This document shows, one piece after another, positions 1 through 57,109 of a DNA stretch of 57,109 bases. This DNA is from a virus (lineage: Duplodnaviria > Caudoviricetes). The notes below the pieces were generated by a model. That model saw only the letters and a list, made by a program, of their open reading frames with translations, was not told the DNA's origin and made no database searches. The stretch is taken from positions 1-57,109 of IMG/VR virus record IMGVR_UViG_3300050343_000003. One strand, written 5' to 3'. The position numbers were made by a program, and so were the translations under genes. The first letter of the stretch is position 1. Each line of letters opens with the position of its first letter.

Positions 1-422
1 CTATATATAACCACAATCCAAACACAGGTAAAACATACAAAGGTAAACCCTCCGATGTAAAAGCTGGTGATATTATAATATTTAATAATAAACTAGATGG
101 CACACGTCAGGATAATGGAGATTTTAAATACCCAAATGAAGCTCCAGGTAAAGGGCATGTTTCTGTTGTTTTAGAAGTAAGAGATGATGGATCTATTGTA
201 GCTCTAGGAGGTAACCAATCAGCAGGTGCTACTTCCTATATAACAGGAGGAAAGTCCAAAGGAGGTATAAGAGCCTCATTGTATACTCCTGAAATTATGA
301 AACAATATTACAAAGGTGGTTTTAAAATAAACAGGCTAACCGACACTTCCTTAACACAAGCTGATCCAGAGATAGTAGCTGCTATAATAAAAGATGCTGG
401 ATTAGGAGGAGATGGACAATAA
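1..422 (+). CDS. C-terminal part of LysM/CHAP peptidoglycan hydrolase (continues from 55558..57109)
   Basis: Frame from base 3 reads IYNHNP...KAGDIIIF...KGHVSVV...ALGGNQS and ends at TAA 420-422; GD-IF/GHV/LGGNQ are CHAP (TIGR02594-like) motifs. Confidence 0.85.
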   Translation, partial: IYNHNPNTGKTYKGKPSDVKAGDIIIFNNKLDGTRQDNGDFKYPNEAPGKGHVSVVLEVRDDGSIVALGGNQSAGATSYITGGKSKGGIRASLYTPEIMKQYYKGGFKINRLTDTSLTQADPEIVAAIIKDAGLGGDGQ

Positions 423-423
423 C

Positions 424-846
424 ATGTTTGGACTACCACTAGAACTAATAACAATGCTTTTCTCTACCGTACTAGGTGGAGTTATGTCTTTAATAGGACA
501 GAATGCTAAGAATAAAGCTGAACAACAAAAGGCTTTAATAGGTGCAGTCAACGAAGCCAGAGAGCATGGTAGTAAAGACATACACTTTGCATGGACACGT
601 AGGATCATAGCTTTATCTGCAGTCTTTGCTATTATTGTCTTGCCAAAGATGGTAGCTGTATGGTATCCTGACGTAAGCGTTATCGTAGGTTACACAGAAG
701 TACATGGCGGTTTATTTAACTGGCTATTTGGTGGTGACGGTACAGTACAATGGCAAGCTGCACGAGGTTTCGTTATCACACCACTAGACACGCACATAGT
801 ATCTGCTATAGTAGGCTTATACTTTGGTGCAGGATTTACTAAATAG
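424..846 (+). CDS. Membrane protein, possible holin
   Basis: Two to three hydrophobic segments; directly follows the hydrolase; ATG at 424 just after the upstream stop. Confidence 0.5.
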   Translation: MFGLPLELITMLFSTVLGGVMSLIGQNAKNKAEQQKALIGAVNEAREHGSKDIHFAWTRRIIALSAVFAIIVLPKMVAVWYPDVSVIVGYTEVHGGLFNWLFGGDGTVQWQAARGFVITPLDTHIVSAIVGLYFGAGFTK

Positions 847-855
847 GAAAACAAA

Positions 856-1386
856 ATGAAGACATTAGCAATATTTGATCAACCAATTCCAGGACAGTCT
901 TTAACAGGTGAACCTAAGAATAATCCTTGGGAACAACCAGCAGAGATGTCCAGTGTAGAAGATGTTACTATGTTTTATATAGAGAGCATGGCTAACCAAG
1001 ATGTTATAGATGATCTGGCTGCTGTGTGTCAGGCAGGGTTATCTCTCAAGCCTATAGTAAATACTATTGTAGGTGCAGGTACTATGAATGGTATCCACTC
1101 AGTTGATGTAGCTATGCTAGTCAAGCCTATTATACATGAGTTCCTAAAGCAAGCCATTACAAGTTTAGGTGTTGAAGTTTCAGATGATGGTAAAGATTAT
1201 CAGAAGGAAGCAGAAGACAGAGAGCTACAACGTTTCCAAGCTATAGTAGGTGGATACATAAAAGATAATCCTGATGATGGTTCAGATCCAGGAAAAAGAA
1301 TGTTAAGTGATTTGGTTGAAGAAGAGCCAGAGGAAGAAGACACACCAGAAGAGAAGCCAATGGGCTTGATGGCGAAAGGTTTATAA
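856..1386 (+). CDS. Hypothetical virion-associated protein
   Basis: 176-aa ORF with AGGA RBS, in the internal-protein block. Confidence 0.6.
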   Translation: MKTLAIFDQPIPGQSLTGEPKNNPWEQPAEMSSVEDVTMFYIESMANQDVIDDLAAVCQAGLSLKPIVNTIVGAGTMNGIHSVDVAMLVKPIIHEFLKQAITSLGVEVSDDGKDYQKEAEDRELQRFQAIVGGYIKDNPDDGSDPGKRMLSDLVEEEPEEEDTPEEKPMGLMAKGL

Positions 1387-1387
1387 G

Positions 1388-2902
1388 ATGGGATTTAATT
1401 GGAAAGCTTTTGGAGCAGCCTTTTTAGACAAGCAAACAGAGGGTATCAAGAAAAGAAGAACTGATGCTGAAGAGTTTGAAGATAAGGAAGAAGAACTAGC
1501 CAAAGCAAATAGGAAAGCAATAGCTGATAGAACTCTCTTAGCAAGTGAGTATGGACAGATGGCTGAAAAAGCTATACAGCTAGGTGCTACTAAAGAACAA
1601 GTCATGGCTGCTATGGGTTCTGGTGCTATGGGTATAAAAACTTTCTATGAGAAACTATTATCTGCAGCAAATCAAAAAGGTATGCAAACATTAGGTTCTT
1701 CTGATGTAGAAGCTATTATAGATATGCCCGAAGTGTTTGAAGTAAACCCTGCTTACATAGACATGAAAATTGGTGAGCTTGCTAAGATACAATATGGTGC
1801 TAAGATGGACCCAACTCTTGCAGCAGAACAATCAGATGTTCAATCAAGTGATAGTATACTTGCTTCCATGTTTGGTACAAATGCTATGGGCCAAGCAAAG
1901 CAAAGATTAGGAGACACAACATTTATGGGTAACATGTCCATAACTGATGTAAATGAACTAGCTTCACAGGCAGAGTATAACTCTCTCTTTCCTAACTTAG
2001 GTGTTAACTTTTTTGACAGAGAGTTCTATGGACCAGAGGCAGCAGGAGAGTTTGTAAATGATCTTAGCAACATAGAATTAACTGCTATTGATACCAAAGC
2101 ACAAGCACGTATAGATGCGGCTAAACTAAAATTTAATCAAAAGATAGATGAAGGTAGTGAACTATATAATCCAGATTTTAAACAAAGAATGCAAGACTTT
2201 GTACACCCTGATGGAAGAGTAGGTTACACAGTCTTAGACGCAGAAGATGATGCTAGAGAAGAACAGATAGGAAATGCAGCAAGAGCAATAATAGATACTA
2301 AGATTGGGATGTATGGACAGACTGGTCTATTTGACCATGAGCCTTCCGTAAATCTAATGAAGAGACTTATGGGTGAAGAGTATGTAGTAAATCAAATGAG
2401 GGAACTTGGGTTGTTACCTGATGAAGAAGAAGAGGATAACACTACAGCTACTCTCAACGCTGAAGCTGATGCCTCTTCATTAGAAGATTTAATGTCAACA
2501 CCAGAGGGGGATACAGACGATAGCCAACCAGAACAAAGCAACAACCAAGAAGAAAATACCCAAACGGAAGCGCCCGATCCAGAAGCTCAAAAAGAAGCGT
2601 TACTTGCTAAAACTTTTCCTAAAAGACCGTCTAGTTTAAGTGCTAACAGGGTAGGATGGGATAGAGACTATAAGGGTAAGGTAGATCCTAAGTCTGGTAA
2701 GGTAATCATTGCACCACCTAGACCTTCTGATGGTGGAGAAAAAACTAAAGAGATACCAGTAAGAGCAGGAGGTATACTAAATGCTCCTACAGGTAAAATG
2801 AAAAAGGTTACTGAGGCTGAATACTGGGATATAACTTATGGCGAAACCCACGATCCTACTTCTGGACTACCTTTTGGCTATGAAGCATTATTAGAGGACT
2901 AG
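1388..2902 (+). CDS. Putative internal virion protein
   Basis: 504 aa, acidic and helical, tightly packed at end of structural arm. Confidence 0.55.
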   Translation: MGFNWKAFGAAFLDKQTEGIKKRRTDAEEFEDKEEELAKANRKAIADRTLLASEYGQMAEKAIQLGATKEQVMAAMGSGAMGIKTFYEKLLSAANQKGMQTLGSSDVEAIIDMPEVFEVNPAYIDMKIGELAKIQYGAKMDPTLAAEQSDVQSSDSILASMFGTNAMGQAKQRLGDTTFMGNMSITDVNELASQAEYNSLFPNLGVNFFDREFYGPEAAGEFVNDLSNIELTAIDTKAQARIDAAKLKFNQKIDEGSELYNPDFKQRMQDFVHPDGRVGYTVLDAEDDAREEQIGNAARAIIDTKIGMYGQTGLFDHEPSVNLMKRLMGEEYVVNQMRELGLLPDEEEEDNTTATLNAEADASSLEDLMSTPEGDTDDSQPEQSNNQEENTQTEAPDPEAQKEALLAKTFPKRPSSLSANRVGWDRDYKGKVDPKSGKVIIAPPRPSDGGEKTKEIPVRAGGILNAPTGKMKKVTEAEYWDITYGETHDPTSGLPFGYEALLED

Positions 2903-2903
2903 T

Positions 2904-5900
2904 ATGGCAAACTATTTAGAAGCTCAACGTAGAATAAATGATATTATGAGTGGTCCTGATGTCAGGGTTACACCTGATAGAGAAGAAGATTTCTACATAG
3001 ATAAGAATGTTACTCTCAAGAAGGATGATCTAAAGAAGGGTCAGAACCTAGCTAAGATACGTAGGTATATGGTAGGACGTAAAGGTGTTGGCTATAAAAA
3101 CAAAAACGTAGAAGAAACTGTAGACGATTTTGTACAGCACATGCGGTACTTCAATGCTAACACTGTTAGTACTACAGGTGAACTAAGGTTTATAAATAAA
3201 GCAGACGATAATATGAAGAAGGTTGCTGGAGATGCTTATCAAATATATGAACAGCTAGGTAATGTGTTTCAGAATGATGGGGCTATGGGTGCTGTTGATG
3301 GCGTAAAGGATTACATCTTTGCTGCAGCTAAAGACCCTACTAACTATGTAGGTCTTATTACTGGTGGTGTTGGTAGACTTCTTGCAGGTAGCTACACAGT
3401 AGCAGGTAAAAAGATTGTACTAGATGCAGTAAAGAGAGCAGGACTACAAGCTGCAAGAGATGGAGCCAACGCTACACAGATTAGAAAAGCAGCAGAGAAA
3501 GCTGGGATGCAAGCAGCTAGAAGAGCAGCTAAAGCAGGTCTATCTAAAGGTCAATCTAAAAAAGCAGCAGAGAAAGTAACACAAGAGGTTACTAAAGAAG
3601 GACGCAGAAAGATAGCACTGGATGCCATGAAGGGTAAACAGGAAGCATTATTTGACAAAGCAAGAGGCACATCTTTAAAGGTAACCGTAGGAGCAGACGC
3701 AGGTTTTGCTATGCTACAGGATAGTCTAGCACAGAAGACATTGATGGAAGCTGGCGCTCAAGAACAGTATAGTAAAACACAAACAGCTTTCTCTTCTTTG
3801 TTGGGTGGTGTAGCAGGTGCAGCACAGTTAGGCTTCGGTAAGTTTCGTGGTTTGTCAGGACTTGAAGAGCCAACAAACACATTAGAAGATATATCTAAAG
3901 CTGTTATAGAAAGTAACTCAGCTATACTCTCCAGACAGGATGGTAAAAAAGTTACCAAACAAATGCTAGAAGACATTGAGGCATGGAACTCAAAGGTAGA
4001 CAGAGGTTTAAAACTAGAGGCTGCTGTTATGCCATCTGATTTGTTCTCTAATATAATGCTAGGCTCAGATGGTAAGGGTGGATTAGCAAAGCTTATGAAT
4101 GATAGAGGCTTGAAGATACACTCTAATAAACTAACAGCAGATGTGATAACTAATGTAGTTAGGTTTCTACCTGAAGAGGATTTAATAAAGATTAACAAAT
4201 CCTTGGGTAAATATACAGAGCTAACACTAGGAGAGATGGCAGATACCAAAGGTATTAACCTAAGAGATCTACTAGCAAAAGATTCTAGTGAAGCAGGTAA
4301 AATCCTTAACGTTCTATCACAGTCAAAGCGTATTATTAACTCAGGTATTGTAGCTGCTGGTAGTAGTACTAAGAAAACTTTAGAGGATGACATAGCAGAG
4401 GCTACTAAAGAAGTAGACAAGATGAATAAATCACAGCCGTTAAAGTACGGACAGTCTGTATGGAAACGTTTACTTGTTTCATCTCCTGCTACTACCATGA
4501 TTAACGTAGCTGGCTTTGCTCAATACTATGTAGGTCAGAGTATGGCTGACTTGTTTAACTTTGGTATGCTAAGTATGAAAGCTCTTGGTCAGTCAACATA
4601 CGATACTACTGCTGCTAGAGAAACAATGAGACAAGCACGTGCGTATACACAGATACAATCACAGAAGTTTAGAAACTTACTAGACCCATACACTACACAC
4701 GATTCATACATGAGGTTCTTAAAAGAATCTAACAACGAAGCAACACGTAAGAAGTTATTCGAAACTATGTCAGGTGGTGTAGAAGTTCAGGGTGAACGAT
4801 TCGGCATGGACCCTAATAGCAAACTATTTAGAAACATAGAAGCTGGTTCTAACGCAGCAAGTAATATATCTGGTGTACGTATACAGGATAGCTTTACTAA
4901 GTCTCAGATGTTTATGACTGAGATGGATAAGTATATGCGTATAAATAAAAAGATGACTTTAAGGGAGGCCATAGAAAAAGGAGAAGAGCCTGACCTAGAA
5001 GTTATTCAAGGTGCGTTGGACAGTACACTCAAGTCTGTATTCTCTAAGGATTATACAACTACAGAACAACCAGAGCTACTACGTACTGCTGCTAAGATGG
5101 CTGAAACTTTTTCTAACACTCCAGGTTTTGGTACACTTCTACCATTTGGTAGGTTCTTTAACAATGTTATAGCTACTGCTTATCAGTGGTCACCACTAGC
5201 TGCACCTCAACATCTATACAGGTTTACTAGAAACCTAACAAAGCAAGAACCAAATGTAACAGACAGAGATGCTTTCGCACGTATGCTTGTAGGCTCTACT
5301 GCATTAGGCTTGTCTATGGAATATGACAACGAAAGAAGAGAAAAGAATTTAGGTGTATATGAAGTAGATGTAGGTGGTGGTACTATTGTAGATGCCAAGA
5401 ACACCTACCCATTCTCTCTATGGCTTGCAGCAGGTAGGGTACTAAACACTATGAGAAATGGTGAGCAGGTATCAGCAGACTTACAAAGAGAGATAGGTAC
5501 ACAGTTAGCTGTTGGTCAGCTTGCACGTGACACACAGTTTGCTAACGACATAAACAATATGTTAGATGTGTTAACTAATGTAGACATAGACAAGAGAGCA
5601 GCAGCTATAGATGGTATGTATAAGGTTACTGGTAACTTTGTAGCAGGTTTTACTAGACCACTAGATGTACTAAACAAAGCTGTAGGTTTTGCTACAGGTA
5701 CAGACACAGCTAAAGATGTACGTCAAGCTGAAGGTATCAATACATTTACACAAACTTCTACCAAATATGTTGACAATATAATAGAGACATTCATTGATTC
5801 GGTAGACGCTATAACAAATGATACTTTTACAAAGCTTGGACTAGGTGGTGAGGATTCCATAACAGGTAAGGAGTTATCTGTAGCTACCAGATCAGGAGAG

Positions 5901-6410
5901 GTATACGATGCTAATCCTTTTGCAAGACTGTTTGGATTAACAGTAAAGCCTAGCAAGACAGCTACAGAAACGGTATACTCTATGGCTGACATGGCTCCGT
6001 GGAAAGCTAGTGAGAGGACAAACATACCTGCCTATGATAAAATCTTCAATGGTATGTTAGCACCTATGCTTGAAACTTACACACAAGATTTATTAGACAA
6101 TCCTAGATTTCAAGACGCAAACATAAAACAAAAGCGTGGTATGCTAAAGAAAAGAATATCTGATGTTAAATCTATGGTACGTGAAAGTATGGATAGAGGC
6201 TACGCAGGATACCAAGGTAGCGTATTAAATAAAGCAACTACATTGACTAAAAGATTCAATAAAGAAACTAGAAGACAAGCTCTTAGAATGATGAGAGAAG
6301 ACTATGGAATTACTGGACAACTAGAAGATCTAAGCTTTAGAGAACTTGAGTTGTTCATGCGCTATGCAACATACCTTAAAGATGCAGAGGACGAGGTAGG
6401 CAAGCTATGA
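2904..6410 (+). CDS. Large putative internal virion (ejection) protein
   Basis: 1168 aa, Ala/Gly-rich helical; last gene of structural arm, as is usual for podoviral ejection proteins. Confidence 0.6.
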   Translation: MANYLEAQRRINDIMSGPDVRVTPDREEDFYIDKNVTLKKDDLKKGQNLAKIRRYMVGRKGVGYKNKNVEETVDDFVQHMRYFNANTVSTTGELRFINKADDNMKKVAGDAYQIYEQLGNVFQNDGAMGAVDGVKDYIFAAAKDPTNYVGLITGGVGRLLAGSYTVAGKKIVLDAVKRAGLQAARDGANATQIRKAAEKAGMQAARRAAKAGLSKGQSKKAAEKVTQEVTKEGRRKIALDAMKGKQEALFDKARGTSLKVTVGADAGFAMLQDSLAQKTLMEAGAQEQYSKTQTAFSSLLGGVAGAAQLGFGKFRGLSGLEEPTNTLEDISKAVIESNSAILSRQDGKKVTKQMLEDIEAWNSKVDRGLKLEAAVMPSDLFSNIMLGSDGKGGLAKLMNDRGLKIHSNKLTADVITNVVRFLPEEDLIKINKSLGKYTELTLGEMADTKGINLRDLLAKDSSEAGKILNVLSQSKRIINSGIVAAGSSTKKTLEDDIAEATKEVDKMNKSQPLKYGQSVWKRLLVSSPATTMINVAGFAQYYVGQSMADLFNFGMLSMKALGQSTYDTTAARETMRQARAYTQIQSQKFRNLLDPYTTHDSYMRFLKESNNEATRKKLFETMSGGVEVQGERFGMDPNSKLFRNIEAGSNAASNISGVRIQDSFTKSQMFMTEMDKYMRINKKMTLREAIEKGEEPDLEVIQGALDSTLKSVFSKDYTTTEQPELLRTAAKMAETFSNTPGFGTLLPFGRFFNNVIATAYQWSPLAAPQHLYRFTRNLTKQEPNVTDRDAFARMLVGSTALGLSMEYDNERREKNLGVYEVDVGGGTIVDAKNTYPFSLWLAAGRVLNTMRNGEQVSADLQREIGTQLAVGQLARDTQFANDINNMLDVLTNVDIDKRAAAIDGMYKVTGNFVAGFTRPLDVLNKAVGFATGTDTAKDVRQAEGINTFTQTSTKYVDNIIETFIDSVDAITNDTFTKLGLGGEDSITGKELSVATRSGEVYDANPFARLFGLTVKPSKTATETVYSMADMAPWKASERTNIPAYDKIFNGMLAPMLETYTQDLLDNPRFQDANIKQKRGMLKKRISDVKSMVRESMDRGYAGYQGSVLNKATTLTKRFNKETRRQALRMMREDYGITGQLEDLSFRELELFMRYATYLKDAEDEVGKL

Positions 6411-6599
6411 TATATAGCTATGCCCTGCCCACATCTTACACTCAAGGAGCTTATCTCTAGCTTTCTTGCGCTGGTCATTGTCCTCAAGATTATCCAATAA
6501 AAATTTATCTACTACTCTTATAGCATCAGTCAAGTCTTTCTTGAACTGATTACGCTTGGCTTGCATGTAGTTTGTAGCTTCACGTTCCAGTTTCATCAA
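6405..6599 (-). CDS. Small helical protein, Acb2/Tad1-hairpin-like
   Basis: 64 aa; C-terminal RKKARDKLLECKMWA resembles the A-x-x-KL-x-E-x-x-MWA pattern. Confidence 0.4.
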   Translation of the reverse strand: MMKLEREATNYMQAKRNQFKKDLTDAIRVVDKFLLDNLEDNDQRKKARDKLLECKMWAGHSYIS

Positions 6600-7168
6600 G
6601 CTGCCTTTTCTAAATTTACTGATAGTTTATTTAATACATCTTTAGCCTGTTCTATACTTATCTTAAACCATTCACCTCTTTGTTCTTCAGCTATCTTAGC
6701 TGCTGCTTTATGTGCTTGTGCTTCTGATACACGTCTATTGTTTGACACAACCACATGCTCTAGTGAGTAGTCTCTAAAGGGGCTACTAGTCTGATAGCCA
6801 TTACATCTATCATCAGCATCAACAGCCATGCCTATCTTGACCCACTCAGGCCAAGCAGGATTAGTTATGGCATACACGTACCCCTCTTTAATAGAGTCTA
6901 ACTTATATGTACCATCAAAGGCTGCATCACTAAAAGTTTTGTAGCGTCCAGGTTTGTATAGTGGATGTTTACGTGATATGTATTTACCATTTACATACAT
7001 GGCAAGAGGATTATTTATAAGATTTTTTTTATCATTACCCTTAGTATTTGTAGCAAGATATTTTTTATTAAAACAAGGCTTGCACATTTTGTTGCCGTTA
7101 TTTTTTCTCCAACTTGGATTCCAGTTACTTTCATTTAACTCTACATTACAATGCCTACAATTAGCCAT
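6596..7168 (-). CDS. T5orf172/MUG113-type GIY-YIG-like protein with N-terminal CxxC...CxxC
   Basis: GYVYAITNPAWPEWVKIG...R...YQT...E...H...GEWF motifs; CRHC and CKPC. Confidence 0.8.
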   Translation of the reverse strand: MANCRHCNVELNESNWNPSWRKNNGNKMCKPCFNKKYLATNTKGNDKKNLINNPLAMYVNGKYISRKHPLYKPGRYKTFSDAAFDGTYKLDSIKEGYVYAITNPAWPEWVKIGMAVDADDRCNGYQTSSPFRDYSLEHVVVSNNRRVSEAQAHKAAAKIAEEQRGEWFKISIEQAKDVLNKLSVNLEKAA

Positions 7169-7169
7169 A

Positions 7170-7367
7170 CTATACCTCCTGTGGTATCTGGGTACACCAT
7201 ACCCAGTAGTCTGCTTCCCACATAGACTTAGGTCTAGTAGCCTCTAAGTATTTGGTACGTGCAGACACAGCAGCATTACACTTTTCTCTGTTTTCATATA
7301 AGATGTTGTCGCTCATAATCAATGGCTCTCCATTAAATATAAAGAGCGCTACTAATACCCAAGACAT
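7170..7367 (-). CDS. Hypothetical protein
   Basis: 65-aa ORF packed in operon. Confidence 0.6.
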   Translation of the reverse strand: MSWVLVALFIFNGEPLIMSDNILYENREKCNAAVSARTKYLEATRPKSMWEADYWVWCTQIPQEV

Positions 7368-7370
7368 ATA

Positions 7371-7487
7371 CTATTCCTTTGCTTCGTAATACTGTTCTAC
7401 TTTATCATTGACCCAAGGTTCAAGATACTTCTCTGCTATTGAGCCTACTGCAAAGTAAGCTATTACTGCTGATACTATTACTTCCAT
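7371..7487 (-). CDS. 38-aa membrane peptide (not in ORF track)
   Basis: MEVIVSAVIAYFAVGSIAEKYLEPWVNDKVEQYYEAKE*, AGGAG RBS, fills the gap. Confidence 0.6.
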   Translation of the reverse strand: MEVIVSAVIAYFAVGSIAEKYLEPWVNDKVEQYYEAKE

Positions 7488-7495
7488 GATAACTC

Positions 7496-9394
7496 CTATG
7501 TTATATCTACTACTTCACACACGTCACCAGAGCAAGCAAATGTTTGACTGGACTTCGTGTTGTCTTCTTGTTCATACTCTGAAAGTTTGTTCCAGTCAAT
7601 CTTTTTCGGCATGGTCTTGAGTAATTCTTTATACTCTTCCTTGCTGCAATCTTGATAAGGAGCTTGCTGATAGGTATGGTCTGAGTGTGGTAGGAAAGAT
7701 ACACCTGACATTTCGTCAAAGTGTTTATAGACAAAGGCTCCTACCTCAAGCCATTCATCATCACGCACTGATATCGTTACACTAGGTTTATGCTCACACC
7801 AATGTCTTTGGTAAGTAAGCCAAGTCTCTAGCTGTTCAATAGCAGTCATGTCGTTGCGTGTTATAGCATTCTCTGGTGATCGTACAGGAAAGCTGAACAC
7901 TGTTGTAGTGTCACCCTTGAATACACAAGGCTCATTAGGTACACCGTTGTCAATCATAAACTGTGTAAGTGGGTCTTTATTATCACCTCGTACAGTACGG
8001 ATGTAATATGGAGAGTGACGAGCATGTATACCACTGGCACTGTCCACCAACTGCGAGACAGTACCCGAAGGTTTGACGCAGGTAATAGCAGCAGACTGAG
8101 GTATATCAAGCAAGTCAGCGTATTCATGATTAGTAGCCAGTGCGATATTCCGTAAGTCATCTAATAGCTTCTCCAAGTTAGAGTTAACAGCAGTCATCAA
8201 TGGGTTGTCCATGATACCTGTCAGCGACACACCAAGCAATCTCTCTTCTTCAGTATTACGTTGCCACACTTTACGCAGGTACGGAAACTTTGTGTACGAG
8301 CTTTGGATTGTGCCAAGTATTGTGGCGACTTTGACTTTACGCTCCAAGTCTTTAAGCGTATCAGTGGCACGAACAACAACTTCCGTAAGATTACAAAACT
8401 GGTAGGGTCTAAGTATGATCTCACTGCATGGATTAGTTCCGAACTGCCAGTCAGGATCACGCCTACCATACTTAGCAGCCTGTGCTTTAGATGCTTCACG
8501 ATTAAATATTCCCCTCTCTCCTGACTTACTCTCTACTAATGCTGTCCACTCACGCATGAATGTTTCTATGTCTGGCTTCTCTGTGTATGATACAGAGTTG
8601 TTAGCTAATGCTCTGTGTGGTGCTGTCTCCCACCACTGTCCTGACTTAGCGTGACGCATACGATCATCACTTAGGTTAGACAAACTAATCATGGCTGACC
8701 TACGTACACCTCCTACTACAACTATCTGTCCAATGAAACACATCAAGTCGTGGCATTCCATAGAGGTAAGCTTACGTCCTTGTGCATTCTTAAACGTGTT
8801 GACTGAGAAGTTAAACAACTCGACAAGAGGTCCAGGACCACTGGCTCTACCACCAAACGTCTTGAGCCTAGCACCTGCAGGACGTACACGAGTGACATCC
8901 CACTTGGGTATCTCACCTGCCCATAGTAATGCTAGTAGCTGACGGAAAGACTTAGCCCAACCTTCCTTGCTATCCTTAACTACAATGGTAGTCTCGCTGT
9001 CAAACAACTCAGGTACTTCAGGTAGCTGCTGCACGAACTGACGCTCAACACTGAAGCCTACACCTGTACCACACAACAGTATGAACATAGCCTCATCGAA
9101 AGACTTAGGGTCATCGACAGGTAGGTATGAGCAGTTGTACCCTGCTGTGTTATCTCTGTCCAACGCAGGACCACTAGTCATCATGGCCCTCATGCTTGGC
9201 ATTACATCTAACCCTATGATAGCTTGCTCTATCTGGTTAACCCATGAGTCGTTGCCTAGCTTCGGACGTACCACGTTATCAACGTAGCGCCCTACTGTCT
9301 CAGCCCATGACTCACGGCCTTTGCCATCTACATACTTAGCGTAGCGTGACTGGTGTATAAAACTTTGATAGTCTGTTGGTAGTAAGTTACTCAT
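7496..9394 (-). CDS. nrdJ: Class II (adenosylcobalamin-dependent) ribonucleotide reductase
   Basis: YNCSY, TNPCSEI, KPSGTVSQL, C-terminal ACSGDVC cysteine pair; no beta-subunit gene present. Confidence 0.9.
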   Translation of the reverse strand: MSNLLPTDYQSFIHQSRYAKYVDGKGRESWAETVGRYVDNVVRPKLGNDSWVNQIEQAIIGLDVMPSMRAMMTSGPALDRDNTAGYNCSYLPVDDPKSFDEAMFILLCGTGVGFSVERQFVQQLPEVPELFDSETTIVVKDSKEGWAKSFRQLLALLWAGEIPKWDVTRVRPAGARLKTFGGRASGPGPLVELFNFSVNTFKNAQGRKLTSMECHDLMCFIGQIVVVGGVRRSAMISLSNLSDDRMRHAKSGQWWETAPHRALANNSVSYTEKPDIETFMREWTALVESKSGERGIFNREASKAQAAKYGRRDPDWQFGTNPCSEIILRPYQFCNLTEVVVRATDTLKDLERKVKVATILGTIQSSYTKFPYLRKVWQRNTEEERLLGVSLTGIMDNPLMTAVNSNLEKLLDDLRNIALATNHEYADLLDIPQSAAITCVKPSGTVSQLVDSASGIHARHSPYYIRTVRGDNKDPLTQFMIDNGVPNEPCVFKGDTTTVFSFPVRSPENAITRNDMTAIEQLETWLTYQRHWCEHKPSVTISVRDDEWLEVGAFVYKHFDEMSGVSFLPHSDHTYQQAPYQDCSKEEYKELLKTMPKKIDWNKLSEYEQEDNTKSSQTFACSGDVCEVVDIT

Positions 9395-9600
9395 TTGTCT
9401 TCCCCTATATTTGTTGGTGCGTACACCTCTCCATTATATTTACTTCCTGTTGCACCTTTACCTGTCTCCACTCCATTATTGCAGCCTACCACAACTACTA
9501 ATAAAAAAGCTGTAAAAAAGTATAGTGTTCTCTTTGACCAAAGTATAAACAGTTCAAATGTTTTCTTTGCTTCTATCTCTGCTGATTCCCTTGGTGTCAC
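9391..9600 (-). CDS. Hypothetical membrane protein
   Basis: 69 aa with one hydrophobic segment ending VVGC; overlaps neighbours by 4 nt. Confidence 0.55.
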   Translation of the reverse strand: MTPRESAEIEAKKTFELFILWSKRTLYFFTAFLLVVVVGCNNGVETGKGATGSKYNGEVYAPTNIGEDK

Positions 9601-9674
9601 TTGTAGTACCTATTCCATATGATCATCACAACTATCCAAAGAATTATGGTCATACCTAAATGTATCTGTGTCAT
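9597..9674 (-). CDS. 25-aa hydrophobic peptide (not in ORF track)
   Basis: MTQIHLGMTIILWIVVMIIWNRYYK*, GTGA overlap with next gene. Confidence 0.45.
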   Translation of the reverse strand: MTQIHLGMTIILWIVVMIIWNRYYK

Positions 9675-9679
9675 GTCAG

Positions 9680-10036
9680 TCATCTGTTATCCCCACTTCC
9701 CTTTATAGTTCCTCGTTCTTTTCTACTCTTTAACTTAGCTAGGTTATTCAACGCTACCTCTGCCATGTCTATCTCTAAGTCACGACACAGTGCAGCAATG
9801 TACCATAGCACATCACCTATCTCTGCTGCTATGTCTTCTTTGTTAAACGTATCATCACGCAACATCTTCTTGATTTTACCTTGTACTTCACCTGCCTCAT
9901 TACCCAAGCCCAACGCAGGGTAGATGATAGGGTCAGTATAGATAGCAGTCTTTACTGCTTCCTTTTGGTAGTACCCCATGTCCATAATGGGTGATTGCAT
10001 GTCTGCGAAATGGTCTATGTCTTCCTGTGTTATCAT
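9680..10036 (-). CDS. mazG: MazG-like nucleotide pyrophosphohydrolase
   Basis: LGLGNEAGEV...AEIGDVLWY...NLAKL..R..RG.I.GSGDNR. Confidence 0.9.
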   Translation of the reverse strand: MITQEDIDHFADMQSPIMDMGYYQKEAVKTAIYTDPIIYPALGLGNEAGEVQGKIKKMLRDDTFNKEDIAAEIGDVLWYIAALCRDLEIDMAEVALNNLAKLKSRKERGTIKGSGDNR

Positions 10037-10203
10037 TGTCTCTCCTTCACTACTAGATTCTGTATCTTTATATCATCTACATCATGCATGACATTACTTA
10101 CTAAATCATACACGTCTTCCTTATGACCTTCTTGGTGGGAGGATAAGAAGTTATTCTCTTCGTCTACCTCCATCATATATGTAACACTAAACTTACGTTT
10201 CAT
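10033..10203 (-). CDS. Hypothetical protein
   Basis: MKRKFSVTY start, ATGA-type coupling to neighbours. Confidence 0.6.
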   Translation of the reverse strand: MKRKFSVTYMMEVDEENNFLSSHQEGHKEDVYDLVSNVMHDVDDIKIQNLVVKERQ

Positions 10204-10486
10204 TTGTGCTTCTCTTTGTATACCTCTATGAGTTTGTTTAGATACCATTGTGCCTTTTGTAAATCTTCTAGGCCACCCTTGTAGTCATATCTCCATACGT
10301 ACTTTAGTATGTTACCTTGTAGGTATCCTTCTTTGTTGTGGTTAGTTGCAGCAAGGATAGCATCAATACATTCTATACCTGCTTGGTTATAGTGTGGTGG
10401 ATGGTTTACTAAATCTTTTTCCATTTCATCAAAGTCCTTAAACATATCTCTACATCAAAGTCTATTTCAAACTCTTCTTCTGTCAT
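10200..10486 (-). CDS. DUF3310 (T7 gp1.7-like nucleotide kinase family) protein, apparent 1-nt deletion near 10447
   Basis: VNHPPHY...IECID...GNILKYVWR..YKGG.EDLQKA.WYL; coupled upstream ATG at 10486 is one base out of frame. Confidence 0.8.
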
Positions 10487-10839
10487 GCTTCACCTAACGT
10501 CTTTGTCCACTTGGTTAATTTAATTACGTTACCTTCTGTTTCATAATCCATTTCTTTAGAAAGTTCAACCTGTGTTTCAGCATATTGTTTAGGAAACATT
10601 TCCTTTAACAGTTCATGCCTTGCATCATCAAAGTATTCTATCAGATCAGGATACTCTTCCAGTACCTCAGATGCTGCTGCCATAGTCAGTGCATAATCCA
10701 TAGCTGCTCTCATAGCTATAGGGTGTTGCTCATCACCAAAGATTAAACCTGTCTTTAGTATACCTGTCCATGATCCATCTTCTTCTGTCTCAGGGCTGAT
10801 GATTATAGCAACGTCACCATCCTTTAGTTCGTAACCCAT
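10483..10839 (-). CDS. Hypothetical protein
   Basis: 118-aa ORF, coupled on both sides. Confidence 0.7.
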   Translation of the reverse strand: MGYELKDGDVAIIISPETEEDGSWTGILKTGLIFGDEQHPIAMRAAMDYALTMAAASEVLEEYPDLIEYFDDARHELLKEMFPKQYAETQVELSKEMDYETEGNVIKLTKWTKTLGEA

Positions 10840-11276
10840 TAGGTTCTCCTTTTAACTATGACACGCTGCACTTTCATGCGGTTGCCTTTTTCTAGTAGCC
10901 ACCCTTCAGGTATAACACGATGCGCCCACTTGAAGTTCTTCTGTTCACACCAGTCACAGTACCTAGACTTAGCTCCTTTATATAATCTTTGTTTAGCGTT
11001 GCTGAATACAAACCTGATGTCTAACTTAGGATGCTGTCTCTGTATCTCTATATGTTTGCGTCTATCTGCTGCACTAAATATTCCTTTGGTTTCTATTATG
11101 ATACCGTTGTCTAACTCAAAGTCAGGTGTGTATGTTCTATAGCGTAAGTCTTCCCACTCTATCTTTATCTTCTCATACTCTACTGTCTTCTGTCTAGTCT
11201 TTAGAAACGTAGCAGCCTCTTGTTCAAGACCGCTACGGTATAACATTTTGTTATGTCTACGTGGCAAGGCCATCAC
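10839..11276 (-). CDS. T7 gp3-like endonuclease I (junction resolvase)
   Basis: YRSGLE...YTPDF...IIETKG...DIRFVF. Confidence 0.9.
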   Translation of the reverse strand: MMALPRRHNKMLYRSGLEQEAATFLKTRQKTVEYEKIKIEWEDLRYRTYTPDFELDNGIIIETKGIFSAADRRKHIEIQRQHPKLDIRFVFSNAKQRLYKGAKSRYCDWCEQKNFKWAHRVIPEGWLLEKGNRMKVQRVIVKRRT

Positions 11277-12119
11277 CTATTAAAACGTAGTCAATCTGCG
11301 GTGGGTTCTTAGCCTTAGATACTCTTGATGGTATTGTTTTTAAAGTATCCCAACACTTATGTTTGAAGCTACAAAATCTACAGGAACTATTGAGTACCAT
11401 GTTACCTGTTTGCTTCTTGTAGAATGTCTCAGGCACAGGCTTGAAGCATCTTTCAAACGGTTCATCTTTCTCTATATAATTTACCGTTTCCTGGATATCT
11501 TCTATGACCTTATCAGAGTCAACCTCCGAAGCACTGACATACTTAAACTCACCGTTGCCTTTGTTGACCACCCACCAACCGCCTACTTCCTTTCCTGCAG
11601 CCTTAGAGTAACCTACTAATTGTGGTATGTATCCGAAGCCATCACCCTTTTGTAATGCTTCGAATGAGTCAAACTTATTTGTGTATGACCAAGGTGATGC
11701 AGACTTAACATCATCTATCTTGCCATCCATTTCCATGTCGTACTCACCCTTGATCTCCTGTCCATCAGGTAGCTTGAGTGTGACAGTATCATTGTCTTTG
11801 AACTCAGCACCTGCTGCACGTAGTAACCCTTTGAACACAGCTTCAACTAGATCACCTAGTATCATGTTCATCAGGAAGTGTGGAGGCAAAGGTAACTTAT
11901 CTTCAGGGTCATTCTTTTCAAACCACAACTGGCACTTAGGTCTGCCTATGTTAGACATACGTAGTCTGAACGCATCACGTGGTGGTGAGTTAAACTGCTT
12001 GTTCAAGCAGCCTTAACATCGGAGGCAACCAAGTCGGTCACCTCCTCTGTCATTGTAGCTTCACCCTTCATAGCCTTTTGCAAGTAGCTAAAGACTTGTA
12101 GTTCAGCAGGGTGATTCAT
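11257..12119 (-). CDS. PD-(D/E)xK exonuclease (Cas4-like), frameshifted near 12007
   Basis: RMSNIG.P.C, GEYD...DDVKS, Q...Y, C-terminal CRFC...C; N-terminus MNHPAELQ... from 12119 is one base out of frame. Confidence 0.8.
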
Positions 12120-12994
12120 TACTCAGCCACCTCTACGAAGTCATTGTTGAGGATCTCACCGACAAGTTCTGCATCATTATCTGTACCCATCTTGGCACGT
12201 TCATGGTGTAGATCTAGTATCTTACCGTTGCTAAACTCAATAAGTTCTAAGAAGTCTTTGAGTGTGTCGTTGTCTTCCTTGGCAAGTTCTACACTATCAC
12301 CTGTGCTTGCTTGTATCTTACCAAACTTAGCACCAGTAGGTATGCTATCTTCGATACCTTCTAGCTTGATGGTAGACATGATAGGTAACATGTTCTTCTT
12401 CTTGAAGTTACTCATCACACCATTGATACTCTTCAGGCTGTCACGGTTCTTTACATCCATGACAAACGGTATAGTTGCTGCAGCATCTACTGGCTCACCC
12501 TTCTCATTCATAGGGCTGTCCAATGAAACAGTACCGTAGTACACCATGACACGCTTGACTGAGCGCATCAGTTGCTTGGTTGCATCAGGTAGTGAGTTGA
12601 AGTCTTCGATGTAACCTGATGGTCTACCTAAGTTGAAGCCACCAATGCTATCCTTCAAGTCACCGTTGAGAGAGTTAGACATCACAGACTTCTCCATCTC
12701 TTCTGTCTCACTGTTCCATCTCTGCCATTGATTGCGTTGGGCAAAGACACGAACTGTAGCACCATTACTGTAGACTATATCATCCCCTGTCTTGAGGGTG
12801 AATGCACCTACTGGTACTACCTCTGTCTTTATCATCTTACCATTGAGATCTACCTCACCCATGATAGGTTGATGTAACATTCCTAAACGTGATATGGATG
12901 GCAGGAAGTCTGCGTTACTTGTCTTGACAGACACACCCATTAGTTCAGCCATTGATTGACCACGTTCATTTGCTACTGCTAGTTCATTACTCAT
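12119..12994 (-). CDS. Replication protein, possible ssDNA-binding protein
   Basis: 291 aa between PolA and exonuclease; acidic C-terminus. Confidence 0.5.
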   Translation of the reverse strand: MSNELAVANERGQSMAELMGVSVKTSNADFLPSISRLGMLHQPIMGEVDLNGKMIKTEVVPVGAFTLKTGDDIVYSNGATVRVFAQRNQWQRWNSETEEMEKSVMSNSLNGDLKDSIGGFNLGRPSGYIEDFNSLPDATKQLMRSVKRVMVYYGTVSLDSPMNEKGEPVDAAATIPFVMDVKNRDSLKSINGVMSNFKKKNMLPIMSTIKLEGIEDSIPTGAKFGKIQASTGDSVELAKEDNDTLKDFLELIEFSNGKILDLHHERAKMGTDNDAELVGEILNNDFVEVAE

Positions 12995-13028
12995 TCTATA
13001 TCCTTTTTTATAGAGTCAAAGAGATCTT

Positions 13029-13057
13029 AGTTATACACTAAACATCCACTGTGTCAA
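13029..13057 (-). promoter_or_regulatory. Promoter-like motif TTGACA-N16-TATAACT
   Basis: Overlaps polA 3' end, upstream of 12994 gene; same architecture at three other sites. Confidence 0.7.
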
Positions 13058-15090
13058 GCCAATTCTCTCCTATCTTTGCTTCTAAAAGCATTGGTACATT
13101 CATCTTTATTCCATATGTCTCCTCTATTATTTTGTTTAAATCCTGGTTCATAGTCCACACCATTGACAATACTAAGTCTTTCTCGTCAGGGTGTACGTCA
13201 ACCACCATAGAATCGTGTACAGTATTGACTAAACACGACTTCATATGTCGCAAACGTTCATGCATCTCATTCAACACCACTGGTACTACGTCACCTGTAG
13301 CAAAGCCTTGCACTGGGTAGTTCTTTATCATAGTGAAGTGAGTTGGTATACCACTGTGACGTCTTGTCACATCAGGGAAAGCGTATTGTCTACCTGATAT
13401 GTTTGTTATCTTGAGGAAGCGTAGTGCCTCATCAGCTAGGTTACTGTGCCAGTTGGCTATCCCTTTGTACTTATCATTGAAGTGCTTGTAGTACGTAGCC
13501 TCTGCTTTTGTACGTCCGTAACCGCTTGCTCCAAAGAGTGGTGCGAACGTGTGTTCTTTAGCTGCTTGACGTGTTGTTGGTTGCCCTGCATCAGTAATAA
13601 CTTTTGCTGTGTAAGCATGTACATCGAAGCCAGTTGAAATTTCTTGCATCGCTGTTTCATCCTGTGCCAAGAACGCTGCTGTCCTAAATTCGAGTTGTGC
13701 AAAGTCTGCCTCCATAATTAATCCGTTGTCAAATCTTGATACAAATACTTTCTTTACTGGGAATGTACCTCCTCTTGGCATGTTCTGCATGTTGGGATTT
13801 CTTCCACTGAAACGTCCTGTGGCTGTAATGTGTTGGGTAAGTCCAACGTGCAGGAATCCATTGTCCTTTGTGTATGTTCGTATTCCGTTGACAAAAGCAG
13901 ATAGATAAGAAGAGATAGCATTGTGACGTTTAAGATCAGAAAGGAAACTGATAGCTTCGTCCATTCTATTTTGTTTAGCAGTTGAAGATAGTACATCTAG
14001 TTCATCCTTCCCTGTGTTAAATCCATTGGCACTGACCCACTTCTTGCTTGGTGCAGTGAAGCGTAGCCCTGCTACTTGTTCTGTGTTCTTTAGTTTGTAC
14101 CCTTGTGCATCACAATCCTTGCATCTATTAGCTCTTGCAAACTTTGTTCCATCTTTCTTAGTTCTGAATACCTTACCCTGCCCTTCGCAACTTGTGCAGG
14201 TGTAAGCCGTTGTCCTGTAGATCGGTGAGGAGTTGGCTGCAACGGCATCCTTAAACTCTTCTTGTGTTTGTGTGAACTCGAAGAGATCAGCCCATTCCTT
14301 CTTGTCATGTACCCTTCTGCTGAAGAGGACTTGTGACTTCTGTTCAGGTGACCGAAGGTTAATCGGAGTGTCGCCCATAACTTCCCTGACTTTCTTTTGC
14401 AGACGTGTTTCGATCTCAGCTTTCTCATGCTCGTACTCCTTTGCTACTCTGTCCAACTCTTGAAGATCGACTTTGAATCCAGCCATATAGATTTCTGTAA
14501 GGGTTTTACAGGTGTTGAAGGTAACACGTCTAACGGTATTGAGAGAGGCGGCATCGGGTTGGCTGTATTCTTTTTCTTGGGCATGGAACAACTCGCAAGT
14601 AGTAAGCAAATCATACTTGAGATAATCACAAAGCTCCTCATAAGGTATTTCATTTGTGTTCTTTCCTTCCTTAAAGTATTTCTTTAGTGTGTCTTGCTTT
14701 CTTAAATGTTAACTGCCTACGTTCCGCACAAGCCTCAAGGCTTAGACCTCTTCTCTGTCCACGATCTAGTATATACTCACCAAGCATAGTGTCATAGATG
14801 TCACCATCATATTTGTAACCACACTCCCACAACCACATCAAGTCGTGCTGTGCGTTGTGCATTATCAGTAGCTTGGTATTGTCTAGTGTCCACTGTATCT
14901 CTAGTCTTTCAAATCCTATATCATCTTTTGATTCGTTATGATCTAGTGTTCTGATAGAGAGAGTAGCTTCAGGATCATCGGCATCAAGATAGCCTACCTG
15001 TACTAGATAGTTGTCAGGTTCAAACGGATCTAGGTGTAACTTATCGTCACGCTTTGTTGTCGTATTCTCTACGTCTAACACCAACCTCAT
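13038..15090 (-). CDS. polA: Family A DNA polymerase with 3'-5' exonuclease and DnaJ-type zinc finger; split by an apparent 1-nt insertion near 14699
   Basis: Exo DVE, HNAQHDL, YDTML; CTSCEGQG and CKDCDAQG; TGRFSG, DFAQLEFR, KEHTFAPLFG, VHDS; removing one A joins both ORFs (~683 aa). Confidence 0.92.
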
Positions 15091-16307
15091 GCTGAATACA
15101 CTGATCTGGAACCGTCAAGCACACAAGTAATCTTACCTTGGAAGCCATTGAGTTTGTTCTTGGCTATGTTTAAGTATCTTATAGGATCATCCTCTTCTCC
15201 TTCTGCTTGTTGTGTCTTACCTATTAGTACCATGAGGTCAGCCTCTGCTGCCTTGCCTGTCTTACTACCTTCCATCATAGCTTGGTTCAGGTCAGCCCTG
15301 CCCTCTGCTTCTGCTGATAGCTGAGACATCCATATCACAGAGCAGTCATACTGCTTGGCTATGTTACGTGCATGGATAGCTGCTGCCTTGAGAGTTATGT
15401 CTGATCGTTCTGACCTGATGTCGGCAAACTTGTCGCCCATATCCAGGATAAGTATATCAGGACGTTCATACTTTACCACTGACTCAACCCAGTCCATACC
15501 CTTACCTGTGCTGTCCTTGAACTGTATGTTCTCTGACACAGGGTGGTATCTCTTGTTAGCCAGTGCTTTGTTGGTACGTACCTCAGTCATTGTCATGTTG
15601 GATGAGGCACTAATGTATCGTGCAGCTACACGTGTGTAAGCTTCCTCATTGCACAGCACTGTAACCTTTGCACCTTGTTGTGCGAAGCCACCGTCTGCTG
15701 CTACAAGTGAGGCGTGAAAGCTAGTCTTACCAGTATTAGGACGAGCGCCAACCAAGATAAGATGACCGCCACTGATACCCTCCACCCTACGAGCCAGACT
15801 GGATATGTTAAACTTCCATTTCGATTCAAGTGCCGTTGCATCAAGGATAGTATCAAGACTATGATCATCCCACTCGACACGAAGATTTGGAGTAAAGTCA
15901 TCTTTGTATTCCTCTAGTAGTTGACGTAAAGGTTCAAGGCTATTCTCTGCACCATTCACAAAGTCAAAGCCAAGGTTAGCTACAAGGTCACCAACGTGCT
16001 GCTGAAACAACTGAGACAATGTGTCCTCTGCTATCTCACCTTTGATAGGTTCAGCTATCTCAATACGCTTGAAGAGATCTTCATAAGCAGTACGTGTAGC
16101 GGTGGTCATGCTTGCATTGATACGGTTGAACACAGCCTGTAAGTCAGACACAGATAGGTCACCACCATATGTATCCATAGCTGCATCTAGTGCTTGCTTT
16201 ATCTTACGCACATCCTTGGTAAAGATTTTATCTGGGCATCGTATGCCTTTGTGTTGATCGTAAAAATCTTTACTGAGTAGCGTCTTTAGTAGTGCTAGTT
16301 CCATCAT
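15087..16307 (-). CDS. DnaB-like replicative helicase
   Basis: Walker A GARPNTGKT, ILILDMGD, SQL, AKNK. Confidence 0.9.
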   Translation of the reverse strand: MMELALLKTLLSKDFYDQHKGIRCPDKIFTKDVRKIKQALDAAMDTYGGDLSVSDLQAVFNRINASMTTATRTAYEDLFKRIEIAEPIKGEIAEDTLSQLFQQHVGDLVANLGFDFVNGAENSLEPLRQLLEEYKDDFTPNLRVEWDDHSLDTILDATALESKWKFNISSLARRVEGISGGHLILVGARPNTGKTSFHASLVAADGGFAQQGAKVTVLCNEEAYTRVAARYISASSNMTMTEVRTNKALANKRYHPVSENIQFKDSTGKGMDWVESVVKYERPDILILDMGDKFADIRSERSDITLKAAAIHARNIAKQYDCSVIWMSQLSAEAEGRADLNQAMMEGSKTGKAAEADLMVLIGKTQQAEGEEDDPIRYLNIAKNKLNGFQGKITCVLDGSRSVYSA

Positions 16308-16548
16308 CTCGATTCATCTCCTCTCGTTCCATTGATCTTCTTCGTTCCTCATCATCGAAGCTTCTTACTATTGGTACAGTTTTATTTGTATCAAAGTCTA
16401 CTATTATACCAGTGTTCCACTTAGCGCACTCCTCTTGTGCATCCTTTAAGTTGTCGAACAGTTTAGGTTTGGGGTAGTTCTCAAACACTGCACCCTCTGG
16501 TACATACATGATGTCACCATCAACGTCAATCACTATTGCTAATCTCAT
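16270..16548 (-). CDS. Hypothetical protein
   Basis: 92-aa ORF between primase and helicase. Confidence 0.6.
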   Translation of the reverse strand: MRLAIVIDVDGDIMYVPEGAVFENYPKPKLFDNLKDAQEECAKWNTGIIVDFDTNKTVPIVRSFDDEERRRSMEREEMNRDDGTSTTKDATQ

Positions 16549-17365
16549 TACATAACTCCTTTAGTTTCTCTAAGTCTTCTTCCATCTTATATTTGATATC
16601 ATCTTGTAGGTTCATAGCAGTTGTCTTACGTCCTGTCCACAACTCTATCTCTCTGCGATACTCTACTGTCTTACCAATAGCATCAGGATCAAGTGCAATG
16701 ATTACCTTGTCATACTCACCTATCTTCTCAAAATGTTTGGGGTTCATTGACGTACCCAGGATAGCCATAGCTGTGATGTATGGCATCTCTTGTACTGCAA
16801 TCACAGCAGACACAACGTCCTCAACTATGAGCAGGGTAGAGCCAGTACCTATTGTGTAGTAGTCAGCCTCACCTGTGTAGCGATACCACTTAGGGTTCTG
16901 CTTCTTACCTACTGCCCTACCTACAGCATCAACGATCCTACCTTCATGCTTGATAGGAAAGACTACACGTTCATCTTTGACATCATACATAGTATCACCC
17001 AACGCTATGCCCCAACGTCTTATGTAGCGTTGGTGCTTGGTGTGTGTTGCTTTAGGTGTGACTACATACTCAGGTATCTCCATAGTTTCTTTCGCTTTCT
17101 TTATGTTTGTATACGCACGTTTAAATTGTAACTCATTCATGTGTAGGAATATCTCTGCTGCTGTCATACCAGTGTCGTATATACCACCAACTCTACAGCC
17201 TAGCTTGAAACAGTTGTACTTTATGTCACCAAATATATTAGCTACAGTAAATGTATTCTTACCTCGACAGTCAGGTGAAGGGCAGTCACACCTGTGACGC
17301 TCACCATCCTTGAGGTCAAGGCTATTGATAAACTCTCTGATGTTAGTCTTCTTCACGTACACCAT
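16526..17365 (-). CDS. DNA primase (zinc finger plus TOPRIM)
   Basis: CPSPDC...NCFKLGC; IVEDVVSA and ALDPDA TOPRIM motifs; likely start MVYVKK at 17365. Confidence 0.88.
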   Translation of the reverse strand: MVYVKKTNIREFINSLDLKDGERHRCDCPSPDCRGKNTFTVANIFGDIKYNCFKLGCRVGGIYDTGMTAAEIFLHMNELQFKRAYTNIKKAKETMEIPEYVVTPKATHTKHQRYIRRWGIALGDTMYDVKDERVVFPIKHEGRIVDAVGRAVGKKQNPKWYRYTGEADYYTIGTGSTLLIVEDVVSAVIAVQEMPYITAMAILGTSMNPKHFEKIGEYDKVIIALDPDAIGKTVEYRREIELWTGRKTTAMNLQDDIKYKMEEDLEKLKELCNEISNSD

Positions 17366-18312
17366 GTTCTTAACTCCTCTCGCTGCTAGTGCCTTGCTTG
17401 CACCACTGAATGTGTTGACCATGTATGGCTTGACTGATGCTGTGTTCTCGCTGTGTGCCTTGTGCACCACTGAATGTGTTGACCTGCATGATACCTACTG
17501 CATGATATGTCAACACCACCTTCCATCATCTCAGTCACCGCTGTCCTACGTAGATCCATAGCCGTAAGTTCTTTAGGTAGATTAGCTTCGTCCAGGATCT
17601 TATTGATATATAACGATACTTCCTCTTTGTCATAGGGTGTGTATGCTCCTGCTCTTGGCTTGACTCTTGGTGCTACGTACTCTTGAAAGCCAAACTCCTC
17701 CTTCTGTTGACGTAACATTGAACACAAACCTTGAGAGATAGGGAGGTGTACCTCTGCATTACGTTTGCTCTGAGTCATATCAATACGACAATGGTTTAGG
17801 TCTAAACTATCCCATGTAAGTAGACGTATGTCACCTACACGTTGACCCCAGTCGTATGCCATATGCACAATCAGTCCAATGCTACGCCAACGAAAGTCAC
17901 TGTAAGATGTGTCAAGAAAGATTGACACTTGTTCACGACTCCAATGTACTCTCCTTGGTTTTTCTGCAACTGTCTCAACCAAAGAGATTGGATTATGAAT
18001 CATCACATCATGTCGCATGGCGTGTTTCCAAGCAGCAGATAATACACTGCGCCTGTAGTTAGCTGTGCGTGTACCAATCTGTAGCCATTGCTCATATGCT
18101 TGTGTGATGTGTCGAACCTTCAAGTTCTTACAGCGATATGCCCGAAGCATCTTGCCCTCTACCTCAGTAATCAAGGTAGCACTCAGATGGTTGTCGTAGT
18201 CTTTTTGTGAGGAGGAGGACAACCTACGATACACATCTGAGTTACGGTAGAAGTTTATCACCTCTTCCAGTGTGGCACTATGCTTCGGGATATTCTTATA
18301 TTTGTTTACCAT
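17343..18312 (-). CDS. int: Tyrosine recombinase/integrase, 3' end scrambled
   Basis: GQRVGDIR, QSKR, MDLRRT; the GIMQV and VKPY (catalytic Tyr) segments lie in other frames around 17400-17510; end coordinate approximate. Confidence 0.85.
17399..17484. repeat. 22-bp direct repeat TGCACCACTGAATGTGTTGACC
   Basis: Copies at 17399-17420 and 17463-17484; also CTGCATGATA at 17484-17493 and 17498-17507. Confidence 0.9.
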
Positions 18313-18695
18313 CTTCTCCTAACCTTCCAGTAAGCCCAAGCTCTACTACAATGTCCATCCCCTAGCAATGCGTCTAATGGACGCACTACATTAGGTTTAT
18401 TGTTTCTCTTCCAATCCCAGTTTCTTGCGGAGAAAGTTTGATTTAGTCTTCCTCCTAGTATTACGTTTGTTAGTACGCTCATCGCTATCAGTACCCTTAC
18501 GAGGTAGGTTACCCACCCAATGTGTAACATCATCGAAAGGCGTGTTCGTATCCTCTGCATCGTCATCACTTTCCATTTAGATTTGCTATCCACAATAAGA
18601 CAAAGCCTATTGTCCATGCCACTGCTAGTACCAATGGGAATGCTGCTGCTAAAAGTTCGGAACCCATAGTATGCCCTCCTGTTTATCCTGTTCAT
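18306..18695 (-). CDS. Hypothetical protein (true start probably downstream, near MMLHIG)
   Basis: SVLTNVILGG..NQTFSARN..W...HC..AW C-terminal block. Confidence 0.55.
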   Translation of the reverse strand: MNRINRRAYYGFRTFSSSIPIGTSSGMDNRLCLIVDSKSKWKVMTMQRIRTRLSMMLHIGWVTYLVRVLIAMSVLTNVILGGRLNQTFSARNWDWKRNNKPNVVRPLDALLGDGHCSRAWAYWKVRRRW

Positions 18696-18819
18696 ATAGT
18701 TTTACTTCTTGCTCATGTAGCTTGGCTTCATCATCTTTGCCATCCCACCAAGCATCATCTGCCCTACGTCTACACTCATTGAGTACCCTGTCTATGGGTA
18801 CAACCTTACTGACTCTCAT
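18649..18819 (-). CDS. 56-aa hypothetical protein (not in ORF track)
   Basis: MRVSKVVPIDRV...GILWVPNF*, GGAGG RBS. Confidence 0.65.
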   Translation of the reverse strand: MRVSKVVPIDRVLNECRRRADDAWWDGKDDEAKLHEQEVKLYEQDKQEGILWVPNF

Positions 18820-18961
18820 GTTCCCTCCTCCTTATCTCTACAGTTAAGTCTTTGAATACATTTAGATACCGTAGTTCATAGCGTACAGCATCCATACGAT
18901 GCTTGAATGAGTGGTAACCAAACCACTTACCATTCTTACCAAACCATACTTCATAAGACAT
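18806..18961 (-). CDS. 51-aa hypothetical protein (not in ORF track)
   Basis: MSYEVWFGKNGKWFG...ESQ*, TAATG-coupled to upstream gene. Confidence 0.6.
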   Translation of the reverse strand: MSYEVWFGKNGKWFGYHSFKHRMDAVRYELRYLNVFKDLTVEIRRREHESQ

Positions 18962-19248
18962 TAGCACTTCTCCTTTTTAACTTTGTCAGTTCCTATGTAA
19001 TAAGTTTTATCAGATCCCCAGCATACGTCAAGTGGTTTTATTCTACCGTTAGGTAATGCCATTCCTGGATACTTGTAATGTGGGTTAGCTTTCAAGAACT
19101 CTCTTAGTTCTTCTACTTCCATCTTGCGTTGGGCATGACGTAACTCTTGGACACACGCTGCCCTGCCTGTCCAGTGATCGTGCTTGTCCATGCAATACTT
19201 ATGGATAGGGTTCTGTTCTTCAATCACTGCTAGTAGTAGCTCTATCAT
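18961..19248 (-). CDS. Hypothetical protein
   Basis: 95-aa ORF in early operon. Confidence 0.6.
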   Translation of the reverse strand: MIELLLAVIEEQNPIHKYCMDKHDHWTGRAACVQELRHAQRKMEVEELREFLKANPHYKYPGMALPNGRIKPLDVCWGSDKTYYIGTDKVKKEKC

Positions 19249-19537
19249 CTATCAATCCTTTCCTTAACATTTCTTTTGCATCATCGTACTGCCCTCGTAG
19301 CATACAGTCATGCGCCCACCTAAACCATGACATTGCTTCCTTGTTAGGCTTACCAGTTCTTACCTCTTCCAAGGTAGGACTACTGGCTAGACTACCCACC
19401 TGATTAAGATTGAGAAACCCTAACAGGTTAGGCTTGTCAGTTGGTACATCGACAGTGCTGTAGTCCTTGCCGCAATACTTACGTGCGTCAGCTTGTGTAC
19501 CTGCCCACACACCATTGCTATTCTTGTACAGTTTCAT
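19220..19537 (-). CDS. Hypothetical protein
   Basis: 105-aa ORF with AAGGAG RBS. Confidence 0.65.
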   Translation of the reverse strand: MKLYKNSNGVWAGTQADARKYCGKDYSTVDVPTDKPNLLGFLNLNQVGSLASSPTLEEVRTGKPNKEAMSWFRWAHDCMLRGQYDDAKEMLRKGLIDDRATTSSD

Positions 19538-20099
19538 TAGTGTTCTCCTTGAATTTATCTCTAGCTACACCTGTGTCTTTAGATAGTTTATCAGCTATAG
19601 CTTTTGCTAATTCTTTATCATCACAATCAATAATTATTTCCATGTTAAGTCTCCATCTTGATCTGTATCCCTTGTGTATCTGTCTCTTTGGCTTTGCCTC
19701 TTGATGCATACCTTTGTCAATCATTTCTCTAGCCCAAGAGTATGAGATACCCCAATGCCTAGCCGCTTGTGCTACACTATCAAAGTTATTACCAAACAAC
19801 CTACAAGGTTTACCTTTCTGTATCCCATACGCATATTGATTTAGTCTTGTAGGCTCATGCTTTACACGTTGATGTGCGTTAGTGTTTGTTGGTTGCATTA
19901 TACATTTCATCTCTTGCTGTAAGTGACCTATGATTACCATAGCTTCAGCGTTCTGTTCTATTAGTTTCTTGTTCTTAACGTACTGTAGATTGAGTTGTCC
20001 TTGTAAGTCACGCACATTACGCTGAAGTATTTCTATTGTATTAGCCTGAGATAGTATTACCTTTCTGTTTTTCTCAGCTTCCATTTCATCAGGTAGCAT
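19518..20099 (-). CDS. Hypothetical protein with coiled coil and NUMOD1-like HTH; possibly fused small genes
   Basis: FDSVAQAARHWGIS; internal GGAG RBS plus ATG before MEIIID. Confidence 0.5.
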   Translation of the reverse strand: MLPDEMEAEKNRKVILSQANTIEILQRNVRDLQGQLNLQYVKNKKLIEQNAEAMVIIGHLQQEMKCIMQPTNTNAHQRVKHEPTRLNQYAYGIQKGKPCRLFGNNFDSVAQAARHWGISYSWAREMIDKGMHQEAKPKRQIHKGYRSRWRLNMEIIIDCDDKELAKAIADKLSKDTGVARDKFKENTNETVQE

Positions 20100-20542
20100 C
20101 AGTCCATCCTCACTATGTGGTGACCACCTGACTTCTTAGTCTAGCAGTGCAACGTCTATTACCTAAAGCATAAGGGTAGATGTACCCAACGCCATCATCT
20201 AGTATTGATTAGAAAGTATGGCTCAGAGGTCATCATCATCCTTCAGATACAAACTTACCATCGAGTGATATCTTAGCATTCTTTGCATAGGCCAATGGGT
20301 CACCTGACCTGCTGAGCATAAGGGTAGATGTGCCATCTAGTACTTAGAAAGTAGCTTAATCAGAAATCCTCAAGTGATTTTAGTGTCTGATAGTACTGTT
20401 TAGAAATCCTTTTGTAGTTTGTCTTATCTTTGTTGTTCCACTCAATGAACCACATTATTAGTAGTCCATTACCCTCGATCAGTTGGTTCCACTCATCGTT
20501 TGTGAAGTCGAGTGCATTGTTTTTTGTTACACTATTCCGCAT
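20099..20542 (-). pseudogene. Hypothetical gene with scrambled 3' half
   Basis: 60-aa ORF followed by an imperfectly duplicated block (17-bp AGCATAAGGGTAGATGT at 20167 and 20315) and a terminal HHIVRMD* coupled to the next ATG. Confidence 0.5.
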
Positions 20543-20544
20543 TG

Positions 20545-20979
20545 TTATACCCTCTCTACTTTAATAGGTTGATCTCTTATCTCTTCCCTTTTCTTAAAGA
20601 ACTTCTTAGCTAAGTTGTCATCACATACAAACTCAGCACCGTCACGTAGTCTCTGTAGTATCCAAGGCTTCTTCCTTGCCCTAGACTTATAGCCAATGAT
20701 GCTCATGTCCTCACCTTGTAGCTTGGCAATGGCAGTTGTGTCGATGCCATGCAAGTCAGCGTAATATTCTAGGTCAATCTGTTCCCTAGTCTTAGCACCC
20801 TTGAGTATGCACTTGACTTTGAATGTAGCCTCACCGCCTGTGTATGAGCAGTTGCCTACATCTATAGTTATGTCACCATTAATGTTTTCTGTATCCACTG
20901 CCCCGTCAAGGGCAGATTGTAGTTGCTTACGTAATTCAGTTAGTTGTGATCTGGTATATCTTTTATTAAAAGTTGTCAT
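20545..20979 (-). CDS. Hypothetical early protein
   Basis: 144 aa, AAGGAGG RBS. Confidence 0.7.
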   Translation of the reverse strand: MTTFNKRYTRSQLTELRKQLQSALDGAVDTENINGDITIDVGNCSYTGGEATFKVKCILKGAKTREQIDLEYYADLHGIDTTAIAKLQGEDMSIIGYKSRARKKPWILQRLRDGAEFVCDDNLAKKFFKKREEIRDQPIKVERV

Positions 20980-20990
20980 GGTATGCCTCC

Positions 20991-21218
20991 TTACCCTGCT
21001 ACGTGGTGAAACTTACGAGCAGTAGTCTTATTGGTTGACTGCTCCGTGTAGATTGTAGTCTTGCCAAAGTGATAGGCATTCATGCAATCACCCTTGGTAA
21101 ACTTGATACCGTTGGACTGTAGCTTTCGCTGTCTAATGATACCCTTCTTACCAAAGAAGTTGAAACGGAAACCTTTTGTACCGTCATTGAGTGGTTTAGT
21201 TGCTAGTATTACAAACAT
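20991..21218 (-). CDS. Hypothetical basic early protein
   Basis: 75 aa, AAGGAG RBS. Confidence 0.7.
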   Translation of the reverse strand: MFVILATKPLNDGTKGFRFNFFGKKGIIRQRKLQSNGIKFTKGDCMNAYHFGKTTIYTEQSTNKTTARKFHHVAG

Positions 21219-21986
21219 ATTATATCTCCTTCTGTTTGTGTATGGTTAAGTGTTATCGTTGAATTGTTAGCATTGAACACTGCTTGAGCAAAGCCACGAG
21301 GCGTTGCACTACGTATGTTCTTAGTCTTCATAGACTTACCACCAAGCTTGAGGTGTTGTCTACTGTGGCCTGTCTCTGGTTCTACTGGTGCATATGGTAG
21401 GCATAACAAAGTCACCGCCAGTCCATAGACAAGTTTTCTTAGGGTATGCATCCATAGGCGCAATGTAGTCAGGCCACTTGGGATGCTCCGCTTGTTCGGG
21501 GTCAATGTATCCACCATACTGATAAGGGTGAAAACTATAGTTAGGTTTGCGCCATAGAGTTGATAGCACACTAACAGGGTTTTCTATAAAGTATGGGCAG
21601 TCGAGTGCTTGGAATAATTCAGCACACCATATAGCATAGTTAGCCGCCTTGCGTTGGAACAATGGGTCACGTTCACGCTTACGCTTGAAGTGTGCCGCAC
21701 CTGATACTGCCATGTCAGTGCATACAGGGAATGCCATAGCAAATGTGACTTGCTTACCATCAAAGGCATCATAGATTGCGTCAAGGTTACCGATGTTGTG
21801 CAAGTCAGACTTGTGATAGCGAATAGAGCCACCACCATCAAAGCGATCTACCCAACCTGCTTCATCGTGTTGAATATCAAATGCATGGCAAGTATACCCT
21901 GCCTCTGCCCAAGGCTTGAGTGCTTCGCCTGTATAGTCATACAGACTGATTACGATTTTATCTGTCATGTATTGTCTCCAACTCAT
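21209..21986 (-). CDS. DNA cytosine (C5) methyltransferase-like protein, frameshift near 21390
   Basis: ISLYDYTG, FPVCTD (PC-like motif), IENPVS, YPKKTCLW; C-terminal RSATPRGFAQAVF lies in a second frame. Confidence 0.7.
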
Positions 21987-22200
21987 CCTTAACTCTTAGA
22001 CTTGCGCTGTCTAATAGGTTATACACATAGTCATAATGCTTATTAAAAACATCTTGAATTTCAGGTTTATATCTTATGTTGCCGTTTTCATCCTTAAATG
22101 TAAACGAGTCGGGATATAATCTGATTTCATGTTCATAATGTTTTTTTACTATATAGTCAGCAAGCTCTGAAGCTATTTCTATTAAGTTTGGGTTTGTCAT
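21958..22200 (-). CDS. Hypothetical protein, AT-rich
   Basis: MTNPNLIE... start at 22200 with AGGAGG RBS. Confidence 0.65.
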   Translation of the reverse strand: MTNPNLIEIASELADYIVKKHYEHEIRLYPDSFTFKDENGNIRYKPEIQDVFNKHYDYVYNLLDSASLRVKDELETIHDR

Positions 22201-22201
22201 A

Positions 22202-22938
22202 TTATACCTCCTGAACAAATCCGCTTGTGTCTCTCTTCGCATCACCCTTAGCATAGAGTGCAACAATGTGTCCACCCCTTGGGTCAAGAAATCTTAGATC
22301 GTCTTGATCACCATCAATTACAGGGTATCCCTTCCAAGTATGCCAAGCTTTAGGTTTGACTTGGATGAAGTTAGATCTAAACACGACTGCCGCATTCATA
22401 CCTTGCTCTAATGCTTTGTCGAGTAGCTTGGCATAGTCTGCATTTGCGTTGGAGTAACTCCATGTCAAGTGATAGTTGGGTATGTCCTTACACTTACGAT
22501 TAGCAATCTTAGTGTAGTCATAGAATTGCACATTAGGGAATATCTCGAATATGTTTTTACCGTCAATCTTGATTAACTCCCAACGTATGTCGGTAGTGCC
22601 GTTCAGTCTCACACAAGGTTGAATGCCACGCTTCATGCAATAGATTTAAAACCTATCTATGTCGTCAATCAGTTGTTCCATGAATGCTTGTCTATCCTTG
22701 TAAAACCATTGAGCCTTGCGTTGTCTAGCTGATTGAACATTGCTAAACTTGCCACGTCCTGCTGTATATAGACACGCATCAATACAGCTTGCTTGTTCAG
22801 CCATAGAGCATGATTGAATGACTTACCATCCACCATCACTTTATAAGGTGTCATATATAAGATAGCGGTTAGATATTCGCTACCATCACCCTTGATTGTT
22901 TTGGCGTTGGTGCCAACACCTAATAATTTATAACTCAT
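22202..22938 (-). CDS. Gp88-like Cys-rich protein, interrupted by a frameshift near 22811 and an in-frame TAA at 22646-22648
   Basis: Reconstructed CSMAEQASCIDACLYTAGRG...VRLNGTTDI...FYDYTK...NYHLTWSYS...DGD.DDLRFLD. Confidence 0.65.
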
Positions 22939-22939
22939 A

Positions 22940-23239
22940 TTATATATCCTTTCCAAAAAGTTTTTCAGCTTCAAATATTGAAAACCATTTATGTGAACCG
23001 TTGTCATAATGGTGCATCGTTCGAGTTGTCGAAAGGCTTTTTACTAAGTCAATAGAACAAGCTTCAATCTCAAAAGACTTAATTGCTTTTACAATTATAT
23101 CATTTTCTTCTAACTCAAATGATCCTGCAATGTCTCTAGACGGATCATAAAAAGTTATTTTTTCTTTTTCAATAATCATTAATATTTTTTGTGGGAAGTT
23201 ATATATTCTCCCCGTTTCAAAAGAATGTTTAATACTCAT
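22940..23239 (-). CDS. First early gene, hypothetical, AT-rich
   Basis: 99 aa, AAGGA RBS, borders the divergent non-coding region. Confidence 0.65.
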   Translation of the reverse strand: MSIKHSFETGRIYNFPQKILMIIEKEKITFYDPSRDIAGSFELEENDIIVKAIKSFEIEACSIDLVKSLSTTRTMHHYDNGSHKWFSIFEAEKLFGKDI

Positions 23240-23739
23240 TTGGTATCCTTTCCTAAGATAAAACCACCAATAAGCACCAATAAAAACCAGTGCTTATAAA
23301 TAGTATATCTTATCACGCTTTGCGTCTGCTACGTGCTACCCTTTTAAAATCGTTACTTTATTATTGAACATCTGAATTATAAAGACTGTTACTATATGTA
23401 ACCACGTTATTTCATTTCGACATTATCAAAACTATATTCAGCTATATTCTAAAAGCTTCAACTTATATTCGGTAGTCATCCCTGTTGCAAAAAGGACACA
23501 CTTGTTGAGATGTTGCAGAATTACAACACTTTTTTGTAGTCTATTGACGATATATCAGTTAGTTTATGCAGTAAAAACAGTTACTTAATAGCTAAACACC
23601 TTGCAAATATAGCAAAAAGGCTTTCAAAATGCCCACCCTGCGAGGGCCACCCCCCGTTACCCAGTACGTATATATACACAAACACACAGAAGTGCTTTTT
23701 TAAAGGGTGACAAACTGTCGCAGGTATACAAAAACCCTC

Positions 23740-23768
23740 TTGACACAGCCTTATTTCCGGGTATAACT
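23740..23768 (+). promoter_or_regulatory. Promoter-like motif TTGACA-N16-TATAACT
   Basis: TTGACA 23740-45, TATAACT 23762-68, head of structural arm. Confidence 0.75.
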
Positions 23769-23876
23769 GCGGAGCAGGAGCAGGTAGTTAAACTTTTAGT
23801 GTTTTAACATAATAAATAGTAAATATATATAAATAGTTTAACTATATAAAAGATGTTGGACATAGGAAAGTTTAAC

Positions 23877-23905
23877 TTGACAGTTATACTAACCTCCTGT
23901 ATACT
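23877..23905 (+). promoter_or_regulatory. Sigma70-type promoter TTGACA-N17-TATACT
   Basis: Near-consensus hexamers with 17-bp spacer in AT-rich non-coding DNA. Confidence 0.7.
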
Positions 23906-24043
23906 AAATCTAGTAACACATTAATAATTATAACCAATAACTTGTGTTATACTAGGTATGTATCATATGCTGGGTGTCTTTCTTCCTCACATCCTCCTCC
24001 TCAACACGTAGTTTATGGTACATACCGCCTTTTAGGTAACAAT

Positions 24044-24304
24044 ATGTATAAGAATAAAGTCAGTATGTACTCTTCTGAAGACGTAATAGAAGAGTTCTAC
24101 GATGCCATAGCAGACGGAGACAGTAAAAGACTACGGAGAGTACACATTCCTAAGTCAGATGTGTTCTATGTGCGTGAAGCACTGCGGTCTAAGCTAGGAA
24201 AAAGCTTTACTCTAGACCACGTAGAGAGAGCTATGTACTTAGAGGGCCACTTAAAGCGACATGAAGTGTTAGACCCGGGTAGAAAAAGACCTGGGGTAGG
24301 ATAA
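24044..24304 (+). CDS. Hypothetical protein
   Basis: MYKNKV start; first gene of plus arm. Confidence 0.65.
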   Translation: MYKNKVSMYSSEDVIEEFYDAIADGDSKRLRRVHIPKSDVFYVREALRSKLGKSFTLDHVERAMYLEGHLKRHEVLDPGRKRPGVG

Positions 24305-24307
24305 TAA

Positions 24308-24544
24308 GTGTTGACATTAAGATCTGTATCCATACAACTATGTACATTAGGAATATTAACGGCTTGTCAAACAATAAACTATACTGCATCGTGTCGAGTG
24401 GGGGATGTTGTATGTCAGAGAAACCAAAATGCAAGAACACTCGCACTTATCGGACATACGGACGCTGCTACGGAGCTTATGTGTAGCGATACTGCTATTA
24501 CTGAGTTACAATCTGGGGTATGCACAGGAACAAGTACCCCTTGA
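24308..24544 (+). CDS. Putative lipoprotein
   Basis: Hydrophobic N-terminus ending LTAC (lipobox); additional cysteines. Confidence 0.5.
   Translation: MLTLRSVSIQLCTLGILTACQTINYTASCRVGDVVCQRNQNARTLALIGHTDAATELMCSDTAITELQSGVCTGTSTP
24311..24339 (+). promoter_or_regulatory. Promoter-like motif TTGACA-N16-TACAACT
   Basis: Same spacing as 13029, 23740 and 37283 copies. Confidence 0.55.
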
Positions 24545-25235
24545 TGACGGCATAACTAACAATAACACTACTACGACAGACAACGGCAACGACATAGAAG
24601 GTGACTTCTCTAATAACTACGAAGACTCAACTGTAGATTCTAACAATCAGAGTCAAGTCACAAACTACAACGGAGCAGGATCTTCACCAGGCAGCAGCCC
24701 TGTAATGTCCAGCATAGCTCCGACAGTAATGGGTGGGGGAGGTAACGACTCTTGCTTGATTCCTACGACAAAGGGGTTACAATTAAACATAATTGGCCTA
24801 AGCTCTGGGGATATGATGCAAGACCCTAATTGTAATCGCAGGAAGAATGCTAGATTACTGGGGTTGCCTCAACAGGTTGGAGGGCTAGGATTACAGGTGT
24901 CTGCCATCTCAGTGATGTGCCAAGATGCCACAGTGTTTAGGAGTATGATGTTAGCAAATACTCCATGTCCAATAAATGACACACGTACTGGTAAGTTATT
25001 GATGGGCAAAAGGGCGATAGATAAGTACAGGCAAAACCCTGCCATGTTTGTAGTAGGGTATTCAGAGGATAAAGAATTTTGGGATGCTCTATTACGAGTT
25101 GGAGAGGAATACGAAGATGAAGAGATCGTTTTGGAAGATACTACTCCTAAGTTATCCATTAGTGATAGGTTCAGGAGCAGCAAACGCAGACGTGACGGAC
25201 CCAGCGCTAACAATGACGGGTCAGGAAAAGATTGA
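24429..25235 (+). CDS. Secreted Cys-rich hypothetical protein
   Basis: Signal peptide ending GYA-QE; Asn/Thr-rich linker; SC...NC.RRK...MCQD...TPCP. Confidence 0.7.
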   Translation: MQEHSHLSDIRTLLRSLCVAILLLLSYNLGYAQEQVPLDDGITNNNTTTTDNGNDIEGDFSNNYEDSTVDSNNQSQVTNYNGAGSSPGSSPVMSSIAPTVMGGGGNDSCLIPTTKGLQLNIIGLSSGDMMQDPNCNRRKNARLLGLPQQVGGLGLQVSAISVMCQDATVFRSMMLANTPCPINDTRTGKLLMGKRAIDKYRQNPAMFVVGYSEDKEFWDALLRVGEEYEDEEIVLEDTTPKLSISDRFRSSKRRRDGPSANNDGSGKD

Positions 25236-25959
25236 TGCATTAATAACTTCTCTAGGTGCTATCAAGAATAGGGTAACAGACGCAGGTACAATGACAGTAG
25301 GTGCTGTAGGATATGCAGCACTAGGAGGTACTATAGTAGATGACGCATTTGATGATGGTATTATTACCCAAACAGAGTTAGATGACTACCTAGCTGCACA
25401 CGCTCTTGTAATAGGACACGACTACGAGACAGCTACTACAGCACAGCAGTTGTTCACACAAGAATACCAAGCTTCTATGAATGACTTGGATGCGGCAATA
25501 GACTTACTAGCAGATGCTTCTGCAGAGATACTAACAGCTACTGGTATTATGGAGACTGCTGCAACAGCAGACACATCACCAGAGCAGACTGCATTGCAAG
25601 GCATGATGGGTACAGATGAGTATAGCATAGACCAAGCAGAAGTAGATGCGTACAACCAAGCTGTAGCACAAGTAGAAAGCTACGCACAACAAGCTGGTGC
25701 TTTCATGGCTGCAGCTAATAATACAGAACTAACAGCAAGCATAGACAGCTACGCTACACAGAATAACTTTGTAGTTGGTAACTATACAGCCATCACATAC
25801 ACACAGAATGTAGATGAATTTGTAATTAACTGGGATGATGATGGCTTCGGCTCTGGTTGGCAAGGCTACCTATCAGAAGATATGGTGTCTGCCTCCGAGC
25901 TATTCTCTGCTGGCACATATATAGAAACGTATGGATCTATGCCACAGCCTGTAAATTAA
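25117..25959 (+). CDS. Secreted acidic hypothetical protein
   Basis: MKRSFWKILLL...ANA-D signal peptide; GGAGAGG RBS inside upstream gene. Confidence 0.7.
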   Translation: MKRSFWKILLLSYPLVIGSGAANADVTDPALTMTGQEKIDALITSLGAIKNRVTDAGTMTVGAVGYAALGGTIVDDAFDDGIITQTELDDYLAAHALVIGHDYETATTAQQLFTQEYQASMNDLDAAIDLLADASAEILTATGIMETAATADTSPEQTALQGMMGTDEYSIDQAEVDAYNQAVAQVESYAQQAGAFMAAANNTELTASIDSYATQNNFVVGNYTAITYTQNVDEFVINWDDDGFGSGWQGYLSEDMVSASELFSAGTYIETYGSMPQPVN

Positions 25960-26603
25960 TGGCTATGGAGTTTAGCATAGGAGGCTTTAATGTCAAAGGC
26001 TGGATGGTTGCGGTGGCTCTGCCAGTTCTCTCTACAGTTTCTGGTGGTGTATACTTTGGTTATGATACTCTCAACAGGTTTTACGGTGTAGAGGGTGGCG
26101 TTGGTGAAGCACTAGGTAATACCAGCGCAAACGCAAAGCAAATTGCAGAGCTACAAAAAAGCTTAACTAAGTTAAATAACGACACAGCAAGAGAACGAAC
26201 AGCTAATAAAACATTTGCGTCAAATCAATTAACAACAGCAAGTCAAGCAATAAGAAAAGAATTACAAGAAGTCGAAACAAACCTAAGTGATGATAGTGTT
26301 GCAAAAATGCAACAGTTAACTCAGAAGCTAAACGAACTAGAATCTACAGCAACAAGTAGAATACAAACAGTAGAGCAAGCTATAGTAGATAATGATGTCA
26401 GAGGATTAAACTCTAAGCTTGCACAACTAGCTACAAACATGCAGCAGATACTAGAGCAACAGAAAGTTTTACTTGACTTACGCTCTCAAGTAGATAAAGC
26501 TACTACTATTACAGATGGCATAGGTGACAAGCTAGATGTTATTCAAACGGAGATAGATGACATCTGGAAAGCTTATGATGAAATGTCAAGTAACCCACTA
26601 TAG
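25959..26603 (+). CDS. Membrane-anchored coiled-coil protein
   Basis: N-terminal TM segment then long heptad-like Q/L/E-rich region; TAATG-coupled. Confidence 0.7.
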   Translation: MAMEFSIGGFNVKGWMVAVALPVLSTVSGGVYFGYDTLNRFYGVEGGVGEALGNTSANAKQIAELQKSLTKLNNDTARERTANKTFASNQLTTASQAIRKELQEVETNLSDDSVAKMQQLTQKLNELESTATSRIQTVEQAIVDNDVRGLNSKLAQLATNMQQILEQQKVLLDLRSQVDKATTITDGIGDKLDVIQTEIDDIWKAYDEMSSNPL

Positions 26604-26612
26604 AGGATAGAC

Positions 26613-26882
26613 ATGGCTACTCCACGTAAAGGCAAGATGTTTGCCAAGACAACGACTAACCCTAAGACAGGGCGTAAGGTAAAGGTAAGCTACGGTCAGG
26701 CAGGTAAAGCCAAGGACGGTGGTAAACGTATACGTCCAGGAACAGGTAAAGGTGATTCTTATTGTGCAAGAAGTGCTGGGCAGATGAAGAAACATCCAAA
26801 GGCAGCAGCTAATCCAAACAGCCCACTACGTCTTTCTCGTAAGAAGTGGAAGTGTGCTGGTACAAAATCTAAGAGGACATAA
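26613..26882 (+). CDS. Small basic protein (DUF6321-like)
   Basis: SYGQAG...SYCARS...KKWKC. Confidence 0.65.
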   Translation: MATPRKGKMFAKTTTNPKTGRKVKVSYGQAGKAKDGGKRIRPGTGKGDSYCARSAGQMKKHPKAAANPNSPLRLSRKKWKCAGTKSKRT

Positions 26883-27052
26883 TGGCAAAAGCTCAAAAGC
26901 ATTACTTCAAAGATGGCACTGAACATAAAGGTGGTACACACAAGATGCCAAATGGACAGTTGCATTCTGGTGCAACACATGGTAAGAATAGCAAACAAGT
27001 TGTTCACTTTAAAGACCTGAGTGCAACAGCAAAGAAGAAAGCTAAGAAGTAA
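26882..27052 (+). CDS. 56-aa basic His-rich protein (not in ORF track)
   Basis: MAKAQKHYFKDGTEHKGGTHKMPNGQLHSG...; TAATG-coupled on both sides. Confidence 0.7.
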   Translation: MAKAQKHYFKDGTEHKGGTHKMPNGQLHSGATHGKNSKQVVHFKDLSATAKKKAKK

Positions 27053-27234
27053 TGGCGAACAAACCTAAGAACGCAGCTTTGTATTCTAGAGTAAAGACAG
27101 AAGCTAAGAAGAAGTTTAAGTGGCCCAGCGCATATGGAAGTGCTTGGTTAGTTAAGACCTACAAAAAGCGTGGGGGTACTTACAGTAAGGGAGGATCAGT
27201 TGCACAAGTCAAAACACGTACTACAAAGTCGTAG
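27052..27234 (+). CDS. Small basic protein (DUF5872-like N-part)
   Basis: PKNAALY...WPSAYGSAWLVKTYKKRGGTY. Confidence 0.6.
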   Translation: MANKPKNAALYSRVKTEAKKKFKWPSAYGSAWLVKTYKKRGGTYSKGGSVAQVKTRTTKS

Positions 27235-27460
27235 AAGTTTTGCTGAAGGTGGACTAACTCAATGGTTCAAGGAAGACTGGCGTGACGTAAAGACAGGTAA
27301 GGAGTGTGGAAGAAAAAGTGTTAAGGACAGCAGTAGACCATACCCAGCTTGTAGACCAGCAAAGGTAGCAGGTAGAATAAGTAAAGCAGAAGCATCAAAG
27401 AAAACAGGGCCAAAGAAAGTTAAATGGTCAGTAACAGCATCAGGTAAGAAAAGAAAATGA
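27170..27460 (+). CDS. Small basic protein (DUF5872-like C-part)
   Basis: GGLTQWFKEDW.DVKTGKECGR...YPACRP; start uncertain. Confidence 0.6.
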   Translation: MGVLTVREDQLHKSKHVLQSRRSFAEGGLTQWFKEDWRDVKTGKECGRKSVKDSSRPYPACRPAKVAGRISKAEASKKTGPKKVKWSVTASGKKRK

Positions 27461-27663
27461 CTGTATACTTTTTAGTAGATGATAATAACTTAGTAGCTAA
27501 TATGGCTATGTATCCTGATGGCATGGTTCCTTCTGAAATAGCTTCTAATTGGTTATCTACAGAAGAAACAGACATTGGCGGTAAAGTATATAATAGTTCA
27601 GATAAAACATTCTCTGCACCAACAGGAGATTTAATAGGGATTGAACCCACAAATCAATTATAA
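27457..27663 (+). CDS. Hypothetical protein
   Basis: 68 aa, ATGA-coupled, AT-rich. Confidence 0.55.
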   Translation: MTVYFLVDDNNLVANMAMYPDGMVPSEIASNWLSTEETDIGGKVYNSSDKTFSAPTGDLIGIEPTNQL

Positions 27664-27677
27664 CAAAGGAAGAGACA

Positions 27678-27884
27678 ATGAAGAAGATGAATGACGGTAT
27701 GAAAGCACTAAAGAAAGAAGCACCAGCCGTAGCCAAGAAGATGGGTTACATGTATGGTGGCATGGCTAAGAAAAAGATGGGCATGATGAATGGTGGTATG
27801 ACTAAGAAGATGGGCTATGCTAAAGGTGCAATGATGTGTGGAGCATCTAACCCTGCTGAACGTCCAATGAAAAAGGGTAAGTAA
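27678..27884 (+). CDS. Met/Lys/Gly-rich small protein
   Basis: Three KKMG-x-x-x-G-[GA]-M repeats. Confidence 0.65.
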   Translation: MKKMNDGMKALKKEAPAVAKKMGYMYGGMAKKKMGMMNGGMTKKMGYAKGAMMCGASNPAERPMKKGK

Positions 27885-28183
27885 TGAAGTACTACGAAAA
27901 GTATAAAGATGCTTTAGAGAAGTATGGCTATACTGTTGATGCTGAAGGTTCTGTACGAGATGGTATGGGTAACCAAGCAGCAGCAGAGGATCGCTTTGGT
28001 AACGTACACTGTAGTGATCCTAATGTAATAGACATTTGTAAAGAAGCATCTGTAGAAAACACACCACCTAAAAGAGCTAGGAATGAGAAAGGACATCTAA
28101 TGGCAGATGATCCTTCTACTCCAGAGAATGAAGCTTGGGAAGGTGGCGTAGCTCCTAAGAAGAAGAAAGCAAAAAAGTCATAG
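27884..28183 (+). CDS. Hypothetical protein
   Basis: RARNEKG...DDPSTPENEAW motif; basic tail. Confidence 0.65.
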   Translation: MKYYEKYKDALEKYGYTVDAEGSVRDGMGNQAAAEDRFGNVHCSDPNVIDICKEASVENTPPKRARNEKGHLMADDPSTPENEAWEGGVAPKKKKAKKS

Positions 28184-28259
28184 CGGCTATTCCAACTTAG
28201 CACTACTACAACTTTAACATTTATGTATAACTACCCTTGTACAAACAAGGAGAAAGTAC

Positions 28260-28421
28260 ATGAAACAATTACTAAAAAAAATGTGGGATAACCACGTAAT
28301 CAGACAACAAAAACGTGCAGACTTTAGAATGCTACACATGTTGGATGATAGACAACTAAATGATCTAGGCATAGGCAGATCACAAATAAGGAACGCAATT
28401 TATGGCAAGGACGTTAACTGA
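28260..28421 (+). CDS. DUF1127 family small protein (not in ORF track)
   Basis: 53 aa with LHMLDDRQLNDLGIGRSQI; AAGGAG RBS. Confidence 0.8.
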   Translation: MKQLLKKMWDNHVIRQQKRADFRMLHMLDDRQLNDLGIGRSQIRNAIYGKDVN

Positions 28422-28770
28422 AAGACAACAAAGGTTCTTGGATGTATTATTTGATGATGCTGGAGGTGACGTTGTAGCTGCTAAGAAGTTAGCTGGCTAT
28501 GGTGACAACTCCAGTACAACTTCTATAGTGGAGGCACTTAAAGATGAAATCGCTGAAAAAACTAGGACTTACTTTGCTAGGACTGCCCCGAAAGCTGCTT
28601 TCGCGCTTATGGGCGCTTTGCAAGATCCCACTCAGTTGGGTATCAAAGAAAAAATGATTGCTGCCAAGGATGTGCTTGACAGAGCAGGTCTTGGTAAAGT
28701 AGACAAAGTAGATGTCACTAGTGGTGGTGGCATTTTTTATTTACCACCTAAAGAAGGTACAAACGAATAA
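28402..28770 (+). CDS. terS: Putative terminase small subunit
   Basis: LTERQQRFL...AKKLAGY HTH; AAKDVLDRAG; upstream of TerL. Confidence 0.7.
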   Translation: MARTLTERQQRFLDVLFDDAGGDVVAAKKLAGYGDNSSTTSIVEALKDEIAEKTRTYFARTAPKAAFALMGALQDPTQLGIKEKMIAAKDVLDRAGLGKVDKVDVTSGGGIFYLPPKEGTNE

Positions 28771-28784
28771 TACCTCAAAGAGAA

Positions 28785-29216
28785 TTGGGCTTCTGGCAGT
28801 TACCTCTGCCACCCAAAGGACACAACAAAGAATGGCACGTAATAGCTAGGACTACTGTAAAGGTTCCGTTTGGCTATGAAGTAGATCCAAATAACGATAG
28901 ACTGCTTGTTCCCATAGAACATGAGTTAGATGCATTAGAGCTTGCAAAGCAACACCTAAAGCAGTATAGTTACAGAGCAGTAGCTCAGTGGTTGAGCAAA
29001 GAAGCAGACCGATACATATCACACATGGGTCTAAAGAAGAGAATAGAAGTTGAGCAAAGACGTAGAAAAGCATCTGCAATTAAACGTAAGCTTGCCAAGT
29101 GGCTCCAAGAGACGCTCTCGCAAATCGAGAAGCTCGAAACACAAGGAGTCGGAGCATACTCAGAAGCCTGTGGAAGTCGAAGCCCCCCAGATTCCAGCAC
29201 AGGTAGTAGCACCTGA
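28785..29216 (+). CDS. Hypothetical DNA-binding protein
   Basis: VPFGY...SYRAVAQWLS...ISHMGLKKR, recombinase-HTH-like. Confidence 0.55.
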   Translation: MGFWQLPLPPKGHNKEWHVIARTTVKVPFGYEVDPNNDRLLVPIEHELDALELAKQHLKQYSYRAVAQWLSKEADRYISHMGLKKRIEVEQRRRKASAIKRKLAKWLQETLSQIEKLETQGVGAYSEACGSRSPPDSSTGSST

Positions 29217-30630
29217 GTATGACGTAGATGAAGCACAGGAAGTTGTCTTTAAACCTAACGAAGGTCCACAAACATCTTTCTTGAGTTCGTCTGAGAGAGA
29301 AGTACTATACGGAGGGGCAGCAGGTGGTGGTAAATCATATGCTATGTTAGCAGACCCATTACACGGCCTTAACGATCCACACTTCTCTGGACTCCTTGTA
29401 CGACACACAACTGAAGAACTAAGGGAACTAATACAGAAGTCACAGGAGTTATACCCACGTGCCATACCAGGAATCAAATGGTCAGAGCGTAAGTCACAGT
29501 GGATATCACCTAGAGGTGGAAGACTATGGATGTCATATCTGGACAAAGATACCGATGTCACACGCTACCAAGGACAGGCTTTTAACTGGATTGGATTTGA
29601 CGAACTTACTCAATGGCCTACACCTTACGCTTGGGATTATATGAGATCACGTCTTCGTAGCGCACACGGTAGAGAACTAGGTTTGTACATGAGAGCTACA
29701 ACAAACCCAGGTGGTGCTGGACATGCTTGGGTAAAGAAGATGTTTATAGATCCTGCACCTGCAGGTAAAGACTTTTGGGCTACAGACATTGAAACAAGTA
29801 AAACAATTACATTCCCTAAAGGACACAGCAAGGAAGGTCAGCCTCTATTCAAGCGTAGGTTTATACCTGCATCTCTCTTCGATAACCCATACCTCGCTGA
29901 AGAGGGTGACTATGAGGCCATGCTCTTATCACTACCAGAGCATCAGAGGAAGCAACTCCTTGAAGGAAACTGGGATGTCAACGAAGGGGCAGCATTTCCC
30001 GAATTTGACAGAACTGCCCACGTTATCGAACACTTTGAAATCCCTAACAGTTGGGTACGCTTTAGGGCTTGCGACTACGGTTATGGTTCCCACACTGGTG
30101 TTCTTTGGTTCACTGTTGCTCCTGATGAGCAGCTTATAGTATATAGGGAAATGTATGTATCTAAAGTAACAGCTACAGACTTAGCTGATATGATACTAGA
30201 GGCAGAAGCTCAAGACGGTGGTATGAGATACGGTGTGCTTGATAGTTCTTTATGGCACAACCGAGGCGATACTGGGCCATCACTAGCTGAACAGATGAAT
30301 ATGAAGGGTTGCCGTTGGCGTCCTTCTGATCGTTCAAGAGGGTCACGTATCGCAGGAAAAAACGAGATACATAGGCGTTTGAAGGTAGATGACTTTATAG
30401 AAAAGCCTATGTTAGTATTTATGAATAACTGTGTAAACACCATAGCACAGATACCAAGCATCCCACTGGACAAAAAGAATCCAGAAGATGTTGACACCAA
30501 AGCAGAAGATCACTTGTATGATGCTCTTCGTTATGGTATAATGACTAGACCACGCAGTAGTATATGGGATTACAACCCAGCCAAACAACGATCTGGTTTC
30601 CAAGCCAGTGACTCAACATTCGGGTATTAA
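29050..30630 (+). CDS. terL: Terminase large subunit
   Basis: GGAAGGGKS Walker A, FDELT Walker B, TNPGG, DYGY...DHLYDALRY nuclease motifs. Confidence 0.95.
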   Translation: MSKDVEKHLQLNVSLPSGSKRRSRKSRSSKHKESEHTQKPVEVEAPQIPAQVVAPEYDVDEAQEVVFKPNEGPQTSFLSSSEREVLYGGAAGGGKSYAMLADPLHGLNDPHFSGLLVRHTTEELRELIQKSQELYPRAIPGIKWSERKSQWISPRGGRLWMSYLDKDTDVTRYQGQAFNWIGFDELTQWPTPYAWDYMRSRLRSAHGRELGLYMRATTNPGGAGHAWVKKMFIDPAPAGKDFWATDIETSKTITFPKGHSKEGQPLFKRRFIPASLFDNPYLAEEGDYEAMLLSLPEHQRKQLLEGNWDVNEGAAFPEFDRTAHVIEHFEIPNSWVRFRACDYGYGSHTGVLWFTVAPDEQLIVYREMYVSKVTATDLADMILEAEAQDGGMRYGVLDSSLWHNRGDTGPSLAEQMNMKGCRWRPSDRSRGSRIAGKNEIHRRLKVDDFIEKPMLVFMNNCVNTIAQIPSIPLDKKNPEDVDTKAEDHLYDALRYGIMTRPRSSIWDYNPAKQRSGFQASDSTFGY

Positions 30631-30632
30631 AT

Positions 30633-32744
30633 ATGGCAGAAGAAATGTTTGAAACAGATGATGTCGTTGCAGCAGAAGATGCAGACGATAAAATCTTTAA
30701 AGAAAAAGATAGTGTAATTGGCTTTATAAAAGAACGGTACAAAAGGTCTGAAGACTCTAGATATGCTGATGAGCAAAGATGGCTTAGAGCATACAGAAAC
30801 TACAGAGGCTTGTATGGTAGTGATGTACAATTTACTGACGCAGAGAAGTCTCGTATCTTTGTAAAGGTTACTAAAACAAAAACACTAGCAGCATATGGAC
30901 AGATAGTAGATGTACTATTTGGTAACAATAAGTTTCCTCTATCTGTAAATCCTACAGTACTACCTGATGGTGTTGCTGAGTCTGTACATATAAACATAGA
31001 CCCTAGAGTAGAAGCAGGACAGGCTGCTATTAGTGCAGCTATGGGATCACCAGCGCCAAAGCCCTATCTAATAGATGGCGATACAGAATTAAAACCTGGT
31101 GAAACACTTATGGATCTACAGGCTAGGCTAGGTGGCATGGAAGAGAAACTAGCACCTGTGTCTGAGAAGATTATAGAGGGTGATGGTACTACAGCCACGA
31201 CAGTTACATTTCATCCTTCTATGGTTGCAGCTAAGAAGATGGAGAAGAAGATCCATGATCAGCTACAGGAAAGCGGAGCTACTACACACCTAAGAAGTAT
31301 GGCATTTGAAATGGCACTACTTGGTACAGGTGTTATGAAAGGTGCGTTTGCTGTAGATAAAGAATACCCTAACTGGAATGAAGATGGCGAGTATGAACCT
31401 ATAGTAAAAACTGTTCCAGAATGTGACCACGTTTCTATATGGGATTTCTATCCTGACCCTGAAGCCAAAGACATGGATGAGGCAGAGTATGTTGTACAAA
31501 GACATAAGATGTCACGAACACAACTACGCAAACTAAAGACACGTCCTTTCTTTATGAATGACGGTGTCCAGCTTGCTATAGACAAAGGCCCAGACTACGT
31601 GCAGAAGTACTGGGAAATGACTATGGAAGACGATGACACCCAGCCAACATCAGAACGTTGGGAAGTATTAGAGTTCTGGGGTTTTGTTGATACTAAGTTA
31701 TTAGAAGAACATGGTGTAGATATACCTAGTGAGCTTAGTGACCTAGATGAAGTCAACTGTAACGTATGGGTATGTAACGATGAAGTACTACGATTTGTAC
31801 TAAACCCATTCAAGCCTACACGTATACCCTACTACGCTGTGCCATACGAGCATAACCCATACTCCTTCTTTGGCGTTGGTATTGCTGAGAACATGGATGA
31901 TACACAGACATTGATGAATGGCTTTATGAGAATGGCTATTGACAATGCTGCAATGTCTGGTAATCTAATCATAGAAGTAGATGAGACTAACTTAGTTCCC
32001 GGCCAAGACCTATCTGTATATCCTGGAAAGATATTCAGGAGACAGGGTGGCGCTCCAGGACAAGCTATATTTGGTACAAAGTTTCCAAACGTGGCACAAG
32101 AAAACATGCAACTATTTGATAAAGCGAGGGTACTAGCAGATGAGTCTACTGGATTCCCATCTTTTGCACATGGTCAAACAGGAGTTCAAGGAGTTGGGCG
32201 TACTGCTTCTGGAATCTCTATGCTTATGTCTGCTGCTAACGGTAGTATCCGTACCGTTGTTAAGAATGTTGATGACTATTTAATTAGACCATTAGGCAAA
32301 GCATTCTTTGCATTCAACATGCAGTTTGACTTTGATGAGAATATAAAGGGTGACTTAGAAGTACATGCGTCAGGTACAGAAAGCTTGATGGCTAACGAAG
32401 TACGTAGTCAACGTTTGATGCAGTTCTTACAAGTAGCACAGAATCCAGTACTTGCACCATTTGCTAAGATGGATTATATTATACGTGAGATTGCTAAGAG
32501 CATGGACTTAGATCCTGACAAGGTGACTAACTCTATTGCTGATGCAGCTATACAAGCTGAAATCTTAAAAGGTTTTCAAGCACCAGCGCCAACACCAGAG
32601 CAAGGCGTAGCTGGTCCTGAAGGTCAAGGCCCACAAAGTGTAGCTGATACTACTGGTGGTGGAGGATCACAAATAGGTATGGGTACAGCACCACTACCAG
32701 ATGAGCAAGGATTTACAGGTAATGCACCTCAAGCAGTTGGTTAA
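30633..32744 (+). CDS. Portal protein
   Basis: 703 aa after TerL; GTGVMK, WDFYPDP, FFGVGIAE, RTASGISML. Confidence 0.88.
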   Translation: MAEEMFETDDVVAAEDADDKIFKEKDSVIGFIKERYKRSEDSRYADEQRWLRAYRNYRGLYGSDVQFTDAEKSRIFVKVTKTKTLAAYGQIVDVLFGNNKFPLSVNPTVLPDGVAESVHINIDPRVEAGQAAISAAMGSPAPKPYLIDGDTELKPGETLMDLQARLGGMEEKLAPVSEKIIEGDGTTATTVTFHPSMVAAKKMEKKIHDQLQESGATTHLRSMAFEMALLGTGVMKGAFAVDKEYPNWNEDGEYEPIVKTVPECDHVSIWDFYPDPEAKDMDEAEYVVQRHKMSRTQLRKLKTRPFFMNDGVQLAIDKGPDYVQKYWEMTMEDDDTQPTSERWEVLEFWGFVDTKLLEEHGVDIPSELSDLDEVNCNVWVCNDEVLRFVLNPFKPTRIPYYAVPYEHNPYSFFGVGIAENMDDTQTLMNGFMRMAIDNAAMSGNLIIEVDETNLVPGQDLSVYPGKIFRRQGGAPGQAIFGTKFPNVAQENMQLFDKARVLADESTGFPSFAHGQTGVQGVGRTASGISMLMSAANGSIRTVVKNVDDYLIRPLGKAFFAFNMQFDFDENIKGDLEVHASGTESLMANEVRSQRLMQFLQVAQNPVLAPFAKMDYIIREIAKSMDLDPDKVTNSIADAAIQAEILKGFQAPAPTPEQGVAGPEGQGPQSVADTTGGGGSQIGMGTAPLPDEQGFTGNAPQAVG

Positions 32745-32913
32745 TGATAAAGAATGCTACGAGCAGTTTCAACAGCATATAGATGAACTAATTAAAACTA
32801 GACAACGTGCGCTAGAGACAGCTAATGAACCTCATGTTATGCATAGACAGCAGGGTGCAATAGACGTACTAAGAAAACTAAAGTTACTGAGGGAGACAGT
32901 AAACAGTGTCTGA
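32722..32913 (+). CDS. Small helical protein after portal
   Basis: HRQQGAI..LRKL; position typical. Confidence 0.65.
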   Translation: MHLKQLVNDKECYEQFQQHIDELIKTRQRALETANEPHVMHRQQGAIDVLRKLKLLRETVNSV

Positions 32914-35900
32914 TAAAGTAGGCAAAAAAACAGGAAAGAAAACCCAAGCAGGTAAGGATGTTTACAAAACACCAGAGGGTAAAAACGTTTCTGAGATTTC
33001 TAGAACTTTTAAGTATAAAGGTAAGTGGATAAATGTGCCTAGTATACATAAAGGACGTGAGTATGATCAGGCTACTTTAAAGTTAATGTTAGAAGCTGAG
33101 ATAATTAAACCCACAAGTATACATGATAATAGAACAAAAGCAGAGGCTGCGGCAAGAGATCGTAGTGACAGATTAAAGTTTGATGAAGGTGGTATGGCAA
33201 CTGAAGAAGACCGCCTTAACTTTGTAAGATCTTACGGTGTAGAACCTGTAACAGACATAAACACTGACCTTACATTCAAAGATGCTGCTAAGACTATAGC
33301 TGAGATGACTCCTATAATAGGAGATGCTATGGCAGCAAAAGAGATCTATGACGAGCTTCAGAAAGAAGATCCTGACTACCGCTTTGTTGCTGTACTAGGT
33401 GGCGCTGCTCTAGTAGGTGCAGTTCCGGGTATCGGAGATGTTGCTGCTAAAGGTATACGTAACGCAGCAGATATGATAAAACGTATAGAGGTTGACCCTG
33501 ATGCTTTAGGTTCACTAGGTGGTAACATTAGGTTAAAGCCTAAAGTAAAAGAAGACGTACCAACTGTAGAAGCTGCAGGTCTTACAGATGAAGCTATTGA
33601 AAAGTGGCGTAAAAAGAATGCTACATCAGAAGAGTTCCGTAAAAAGTTAAAAGGCCGTAATGAAGAACTACAAGAGTTAGCTTCAGGAGTAGAAGAAGGT
33701 AGAGTATTTACTAGTACCTATAGAGATCGTGCAGATGAACTTAGACCTATACGTGTAGTAGAAGAAGTACCAAAGCCAGCTACATTTGTAGAAGCAGTAA
33801 GTGCTTTGAATGCAGGTAAAAGAAAACTACCAATGGTAGGACTTAACAAGTCTATTCCTGATGGTGATATGATAGATGCTAGACTAGACATTGATGCTTA
33901 TACAGATTATGATGTTTGGATTCCTACTCTAAAACACTCAGGAAAAACAATGTATAAACCTGCTGTTGTATTAGAAGATGTAAAGTTTATACAGCCAGAT
34001 GGTCCACAACCTAGAAAGGCTTTAGGTGTTGCAAAAGGAAAAGGTAAAGCACCTTTTGCTGTTATGACAGGTAAGTATGTTGAAGCTACAGACGATGAAG
34101 CATACAAGCTTGCACAGGATGTTTTTGACAATCCTGAATTTACACAGGTAGGTTATGACCCTACACGTAGGGGCTTCTTCTATGATAGAGAAACAGGAGA
34201 AGCAATAGTAGCAGCAGATACAGTAGTTCAAGTAGGACACTTAGTATTAGCACGTAATGCAAAAAAGATGGATGCAGAAGCATTCCCATTTAGTGAGGGC
34301 GGTATGGCTTTAGAAGAACAGATGAACATGAACTTTGGTGATGTACCTGATAATACAATAGGTATAGATCCTGTGTCAGGTAATGAAATACCAATGGGTT
34401 CTACAGCAGAGAATGTACGAGATGATATACCAGCTAACCTTAGTGAAGGTGAGATTGTTGTAGCTGCTGACGTAGTAAACTTTCATGGTGTAAAACTATT
34501 TGAAGACCTACGTGCTGAAGCTAAGATGGGCTATCAAGATATGGCACAAGACGGACGCATGGGTGGTGAACCTATGGATGATGACATGGGCATGGACATA
34601 GAACTTTCTGAGTTAGACTTAGAAGTAATGGATGATGAAGCACCTGTACAAATGAACAGGGGTGGTACATCTATGGCTGACTACAAAGATGTAGGAAAGA
34701 ATAGAAATATAAAAGCTCCTAAACGTACTGCTCCACGAAAAACACACGCAGAAATAATGGCTCAAGCTTTTGGTTCTAATACTGATTCACGTAAAGACAA
34801 CTCTCCTGTAGCTATATCTAAAAGAGTTCAAGCCAGAAAGAATGAACCAAAGAATAGATTTGAAGCTATACGAAATAGACTAAGAGATGTATTTAAAGAT
34901 GATGATGACAATCAATCTAGGTTTGACTTTGGATTTAGCGGTAACCCTATGGAACGTGCAGCACGTAAGTATGGGTCACCAGCATCAGCAACAAAGAATG
35001 AATCACTAAGAGCAGGTCAAGTAGCAGGTACATATACAGGAGGCCAAGAGCCTGTAAATAACTCAGTACGTTACTATGAACAACCATTCTACAAAAGACT
35101 TATGGAAGGTTTAGGCTTTGATGAAGGTGGACTTGTACCAGACGAAGATACAAACCTCATAGGTGGTGAAGCCCAGTTCAATCAACCGTTCTATGCCCCT
35201 GATCAAAAGGGTGGCTTTGACATGGAGAACGCCTATGTAGACTATGGTGATAGTACAGGTGGTGGTCCTCTACTTGAGATGCGTGAGTACATGAACGATG
35301 AAGGTCACAGAATATTTATTACCTTTATAGATGGTGTAGCACAAATGGAAATACCTGCTGGTTACTATCCAGTGGGTGAAGGTGTAGCTGTAGCTCCTAC
35401 CCCTGCAATAGGCGGTAGCGGTGGTTCTGATTCTGGAGGAGGTATGGATATGCCAACACCAGATCCTATTAACTATAAAGAGCTAAGTCTTGAAGAATTA
35501 ACTGACATGGTAAATAGTCAAGGTGATTTGAAAGGTGATGTAATAGCAACAGGTTTGGGATTACTAAATCCTTTAATGGGCGCAGCAGTTAAGTTTGCAA
35601 TGTGGAATCAAACAAGACAAGTAAAGAGAGAGATAGAACGTAGATTAGCATCTAATGAAACTTCAAAGGTAGATATTCAGCGCTATCAAAACTTACTTGA
35701 GATTGCAGAAAGAGAAACACCTACGCTACTAGATAAGATACTAGGAAGAGACTTTGAAAAGACTGTAGGTCAAATACCTAAACCAGTAACACCTGATACA
35801 GATTTTGCTGATCCTACTATGGCTGGTGGACAACCTTACACGCCGGGAGCAGGAAGTGTTTACACACCAAATGATCAAACAGCAAGTCAAACTACAACTC

Positions 35901-36265
35901 CGGGAGTAGATGATGGGCTTAGTAATGAGCTTAAAACACAAGCTGATCAGATATCTGAAGAGGCTGCTAAAAATTCCTTTACTAAACAGCAAACTCAAAC
36001 AGAGAATATGCTACAGCAACAAAGAGATTCAAGTTCTGATAACCAACAAGAGGCAATAGATAGAGCGCGTGACATAGCCAACGTTTCTAAGGAAACTGGT
36101 TCCAGTATAGCACAAGTAGGTAGAGATATCGCCCCATCTACTGAGACTAAAAGTCCTGACTTTAATGATCCTAGAAGAGGCGGAGCGCCAAGCACAAGAC
36201 GTACCTATGGAGGCGGTGGAAAAAACAAAGGCGGCATGATGAAGAAGAAGAAAAAATCCAAATAA
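32906..36265 (+). CDS. Large modular head-region protein with xxxGG-delimited segments
   Basis: 1119 aa; FDEGG, FSEGG, MNRGG, FDEGG, KNKGG; DDIPANLSEGEIVV core; pre-toxin-TG-like segment. Confidence 0.75.
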   Translation: MSDKVGKKTGKKTQAGKDVYKTPEGKNVSEISRTFKYKGKWINVPSIHKGREYDQATLKLMLEAEIIKPTSIHDNRTKAEAAARDRSDRLKFDEGGMATEEDRLNFVRSYGVEPVTDINTDLTFKDAAKTIAEMTPIIGDAMAAKEIYDELQKEDPDYRFVAVLGGAALVGAVPGIGDVAAKGIRNAADMIKRIEVDPDALGSLGGNIRLKPKVKEDVPTVEAAGLTDEAIEKWRKKNATSEEFRKKLKGRNEELQELASGVEEGRVFTSTYRDRADELRPIRVVEEVPKPATFVEAVSALNAGKRKLPMVGLNKSIPDGDMIDARLDIDAYTDYDVWIPTLKHSGKTMYKPAVVLEDVKFIQPDGPQPRKALGVAKGKGKAPFAVMTGKYVEATDDEAYKLAQDVFDNPEFTQVGYDPTRRGFFYDRETGEAIVAADTVVQVGHLVLARNAKKMDAEAFPFSEGGMALEEQMNMNFGDVPDNTIGIDPVSGNEIPMGSTAENVRDDIPANLSEGEIVVAADVVNFHGVKLFEDLRAEAKMGYQDMAQDGRMGGEPMDDDMGMDIELSELDLEVMDDEAPVQMNRGGTSMADYKDVGKNRNIKAPKRTAPRKTHAEIMAQAFGSNTDSRKDNSPVAISKRVQARKNEPKNRFEAIRNRLRDVFKDDDDNQSRFDFGFSGNPMERAARKYGSPASATKNESLRAGQVAGTYTGGQEPVNNSVRYYEQPFYKRLMEGLGFDEGGLVPDEDTNLIGGEAQFNQPFYAPDQKGGFDMENAYVDYGDSTGGGPLLEMREYMNDEGHRIFITFIDGVAQMEIPAGYYPVGEGVAVAPTPAIGGSGGSDSGGGMDMPTPDPINYKELSLEELTDMVNSQGDLKGDVIATGLGLLNPLMGAAVKFAMWNQTRQVKREIERRLASNETSKVDIQRYQNLLEIAERETPTLLDKILGRDFEKTVGQIPKPVTPDTDFADPTMAGGQPYTPGAGSVYTPNDQTASQTTTPGVDDGLSNELKTQADQISEEAAKNSFTKQQTQTENMLQQQRDSSSDNQQEAIDRARDIANVSKETGSSIAQVGRDIAPSTETKSPDFNDPRRGGAPSTRRTYGGGGKNKGGMMKKKKKSK

Positions 36266-36277
36266 CTATAAGGCTAC

Positions 36278-36291
36278 TCAGCTACGGCTGA
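36278..36291 (+). promoter_or_regulatory. UNCG-tetraloop hairpin upstream of scaffold gene
   Basis: TCAGC-TACG-GCTGA, ~10 nt before the AAGGA RBS. Confidence 0.55.
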
Positions 36292-36313
36292 CCCCAACAT
36301 AAGGAAAAAACAA

Positions 36314-37282
36314 ATGGCAGAAATGCAACACGAAAAAGTAAACATAAAGAAAGTGCCTATGCAATCAGCATCGTATGCACGTAACGAAGAACGCATCAAA
36401 CAAGATGAAGCAGAATTAGCAGAGCTAATGAAGCAAGATAGAGAAGCTAAAGGCATAGTAGATGAGACAGAAGAAAAAACCTCTGAAGCTGAATCCAGTA
36501 GCGAAGAGCCTAAAGCTGAACCAGTACAGGCAGAAAGTGATACCAAACAAGAAGAGAAACCAGAAGCCAAAGCACAAGAAGATGATGAGCTAAGTGCTGA
36601 AGAGAAAAACTTCAAGAAACGTTATGGTGATTTACGCAGACATCAACAGGACAAAGAGAAAGAGTTTAATGCTAAGATAGAAGCATTAGAATCTCAACTA
36701 TCTAAGGCTGCTAATAAACAGCTTGTGTTACCTAAGACTGATGAAGAGCTAGAAGCTTGGACTAAAGAGTATCCTGATGTTGCATCTATTATAGAAACTA
36801 TAGCTGATAAGAAATCTAAAAGTGCAGCTAAAGATATAGAAGATCGTATGATTGAACTAGAAGAGATGCGACAAGATGCACATCGTGATAAAGCAGAAGC
36901 AGAACTTGTTAAGATACATCCTGACTTTATAGAGATACGTCAAGACGATACGTTTCATAATTGGGCAAAGGAACAACCTAAGTGGGTACAAGATGCTTTG
37001 TATGAAAACGTTGATGATGCAAAATCTGTAGCACGTGTAATAGACTTATACAAAATTGACAAAGGTATTACTAACAAGAAGAAAGCTAAACCTGATGAGA
37101 AAGCAGCAGCATCTTCTGTCAAGACAAAAAGTGCAGCAGCACCAGAACCAGATGAGTCAGCTAAGATGATTCGTGAGTCTGAGGTAGCTAACATGTCAAT
37201 CAAAGAATATGAGAAGAGGGCAGATGAAATCATGGATGCCCAACGTAACGGAAACTTTATTTATGATATGTCAAGAAAGTAG
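36314..37282 (+). CDS. Capsid scaffolding protein
   Basis: Acidic coiled coil, FKKRYGDLRRH, HPDF; directly before capsid gene. Confidence 0.8.
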   Translation: MAEMQHEKVNIKKVPMQSASYARNEERIKQDEAELAELMKQDREAKGIVDETEEKTSEAESSSEEPKAEPVQAESDTKQEEKPEAKAQEDDELSAEEKNFKKRYGDLRRHQQDKEKEFNAKIEALESQLSKAANKQLVLPKTDEELEAWTKEYPDVASIIETIADKKSKSAAKDIEDRMIELEEMRQDAHRDKAEAELVKIHPDFIEIRQDDTFHNWAKEQPKWVQDALYENVDDAKSVARVIDLYKIDKGITNKKKAKPDEKAAASSVKTKSAAAPEPDESAKMIRESEVANMSIKEYEKRADEIMDAQRNGNFIYDMSRK

Positions 37283-37311
37283 TTGACATTCTAAGTATCA
37301 TAGATAAAACT
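37283..37311 (+). promoter_or_regulatory. Promoter-like motif TTGACA-N16-TAAAACT upstream of capsid gene
   Basis: Same architecture as the three other copies. Confidence 0.7.
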
Positions 37312-37504
37312 ATAGCATATACACAACATTAGTGTGTATGCTTAACTCAAGCACTAGCCACACAAAAGAACTACCTCTAAGTACAGGCCCAACGCAGACA
37401 GGCAGCGCAGCCTAGAAGCAAAGTTGACTACCCTATTACAAAGAGCCTCTTCATGGTGGATATGTAGCATTACTTCAACGCCATATCTATAAGGAGATTT
37501 AACT

Positions 37505-38578
37505 ATGGCTATAGCACTCGCATCGAGTAAGAGTGGGTTTGACGGCAATTTCAGCCCGATTATCTATTCCAAACAAGCACAGATCGCTTTACGTAAAGCT
37601 TCTGTTGCAGCAGCAATTACCAACAGTAACTACTTTGGTGACATTGCAAATCAAGGGGATGTTGTACGCATTCAAAAAGAGCCTGACGTAACAGTTAACA
37701 CTCTTGAGCGTAAAACAGCAATCTCTGTAGAAGACCTAGATGATTCTGAGTTCTCACTCACCATTGATCAAGCTAACTACTTTGCTTTTAAAATGGATGA
37801 CATTGAAGACCAGTTTGCAAATGTTGATTTCGTAAGCCTAGCTGCAGATAGAGCAGCATATAAAATGGCTGACGCAATGGACGTAGACTTACTTCGTTAT
37901 ATGTCAGGTCATGCAGCAAATGGTACTTATGCAACTACTGTATCAGGTACAGCACAGCACCCAACAGCGGGCGAAATAAATGGTGAATTTTTAAAGGTTA
38001 ACCAATTAGACGCTACTGACTTTGGTGCATTAGGTTCAGCAGACGCTGCATCTACAGCATATGCTACTGGTGATTCTATTCCACTAGCAGTACGTTTACC
38101 TGGCGCTACAGCATTATCAACAGCTACTGTATCACCTTTGTCAGTTGTCGCACGTATGGCACGTCAAATGGATGTAGCAAACGTCGACTCACGTGGACGT
38201 TACTTAGTTGTTGACTCTATCTTCATGGAGATGATGAAAGATGAAGACTCACGTCTTTTGAATGCTGACTTCGGTGGATCAGGTCTACAGAACGGTCTAG
38301 TAATGAACAACTTACACGGCTTCAGAGTCCATGTATCTAACAACTTACCTTCAAAAGGTACAGGTGCAGGTACATCAGGCGCACTAGCACAAGACGCAAA
38401 CTTTGGTGTGATCTTAGCTGGACAAGAAGACGCAGTTGCCTCTGCAGAGCAGATCAACAAAGTTGAGAACTACAGAGATCCTGACTCATTTGCAGACATT
38501 GTACGTGGTATGCACCTTTACGGACGTAAGATTCTACGCCCACAAGGACTTGTCACAGCACATTACAACGCTGCATAA
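37505..38578 (+). CDS. Major capsid protein
   Basis: NFSPIIYSK...GDVVRI...FKMDDIE...RDPDSFADIVRGMHLYGRKILRP; strong RBS. Confidence 0.92.
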   Translation: MAIALASSKSGFDGNFSPIIYSKQAQIALRKASVAAAITNSNYFGDIANQGDVVRIQKEPDVTVNTLERKTAISVEDLDDSEFSLTIDQANYFAFKMDDIEDQFANVDFVSLAADRAAYKMADAMDVDLLRYMSGHAANGTYATTVSGTAQHPTAGEINGEFLKVNQLDATDFGALGSADAASTAYATGDSIPLAVRLPGATALSTATVSPLSVVARMARQMDVANVDSRGRYLVVDSIFMEMMKDEDSRLLNADFGGSGLQNGLVMNNLHGFRVHVSNNLPSKGTGAGTSGALAQDANFGVILAGQEDAVASAEQINKVENYRDPDSFADIVRGMHLYGRKILRPQGLVTAHYNAA

Positions 38579-38591
38579 TCAAGATAAACTT

Positions 38592-38615
38592 AGAGGCTGG
38601 CTTTTGCTGGCCTCT
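38592..38615 (+). terminator. Hairpin after capsid gene, probable leaky terminator
   Basis: AGAGGCTGGC-TTTT-GCTGGCCTCT, weak U-tract. Confidence 0.55.
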
Positions 38616-38642
38616 TCGTGCATTTAACAAAAGGACATTCTC

Positions 38643-39083
38643 ATGGGTACTATTACTACAGCAATGTGCAACAGCTTCAAGCAAGAGCTACTTGGGGGTG
38701 TTCACGACTTAGACACACACACGCTAAAGATAGCGTTAATTAAACCATCTCCTACAAGTAGCTTCAGTAAAGCTACCACTAACTATTCAGACCTTACAGC
38801 TAACTCAGATGAAGCTACAGGAACAAACTATAGTGCAGGAGGACAGGGATTGGATTCGCCTGTCATTTCATTATCGGGGGATACGGCACTTGTAGACTTT
38901 GCAGATGAAGTATTCTCTAACTTAACAATTACTGCTGCTGGAGCTTTACTGTATAACAGTTCAGTCAGTAACAAAGCTATAGCTGTATTCTCGTTTGGCT
39001 CAAACGTAGCCTCAACAGCAGGTGACTTTACTGTTATCTTTCCTACAGCAGATGCATCCAACGCAGTCATACGTATAACGTAA
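38643..39083 (+). CDS. Virion structural protein
   Basis: SFKQELL.G.H...LKIAL...Y.AGG...VDFAD. Confidence 0.7.
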   Translation: MGTITTAMCNSFKQELLGGVHDLDTHTLKIALIKPSPTSSFSKATTNYSDLTANSDEATGTNYSAGGQGLDSPVISLSGDTALVDFADEVFSNLTITAAGALLYNSSVSNKAIAVFSFGSNVASTAGDFTVIFPTADASNAVIRIT

Positions 39084-39093
39084 AGGTAATACA

Positions 39094-39597
39094 ATGGCAT
39101 TAGTACTAAAAGACCGTGTACGTGAAACCACTACTACTACAGGAACATCAAACCTAACTCTTGGTGGTGCAAGTGCTACCTTCGATACATTCGCATCAGT
39201 CATGTCTACTAATGACACGACTTACTACGCCATTGTGCATACAGCTAATGGTACTGATGAGTGGGAAGTAGGACTAGGTACATACAGTGGCACTAACACA
39301 CTAACACGAACTACAGTACTATCTAGTTCAAACAGTGGATCAGCAACAAACTTCTCAGCAGGAACTAAGTTTGTATTCATAACTTTACCTGCTAGTGTTG
39401 CTGCTCACCTTGACCCTGCATCTAACGATCACGATTTAAACTCTATAATCTCTTTTGGTAATCACGACACAGATGATCTATCAGAAGGGTCTACTAATTT
39501 ATACTTCACAAACGCTAGAGCAGATGCACGTGTAGCGGCATCAACAGCTTTTGATGCAGCAGGTTCAGCCGTTGCACTAGCAATAGCTTTGGGATAG
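39094..39597 (+). CDS. Tail/fibre-associated protein
   Basis: DRVRETTTTTGT...WEVGLGT...; EGSTNLYFTNARA; ends AIALG. Confidence 0.7.
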   Translation: MALVLKDRVRETTTTTGTSNLTLGGASATFDTFASVMSTNDTTYYAIVHTANGTDEWEVGLGTYSGTNTLTRTTVLSSSNSGSATNFSAGTKFVFITLPASVAAHLDPASNDHDLNSIISFGNHDTDDLSEGSTNLYFTNARADARVAASTAFDAAGSAVALAIALG

Positions 39598-39601
39598 CAA
39601 T

Positions 39602-39934
39602 ATGGCAAATACATTTCTTAGAAAGACTTCACGTAGCATAGGCACATCAGCCACCATAGTGGGAAGCTACACAGTAGGGAGCAGCACAGCTACAACCGTT
39701 ATTGGGTTGTCTTGTGCTAATAGAACTACTGCAGCTATAACAGTTGATGTAGCACACAATGACGGATCTAATGATACGTTCTTAGTTAAACAAGCTACAG
39801 TACCTAGCGGAGGCAGTCTTGTTGTCGTAGGAGGTGATCAAAAAGTCGTTCTACAAACAAACGATAAGATTAAAGTGACATCAAGTGCTGCCTCCTCTTG
39901 TGATGTAATGATGAGTATATTGGAGATTACCTAA
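39602..39934 (+). CDS. Virion structural protein
   Basis: MANTF...KVVL...SILEIT beta-rich protein. Confidence 0.7.
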   Translation: MANTFLRKTSRSIGTSATIVGSYTVGSSTATTVIGLSCANRTTAAITVDVAHNDGSNDTFLVKQATVPSGGSLVVVGGDQKVVLQTNDKIKVTSSAASSCDVMMSILEIT

Positions 39935-40461
39935 TGGGTAAGTCACACGATCTAGCAACTATAGCAGCGGATGGGTTTACTTTTACAGGTGCAGTAACTC
40001 ACAGTGGTGCAGTAACTCACAGTGGTATAGTAACAAAGACTGCACAACCAGCGTTCTTAGCTAAAGTTACTAGTACTATAAATAATTTAGCGGTGTCTGG
40101 TGCTAATAATGTAGACATACCTTTTGGTACAGAAATATTTGACCTTGGTGGTAATTTTGCATCTAATACTTTTACTGCGCCTGTTACTGGCAAATACCTT
40201 TTGGGTTTTGAAATGAGGCTAGACAATATTGATGCATCAACAACTAGTTATAGCCTTTATTTAGTAACATCTAATAGAACTTTTACTTATATATTTGACC
40301 CTGATGTTGGAAATGACAGAGCTTATTACACACCAAGTTACTCAGTCTTAACTGATATGGATGCAAACGATACTGCTAAAATGCAATATTATGTTAATGC
40401 TGGGGCTGCTCAAGCAACGATTGTTAATCAAACATATTTCTATGGTTACTTAGTAGCTTAA
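39934..40461 (+). CDS. Tail fibre protein with C1q-like domain
   Basis: QPAF...FTAPVTGKY...MDANDT...FYGYLV. Confidence 0.75.
   Translation: MGKSHDLATIAADGFTFTGAVTHSGAVTHSGIVTKTAQPAFLAKVTSTINNLAVSGANNVDIPFGTEIFDLGGNFASNTFTAPVTGKYLLGFEMRLDNIDASTTSYSLYLVTSNRTFTYIFDPDVGNDRAYYTPSYSVLTDMDANDTAKMQYYVNAGAAQATIVNQTYFYGYLVA
39988..40026 (+). repeat. 18-bp perfect tandem duplication (GAVTHS x2)
   Basis: GGTGCAGTAACTCACAGT twice. Confidence 0.9.
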
Positions 40462-40478
40462 ATAAATAGGATAAACAC

Positions 40479-40946
40479 ATGGCATACATAGGACAATCAC
40501 TAACCGAAGGTACAAGAAGAGCGCAAACATATACAGCTACTGCTGGACAAACCACATTTAATGCTGTATACTCTATTGGAAACGTAGACGTATATCAAAA
40601 CGGAATACTATTACAACCTGCTGATTACACAGCTACCACAGGAACTACAGTTGTGTTAGGCGCTGCTGCTGCACTAAACGATGAGATGACTATTGTATCT
40701 CACAACATATTCAGCGTAGCAGATGCACCCACACTATCAGGTGGTGGTACATTTGCAAGCAGCATTAGAGCTACACTGTTTGATACAACACAGAACACAA
40801 CTAAGACAGCGTTGTTTCAGACTAATGATCAGACTATGGGTACAGACACAACTATACCTAGCTCACACAATGCTAGTTGTAATGGACCTCTAACAATAGC
40901 GTCAAGCATAACGCTTACAGTTAATGGGAACTTGACAATCATATGA
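40479..40946 (+). CDS. Tail fibre-associated protein
   Basis: MAYIG...YTATAGQTTF...VYQNGILL...DYTA. Confidence 0.7.
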   Translation: MAYIGQSLTEGTRRAQTYTATAGQTTFNAVYSIGNVDVYQNGILLQPADYTATTGTTVVLGAAAALNDEMTIVSHNIFSVADAPTLSGGGTFASSIRATLFDTTQNTTKTALFQTNDQTMGTDTTIPSSHNASCNGPLTIASSITLTVNGNLTII

Positions 40947-41467
40947 GTACTTTACACGTAGAAAACTTAAAAGGTCTTAGCTCTGGCGGCAATGCCAATA
41001 AGATTATCGTACCGTCTGGTCAGACGCTTTTAGCAGGTGGACATGTTGTTCAGGTTGCTCAATATACCAGTGCGTCTAATGTCACAAATAGTACAACATC
41101 TACTGTACAAGCAATGATAACAGGTACATTTACTCTTAAAAACTCAAGTAATAAAGTTTTAGTAACAATGAATTGTATTACTAGAGCAGGAAGAAGTAGT
41201 GCTGCTGGTGTTAGAATTGCTATGTATAGAGGTGCAGTTGCTGACGCATCAAGTGTAAAAATTACAAGTGGTATAGAGCCACAGATTTACACAACAGACA
41301 GTGGTACAGAACAATATGCAATAAATTCTTTGCACCACCTAGATACTCCAAACGCTTCGTCTACTACTTATTCTCTTGGTTTTTGGAAACATCCTAGCTC
41401 TGGTGATGTTAAAGTTATGGGCGAGTTTTTGAATACTACCATTATTCTTCAGGAGGTGGCGGTATGA
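40943..41467 (+). CDS. Tail fibre tip paralog 1
   Basis: MSTLHV...GHVVQV...ILQEVA. Confidence 0.7.
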   Translation: MSTLHVENLKGLSSGGNANKIIVPSGQTLLAGGHVVQVAQYTSASNVTNSTTSTVQAMITGTFTLKNSSNKVLVTMNCITRAGRSSAAGVRIAMYRGAVADASSVKITSGIEPQIYTTDSGTEQYAINSLHHLDTPNASSTTYSLGFWKHPSSGDVKVMGEFLNTTIILQEVAV

Positions 41468-41985
41468 GCATCCTAAAGGTAGACACCATAAACGAAAAGA
41501 CTAGTGGTAATGGTGTGGCTATTCCAGGTCATATTATTCAAATGGTTAATACATCTTGGAGTACTCAAACAGCTATTACATCTCAAAGCGCTACAGCAAT
41601 AACTGGAGCTTCTTTAGCAATAACTCCAAAGTTTAGCACCAGTAAGATACTTGTTATGGTTAATCTTAGCCTGAGAATTAAAGACCCTGACACTAGTTAT
41701 GCTAACTGCGGCCTTGAAATTTTAAGAGGCTCAACTCAATTACAAACAATTGCTGGAGATAATTCTGGGCCTTTTGAGATAGGTATTTATGACGTTGGTG
41801 GGGGCGGTGGAGAGCTTAACTCTAGATATGCAAATAATATTGTAGATAGTCCTAGTACAACTTCTGCTACAACCTACAGCGTCAAAGGTAAAATATATAG
41901 TACTACAGGTCCTACTCTAACTATAAACCAAGGGGATACTACTAATGGACAGTCGTCAATTATATTAATGGAGATAGCCCAATGA
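41464..41985 (+). CDS. Tail fibre tip paralog 2
   Basis: MSILKVD...GHIIQ...ITPKFSTSKILV...LMEIAQ. Confidence 0.7.
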   Translation: MSILKVDTINEKTSGNGVAIPGHIIQMVNTSWSTQTAITSQSATAITGASLAITPKFSTSKILVMVNLSLRIKDPDTSYANCGLEILRGSTQLQTIAGDNSGPFEIGIYDVGGGGGELNSRYANNIVDSPSTTSATTYSVKGKIYSTTGPTLTINQGDTTNGQSSIILMEIAQ

Positions 41986-42503
41986 GTTCTATCTTAAAAG
42001 TTGATACGATACAAACCACCGCAGGGGTGGCTCCTACTACTAAAGATTTAGGTTTTGCAGCAGGGTCAGTTATACAGACACAAGTTGCTAGGTTTAGTGG
42101 AGGTTCAGCAAGTATGAGTACAAGTTCTTATACTAGCAGTGGTAGAAGCGTAACTATTACTCCAAGATTTGCTAATAGTTTAATTTTAATAAGGTATACT
42201 GCAACTTCATATATTAACAGTGGCACTTATGGATACTTTACATTCTATAGGGGTAGTACAAATTTGTATAACCAAAGTGGTTACAGTACCAACCCTTCTC
42301 ATCAAGCTTTAATACAACTTGGTAGTGCTACTGGTGATGCTTATTTTCCCAGTACAGGAGAGTTTGCGGATAGTAGTCATAACTCAACTAGTGCCTTAAC
42401 TTATACTTTGTATGGAAAAAGAACTTCAGGTTCAGGCTCAGTATATTGGCCTCCTGGTTCATCTGATGGAGCCACATTTACAGCTACGGAGATAGCACAA
42501 TGA
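41982..42503 (+). CDS. Tail fibre tip paralog 3
   Basis: MSSILKVD...GSVIQ...ITPRFANSLILI...ATEIAQ. Confidence 0.7.
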   Translation: MSSILKVDTIQTTAGVAPTTKDLGFAAGSVIQTQVARFSGGSASMSTSSYTSSGRSVTITPRFANSLILIRYTATSYINSGTYGYFTFYRGSTNLYNQSGYSTNPSHQALIQLGSATGDAYFPSTGEFADSSHNSTSALTYTLYGKRTSGSGSVYWPPGSSDGATFTATEIAQ

Positions 42504-42883
42504 CAGATACAGCAACAGCATTAACAGAACTAGGCGTAACAGAATGGGTGTTACGTGGAGAGCCAACAAACAAAGTTGAGTTTGAGACTATGTTCCGCAA
42601 GGTCATGGGCGCAGACAGCAACGGCTCTGCCATAGAAAGCTCAGACCCATCACACTTCGGTACAACGTGGGATGCAGTCAAAGCTAAGAAGGACGCCCTT
42701 GTAGCAGGAGAACCAATGAGGTTACTACGTGAAGAACGTAACCGTAGAATAGCAGAGACAGACTGGTGGGCATCAAGTGACCTAACCCTGACTGATGCAC
42801 AGAAGAAGTACAGAACTGACTTGCGTGACATAACAAAGACTGCAACCAGTTTAGATGATGTAACTTGGCCTACAAAACCCTAG
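42500..42883 (+). CDS. Tail fibre assembly chaperone-like protein
   Basis: LREERNRRIAETDW...YRTDLRDIT...VTWPTKP. Confidence 0.8.
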   Translation: MTDTATALTELGVTEWVLRGEPTNKVEFETMFRKVMGADSNGSAIESSDPSHFGTTWDAVKAKKDALVAGEPMRLLREERNRRIAETDWWASSDLTLTDAQKKYRTDLRDITKTATSLDDVTWPTKP

Positions 42884-42892
42884 GAGTATAAT

Positions 42893-43135
42893 ATGGCAGA
42901 GATTAAAGTAACACTAACCGACACAGAACTAAAGTGTCTTGAGTATGCAGCAGCAGTTCCACAGGACTGGGCAGACAATGCTTTGACTAACAGGGCTAGG
43001 ATAGCCAAGGATGAGATCATTGCGGCTCTTGTAGCACACTGCAACGCTAACTCAGTAGCACTAGCTGTTGGTGAAGATGCACAGGTAACACAAGCGTTTG
43101 ACCTAAAGGTTGTCAAGAAAGCCTCAGAAGAGTAA
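42893..43135 (+). CDS. Hypothetical tail-region protein
   Basis: 80 aa, AGGAG RBS. Confidence 0.65.
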   Translation: MAEIKVTLTDTELKCLEYAAAVPQDWADNALTNRARIAKDEIIAALVAHCNANSVALAVGEDAQVTQAFDLKVVKKASEE

Positions 43136-43144
43136 GGAACATCA

Positions 43145-44206
43145 ATGTCATACATCGGCACTGAACCTAAAGACATAAGATCATTTGGTAGAACTAAGTT
43201 TGACTATACTGCTACGCAGGGTCAGACAGCATTCACTGGTGCTGATGATGACGGTAAAGTATTAGCGTTTACCACAGGACAAATAGAGGTATACGTTAAC
43301 GGTATCCTCATGGATGACAGTGACTTCACCACAACTGGCACTGGCACAGTTACACTAGCATCTGCAGCTAACTTGAATGACGTTGTTAATGTTGTATCCT
43401 TTGAGACTAACATACCTGACAGTAATTATGTACCTGCTTCAGGTGGTACGTTTACTGGTGCTGTTACTGCCGCTAATGGTTTGACTGTTGATGATGATGG
43501 CGCAACGCCTCTAACTGTAGATCGTGCTACTTCATTTGGAAATGTTGTAGATATACAAAAAGATGGCTCAACTGTTGGTGGTATCTCAACATTCTATGGA
43601 AACCCAATGTTTGGTAGGAATAGTGGGGCTAGGTTAGCTTTTGACACTAATGTAATTTATTCATCAAATGACGCAGGGTCTACAGCAGATAATGCGTATG
43701 CGCTTGGTAGTGCCTCATCACGTTTTACAGACATCTACCTATCAGGCGGTGCTTACCTTGGTGGCACTGGTGCGGCTAATAAGTTAGACGATTATGAAGA
43801 AGGAACTTGGACGCCAAGTTTTTCTTTTTCTGGTGGTTCAGTAGGCTATAGTTATCAAGCAGGTCAATACACTAAAATTGGTAGAAAGGTATTTGTTACA
43901 GCCAATATGATTTTAAATAGTGCGTCAAATCCAACTGGTGCAGTTCATGTAGTTACATTACCTTTTACTTCGGGAGATGATAGTAATGCTGTTATTGCTG
44001 AAGGTTATGTTGCTGGTGTAACTTATAGTCTTGTAAGGAATCTTACAACGCAATCTCCAAACATAAGGGGATATGTTCCCCGAAATAGCACTTATATGCT
44101 TCTTACAAACAATCATACAGGCCAAGGTCATGTTGCTTTTAATGCTTCTCTTCTAGGAAGTTCTACACTTCTATATATGTCGGCAACATATTTTGCAGCA
44201 GCATAA
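43145..44206 (+). CDS. Tail fibre protein
   Basis: YTATQGQTAF N-module; ANKLDDYEEGTWTP...YTKIGRKV C-module. Confidence 0.8.
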   Translation: MSYIGTEPKDIRSFGRTKFDYTATQGQTAFTGADDDGKVLAFTTGQIEVYVNGILMDDSDFTTTGTGTVTLASAANLNDVVNVVSFETNIPDSNYVPASGGTFTGAVTAANGLTVDDDGATPLTVDRATSFGNVVDIQKDGSTVGGISTFYGNPMFGRNSGARLAFDTNVIYSSNDAGSTADNAYALGSASSRFTDIYLSGGAYLGGTGAANKLDDYEEGTWTPSFSFSGGSVGYSYQAGQYTKIGRKVFVTANMILNSASNPTGAVHVVTLPFTSGDDSNAVIAEGYVAGVTYSLVRNLTTQSPNIRGYVPRNSTYMLLTNNHTGQGHVAFNASLLGSSTLLYMSATYFAAA

Positions 44207-44263
44207 CAAAATACCCTAGTCGGAGGCTAGGTAGTCAGTCCACAGCCATAAAGGAGATAAACA

Positions 44264-44515
44264 ATGGCATTAACAGAAGAAACAGTACAAGATAAGATTG
44301 AGATAATTAAACCGTTTAATATGTTACAAATTAGAACCGCAACAATTATCAAGAAAGACGGTGTTGAGATTAGCAGATCATTCCACCGCCATGTCGTAGC
44401 ACCAGATGCAGATACGTCAGGCGAAAGTGACGATGTTAAAGCATTAGCCACACAGTTTCACACTGATGCAATCAAGACAGCATATGCTGCACACTTAGCG
44501 GAGAGCGCACCCTAA
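44264..44515 (+). CDS. Small fibre-associated protein
   Basis: MALTEETVQDKIEI...DGVEISRSFHRHV. Confidence 0.7.
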   Translation: MALTEETVQDKIEIIKPFNMLQIRTATIIKKDGVEISRSFHRHVVAPDADTSGESDDVKALATQFHTDAIKTAYAAHLAESAP

Positions 44516-45540
44516 TGACAAGAGCAAGAGATGTAGCTAACCTCATAGGTTCTGGCAACTACAGTAGCACTACGTTCACAGCTACTGCAGGTCAGACTGT
44601 GTTTAGTATAGCACACACACAGAACTTTGTGCAGGTGTTTATGAATGGCTTGCTCTTAGACTTAACTGTAGACTACACAAGCAACGGATCAGCAGTAACA
44701 CTTACATCAGGTGCAGCAGCAGGTGATGAGATAGAAGTTGTTGCATATAATACGTTCAGCGTTGGTGATGCACTCAACCAAGCAGCAGCCGATGCACGTT
44801 ACGAACTAGATGGTGCTGAGAATAGGTTTTTAGGTGTTAATGGTACTACGGTAAACACAAGTGCCGATGAGTTTGCAAAAGTACAACAGGGTACTGTTTC
44901 TTCTGGTTATGCTGAAATGCATATAGGCAACGACATCAATCAAAGAATTATTTTAGGTTCTATAGGATCAACATATTCGGGTGGTGATTGGTCTGGTTCT
45001 AGGTATATATACACTAGTCATGGTGATCTTAAACTAAAAGCTGCTGCTGACTTAGAGATGTTTAGTGGTGGTAATACTATTGCTAACCACCTTACTCAAA
45101 CAATGAACATCAGTGGTCACATTACAAATCATAGACAGCCTATCATATCTGGTACAATGGGTACGGCTATGACGGCTCCAACTAGCGATACTTTATTAAG
45201 TTTCAATGATTTCTTTGTTAATAGAGGTATAACTTTTAACAGTACAACAAAAAGATTTACAGTTCCCACGGCTGGCGTTTACAGTATAATGCTGACACCT
45301 TTTGTATATGGTTCCCAAGGACCGCATAGAATTTTAATAGGGGTAAATACAGATACTCCACTTTATACAAATCACAGAGGACACTTTTATACTAATCAAA
45401 CCACATATGATAGTGGTGCTTTACATAGTGTAGTTGATCTTGCTGCAAACGATTATATAATTTTTCGTCTAATTGCAGGTAAGTTATACAATCAGAGTAA
45501 TGATAAATTTAACGAATTTAGTATATGTAAAATTGCATAG
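44515..45540 (+). CDS. Tail fibre protein with C-terminal C1q-like domain
   Basis: MTRARDVA, FTATAGQTVF module; RFTVPTAGVY...LAANDYI. Confidence 0.75.
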   Translation: MTRARDVANLIGSGNYSSTTFTATAGQTVFSIAHTQNFVQVFMNGLLLDLTVDYTSNGSAVTLTSGAAAGDEIEVVAYNTFSVGDALNQAAADARYELDGAENRFLGVNGTTVNTSADEFAKVQQGTVSSGYAEMHIGNDINQRIILGSIGSTYSGGDWSGSRYIYTSHGDLKLKAAADLEMFSGGNTIANHLTQTMNISGHITNHRQPIISGTMGTAMTAPTSDTLLSFNDFFVNRGITFNSTTKRFTVPTAGVYSIMLTPFVYGSQGPHRILIGVNTDTPLYTNHRGHFYTNQTTYDSGALHSVVDLAANDYIIFRLIAGKLYNQSNDKFNEFSICKIA

Positions 45541-45558
45541 TTAAGTTAGGAGGAACAC

Positions 45559-46512
45559 ATGAGCAACGCAAGAAAACTAGCAGACAATCTTCCTACTGAG
45601 GGCAGTCTCTCTGGACGCAATCTTCTAATCAATGGAGCAATGCAAATTTGGCAAAGAGGCACAAGTTTTTCTGGAAATACTTCTTACAATGCTGACCGTT
45701 GGAATGTGGATAATAATAGTGGCGGTGGTGGACAGTCAACAGATGCACCAGATGATTTTACTTATTCACTTAAAATAGACCCCTCGTCTGGTAACGCTGC
45801 TTTAAGGCAAGCCATAGAACTTCCTGCTGCTGGAGAGGGTGGTGTATTTAGATCAGGTCAAAAGTTTACTTTATCGTTTTACGTAAAAAGTGCTAATGCT
45901 GGAGAAGCCATAAATATATTTGCAGCATCGGCTACAAGCGTTGGTGCAACCACTACTGCACAAGTTAACGATACATCAACTGGATTAACTACCGCTACAT
46001 CTTGGACAAGATATACTTATACTTTTACTTCTAACAATGTAGGTGGAAGTGATACTTGCTATAACATCGTGCCTTATGTAAGCAGTCCATCAGGAGCTAC
46101 TTATTGGACTGGCTTTCAGCTAGAATCTGGGTCACAGGCTTCACCGTTTGAGCATGAACCAGTGGGAGTTACTTTAAGCAAGTGTAAAAGGTATTTCCAT
46201 ACATATGGTGGAACAAACGCATTTGAACACCTTCCTTTTTTAGGACAAGCTGACGGAACTTCTATAAACTTTAACCATGAATTACCAGTAGAAATGAGAG
46301 CACCACCTTCCCTTACTCAAAGTGGAGACTGGAGAGTCAATCATTATTACTTAGGTGGCTACTATACATTAAGTAATGTTGCTTTAGACAATTTAAGTGC
46401 CAAATTAGTTAGAGGTTCAGCAACAATTAGTGGTAATATGTCAAGTGCCATAGGTAGAATAATTGCATATAACGACATAAATGCACGTTGGTCATACTCG
46501 GCAGAGTTGTAG
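45559..46512 (+). CDS. Tail fibre / carbohydrate-binding protein
   Basis: RNLLINGAMQIWQRGTS...QLE.GS.ASPFEH...CKRYF...SAEL. Confidence 0.75.
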   Translation: MSNARKLADNLPTEGSLSGRNLLINGAMQIWQRGTSFSGNTSYNADRWNVDNNSGGGGQSTDAPDDFTYSLKIDPSSGNAALRQAIELPAAGEGGVFRSGQKFTLSFYVKSANAGEAINIFAASATSVGATTTAQVNDTSTGLTTATSWTRYTYTFTSNNVGGSDTCYNIVPYVSSPSGATYWTGFQLESGSQASPFEHEPVGVTLSKCKRYFHTYGGTNAFEHLPFLGQADGTSINFNHELPVEMRAPPSLTQSGDWRVNHYYLGGYYTLSNVALDNLSAKLVRGSATISGNMSSAIGRIIAYNDINARWSYSAEL

Positions 46513-46551
46513 GAAGTAAAACATGAATATTAAAATAGCAGAGGCCGACTA

Positions 46552-47913
46552 ATGTTTGGCTTCGCAGCAGTAGCAGAGACACCGTTCTCAGCAGAACTAA
46601 CTAAGTACACCATAGGTGTTGTTCCTGCTTCTGTATCTGCAGCTTCTGCGTTAAACGCTCCTCAGTTCTCTGGTGGTGTTAATCTTCCTGCTTTAACAGG
46701 GGTTTCTGCTACATTAGCTAACACTGCACTTGACATTACAGGTAAAGCAAATATAACTACTGCTAACGTAGCAAGCACTACAAGCATAGCAGCACTAACA
46801 ATCTCAGGTAAAGCAAACGTTACACACCCTTCACTGCTAGGAACATTTACACCTAACGTACCAAGCATAACAGGTATAGCTAATACAAACCTACCATCAC
46901 AAGGTGCTATCTCTGGTGCAGTCTTTGGTGACAATGTACAACCAACAGGACACAATTATACAGTAACAGTAGCTAATAGCGGAAGTGGTAACAAGTATTA
47001 CATAGATGGTGTAGAGGCTGCAGCACTAACACTAACAAGAGGATTAACATACGTCTTTGATGTAAGTGACAACACTAACAGTGGACACCCATTTAGATTT
47101 AAAGATGCTTCTGGTAATACACTAACTACAGGAATAACTATAAGCGGAACAGCAGGACAGGCAGGGGCAACAGTAACTTACGTAGTTCCTGCTACAGGCA
47201 CACAGCCAGCATTATATTACTGTACTGTACACGGCAACGGTATGGGCAATACTGTAACCACAGTAGCAAGCACCACAGCCTTTGTTGTAACTGTAGTAAA
47301 TAGTGGTGGTAATAAGTTTGCTATAAATGGTGTCACTGCACCAACGCTACAACTTGTAAGAGGAACAACATACACATTTGATCTTAGTGATGCATCTGTG
47401 TCTGGACACCCACTAGCCTTTAAGAGTGGCAACAATAGCTACACAGATGGTGTAACAAGCAGTGGTACTCCTGGTCAGTCTGGGGCAAGTGTAACCTTTG
47501 CTGTACCAAGTACCGCACCTGGAATAGGACTAAGATATTACTGTACTGTACATGGTAACGGAATGGGTAATACTATTACTACTAGCGGAGTACCTATAGC
47601 ACTAACAGCACAAGGTAAAGCTACACATACCCCTGCCTCTATATCTGCTGTAATAGATAAAGTAGTACCAAGCATAACAGGTTTAGCATTCTTTACATTG
47701 CCTGATATAAATGCTACTATAGCGCAGAACTTAGATGACCCTACTGGCGTACTCTTTCCGTTTGATGACTTTGCAGAGAACTTTAGTAGAGGCAGAACTG
47801 TAACAATAATTGCACCTACTATAGGTAATAGAACTGTATACATCCCTGCAGAAAACAGAACAGTAACTATAAGTCCTGTAAGAACAGACAACGTAGTATA
47901 CATACTAAACTAA
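46552..47913 (+). CDS. Tail-region protein with two cupredoxin-like repeats
   Basis: Twice: TY.FD.SD...SGHP...YYCTVHGNGMGN. Confidence 0.75.
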   Translation: MFGFAAVAETPFSAELTKYTIGVVPASVSAASALNAPQFSGGVNLPALTGVSATLANTALDITGKANITTANVASTTSIAALTISGKANVTHPSLLGTFTPNVPSITGIANTNLPSQGAISGAVFGDNVQPTGHNYTVTVANSGSGNKYYIDGVEAAALTLTRGLTYVFDVSDNTNSGHPFRFKDASGNTLTTGITISGTAGQAGATVTYVVPATGTQPALYYCTVHGNGMGNTVTTVASTTAFVVTVVNSGGNKFAINGVTAPTLQLVRGTTYTFDLSDASVSGHPLAFKSGNNSYTDGVTSSGTPGQSGASVTFAVPSTAPGIGLRYYCTVHGNGMGNTITTSGVPIALTAQGKATHTPASISAVIDKVVPSITGLAFFTLPDINATIAQNLDDPTGVLFPFDDFAENFSRGRTVTIIAPTIGNRTVYIPAENRTVTISPVRTDNVVYILN

Positions 47914-47922
47914 GGATAACAA

Positions 47923-48240
47923 ATGTCTTACAAATGGCCTGAAAAAGACCCAGATGAAACAGCAGACTTTAGTGTAGACTGGTCTAGGTTTCTAGGATCA
48001 GACACTATAGCGTCAGCAGTTTTCTTTGTAGATGCTGCAGATGGAACAAAGACCCAAGTATCAACTGCTCAAATTGTAAATAACTTACAGTTTATAGCAG
48101 GTACTGTTTCTGGCAACGTAGCTACTTCACGTTTTGGTGGAGGTACAAATAACGTACGATATAATATTACTGTTCGCATAAATACTACTCAAGGTCTTAC
48201 GTATGAGCGTTCTGTAATATTACCAATTAGGAATAGATAA
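47923..48240 (+). CDS. Virion adaptor-like protein
   Basis: KDPDETADFSVDWS. Confidence 0.65.
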   Translation: MSYKWPEKDPDETADFSVDWSRFLGSDTIASAVFFVDAADGTKTQVSTAQIVNNLQFIAGTVSGNVATSRFGGGTNNVRYNITVRINTTQGLTYERSVILPIRNR

Positions 48241-48242
48241 AC

Positions 48243-48932
48243 ATGGCATACGACTTTCTTGGCTTAGTTAATGACATTAACCACAGACTAAATGAGGTAG
48301 CTCTTACCTCTACAAACTTTGCAGCAGCTACTGGTTACTACAGTATAGCTAAAGATGCTGTCAACTCTGCAGTAAGACATATCAATCAAGAAGAATTTGA
48401 GTGGCCTTGGAACCATGTACAGTCTGACCTTGTATTAGCTGCAGGTTCTATGAAGTACTACTATCCTGTAGATGCTAAAACAATTAACATGAACTCGTTT
48501 CGTATAAAGAGAGATGATAGCCTCAACACAGGAACAGTAAAACTAAAGTCACTAGTATATGAAGAATGGTTGGAGAAGTACGCTGATGATGAGTTTAATA
48601 CAGATACAAGTATACGTGGTGTTCCTCAATTTATTGTACGTACACCTAGTAGGGAGTTAATCTGTCACCCTGTACCTGACAAAGCTTACACCATAGTTTA
48701 TGAATACTACTCAATGGGTTATGATTTAGAGAACCCTTTAGATGTACCCTCCCTACCACAGCAGTATAGGTTTGCCATAGTAGACGGTGCTATGTACTAC
48801 GCATTCCAGTTTAGGGGAGACACCCAAGCTGCTGATGTAGCACTACAAAAGTTTGAGAAGCAGATAAAAGACTTACGTGTAATAAATATAAATAGAACAC
48901 CATACCTAAGAGATACAAGAGTTAGCTTCTAA
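48243..48932 (+). CDS. Tail adaptor / tubular protein A-like
   Basis: LVN....RLNEV...WPW...P.PDKAY...IVDGA; position before nozzle. Confidence 0.7.
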   Translation: MAYDFLGLVNDINHRLNEVALTSTNFAAATGYYSIAKDAVNSAVRHINQEEFEWPWNHVQSDLVLAAGSMKYYYPVDAKTINMNSFRIKRDDSLNTGTVKLKSLVYEEWLEKYADDEFNTDTSIRGVPQFIVRTPSRELICHPVPDKAYTIVYEYYSMGYDLENPLDVPSLPQQYRFAIVDGAMYYAFQFRGDTQAADVALQKFEKQIKDLRVININRTPYLRDTRVSF

Positions 48933-51460
48933 TGGCAACACAATGGACTACATTCCCTATGGAGTTCAAAGGTGGGTTAATCTCCAACCTTACTCCACTA
49001 CAACAGGGTACTAATGCTGTAGGTTCAGCTACTATCTTACAGAACTTTGAGTCTGATAGAGAGGGCGGTTACAGTAAGCTGAAGGGCTATGACAAGTTTA
49101 GTACTACTAAAGTTCCAGGCGGTGGTGAAGTATTAGCTATGAAGGTTGTATCTTCTGGTAGAGTTGTAACAGCTAGGAAGATGGACACTGCTACTGTAAC
49201 TGAATACCAGACAGCTACATCTACTGTTAATGGTGCAGTATCTAGTGCTACAGCAGTATCCCTTGATAACAACACAGCTACAGCCGTAGTAAATGGTGCT
49301 GTCACTACCAACGCTACAGTAGCCTTAGATAGAATACGTACCTTTACAGCAGTAACAGGTAGCTCTTCTTTAGCTGGTGCAAGTGCTACATTTAATGTAA
49401 CAAATACAAATGGTACGTATACAGCAGCCATAAATGCAGCAGGTACAGGCTTCAAGGTTAACGAGACAGTAACAGTAGTAGGTGCAAACTTAGGTGGTGC
49501 TACTTCAGCAAACAACGCAACCGTTACAGTTACCTCTGTTGGTTCTAGTGCTGCTACATACACTAACCCAGCGCAGTCTGCTTATAGTGGTTCTGGTAGT
49601 AGTGCTACATTCAATGTAATTAAAACAGGTACTACCTATACCGTAGCTATTACTGCAGCAGGTTCAGGTTATACAGCTAGTGAAACAATTACTATTGTTG
49701 GTGCAGCTTTGAACGGAGCCACTACAGCTAACAATGCAACTATTACAATAACTGGAGTAGATGGATCAGGTGGTGTAACAGCAGCTACCATAGCAGGTAC
49801 AGGTTTAGCAGAAGGTCCAATAACAGGTGTTAGCATTGCTGGTACTGGTGTAACCTTTGCTGGAACTATTACTAAGGGCATGGTTGTAACAGGTACTGGC
49901 ATTACAGGGGAAGTAACAGTAAAGACAGTAACAAATCAGAATAGTATTATACTAGACACAGCCGTATCCATAGCTGATAATGTTGTACTTAGTTTTATTA
50001 CTAACATAAAGGCTGGTATGTTTGTTACAGGTGCAGGTATATCTGGTGATGTAAAAGTAGCATCATTAACAAATCAAAACAGTATTGTACTTGACTCAGC
50101 ACAATCTATAGCTAACAATACTGTTCTTACTTTTGGTACGTTTTCTTCTAGTCAAGTTGATAAAACATTATACTTTCATGGTACAGGAACTACTTGGACA
50201 CAAATAGGTATAAGCTCTTCTACAAATACACTAAAAAATAGGTATGCATCTTTTAACTTTACACAAGAAGACAAAACAATATTTGTTGATAGTAAAAGTT
50301 ATCCAGTTATATTTAATGCCAGTGGAAGTACTATAACAGCTTTAACCTCATCAAACAGTTCAGACGTACAGGGCGCAGAGAATGTTGTTGTATTCAAGAA
50401 TCATGCTTTCTACTCTAAGGGCAGCAAGATATTCTTTACAGCACCTAACACAGTAGATGACTTTGCTACAGGTAATGGTGCTGGTACAATAAATGTAGGC
50501 TTTGATGTTACAGGTATGATAGGCTTTCGTGAACAGCTTATTATCTTTACTACAGACACAATCAAGAAGCTCGTAGGTAATACTTCATCTGACTTTAAGT
50601 TAGAACCTATTACAGATAGAATAGGTTGTATCAACCCAGACAGCATACAGGAATTTGGCGGTGACATAGCTTACCTATCTCCTGATGGTATACGTTTACT
50701 TAGTGCCACTGACCGTATTGGTGACCTTGCTCTTGACATTGCATCTGATCCAATTTATAAAGACGCTAATGAGTTTATATCACAGACAGATGTGTTCTGT
50801 TCTGTATTAGTTAGAGGTAAATCCCAGTATAGACTATTTGCATATATACCTTCTGTACAGGCAGGTAGTGCAGCAGGTCTAATAGCTACTAAATTTGTGG
50901 CTCAAGGTGGTAGCGGTATAGCTTGGTCAACGACAAAAGGACTAAAGGTAAACGTAGCAGATAGTACATACTCAGGCGCACAAGAAACTATTATGTTTGC
51001 TAATGATGATGGTTTCTGTTACAGGATGGATTCAGGTAATTCCTTTGATGGTAGTGCTATTGAGTCAATATATGAATCACCATTTATGCCAATTACAGAT
51101 CCACAGATACGTAAAACAATGTATAAGCTAACTTTGTATGCACAGCCAACAGGTACAATGAATGTAGATGTAAATTTTAAGATAGACTTTGATGCAGGTA
51201 ACGATCCAAGTGTTATACAACCTCCCACTATATCCGTGTCTTCTTCAGCAGCAGGTGGTGGTATAAGTTTATTTGGTGCATCTACTTCGTTGTATGGTGG
51301 TTCAAGTGTTACTTATGGTGGTGTACTAGATCAAATATATAAAGAAAACTTAGTAGGGTCATTTAAAACAATAGCAATGAGGCTCACAGATAACTCAACA
51401 AATCCAACCTTTACTCTTGACACAGCAGTGCTTGAGTATAGACAACATGATAGGCAGTAA
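48932..51460 (+). CDS. Tail nozzle / tubular protein B-like with ~310-aa inserted repeat stalk
   Basis: FKGGL...NFE...GGY N-term; FREQLIIF, IGC...SIQE.GGD..YLSPDG.R propeller motifs. Confidence 0.75.
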   Translation: MATQWTTFPMEFKGGLISNLTPLQQGTNAVGSATILQNFESDREGGYSKLKGYDKFSTTKVPGGGEVLAMKVVSSGRVVTARKMDTATVTEYQTATSTVNGAVSSATAVSLDNNTATAVVNGAVTTNATVALDRIRTFTAVTGSSSLAGASATFNVTNTNGTYTAAINAAGTGFKVNETVTVVGANLGGATSANNATVTVTSVGSSAATYTNPAQSAYSGSGSSATFNVIKTGTTYTVAITAAGSGYTASETITIVGAALNGATTANNATITITGVDGSGGVTAATIAGTGLAEGPITGVSIAGTGVTFAGTITKGMVVTGTGITGEVTVKTVTNQNSIILDTAVSIADNVVLSFITNIKAGMFVTGAGISGDVKVASLTNQNSIVLDSAQSIANNTVLTFGTFSSSQVDKTLYFHGTGTTWTQIGISSSTNTLKNRYASFNFTQEDKTIFVDSKSYPVIFNASGSTITALTSSNSSDVQGAENVVVFKNHAFYSKGSKIFFTAPNTVDDFATGNGAGTINVGFDVTGMIGFREQLIIFTTDTIKKLVGNTSSDFKLEPITDRIGCINPDSIQEFGGDIAYLSPDGIRLLSATDRIGDLALDIASDPIYKDANEFISQTDVFCSVLVRGKSQYRLFAYIPSVQAGSAAGLIATKFVAQGGSGIAWSTTKGLKVNVADSTYSGAQETIMFANDDGFCYRMDSGNSFDGSAIESIYESPFMPITDPQIRKTMYKLTLYAQPTGTMNVDVNFKIDFDAGNDPSVIQPPTISVSSSAAGGGISLFGASTSLYGGSSVTYGGVLDQIYKENLVGSFKTIAMRLTDNSTNPTFTLDTAVLEYRQHDRQ

Positions 51461-51462
51461 CA

Positions 51463-52335
51463 ATGGCAGGTTATACAAGACAAGCAGCAGCTAATATTAC
51501 TACAGGAAGTGTTATTGACGCTGCTGATTTCAACGATGAGTACAATCAGGTACAGTCAGCATTCAATGCTAGTACTGGTCACACACATGATGGTACAGCA
51601 GCAGAGGGCGCACCTATTGAAAAGGTGGGGCCATCACAGGACTTAGTTGTTACAGCATCTCAGGTTAGGCCTAAGACAACTAACACATTAGACTTAGGTA
51701 CATCAGCACTACAGTATAAAGATGGCTTCTTTGACGGCACAGTAAAAACAGATACACTTACCGTAGACGAGAATGCTACGATAGCAGGTAACCTTACAGT
51801 AAGTGGTAGTCTAAGTTTAGGTGGCGGTGGACTAACTACAAGTGCCGTAGCAGAAGGTTCTAACTTATACTTTACCAACGCCCGTGCTAGAGCAGCACTA
51901 GGTGGAGGTACTGGTATATCCTACAACAATAGCTCTGGTGTTATCACTTGTACTATTGATACTCCTGCAGAGGTAGGTCTAGGTAACTTATCAAGTAGTG
52001 GTAATAGTTTATCGGGGAGCTTTACAGCAACAGGTAACATCACAGCTTACTCAGATGAAAGACTAAAAGAAAACGTAGAAACTATTGAAGGTGCGCTAGA
52101 TAAAGTATCACAGATGCGTGGTGTAACTTATAACTACAAGAGCGCGTTAAATGATGGTCAGCGTGGCACAGGTGTTATAGCTCAAGAGATGCAACAAGTT
52201 ATGCCAGAGGTTGTAGAAGAGGGTGAGTATCTATCTGTAGCATATGGTAACATAGTAGGTGTACTTATAGAAGCTGTAAAAGAATTAAAAGAAGAACTAA
52301 ATAAGTGTAAGTGTAAAAAGTGTGAGTGTGAATAA
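51463..52335 (+). CDS. Tail fibre with C-terminal intramolecular chaperone (peptidase S74)
   Basis: MAGYTRQ...GHTHDG; YSDERLKENV...GVIAQE...Y..IVGVLIEAVKEL. Confidence 0.85.
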   Translation: MAGYTRQAAANITTGSVIDAADFNDEYNQVQSAFNASTGHTHDGTAAEGAPIEKVGPSQDLVVTASQVRPKTTNTLDLGTSALQYKDGFFDGTVKTDTLTVDENATIAGNLTVSGSLSLGGGGLTTSAVAEGSNLYFTNARARAALGGGTGISYNNSSGVITCTIDTPAEVGLGNLSSSGNSLSGSFTATGNITAYSDERLKENVETIEGALDKVSQMRGVTYNYKSALNDGQRGTGVIAQEMQQVMPEVVEEGEYLSVAYGNIVGVLIEAVKELKEELNKCKCKKCECE

Positions 52336-53150
52336 TGCCCTTACCAAGTAGTGGTGCTATAACTTTAAATCAAATACACGTTGAAGCTGGTGGCTCTAGT
52401 GGTTCTCAAGCGTCTTTGAATGATGCTGATATTCGTGCTATGATTGGTAAGAGTTCGGGCGCATCAAACGCTTTCAGTGAATATTATGGAGTCTCTGCAT
52501 CTACACCTAGTGTTAGTTATAGAGGCAGAGTTTCCACAACAGGTAATGGTTTTCCTAATGGCTATGTCAACCTTAGTTCTGGTACAAAAGTTGTTGTTGT
52601 TTGTTTACAGTCAGCAGGGTATGGTAATACATACATAAGCTTAGGTAGTTCATCTATGACACTTGCTGCAAAGATGGATGCTATTGGTACGGCTTCTGGA
52701 GTATGGAATGTAGCTTATACATCTGCAGTATATTATCTAACTTCATCTGCATCAGGATCAGTATACGTTACTGGTAACGGTGGTACAGGTAGATCAAGTG
52801 CAACTATATATGAAATAACGGGTTATAATAGTGCTACTCCTTACACAACCGACACAGCACAACAAACTAATGCAGACCTCACAGCAGATATCACGGTTGC
52901 AAGTCAGTATAATGGTCTAACAATAGGCTCTGTAATTTGTGAAGATAGTTTCTCTGCTAGTGGTATAACAATAACTAATGCTGACACTATCCATCAACAA
53001 CACTTAGAAAGTGCTTCAGCCCACACTAGTTGGTATGATTCACAAACACCTTCAGGAAATAGAACATACACTATCACCCAAACTAATCCTGGAAATAACG
53101 TTTATGCGGGTTCAACTCTCTTTCAAATGGCAAGTGCCTCATGGAAATAA
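52335..53150 (+). CDS. Fibre-tip / adhesin-like protein
   Basis: MPLPSSGAITLNQI...FSEYYG N-module following an S74 fibre; variable beta-rich C-terminus. Confidence 0.65.
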   Translation: MPLPSSGAITLNQIHVEAGGSSGSQASLNDADIRAMIGKSSGASNAFSEYYGVSASTPSVSYRGRVSTTGNGFPNGYVNLSSGTKVVVVCLQSAGYGNTYISLGSSSMTLAAKMDAIGTASGVWNVAYTSAVYYLTSSASGSVYVTGNGGTGRSSATIYEITGYNSATPYTTDTAQQTNADLTADITVASQYNGLTIGSVICEDSFSASGITITNADTIHQQHLESASAHTSWYDSQTPSGNRTYTITQTNPGNNVYAGSTLFQMASASWK

Positions 53151-53386
53151 CAGAAGAAAAACTAGAAGCTATGCTAGATCGTGCAGCAAAGCGTGGGGCT
53201 AAAGCAGCACTGCGTGAGGTAGGATTACATGATGATGATGCTCGTAAAGACATAACTGAGATGCGTAACTTACTAGAAGCATGGCGTGATACACGTAAAG
53301 GTGTATGGTCTACTATGGTTAAGATGTCAACGGTAGCAATAATAACATTCATTGCCGCATCATTGTGGATGCAAATAGGGAAATAA
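53141..53386 (+). CDS. DUF6127-like membrane protein
   Basis: LDRAAKRGA..AL..VGL.D..A..DI.E.R.LLEAWR plus C-terminal TM. Confidence 0.65.
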   Translation: MEITEEKLEAMLDRAAKRGAKAALREVGLHDDDARKDITEMRNLLEAWRDTRKGVWSTMVKMSTVAIITFIAASLWMQIGK

Positions 53387-53390
53387 TAAT

Positions 53391-55547
53391 ATGGCTAAAA
53401 AATTTATGGGTTTCAAGCCTGAGACAATGACAAACAAGATACTACCAGCGTTGGGCTATAGTGGACCTAGTGATCAAAAGTCTATCAATGCTTTCCTAGC
53501 AGCTAGTCCTGCAGCAGCAGCCAAGATGGGTAAGTACACTATGGCAGCTAGGCAGATGGTTGAGGGTAAAGTTGTTAATGCCTATAGGGGAAACTATTCT
53601 GCAGCAGATGCGGCACGTGATATGTCAAGTATGGGTATCCAAAATTTATCAGGGAAAGCTGCACCAATTCCTGCTAGAAAAGGTGGTACTGCAGCACAAC
53701 AAGCAGCCCATAGAGCTTTGTCTGTATCAAACCACCAGAAGTTTTTAGCTCAACAAGCTAAAGATAGCGACAGTAGAAACGATTCAAGACGAGTACAAGC
53801 CTCTCCTGTAATTAACCCTAATCCTGTTACCGTTCCCGGCGCTGGAACCACTGTTACAAACCCAGATGGTTCAACCACTACTACAAACCCTGACGGTTCA
53901 ACCACTACTAAATTTCCAGGTCCAACTGGTACACAAATGCCAAGTGGGTCACTACTATCAAAACAGATAGGAGATGACCCAAATGCTATGGTAACTAGAG
54001 CAGGAGTTGTAGCAGCAGATGGTGGACCAAACGCACTCATAGCAGGTGGTACTGGTCAGGCAGGTACAGCAGCACAAGCAGGTGTAACAACAGCAGCAGG
54101 GGCTGCAACAGCAGAAGAAATTGCTGCTATGTCACCAGCACAGTATCAAGCTTACCAATCACAGCAAGCACTACAATCAGCCTTACAGAATTACTTAGCA
54201 GCACAAGGGCAGGTTGGTCCTGACTCTATTGTAGATCCTGCACAAATGGACCCTTTTACAGCAGCAGCACTACAGCTACAGGCTGCACAGATAGGAGCGC
54301 CACAAACAGTACAAGCTCCTAATCCTTTACAGGTATCACAGGATCAGCTAGTGTCTGGCTCTACTGTAGATCAAACAAGAGTTGATTCTACTATAGCAAA
54401 GAACCAAGCTGCATCTGTAAAGACAGAGCTAGACACTTTGATGCAGGACTTCCAAGGTGGTAACACACCCTCATGGGCTGCAGGAGCTATGCGTAATGCA
54501 TCAGCAGCAATGGCTGCACGTGGGTTGTCAGCTTCTAGTATGGCAGGTATGGCTATTGTACAGGCAGGTATGGAAGCAGCACTACCTATCGCACAGATAG
54601 ATGCATCCAACAAACAAGAAGTAGCTTTGTTAAACGCTGAACAACGTGCAAGCTTTTTAGGTATGGAGTTTGACCAAGAGTTCCAAGCCAAGGTAAAGAA
54701 TGCAGCACGTATATCAGAGATAGCTAACATAAACTTTACAGCAGAACAGCAGATAGCGTTAGAGAATGCTAGGATGGCACAGACTGTAGACTTAGCTAAC
54801 CTAGATGCTAGGCAGGGTAAAGTTTTAGCTGATGCAGCTACACTTTCACAGATAGATCTAGCTAACCTGAACAACAGGCAGCAAGCTAACGTACAGAATG
54901 CTAAGTCATTCTTACAGATGGATCTAACTAATCTAAGTAATGAGCAGCAGATGCAAGTTCTTAAAGCGCAGGAAACTGCTCAAGCTATACTCAGTGATGG
55001 TGCTGCAATAAATGCTTCAAGACAGTTCAATGCTTCATCCCAGAACCAAACAGATCAATTCTTTGCAGGACTAGGTTCACAGGTACAGAGGTTTAACGCA
55101 GAGCAGATCAACGCTATCAACCGTTTCAATGCAGGTGAGACTAATGCAGTATCACAGTTCAACACTGCACAAACTAATGCACGTGACCAGTTCAATGCAC
55201 AGAACCATCTTGTAGTTGCACAAGCTAACGCAGCATGGGCGCAAGCTATTACTACAGCAGCCAACGCAGCAGCTAACCAAGCTAACAGAGATGCAGCACT
55301 AGTAGCTAACAATCTTACATCCACAATGTATAATAATGCTATACAACGTGAGCGTGATCTGTTAGCATGGGCATGGCAGTCTGGCGAAAGCGAGAGAGAC
55401 AGAATAACAAAAATACTAGAGGCAGAGATAGATGCAAATGGTGAATCACAATCACTGCTTGAGACTTCTGCTGGTAATTTTGTTGGTGAGCTTGTCACAG
55501 GTGCAGCCTCTTATATCATCGGTAAGTATCTACCATTCCCTAAGTAA
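53391..55547 (+). CDS. Putative internal virion protein
   Basis: 718 aa, Ala/Gln/Asn-rich with QFNA and NL.N.QQ repeats. Confidence 0.7.
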   Translation: MAKKFMGFKPETMTNKILPALGYSGPSDQKSINAFLAASPAAAAKMGKYTMAARQMVEGKVVNAYRGNYSAADAARDMSSMGIQNLSGKAAPIPARKGGTAAQQAAHRALSVSNHQKFLAQQAKDSDSRNDSRRVQASPVINPNPVTVPGAGTTVTNPDGSTTTTNPDGSTTTKFPGPTGTQMPSGSLLSKQIGDDPNAMVTRAGVVAADGGPNALIAGGTGQAGTAAQAGVTTAAGAATAEEIAAMSPAQYQAYQSQQALQSALQNYLAAQGQVGPDSIVDPAQMDPFTAAALQLQAAQIGAPQTVQAPNPLQVSQDQLVSGSTVDQTRVDSTIAKNQAASVKTELDTLMQDFQGGNTPSWAAGAMRNASAAMAARGLSASSMAGMAIVQAGMEAALPIAQIDASNKQEVALLNAEQRASFLGMEFDQEFQAKVKNAARISEIANINFTAEQQIALENARMAQTVDLANLDARQGKVLADAATLSQIDLANLNNRQQANVQNAKSFLQMDLTNLSNEQQMQVLKAQETAQAILSDGAAINASRQFNASSQNQTDQFFAGLGSQVQRFNAEQINAINRFNAGETNAVSQFNTAQTNARDQFNAQNHLVVAQANAAWAQAITTAANAAANQANRDAALVANNLTSTMYNNAIQRERDLLAWAWQSGESERDRITKILEAEIDANGESQSLLETSAGNFVGELVTGAASYIIGKYLPFPK
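53856..53909 (+). repeat. 27-bp tandem duplication (TNPDGSTTT x2)
   Basis: ACAAACCC[AT]GA[TC]GGTTCAACCACTACT twice. Confidence 0.85.
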
Positions 55548-55557
55548 AGGTATAACA

Positions 55558-57109
55558 ATGTACGATCCTAAGTTTACACAAAAACAAATGTATGACCAGT
55601 ACGGTAGCTCTCGTGAGACTACTAAGAATGTTACTAAATCAACAAGAAGCAGTGGGTACAGTGGTAATAATCCTAATGAAGATGCTGCAGTAACAAGAGG
55701 CATAGGGGCAAAGCCTCCTAGTTTTGGTGGTGGACAGGACAACAATCCAAACAGGGATGAGTATGAAAACAAACCTACTGTAGCTAAAGTATATGAAAAG
55801 ACTGTAGATCTATTCAAGTCCTTTGGAGCTAAAGAACCAGAAGCTTTGATAGTTGATGGCAAGAGAGTATATCAAGGGCCACTGTTTAGTGGGTATGATC
55901 CTACTGTACGCATAGGACCGTTTGGTGGGGATGCTGGTAAGAAGCAGTATCGTTTTGGTATGCCCTTCCTTGGGGAAGTATCACCAAGCTACCCATCTCC
56001 TACGTTACCATCTGGTGATAACAACCCTGCTCTAAATATGTTTGGTGTAAGACGTGGCTTTACACGTGGAACAGATATGCCAGATCTATCTGTATCACCA
56101 GAAGCACCAGCCAACATGGACCCTATGACTAGGGTATTGTCACAAGCAATGCTTCCACAAGCCTCTCCCGAAATGGTAGACTATACAGTTGGATCACTTA
56201 GAGATAAAGAAAACCTTATGACAATAGTAGAGGATCTGAATAAAAGAGGTGTTGATGTTACACTTGAAGAGGTAGCAAAAGCAAATAACCTTCCTGTTAA
56301 CGCTGACGGAACACCTACTAATCCCTTTGTTGAAAACGGTGAAGTAATAAAAATACCTACAACAAGAAAGCCTACTGTACCTACTGAGTTCATGGACAAC
56401 GCAACTAAAGCTATGCTGCGTGATGCAACACCGATTAAAGCTAACTTTATAACAGAAAGTCTAAGTTCTTTAACAGGTAAACTATCCAGCGCTACTAAAG
56501 ACCTTGCCAAGGAAACTAAAGATTTAGTAAATTCATATACTACTTCTACTACTAAAGGATTAGCAACAAAAGATACAAGTACTTATAAGGTAGAACGTGG
56601 CGATACCATGTACGACATTGCTAAAAGGCAAGGTGTGACTTTAGATAAACTAATGGAAGCTAACCCTGATGTAGATGCAGATAAGATAGGTGTTGGTCAA
56701 GTAATTAGTATACCAAGAGGAGGTGAGTTAAATAATTTACCTTCTGATGTACAAGCAGAAGTTGCAACAGCTATTAATAATGGTGATGTAAAAAATGAAG
56801 AAGATCTCACCCTAGCTCTTTATGATGCTTCAACTTTTAAAGGTATACCACCTATTAGACAAGGTGAGAATCTTATAGAGTATCTTGCTAGAAGTGGTAT
56901 GATAGGTGTTGATGAAGCTGATCCACAGTTTATTGAAGCTTTCAAAGAATTTGGTACTGGATCAAATCCTAAAACTAGAGCTTGGTGTGCTAACCTATTA
57001 GGAAACTTGATAAGGAAATCAGGCGGTTCATTACCTTTTGATAATAAACCACAAAGTGAACAAAATGCCTATATGGAAGGTTCTCAAAACTTTGAACGCC
57101 TTGGTAAAA
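55558..57109 (+). CDS. N-terminal part of LysM/CHAP peptidoglycan hydrolase (wraps to 1..422; 657 aa total)
   Basis: Open from ATG 55558 to window end; LysM YKVERGDTMYDIAKRQGVTLDKLMEANP...GQVISIP; CHAP AWCAN. Confidence 0.85.
   Translation, partial: MYDPKFTQKQMYDQYGSSRETTKNVTKSTRSSGYSGNNPNEDAAVTRGIGAKPPSFGGGQDNNPNRDEYENKPTVAKVYEKTVDLFKSFGAKEPEALIVDGKRVYQGPLFSGYDPTVRIGPFGGDAGKKQYRFGMPFLGEVSPSYPSPTLPSGDNNPALNMFGVRRGFTRGTDMPDLSVSPEAPANMDPMTRVLSQAMLPQASPEMVDYTVGSLRDKENLMTIVEDLNKRGVDVTLEEVAKANNLPVNADGTPTNPFVENGEVIKIPTTRKPTVPTEFMDNATKAMLRDATPIKANFITESLSSLTGKLSSATKDLAKETKDLVNSYTTSTTKGLATKDTSTYKVERGDTMYDIAKRQGVTLDKLMEANPDVDADKIGVGQVISIPRGGELNNLPSDVQAEVATAINNGDVKNEEDLTLALYDASTFKGIPPIRQGENLIEYLARSGMIGVDEADPQFIEAFKEFGTGSNPKTRAWCANLLGNLIRKSGGSLPFDNKPQSEQNAYMEGSQNFERLGK

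Follow-up and report, generated by a model that had tools for sequence, protein, structure and literature searches.

Minor head proteins of the MuF/SPP1 gp7 type are encoded next to the portal gene and carry variable fused domains. A second point of comparison is offered by the ejection proteins of short-tailed phages, T7 gp14-16 and P22 gp7/20/16 (reviewed in PMC8954989), which are large, mosaic, partly disordered and stored in the head, features that the protein described below would share. Among tape measure proteins, lambda gpH, which measures the tail in a long-tailed phage, exits the virion before the DNA does, and its residues 818-849 have been resolved on the hub protein gpI; it also loses a C-terminal piece of ~14 kDa from a Gly-rich region, with the site and the protease stated as unknown in a 2025 account (PMC12617516). 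T5 pb2 is cut after R1127 (R1127/AEGGMM), as mapped by mass spectrometry (PMC10038345).

We analyzed a 57,109-nucleotide stretch of viral DNA (IMG/VR record IMGVR_UViG_3300050343_000003, hereafter the window) from an HMO-2011-type podophage, a type described as a dominant and widely distributed marine viral group (PMC9038755). The product of its post-portal gene is probably a mosaic internal virion protein, resembling tape measure or ejection proteins, in which Gly-Gly motifs serve as module joints or docking tags; both its presence in the virion and its ejection are what we infer from the comparisons below.

Genomic context of the post-portal gene

The gene lies in the following block of the window:

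30633..32744, + strand: portal gene (PF23899 SU10_portal, E 1.3e-25; phrog_332/1216)
32701..32913, + strand: 70-aa helical ORF overlapping the start of the big gene, without a family match
32906..36265, + strand: 1119-aa mosaic post-portal protein (P0001), GTG start, without a whole-protein Pfam or PHROG match
36314..37282, + strand: scaffold-like acidic helical protein (phrog_13678, E 3.8e-59)
37505..38578, + strand: major capsid protein (phrog_267, E 8e-53)

A Shine-Dalgarno-like GAGGGAG lies upstream of the GTG start of the 1119-aa ORF. Searches of P0001 against PHROG and Pfam returned no family from either, and the whole protein matched no ejection-protein or tape measure family at normal thresholds. 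A point against the reading above is that the window also encodes, in a T7-like position, a separate set of large proteins of T7 style together with a transglycosylase protein, and these could act as ejection proteins.

The arrangement was conserved across 80 IMG/VR loci, in the order TerL, portal, ~65-aa ORF, post-portal gene, scaffold-like gene and capsid gene. A homologous small ORF (58-81 aa) stood immediately 5' of the big gene in 59 of the 66 loci with a complete 5' end, and the scaffold-like gene came next after it in 63 of the 68 with a complete 3' end; the 70-aa ORF of the window is likely a partner or chaperone. The post-portal gene itself varied widely in size, from 427 to 2156 aa among the 55 complete genes of these loci. 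Thirteen distinct phage genomes (14 records, HMO-2011 being present twice) had the identical gene order with a post-portal protein of 377-1395 aa, which each of the 14 records labelled simply 'hypothetical protein', and the passages of genomic papers that were searched made no mention of the gene.

Domain organization and Gly-Gly motifs

The original prediction had described the protein as a series of segments punctuated by five Gly-Gly motifs, each at a change of sequence character. All five motifs were present at the predicted positions, and all five fell in linkers of pLDDT below 50 at domain ends; predicted structure and charge bore out the description of the segments, as follows:

32906..33178, + strand: accessory N-terminal basic domain (aa 1-91), small and folded, pLDDT 51-83, net charge +10, found in 6 of 120 close relatives, window included
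33179..33196, + strand: motif 1, FDEGGM (aa 92-97); 95 of 120 relatives begin 3-5 residues before TEEERL, which comes after this motif
33386..33442, + strand: hydrophobic Gly-rich stretch (aa 161-179, VAVLGGAALVGAVPGIGDV), a candidate membrane segment, Kyte-Doolittle 1.75 over 19 aa
33542..34288, + strand: folded helical and alpha/beta domain (aa 213-461), distantly Phage_L5_gp82-like, pLDDT 76-92
34289..34306, + strand: motif 2, FSEGGM (aa 462-467), bounding the core upstream; 109 BLAST HSP endpoints clustered at aa 461
34307..34651, + strand: universal core (aa 468-582), with QMxMxF, DPVSGN, VRDDIPANLSEGEIVV, a long helix, GRMGGEP and an acidic tail
34652..34669, + strand: motif 3, MNRGGT (aa 583-588), bounding the core downstream; 148 HSP endpoints clustered at aa 581
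34670..35116, + strand: accessory basic disordered segment (aa 589-737), net charge +11
35117..35134, + strand: motif 4, FDEGGL (aa 738-743); its two Gly columns kept in 120 and 119 of 120 close relatives
35135..36220, + strand: C-terminal part (aa 744-1105), helical/disordered in the predicted structure
36221..36262, + strand: motif 5, KNKGGM (aa 1106-1111, 36221-36238), with a Lys tail to aa 1119

The hydrophobic stretch lies in a region of low-confidence helices (aa 98-212), and P156, Y158, G171 and P174 were invariant in 83 relatives. The likeness of the folded domain to PF25735 Phage_L5_gp82 (aa ~344-441) reached 17 bits (E 0.0057) for the window segment, against a cut-off of 27 bits, and 30.1 and 26.8 bits for two relatives (P0119 and P0084). 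The C-terminal part is predicted to comprise a small beta domain (788-830), a three-helix bundle (855-940) and a disordered acidic region; structure comparison of this part gave generic helical-bundle matches only, and no fold matches were found for the folded domains of P0001. Pfam searches of the whole protein and of its segments recognized no enzyme domain in the window's P0001.

The pattern [FMK]x[ERK]GG occurred five times in the protein, as compared to a mean of 0.30 in shuffled sequences, none of 3000 of which reached five, and F.EGG[ML] occurred three times versus 0.0013. Among the window's other ORFs of at least 100 aa, the stricter pattern appeared once each in three and never clustered. 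Family-wide, motif density was 2.59 per protein versus 0.26 in shuffles (185 members). The two Gly columns were kept in 119 and 119 of 120 close relatives at motif 2, in 112 and 103 at motif 3 and in 118 and 108 at motif 5, and motif 1 occurred only in the six relatives (window included) that have the N-terminal domain. At motif 5, after which just MKKKKKSK remains, most relatives read F-E-K-G-G-L followed by a K-rich run; 52 of the 185 family members had a motif in their last 25 aa, accompanied by a basic tail in 45 of these 52. The residue ahead of GG was variable (E, K, Q, R, D, H), and the residue following it was Leu in 39% and Met in 21%. Identical short DNA runs, GATGAAGGTGG, were common to motifs 1 and 4.

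These codon and residue preferences bear on the idea that the E-G-G codons (GAR GGN GGN) are Shine-Dalgarno sites, or fossils of them, placed before a Met and yielding nested shortened proteins. GAAGG does resemble the AAGGA-type ribosome binding sites of the phage, the GG at the core edge has a Met at +1 or +3, and short orthologues start exactly there. Yet GGA, which would create GGAGG, was depleted at the first Gly codon of the motif (10% versus 22% at other Gly codons of the same genes), and Leu was commoner than Met after GG; internal starts would, moreover, leave unexplained the conserved aromatic residue at -3, the C-terminal motif copies and the identical motif flanking the tape measure modules described below, and we find this explanation scarcely credible.

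A core module related to tape measure proteins

The only universal part of the post-portal family was the ~120-aa core bounded by motifs 2 and 3, which was carried by 2728 cluster representatives (E<=1e-3) at positions starting from residue 1 to beyond 1100. A hydrophobic-x-x-GG lay within 45 aa upstream of the core in 107 of 130 HMO-family members, and a second one recurred ~95 aa after DPxSGN across the family. The resulting Gly-Gly joint module consists of hydrophobic-x-x-GG, QMxMxF, DPVSGN, VRDDIPAxLSEGExVxPADVV, a long helix, GRIGGEP, an acidic tail and the second hydrophobic-x-x-GG. In the window, the pattern D-x-[IV]-P-A-x-L-[ST]-x-G-E-hydrophobic-V, then A-x-x-V...G...L, is spelled out by DDIPANLSEGEIVVAADVVNFHGVKLFEDL (aa 506-535), which is invariant in relatives. 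The core alone was not predicted to fold, its pLDDT averaging 55.7 when a diverse alignment was supplied, and no Pfam family covering the module was found.

According to the original prediction, F-x-x-G-G followed by D-x-I-P-A-x-L-S-x-G-E marks the C-terminus of many tape measure proteins, and pattern searches and PHROG matches both upheld this link. Searching IMG/VR with a degenerate nucleotide pattern that encodes D-[ST]-[IV]-P-A-x-L-[ST]-x-G-E-[FY]-V gave at least 128 stretches, and of the 62 ORF fragments scanned against PHROGs most matched families of tail length tape measure proteins. In 59 of 80 contexts no more than 130 aa separated the motif from the end of the ORF, and a hydrophobic-x-x-GG stood upstream in 45 of 78 tape measure contexts and downstream in 47 of 67. 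By hhalign, the HMO core (A3) aligned with the tape measure modules (A4, a set chosen by the 13-residue pattern) over 50 columns with a probability of 97.8% (E 9.5e-13), and these modules aligned with lambda gpH 727-787 with a probability of 93.9%; the HMO core gave no significant score when aligned directly to lambda gpH, and its profile found no tape measure among PDB sequences. In a pattern-free check, the best PHROG matches of the window, HMO-2011 and CRP-3 cores were sub-threshold (E 0.0015-0.5), and fell at the identical positions of the identical tape measure PHROGs as those of the pattern-picked modules.

Bridging forms with the tape measure spelling GPGTGVSDSIPARLSDGEFV occupy the slot in the order portal, ~77-aa ORF, bridging gene, phrog_13678. 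In six marine podophage loci (L161, L114, L150, L098, L116 and L130) the GPGTGVSDSIPARLSDGEFV genes share the slot (phrog_332/1216 portal) and the module with the window, but differ in being 226-480 aa long with one module near the C-terminus and no accessory cassettes, and their matches to tape measure PHROGs reach E 1e-9 to 1e-12, those of the window core only E 0.045-0.09. Other carriers of the module adjoin genes for a 'DNA ejection protein' or internal virion proteins. We found no literature joining 'GEFV' with 'tape measure'.

Judged by sequence profiles, then, the HMO core is related to a module that many tape measures carry ~100 aa from their C-terminal end, including lambda gpH 727-787; because direct and whole-protein matches were absent, the link rests on profile-profile comparison, weak PHROG hits and the bridging forms. 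In gpH the module is flanked by F733ATGGF and Y778ATGGY, as the core of the window is by its own motifs, and a third motif, M842RDGGL, lies six residues from the C-terminus, giving the same layout of motif, core, motif and terminal motif as in the post-portal protein; M842RDGGL also falls within the gpI-bound stretch 818-849. The two differ in that gpH has one module near its end and measures a long tail, whereas the window protein belongs to a short-tailed phage, occupies the slot between portal and scaffold and has relatives with the module anywhere from residue 1 to beyond 1100. A role for P0001 as a long-tail ruler was considered and rejected, given its gene position between portal and scaffold, the podophage-type genome and the lack of a tape measure family match. 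Resemblances to podovirus ejection proteins are the peptidoglycan hydrolase domains of some orthologues, although none was recognized in the window protein, and the hydrophobic segment of the latter; unlike them, the protein matches no ejection-protein sequence family, and its gene sits in the head-assembly block rather than after the tail tube genes.

The position between portal and scaffold could instead suggest a protein of MuF-like or scaffold-accessory type, working at the portal vertex while the head is assembled and never passed into the host, as would the conserved coupling to the small ORF and an acidic core tail and a Lys tail that could bind scaffold or DNA. Unlike MuF and SPP1 gp7, however, P0001 gave no Phage_Mu_F signal at any threshold tried, and neither this nor any other head-morphogenesis family was matched by the whole protein at E<=0.01 or by six segments at E up to 10. 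A pure assembly factor is also at odds with kinship to a module of proteins that exit through the tail, and the hydrolase and methyltransferase cassettes of orthologues would make sense only if delivered; we regard this role as very unlikely.

Mosaicism among orthologues

The gene had further been predicted to be an exchangeable array of cassettes between portal and scaffold, and this was seen in its orthologues and in the conserved gene order. Cassettes gained or lost included N-terminal domains, the basic segment and domains of the cell-wall hydrolase and methyltransferase kinds. One group of relatives (P0044) lacked the basic segment that lies between motifs 3 and 4, another (P0077) had a replacement for it, and the folded domain (aa 213-461) was exchanged for a methyltransferase-like domain in P0079. 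Hydrolase_2 was found in the CRP-2 and CRP-3 orthologues, and the latter also contained a methyltransferase; methyltransferase and DUF7178 cassettes were spread over CRP-3, CRP-212 and CRP-738, DUF7178 being present in all three. Short orthologues begin MALEEQM, the M directly following the GG of motif 2, and in two split forms the upstream gene ends in ...GMAQGGFVA* or ...KFSGGGLVRE*, 3-4 residues past GG.

The expectation that breakpoints would coincide with the motifs held in part. It stood for the N-domain boundary at motif 1, for either side of the universal core (motifs 2 and 3) and for loss or replacement of the basic segment, and failed for strong breakpoints at about aa 210, 779, 123 and 250. 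Of the HSP endpoint clusters with at least 60 HSPs, 173 of 337 fell within 10 aa of a motif (null 19), whereas the unweighted family-wide test placed 280 of 4351 endpoints within that distance (null 245), a near-null enrichment. The high-support enrichment largely restates the motif flanking of the conserved core.

These statistics raise the alternative that the motifs are merely the conserved edges of the core and flexible Gly hinges at fusions, with an evolutionary role as sites of in-frame recombination or fusion and no reader. The strongest figures do come from the core-bounding motifs, many breakpoints lie elsewhere, and the DNA runs shared by motifs 1 and 4 could favor in-frame exchange. 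However, GG was almost invariant at motifs 3-5 across 120 relatives while the flanks drifted, the motif was in ten-fold excess over shuffles, and it recurred with a basic tail at true C-termini (45 of 185), and also in the gpI-bound peptide that ends lambda gpH. This conservation, excess and C-terminal recurrence point to selection on the peptide itself, and we consider passive joints unlikely.

Proposed role of the post-portal protein

Our preferred reading remains an internal virion protein of tape measure or ejection type. The motif common to the post-portal protein and to tape measures suggests that the former is fired into the host cell: it would join the procapsid close to the portal and leave through the tail at infection, carrying its accessory domains along, and in a short-tailed phage it would most likely do what tape measure or ejection proteins do elsewhere. 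The motif borders the core module on both sides and closes each accessory cassette as a C-terminal tag; its position at module edges and cassette ends therefore marks where cassettes are joined, gained or lost and where genes split. By analogy with the gpH peptide 818-849 on gpI, it may serve as a short docking or joint peptide, and the protein may also be cut near it.

Such a tape-measure-like carrier would offer a testable account of how these short-tailed phages might deliver cell-wall hydrolase, methyltransferase and unknown domains, would define a module outside Pfam that links long-tailed and short-tailed delivery machinery, and would name concrete residues for the question of lambda gpH cleavage.

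Possible processing at the motifs

A polyprotein would go further: a protease of phage or host, acting while the head matures or once the protein has been ejected, would cut the chain at each hydrophobic-x-x-GG or beside it, releasing the N-domain, globular domain, core, basic segment and C-terminal part separately. Every module, including the last, ends in a motif, and all motifs lie in linkers that the structure prediction suggests are exposed. Since short orthologues start after GG and split-form upstream genes end just past it, the putative products match natural stand-alone proteins. Cleavage near a related module is also known in tape measures, namely lambda gpH, and T5 pb2 is cut near GG as well.

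Against this, no protease was recognized among the 55 window ORFs compared with PHROGs, many of which are without annotation, and the gene after the post-portal gene looks scaffold-like. The variable residue before GG fits no known specificity, and copies of the motif persist at true C-termini, although a cut there would remove only 3-9 residues. The T5 cut, which comes after a hydrophobic stretch (PMC10038345), precedes the motif, two residues before EGGMM and not after GG, and the T5 segment does not detectably resemble the module (probability 0.4%). Its size of ~14 kDa would place the beginning of the lambda gpH fragment near residues 710-725, on the upstream side of F733ATGGF. We consider a polyprotein less likely than not.

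It is more doubtful still that the Gly-Gly module is a self-contained processing-and-docking element common to tape measures and podophage ejection proteins; it would then dock the chain in the exit channel and direct, or perhaps itself catalyze, cutting by the joints, and one gene would deliver a changeable set of separate effectors into the host; if true, this would also explain the cleavage of lambda gpH to gpH*. In both tape measure precedents, lambda and T5, the cut lies upstream of a GG motif.

A conserved gene slot and a protein divided by a repeated Gly-Gly motif

The window is a near-complete genome of an HMO-2011-type podophage and seems to be a whole genome, circularly permuted. Its minus strand carries the ribonucleotide reductase, split DNA polymerase, primase, helicase and integrase genes, and its plus strand the structural block, which includes the following features:

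29050-30630, plus strand: large terminase gene (TerL), 5' of the portal gene
30633-32744, plus strand: portal gene (SU10_portal)
between the portal gene and the 1119-aa ORF, plus strand: 70-aa ORF, overlapping the start of the 1119-aa ORF
32906-36265, plus strand: mosaic post-portal ORF (1119 aa, GTG start)
36314-37282, plus strand: acidic helical scaffold-like gene (phrog_13678), 3' of the 1119-aa ORF
37505-38578, plus strand: capsid gene, 3' of the scaffold-like gene

This order (TerL, portal, small ORF, post-portal gene, scaffold-like gene, capsid gene) was conserved in 80 IMG/VR loci, with the small ORF directly 5' of the post-portal gene in 59/66 and the scaffold-like gene directly 3' of it in 63/68. 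The whole 1119-aa protein had no family match in Pfam or PHROG, and no mention of the post-portal gene was found in the available main text of genomic papers on HMO-2011-type and RCA phages; the phiRIO-1 paper lists, for HMO-2011, tail tubular protein B only.

All five motif positions originally predicted in the protein were confirmed: FDEGGM (aa 92-97), FSEGGM (462-467), MNRGGT (583-588), FDEGGL (738-743) and KNKGGM (1106-1111), here numbered 1 to 5. The pattern [FMK]x[ERK]GG thus occurs five times, compared to 0.30 expected, a count reached in 0 of 3000 shuffles, and the tighter F.EGG[ML] three times, compared to 0.0013 expected; elsewhere in the window the motif appears only singly, in three unrelated ORFs. 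In an AlphaFold model of the full-length protein (mean pLDDT 52), the folded parts were aa ~20-90, 213-460, 788-830 and 855-940, and all five motifs lay in stretches of pLDDT <50 at domain ends. Foldseek of this model against PDB returned no match at E<=0.001, and a wide VIA-align search, which barely probed the other domains, returned generic helical-bundle matches only, to aa 855-947.

The Gly-Gly of motifs 2-5 was present in 103-120 of 120 close metagenomic relatives, with varying flanks, and most of these relatives end in F-E-K-G-G-L followed by lysines. Across 185 non-identical members we counted 2.59 motifs per protein, compared to 0.26 in shuffles; in 52 members a motif lies at most 25 aa from the C-terminus, followed in 45 of these by a basic tail.

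A universal core among exchangeable cassettes

When 50,697 phage records were searched with tblastn, 14 gave a match. All of them are HMO-2011-type and none spans 80% of the 1119-aa protein; the only region common to all was aa ~462-548, which runs from motif 2 into the core bounded by motifs 2 and 3. The shortest orthologue has 377 aa (CRP-235) and the longest 1395 aa (CRP-9), CRP-738 has two genes, and the core sits anywhere from 3% to 89% of protein length. Similarly, 55 complete post-portal genes from IMG/VR loci encode 427-2156 aa, with the core within the first 40 residues in 15, and phmmer against 1.84 billion representatives found the core in 2728 proteins at E<=1e-3 (2232 at E<=1e-10), starting from residue 1 to beyond residue 1100. 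Around it, the orthologues carry a SleB-type cell-wall hydrolase (CRP-2, CRP-3), a methyltransferase (CRP-3), DUF7178 (CRP-3, CRP-212, CRP-738) or a Phage_L5_gp82-like domain, to which the folded domain of the window's protein is weakly related and which is swapped for a methyltransferase-like domain in some relatives.

Several candidates were discarded. A protein with 15 matched stretches (P0275) was a false positive, being a PASTA-repeat protein; short ORFs that resembled a "stand-alone core" on long contigs were frameshift or adaptor artefacts and not split genes; and short "core-only" metagenome proteins (P0145 and others) were assembly artefacts, several ending in junk, which start at the Met after Gly-Gly because the frame is broken upstream. 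One of them ends in what we take to be translated sequencing adaptor. A crAss cargo family suggested by ESM Atlas (0.82) scored too low to trust and had no hmmscan support.

Two variations were observed among the orthologues. A ~90-aa C-terminal domain without a Pfam match, found in CRP-13, CRP-345, HMO-2011, ctYwJ313 and CRP-1, has Cys as its first residue after a poly-Gly/Ser run (e.g. ...GGGGGGCCFIMLEARYG), a start that, by analogy, recalls self-processing domains. In CRP-3, CRP-212, CRP-235 and CRP-738, the QMxMxF between the Gly-Gly motif and DPVSGN is replaced, immediately 5' of the core, by the Cys-rich HGGMPCGCGG[DE]CDGSCG, possibly a form of the joint that binds metal.

Breakpoints coincide with the motif at some edges only

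The original prediction placed domain exchanges at the motif. Since MSA-based indel mapping was too noisy, we used pairwise HSP analysis, and the prediction held at the edge of the N-terminal domain, at the core edges and for the segment between motifs 3 and 4, and failed at about aa 210, 779, 123 and 250, where supported breakpoints lie away from any motif. Specifically, 95/120 relatives start 3-5 residues before TEEERL, which follows motif 1, and only 6/120, the window included, carry the basic N-terminal domain with KFDEGG[ML]. The segment between motifs 3 and 4 is missing in one group of relatives (that of P0044, without aa 579-734) and replaced in another (P0077, aa 587-753), and the dominant alignment ends of the window's protein in the family-wide BLAST were aa 461 (109 HSPs) and aa 581 (148 HSPs), that is, motifs 2 and 3. 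The upstream genes of two split loci end in ...GMAQGGFVA* and ...KFSGGGLVRE*; the gene split of CRP-738 is not at a motif. When each alignment end was counted once, 280/4351 fell within 10 aa of a motif (null 245, SD 12), almost no enrichment; among ends with at least 60 supporting HSPs, 173/337 did so (null 19), an enrichment that largely re-expresses the universal core being flanked by motifs.

Naturally occurring short forms overlapping the small ORF begin M-A-L-E-E-Q-M, at the residue that follows Gly-Gly in the long forms. That the motif provides internal translation starts is nevertheless unlikely. Selection for a Shine-Dalgarno site was rejected on codon usage, the first Gly codon being depleted in GGA (10% vs 22%), and Leu is commoner than Met after Gly-Gly.

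The core is related to a module of tape measure proteins

The original prediction stated that many tape measure proteins carry F-x-x-G-G followed by D-x-I-P-A-x-L-S-x-G-E at the C-terminus, which is correct. Searching IMG/VR with a degenerate DNA pattern that encodes D-[ST]-[IV]-P-A-x-L-[ST]-x-G-E-[FY]-V turned up at least 128 matching stretches. Among the matches listed, 80 distinct contexts typically read hydrophobic-x-x-GG-x-V-x-GPGTGTSDSIPAxLSDGEFV and then ...A-x-A-V...G...L...N...F-A-x-G-G-x-V, with the pattern at most 130 aa from the ORF end in 59/80; also among these, 77 ORF fragments were found and 62 scanned, most of which matched tail length tape measure PHROGs, several with strong N-terminal tape-measure matches. 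In lambda-like tape measures the module directly follows the Tape_meas_lam_C domain. Ejection proteins and tape measures are known kinds; the joint module itself is uncatalogued in Pfam, and no paper bringing together "GEFV" and "tape measure" was found in the literature.

Profile-profile comparison of the HMO-type core alignment (70 sequences) with the tape-measure module alignment (54 sequences, a set chosen by the 13-residue pattern, which tempers the comparison) gave a probability of 97.8% (E 9.5e-13, 50 columns). Two checks are free of this selection. The best PHROG matches of the window, HMO-2011 and CRP-3 cores (E 0.0015-0.5) were to the same tape measure PHROGs, and to the same profile positions in them, as those of the pattern-found ORF fragments. 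Moreover, the identical slot (portal, ~77-aa ORF, X, phrog_13678) can hold a small gene whose module is spelled as in tape measures; such genes match tape measure PHROGs with E values of about 1e-9 to 1e-12. Other carriers adjoin "DNA ejection protein" or internal-virion-protein genes, and the common denominator of module carriers is proteins leaving the particle through the tail. Searched against PDB sequences, the core profile gave chance matches only.

Some large tape-measure-like ORFs, on contigs that include IMG/VR ones of 90-142 kb (L118/L119, L144-L146, L099, L101/L102), hold two or three module copies, and the 1699-aa tape measure of PDB 8zdo (chain S) holds two (960-1028 and 1409-1472). 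In Rhizobium phage RHph_TM29 (L014), EVB31_085 (2417-3505), a 362-aa "virion structural protein" (phrog_8003) with the core-like end DDVPANLNVGEFVIPEDVVSWYG, is flanked on one side by an internal-virion-protein gene and on the other by very large genes, including one that matches DarB-like and endolysin PHROGs.

The motif as a proposed joint or docking peptide

In lambda, the tape-measure profile matched the tape measure gpH at residues 727-787 (probability 93.9%); direct alignment of the HMO core with gpH was not significant. gpH carries F733ATGGF, HRGEFV at 752, Y778ATGGY and M842RDGGL, the last six residues from its end. According to PMC12617516, the site and catalyst of gpH cleavage are unknown, residues 818-849 are resolved as a trimer on the hub protein gpI, and residues ~690-817 are absent from the structure. 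Judged by its mass, the 14 kDa gpH fragment would have its N-terminus around residues 710-725, ahead of the first motif. In T5, the cut falls after R1127 (PMC10038345), in NSFVPR|AEGGMMYPG; pb2 was rejected as a homologue, the segment at the cut not being detectably related to the module (probability 0.4%). There is therefore precedent for cleavage near such joints, but in these cases the cut comes before the motif and not after Gly-Gly. Cutting beside the joints, as the original prediction proposed, is possible; no protease was recognised among 55 ORFs scanned, and the residue before Gly-Gly is too variable for any known specificity.

We favor a reading in which the motif would be a short peptide for joining or docking that marks each unit as its edge or tag. 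Three observations support this reading: the motif persists at true C-termini, where a cut would serve no purpose; in lambda, the copy at 842-847 is part of the peptide resolved on gpI; and the core is not predicted to fold alone (mean pLDDT 55.7 with a diverse 70-sequence alignment), as expected for a segment that folds upon binding a partner or upon oligomerisation. The post-portal protein is most likely incorporated into the procapsid, given its gene's place in the head-assembly block, its translational overlap with the conserved small ORF, its long disordered linkers and hydrophobic Gly-rich segment, and the host-directed enzyme cassettes of its orthologues; its kinship with the tape-measure module suggests that it is most likely expelled through the tail.

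Other features of the window

The DNA polymerase is split over two ORFs (523 aa and 139 aa; 13038-15090, minus strand), both matching phrog_17. Four ORFs of 155-174 aa lie head-to-tail with overlapping stops and starts (40479-40946, 40943-41467, 41464-41985 and 41982-42503); one matches the tail fiber phrog_6942, and they may be tandem paralogues. The window ends cut two ORFs, 3-422 (open at 5') and 55432-57108 (open at 3'), the latter with transglycosylase/endolysin PHROG matches. The large unannotated ORFs 1388-2902, 2904-6410 and 53391-55547 resemble a T7-style internal-virion-protein set.
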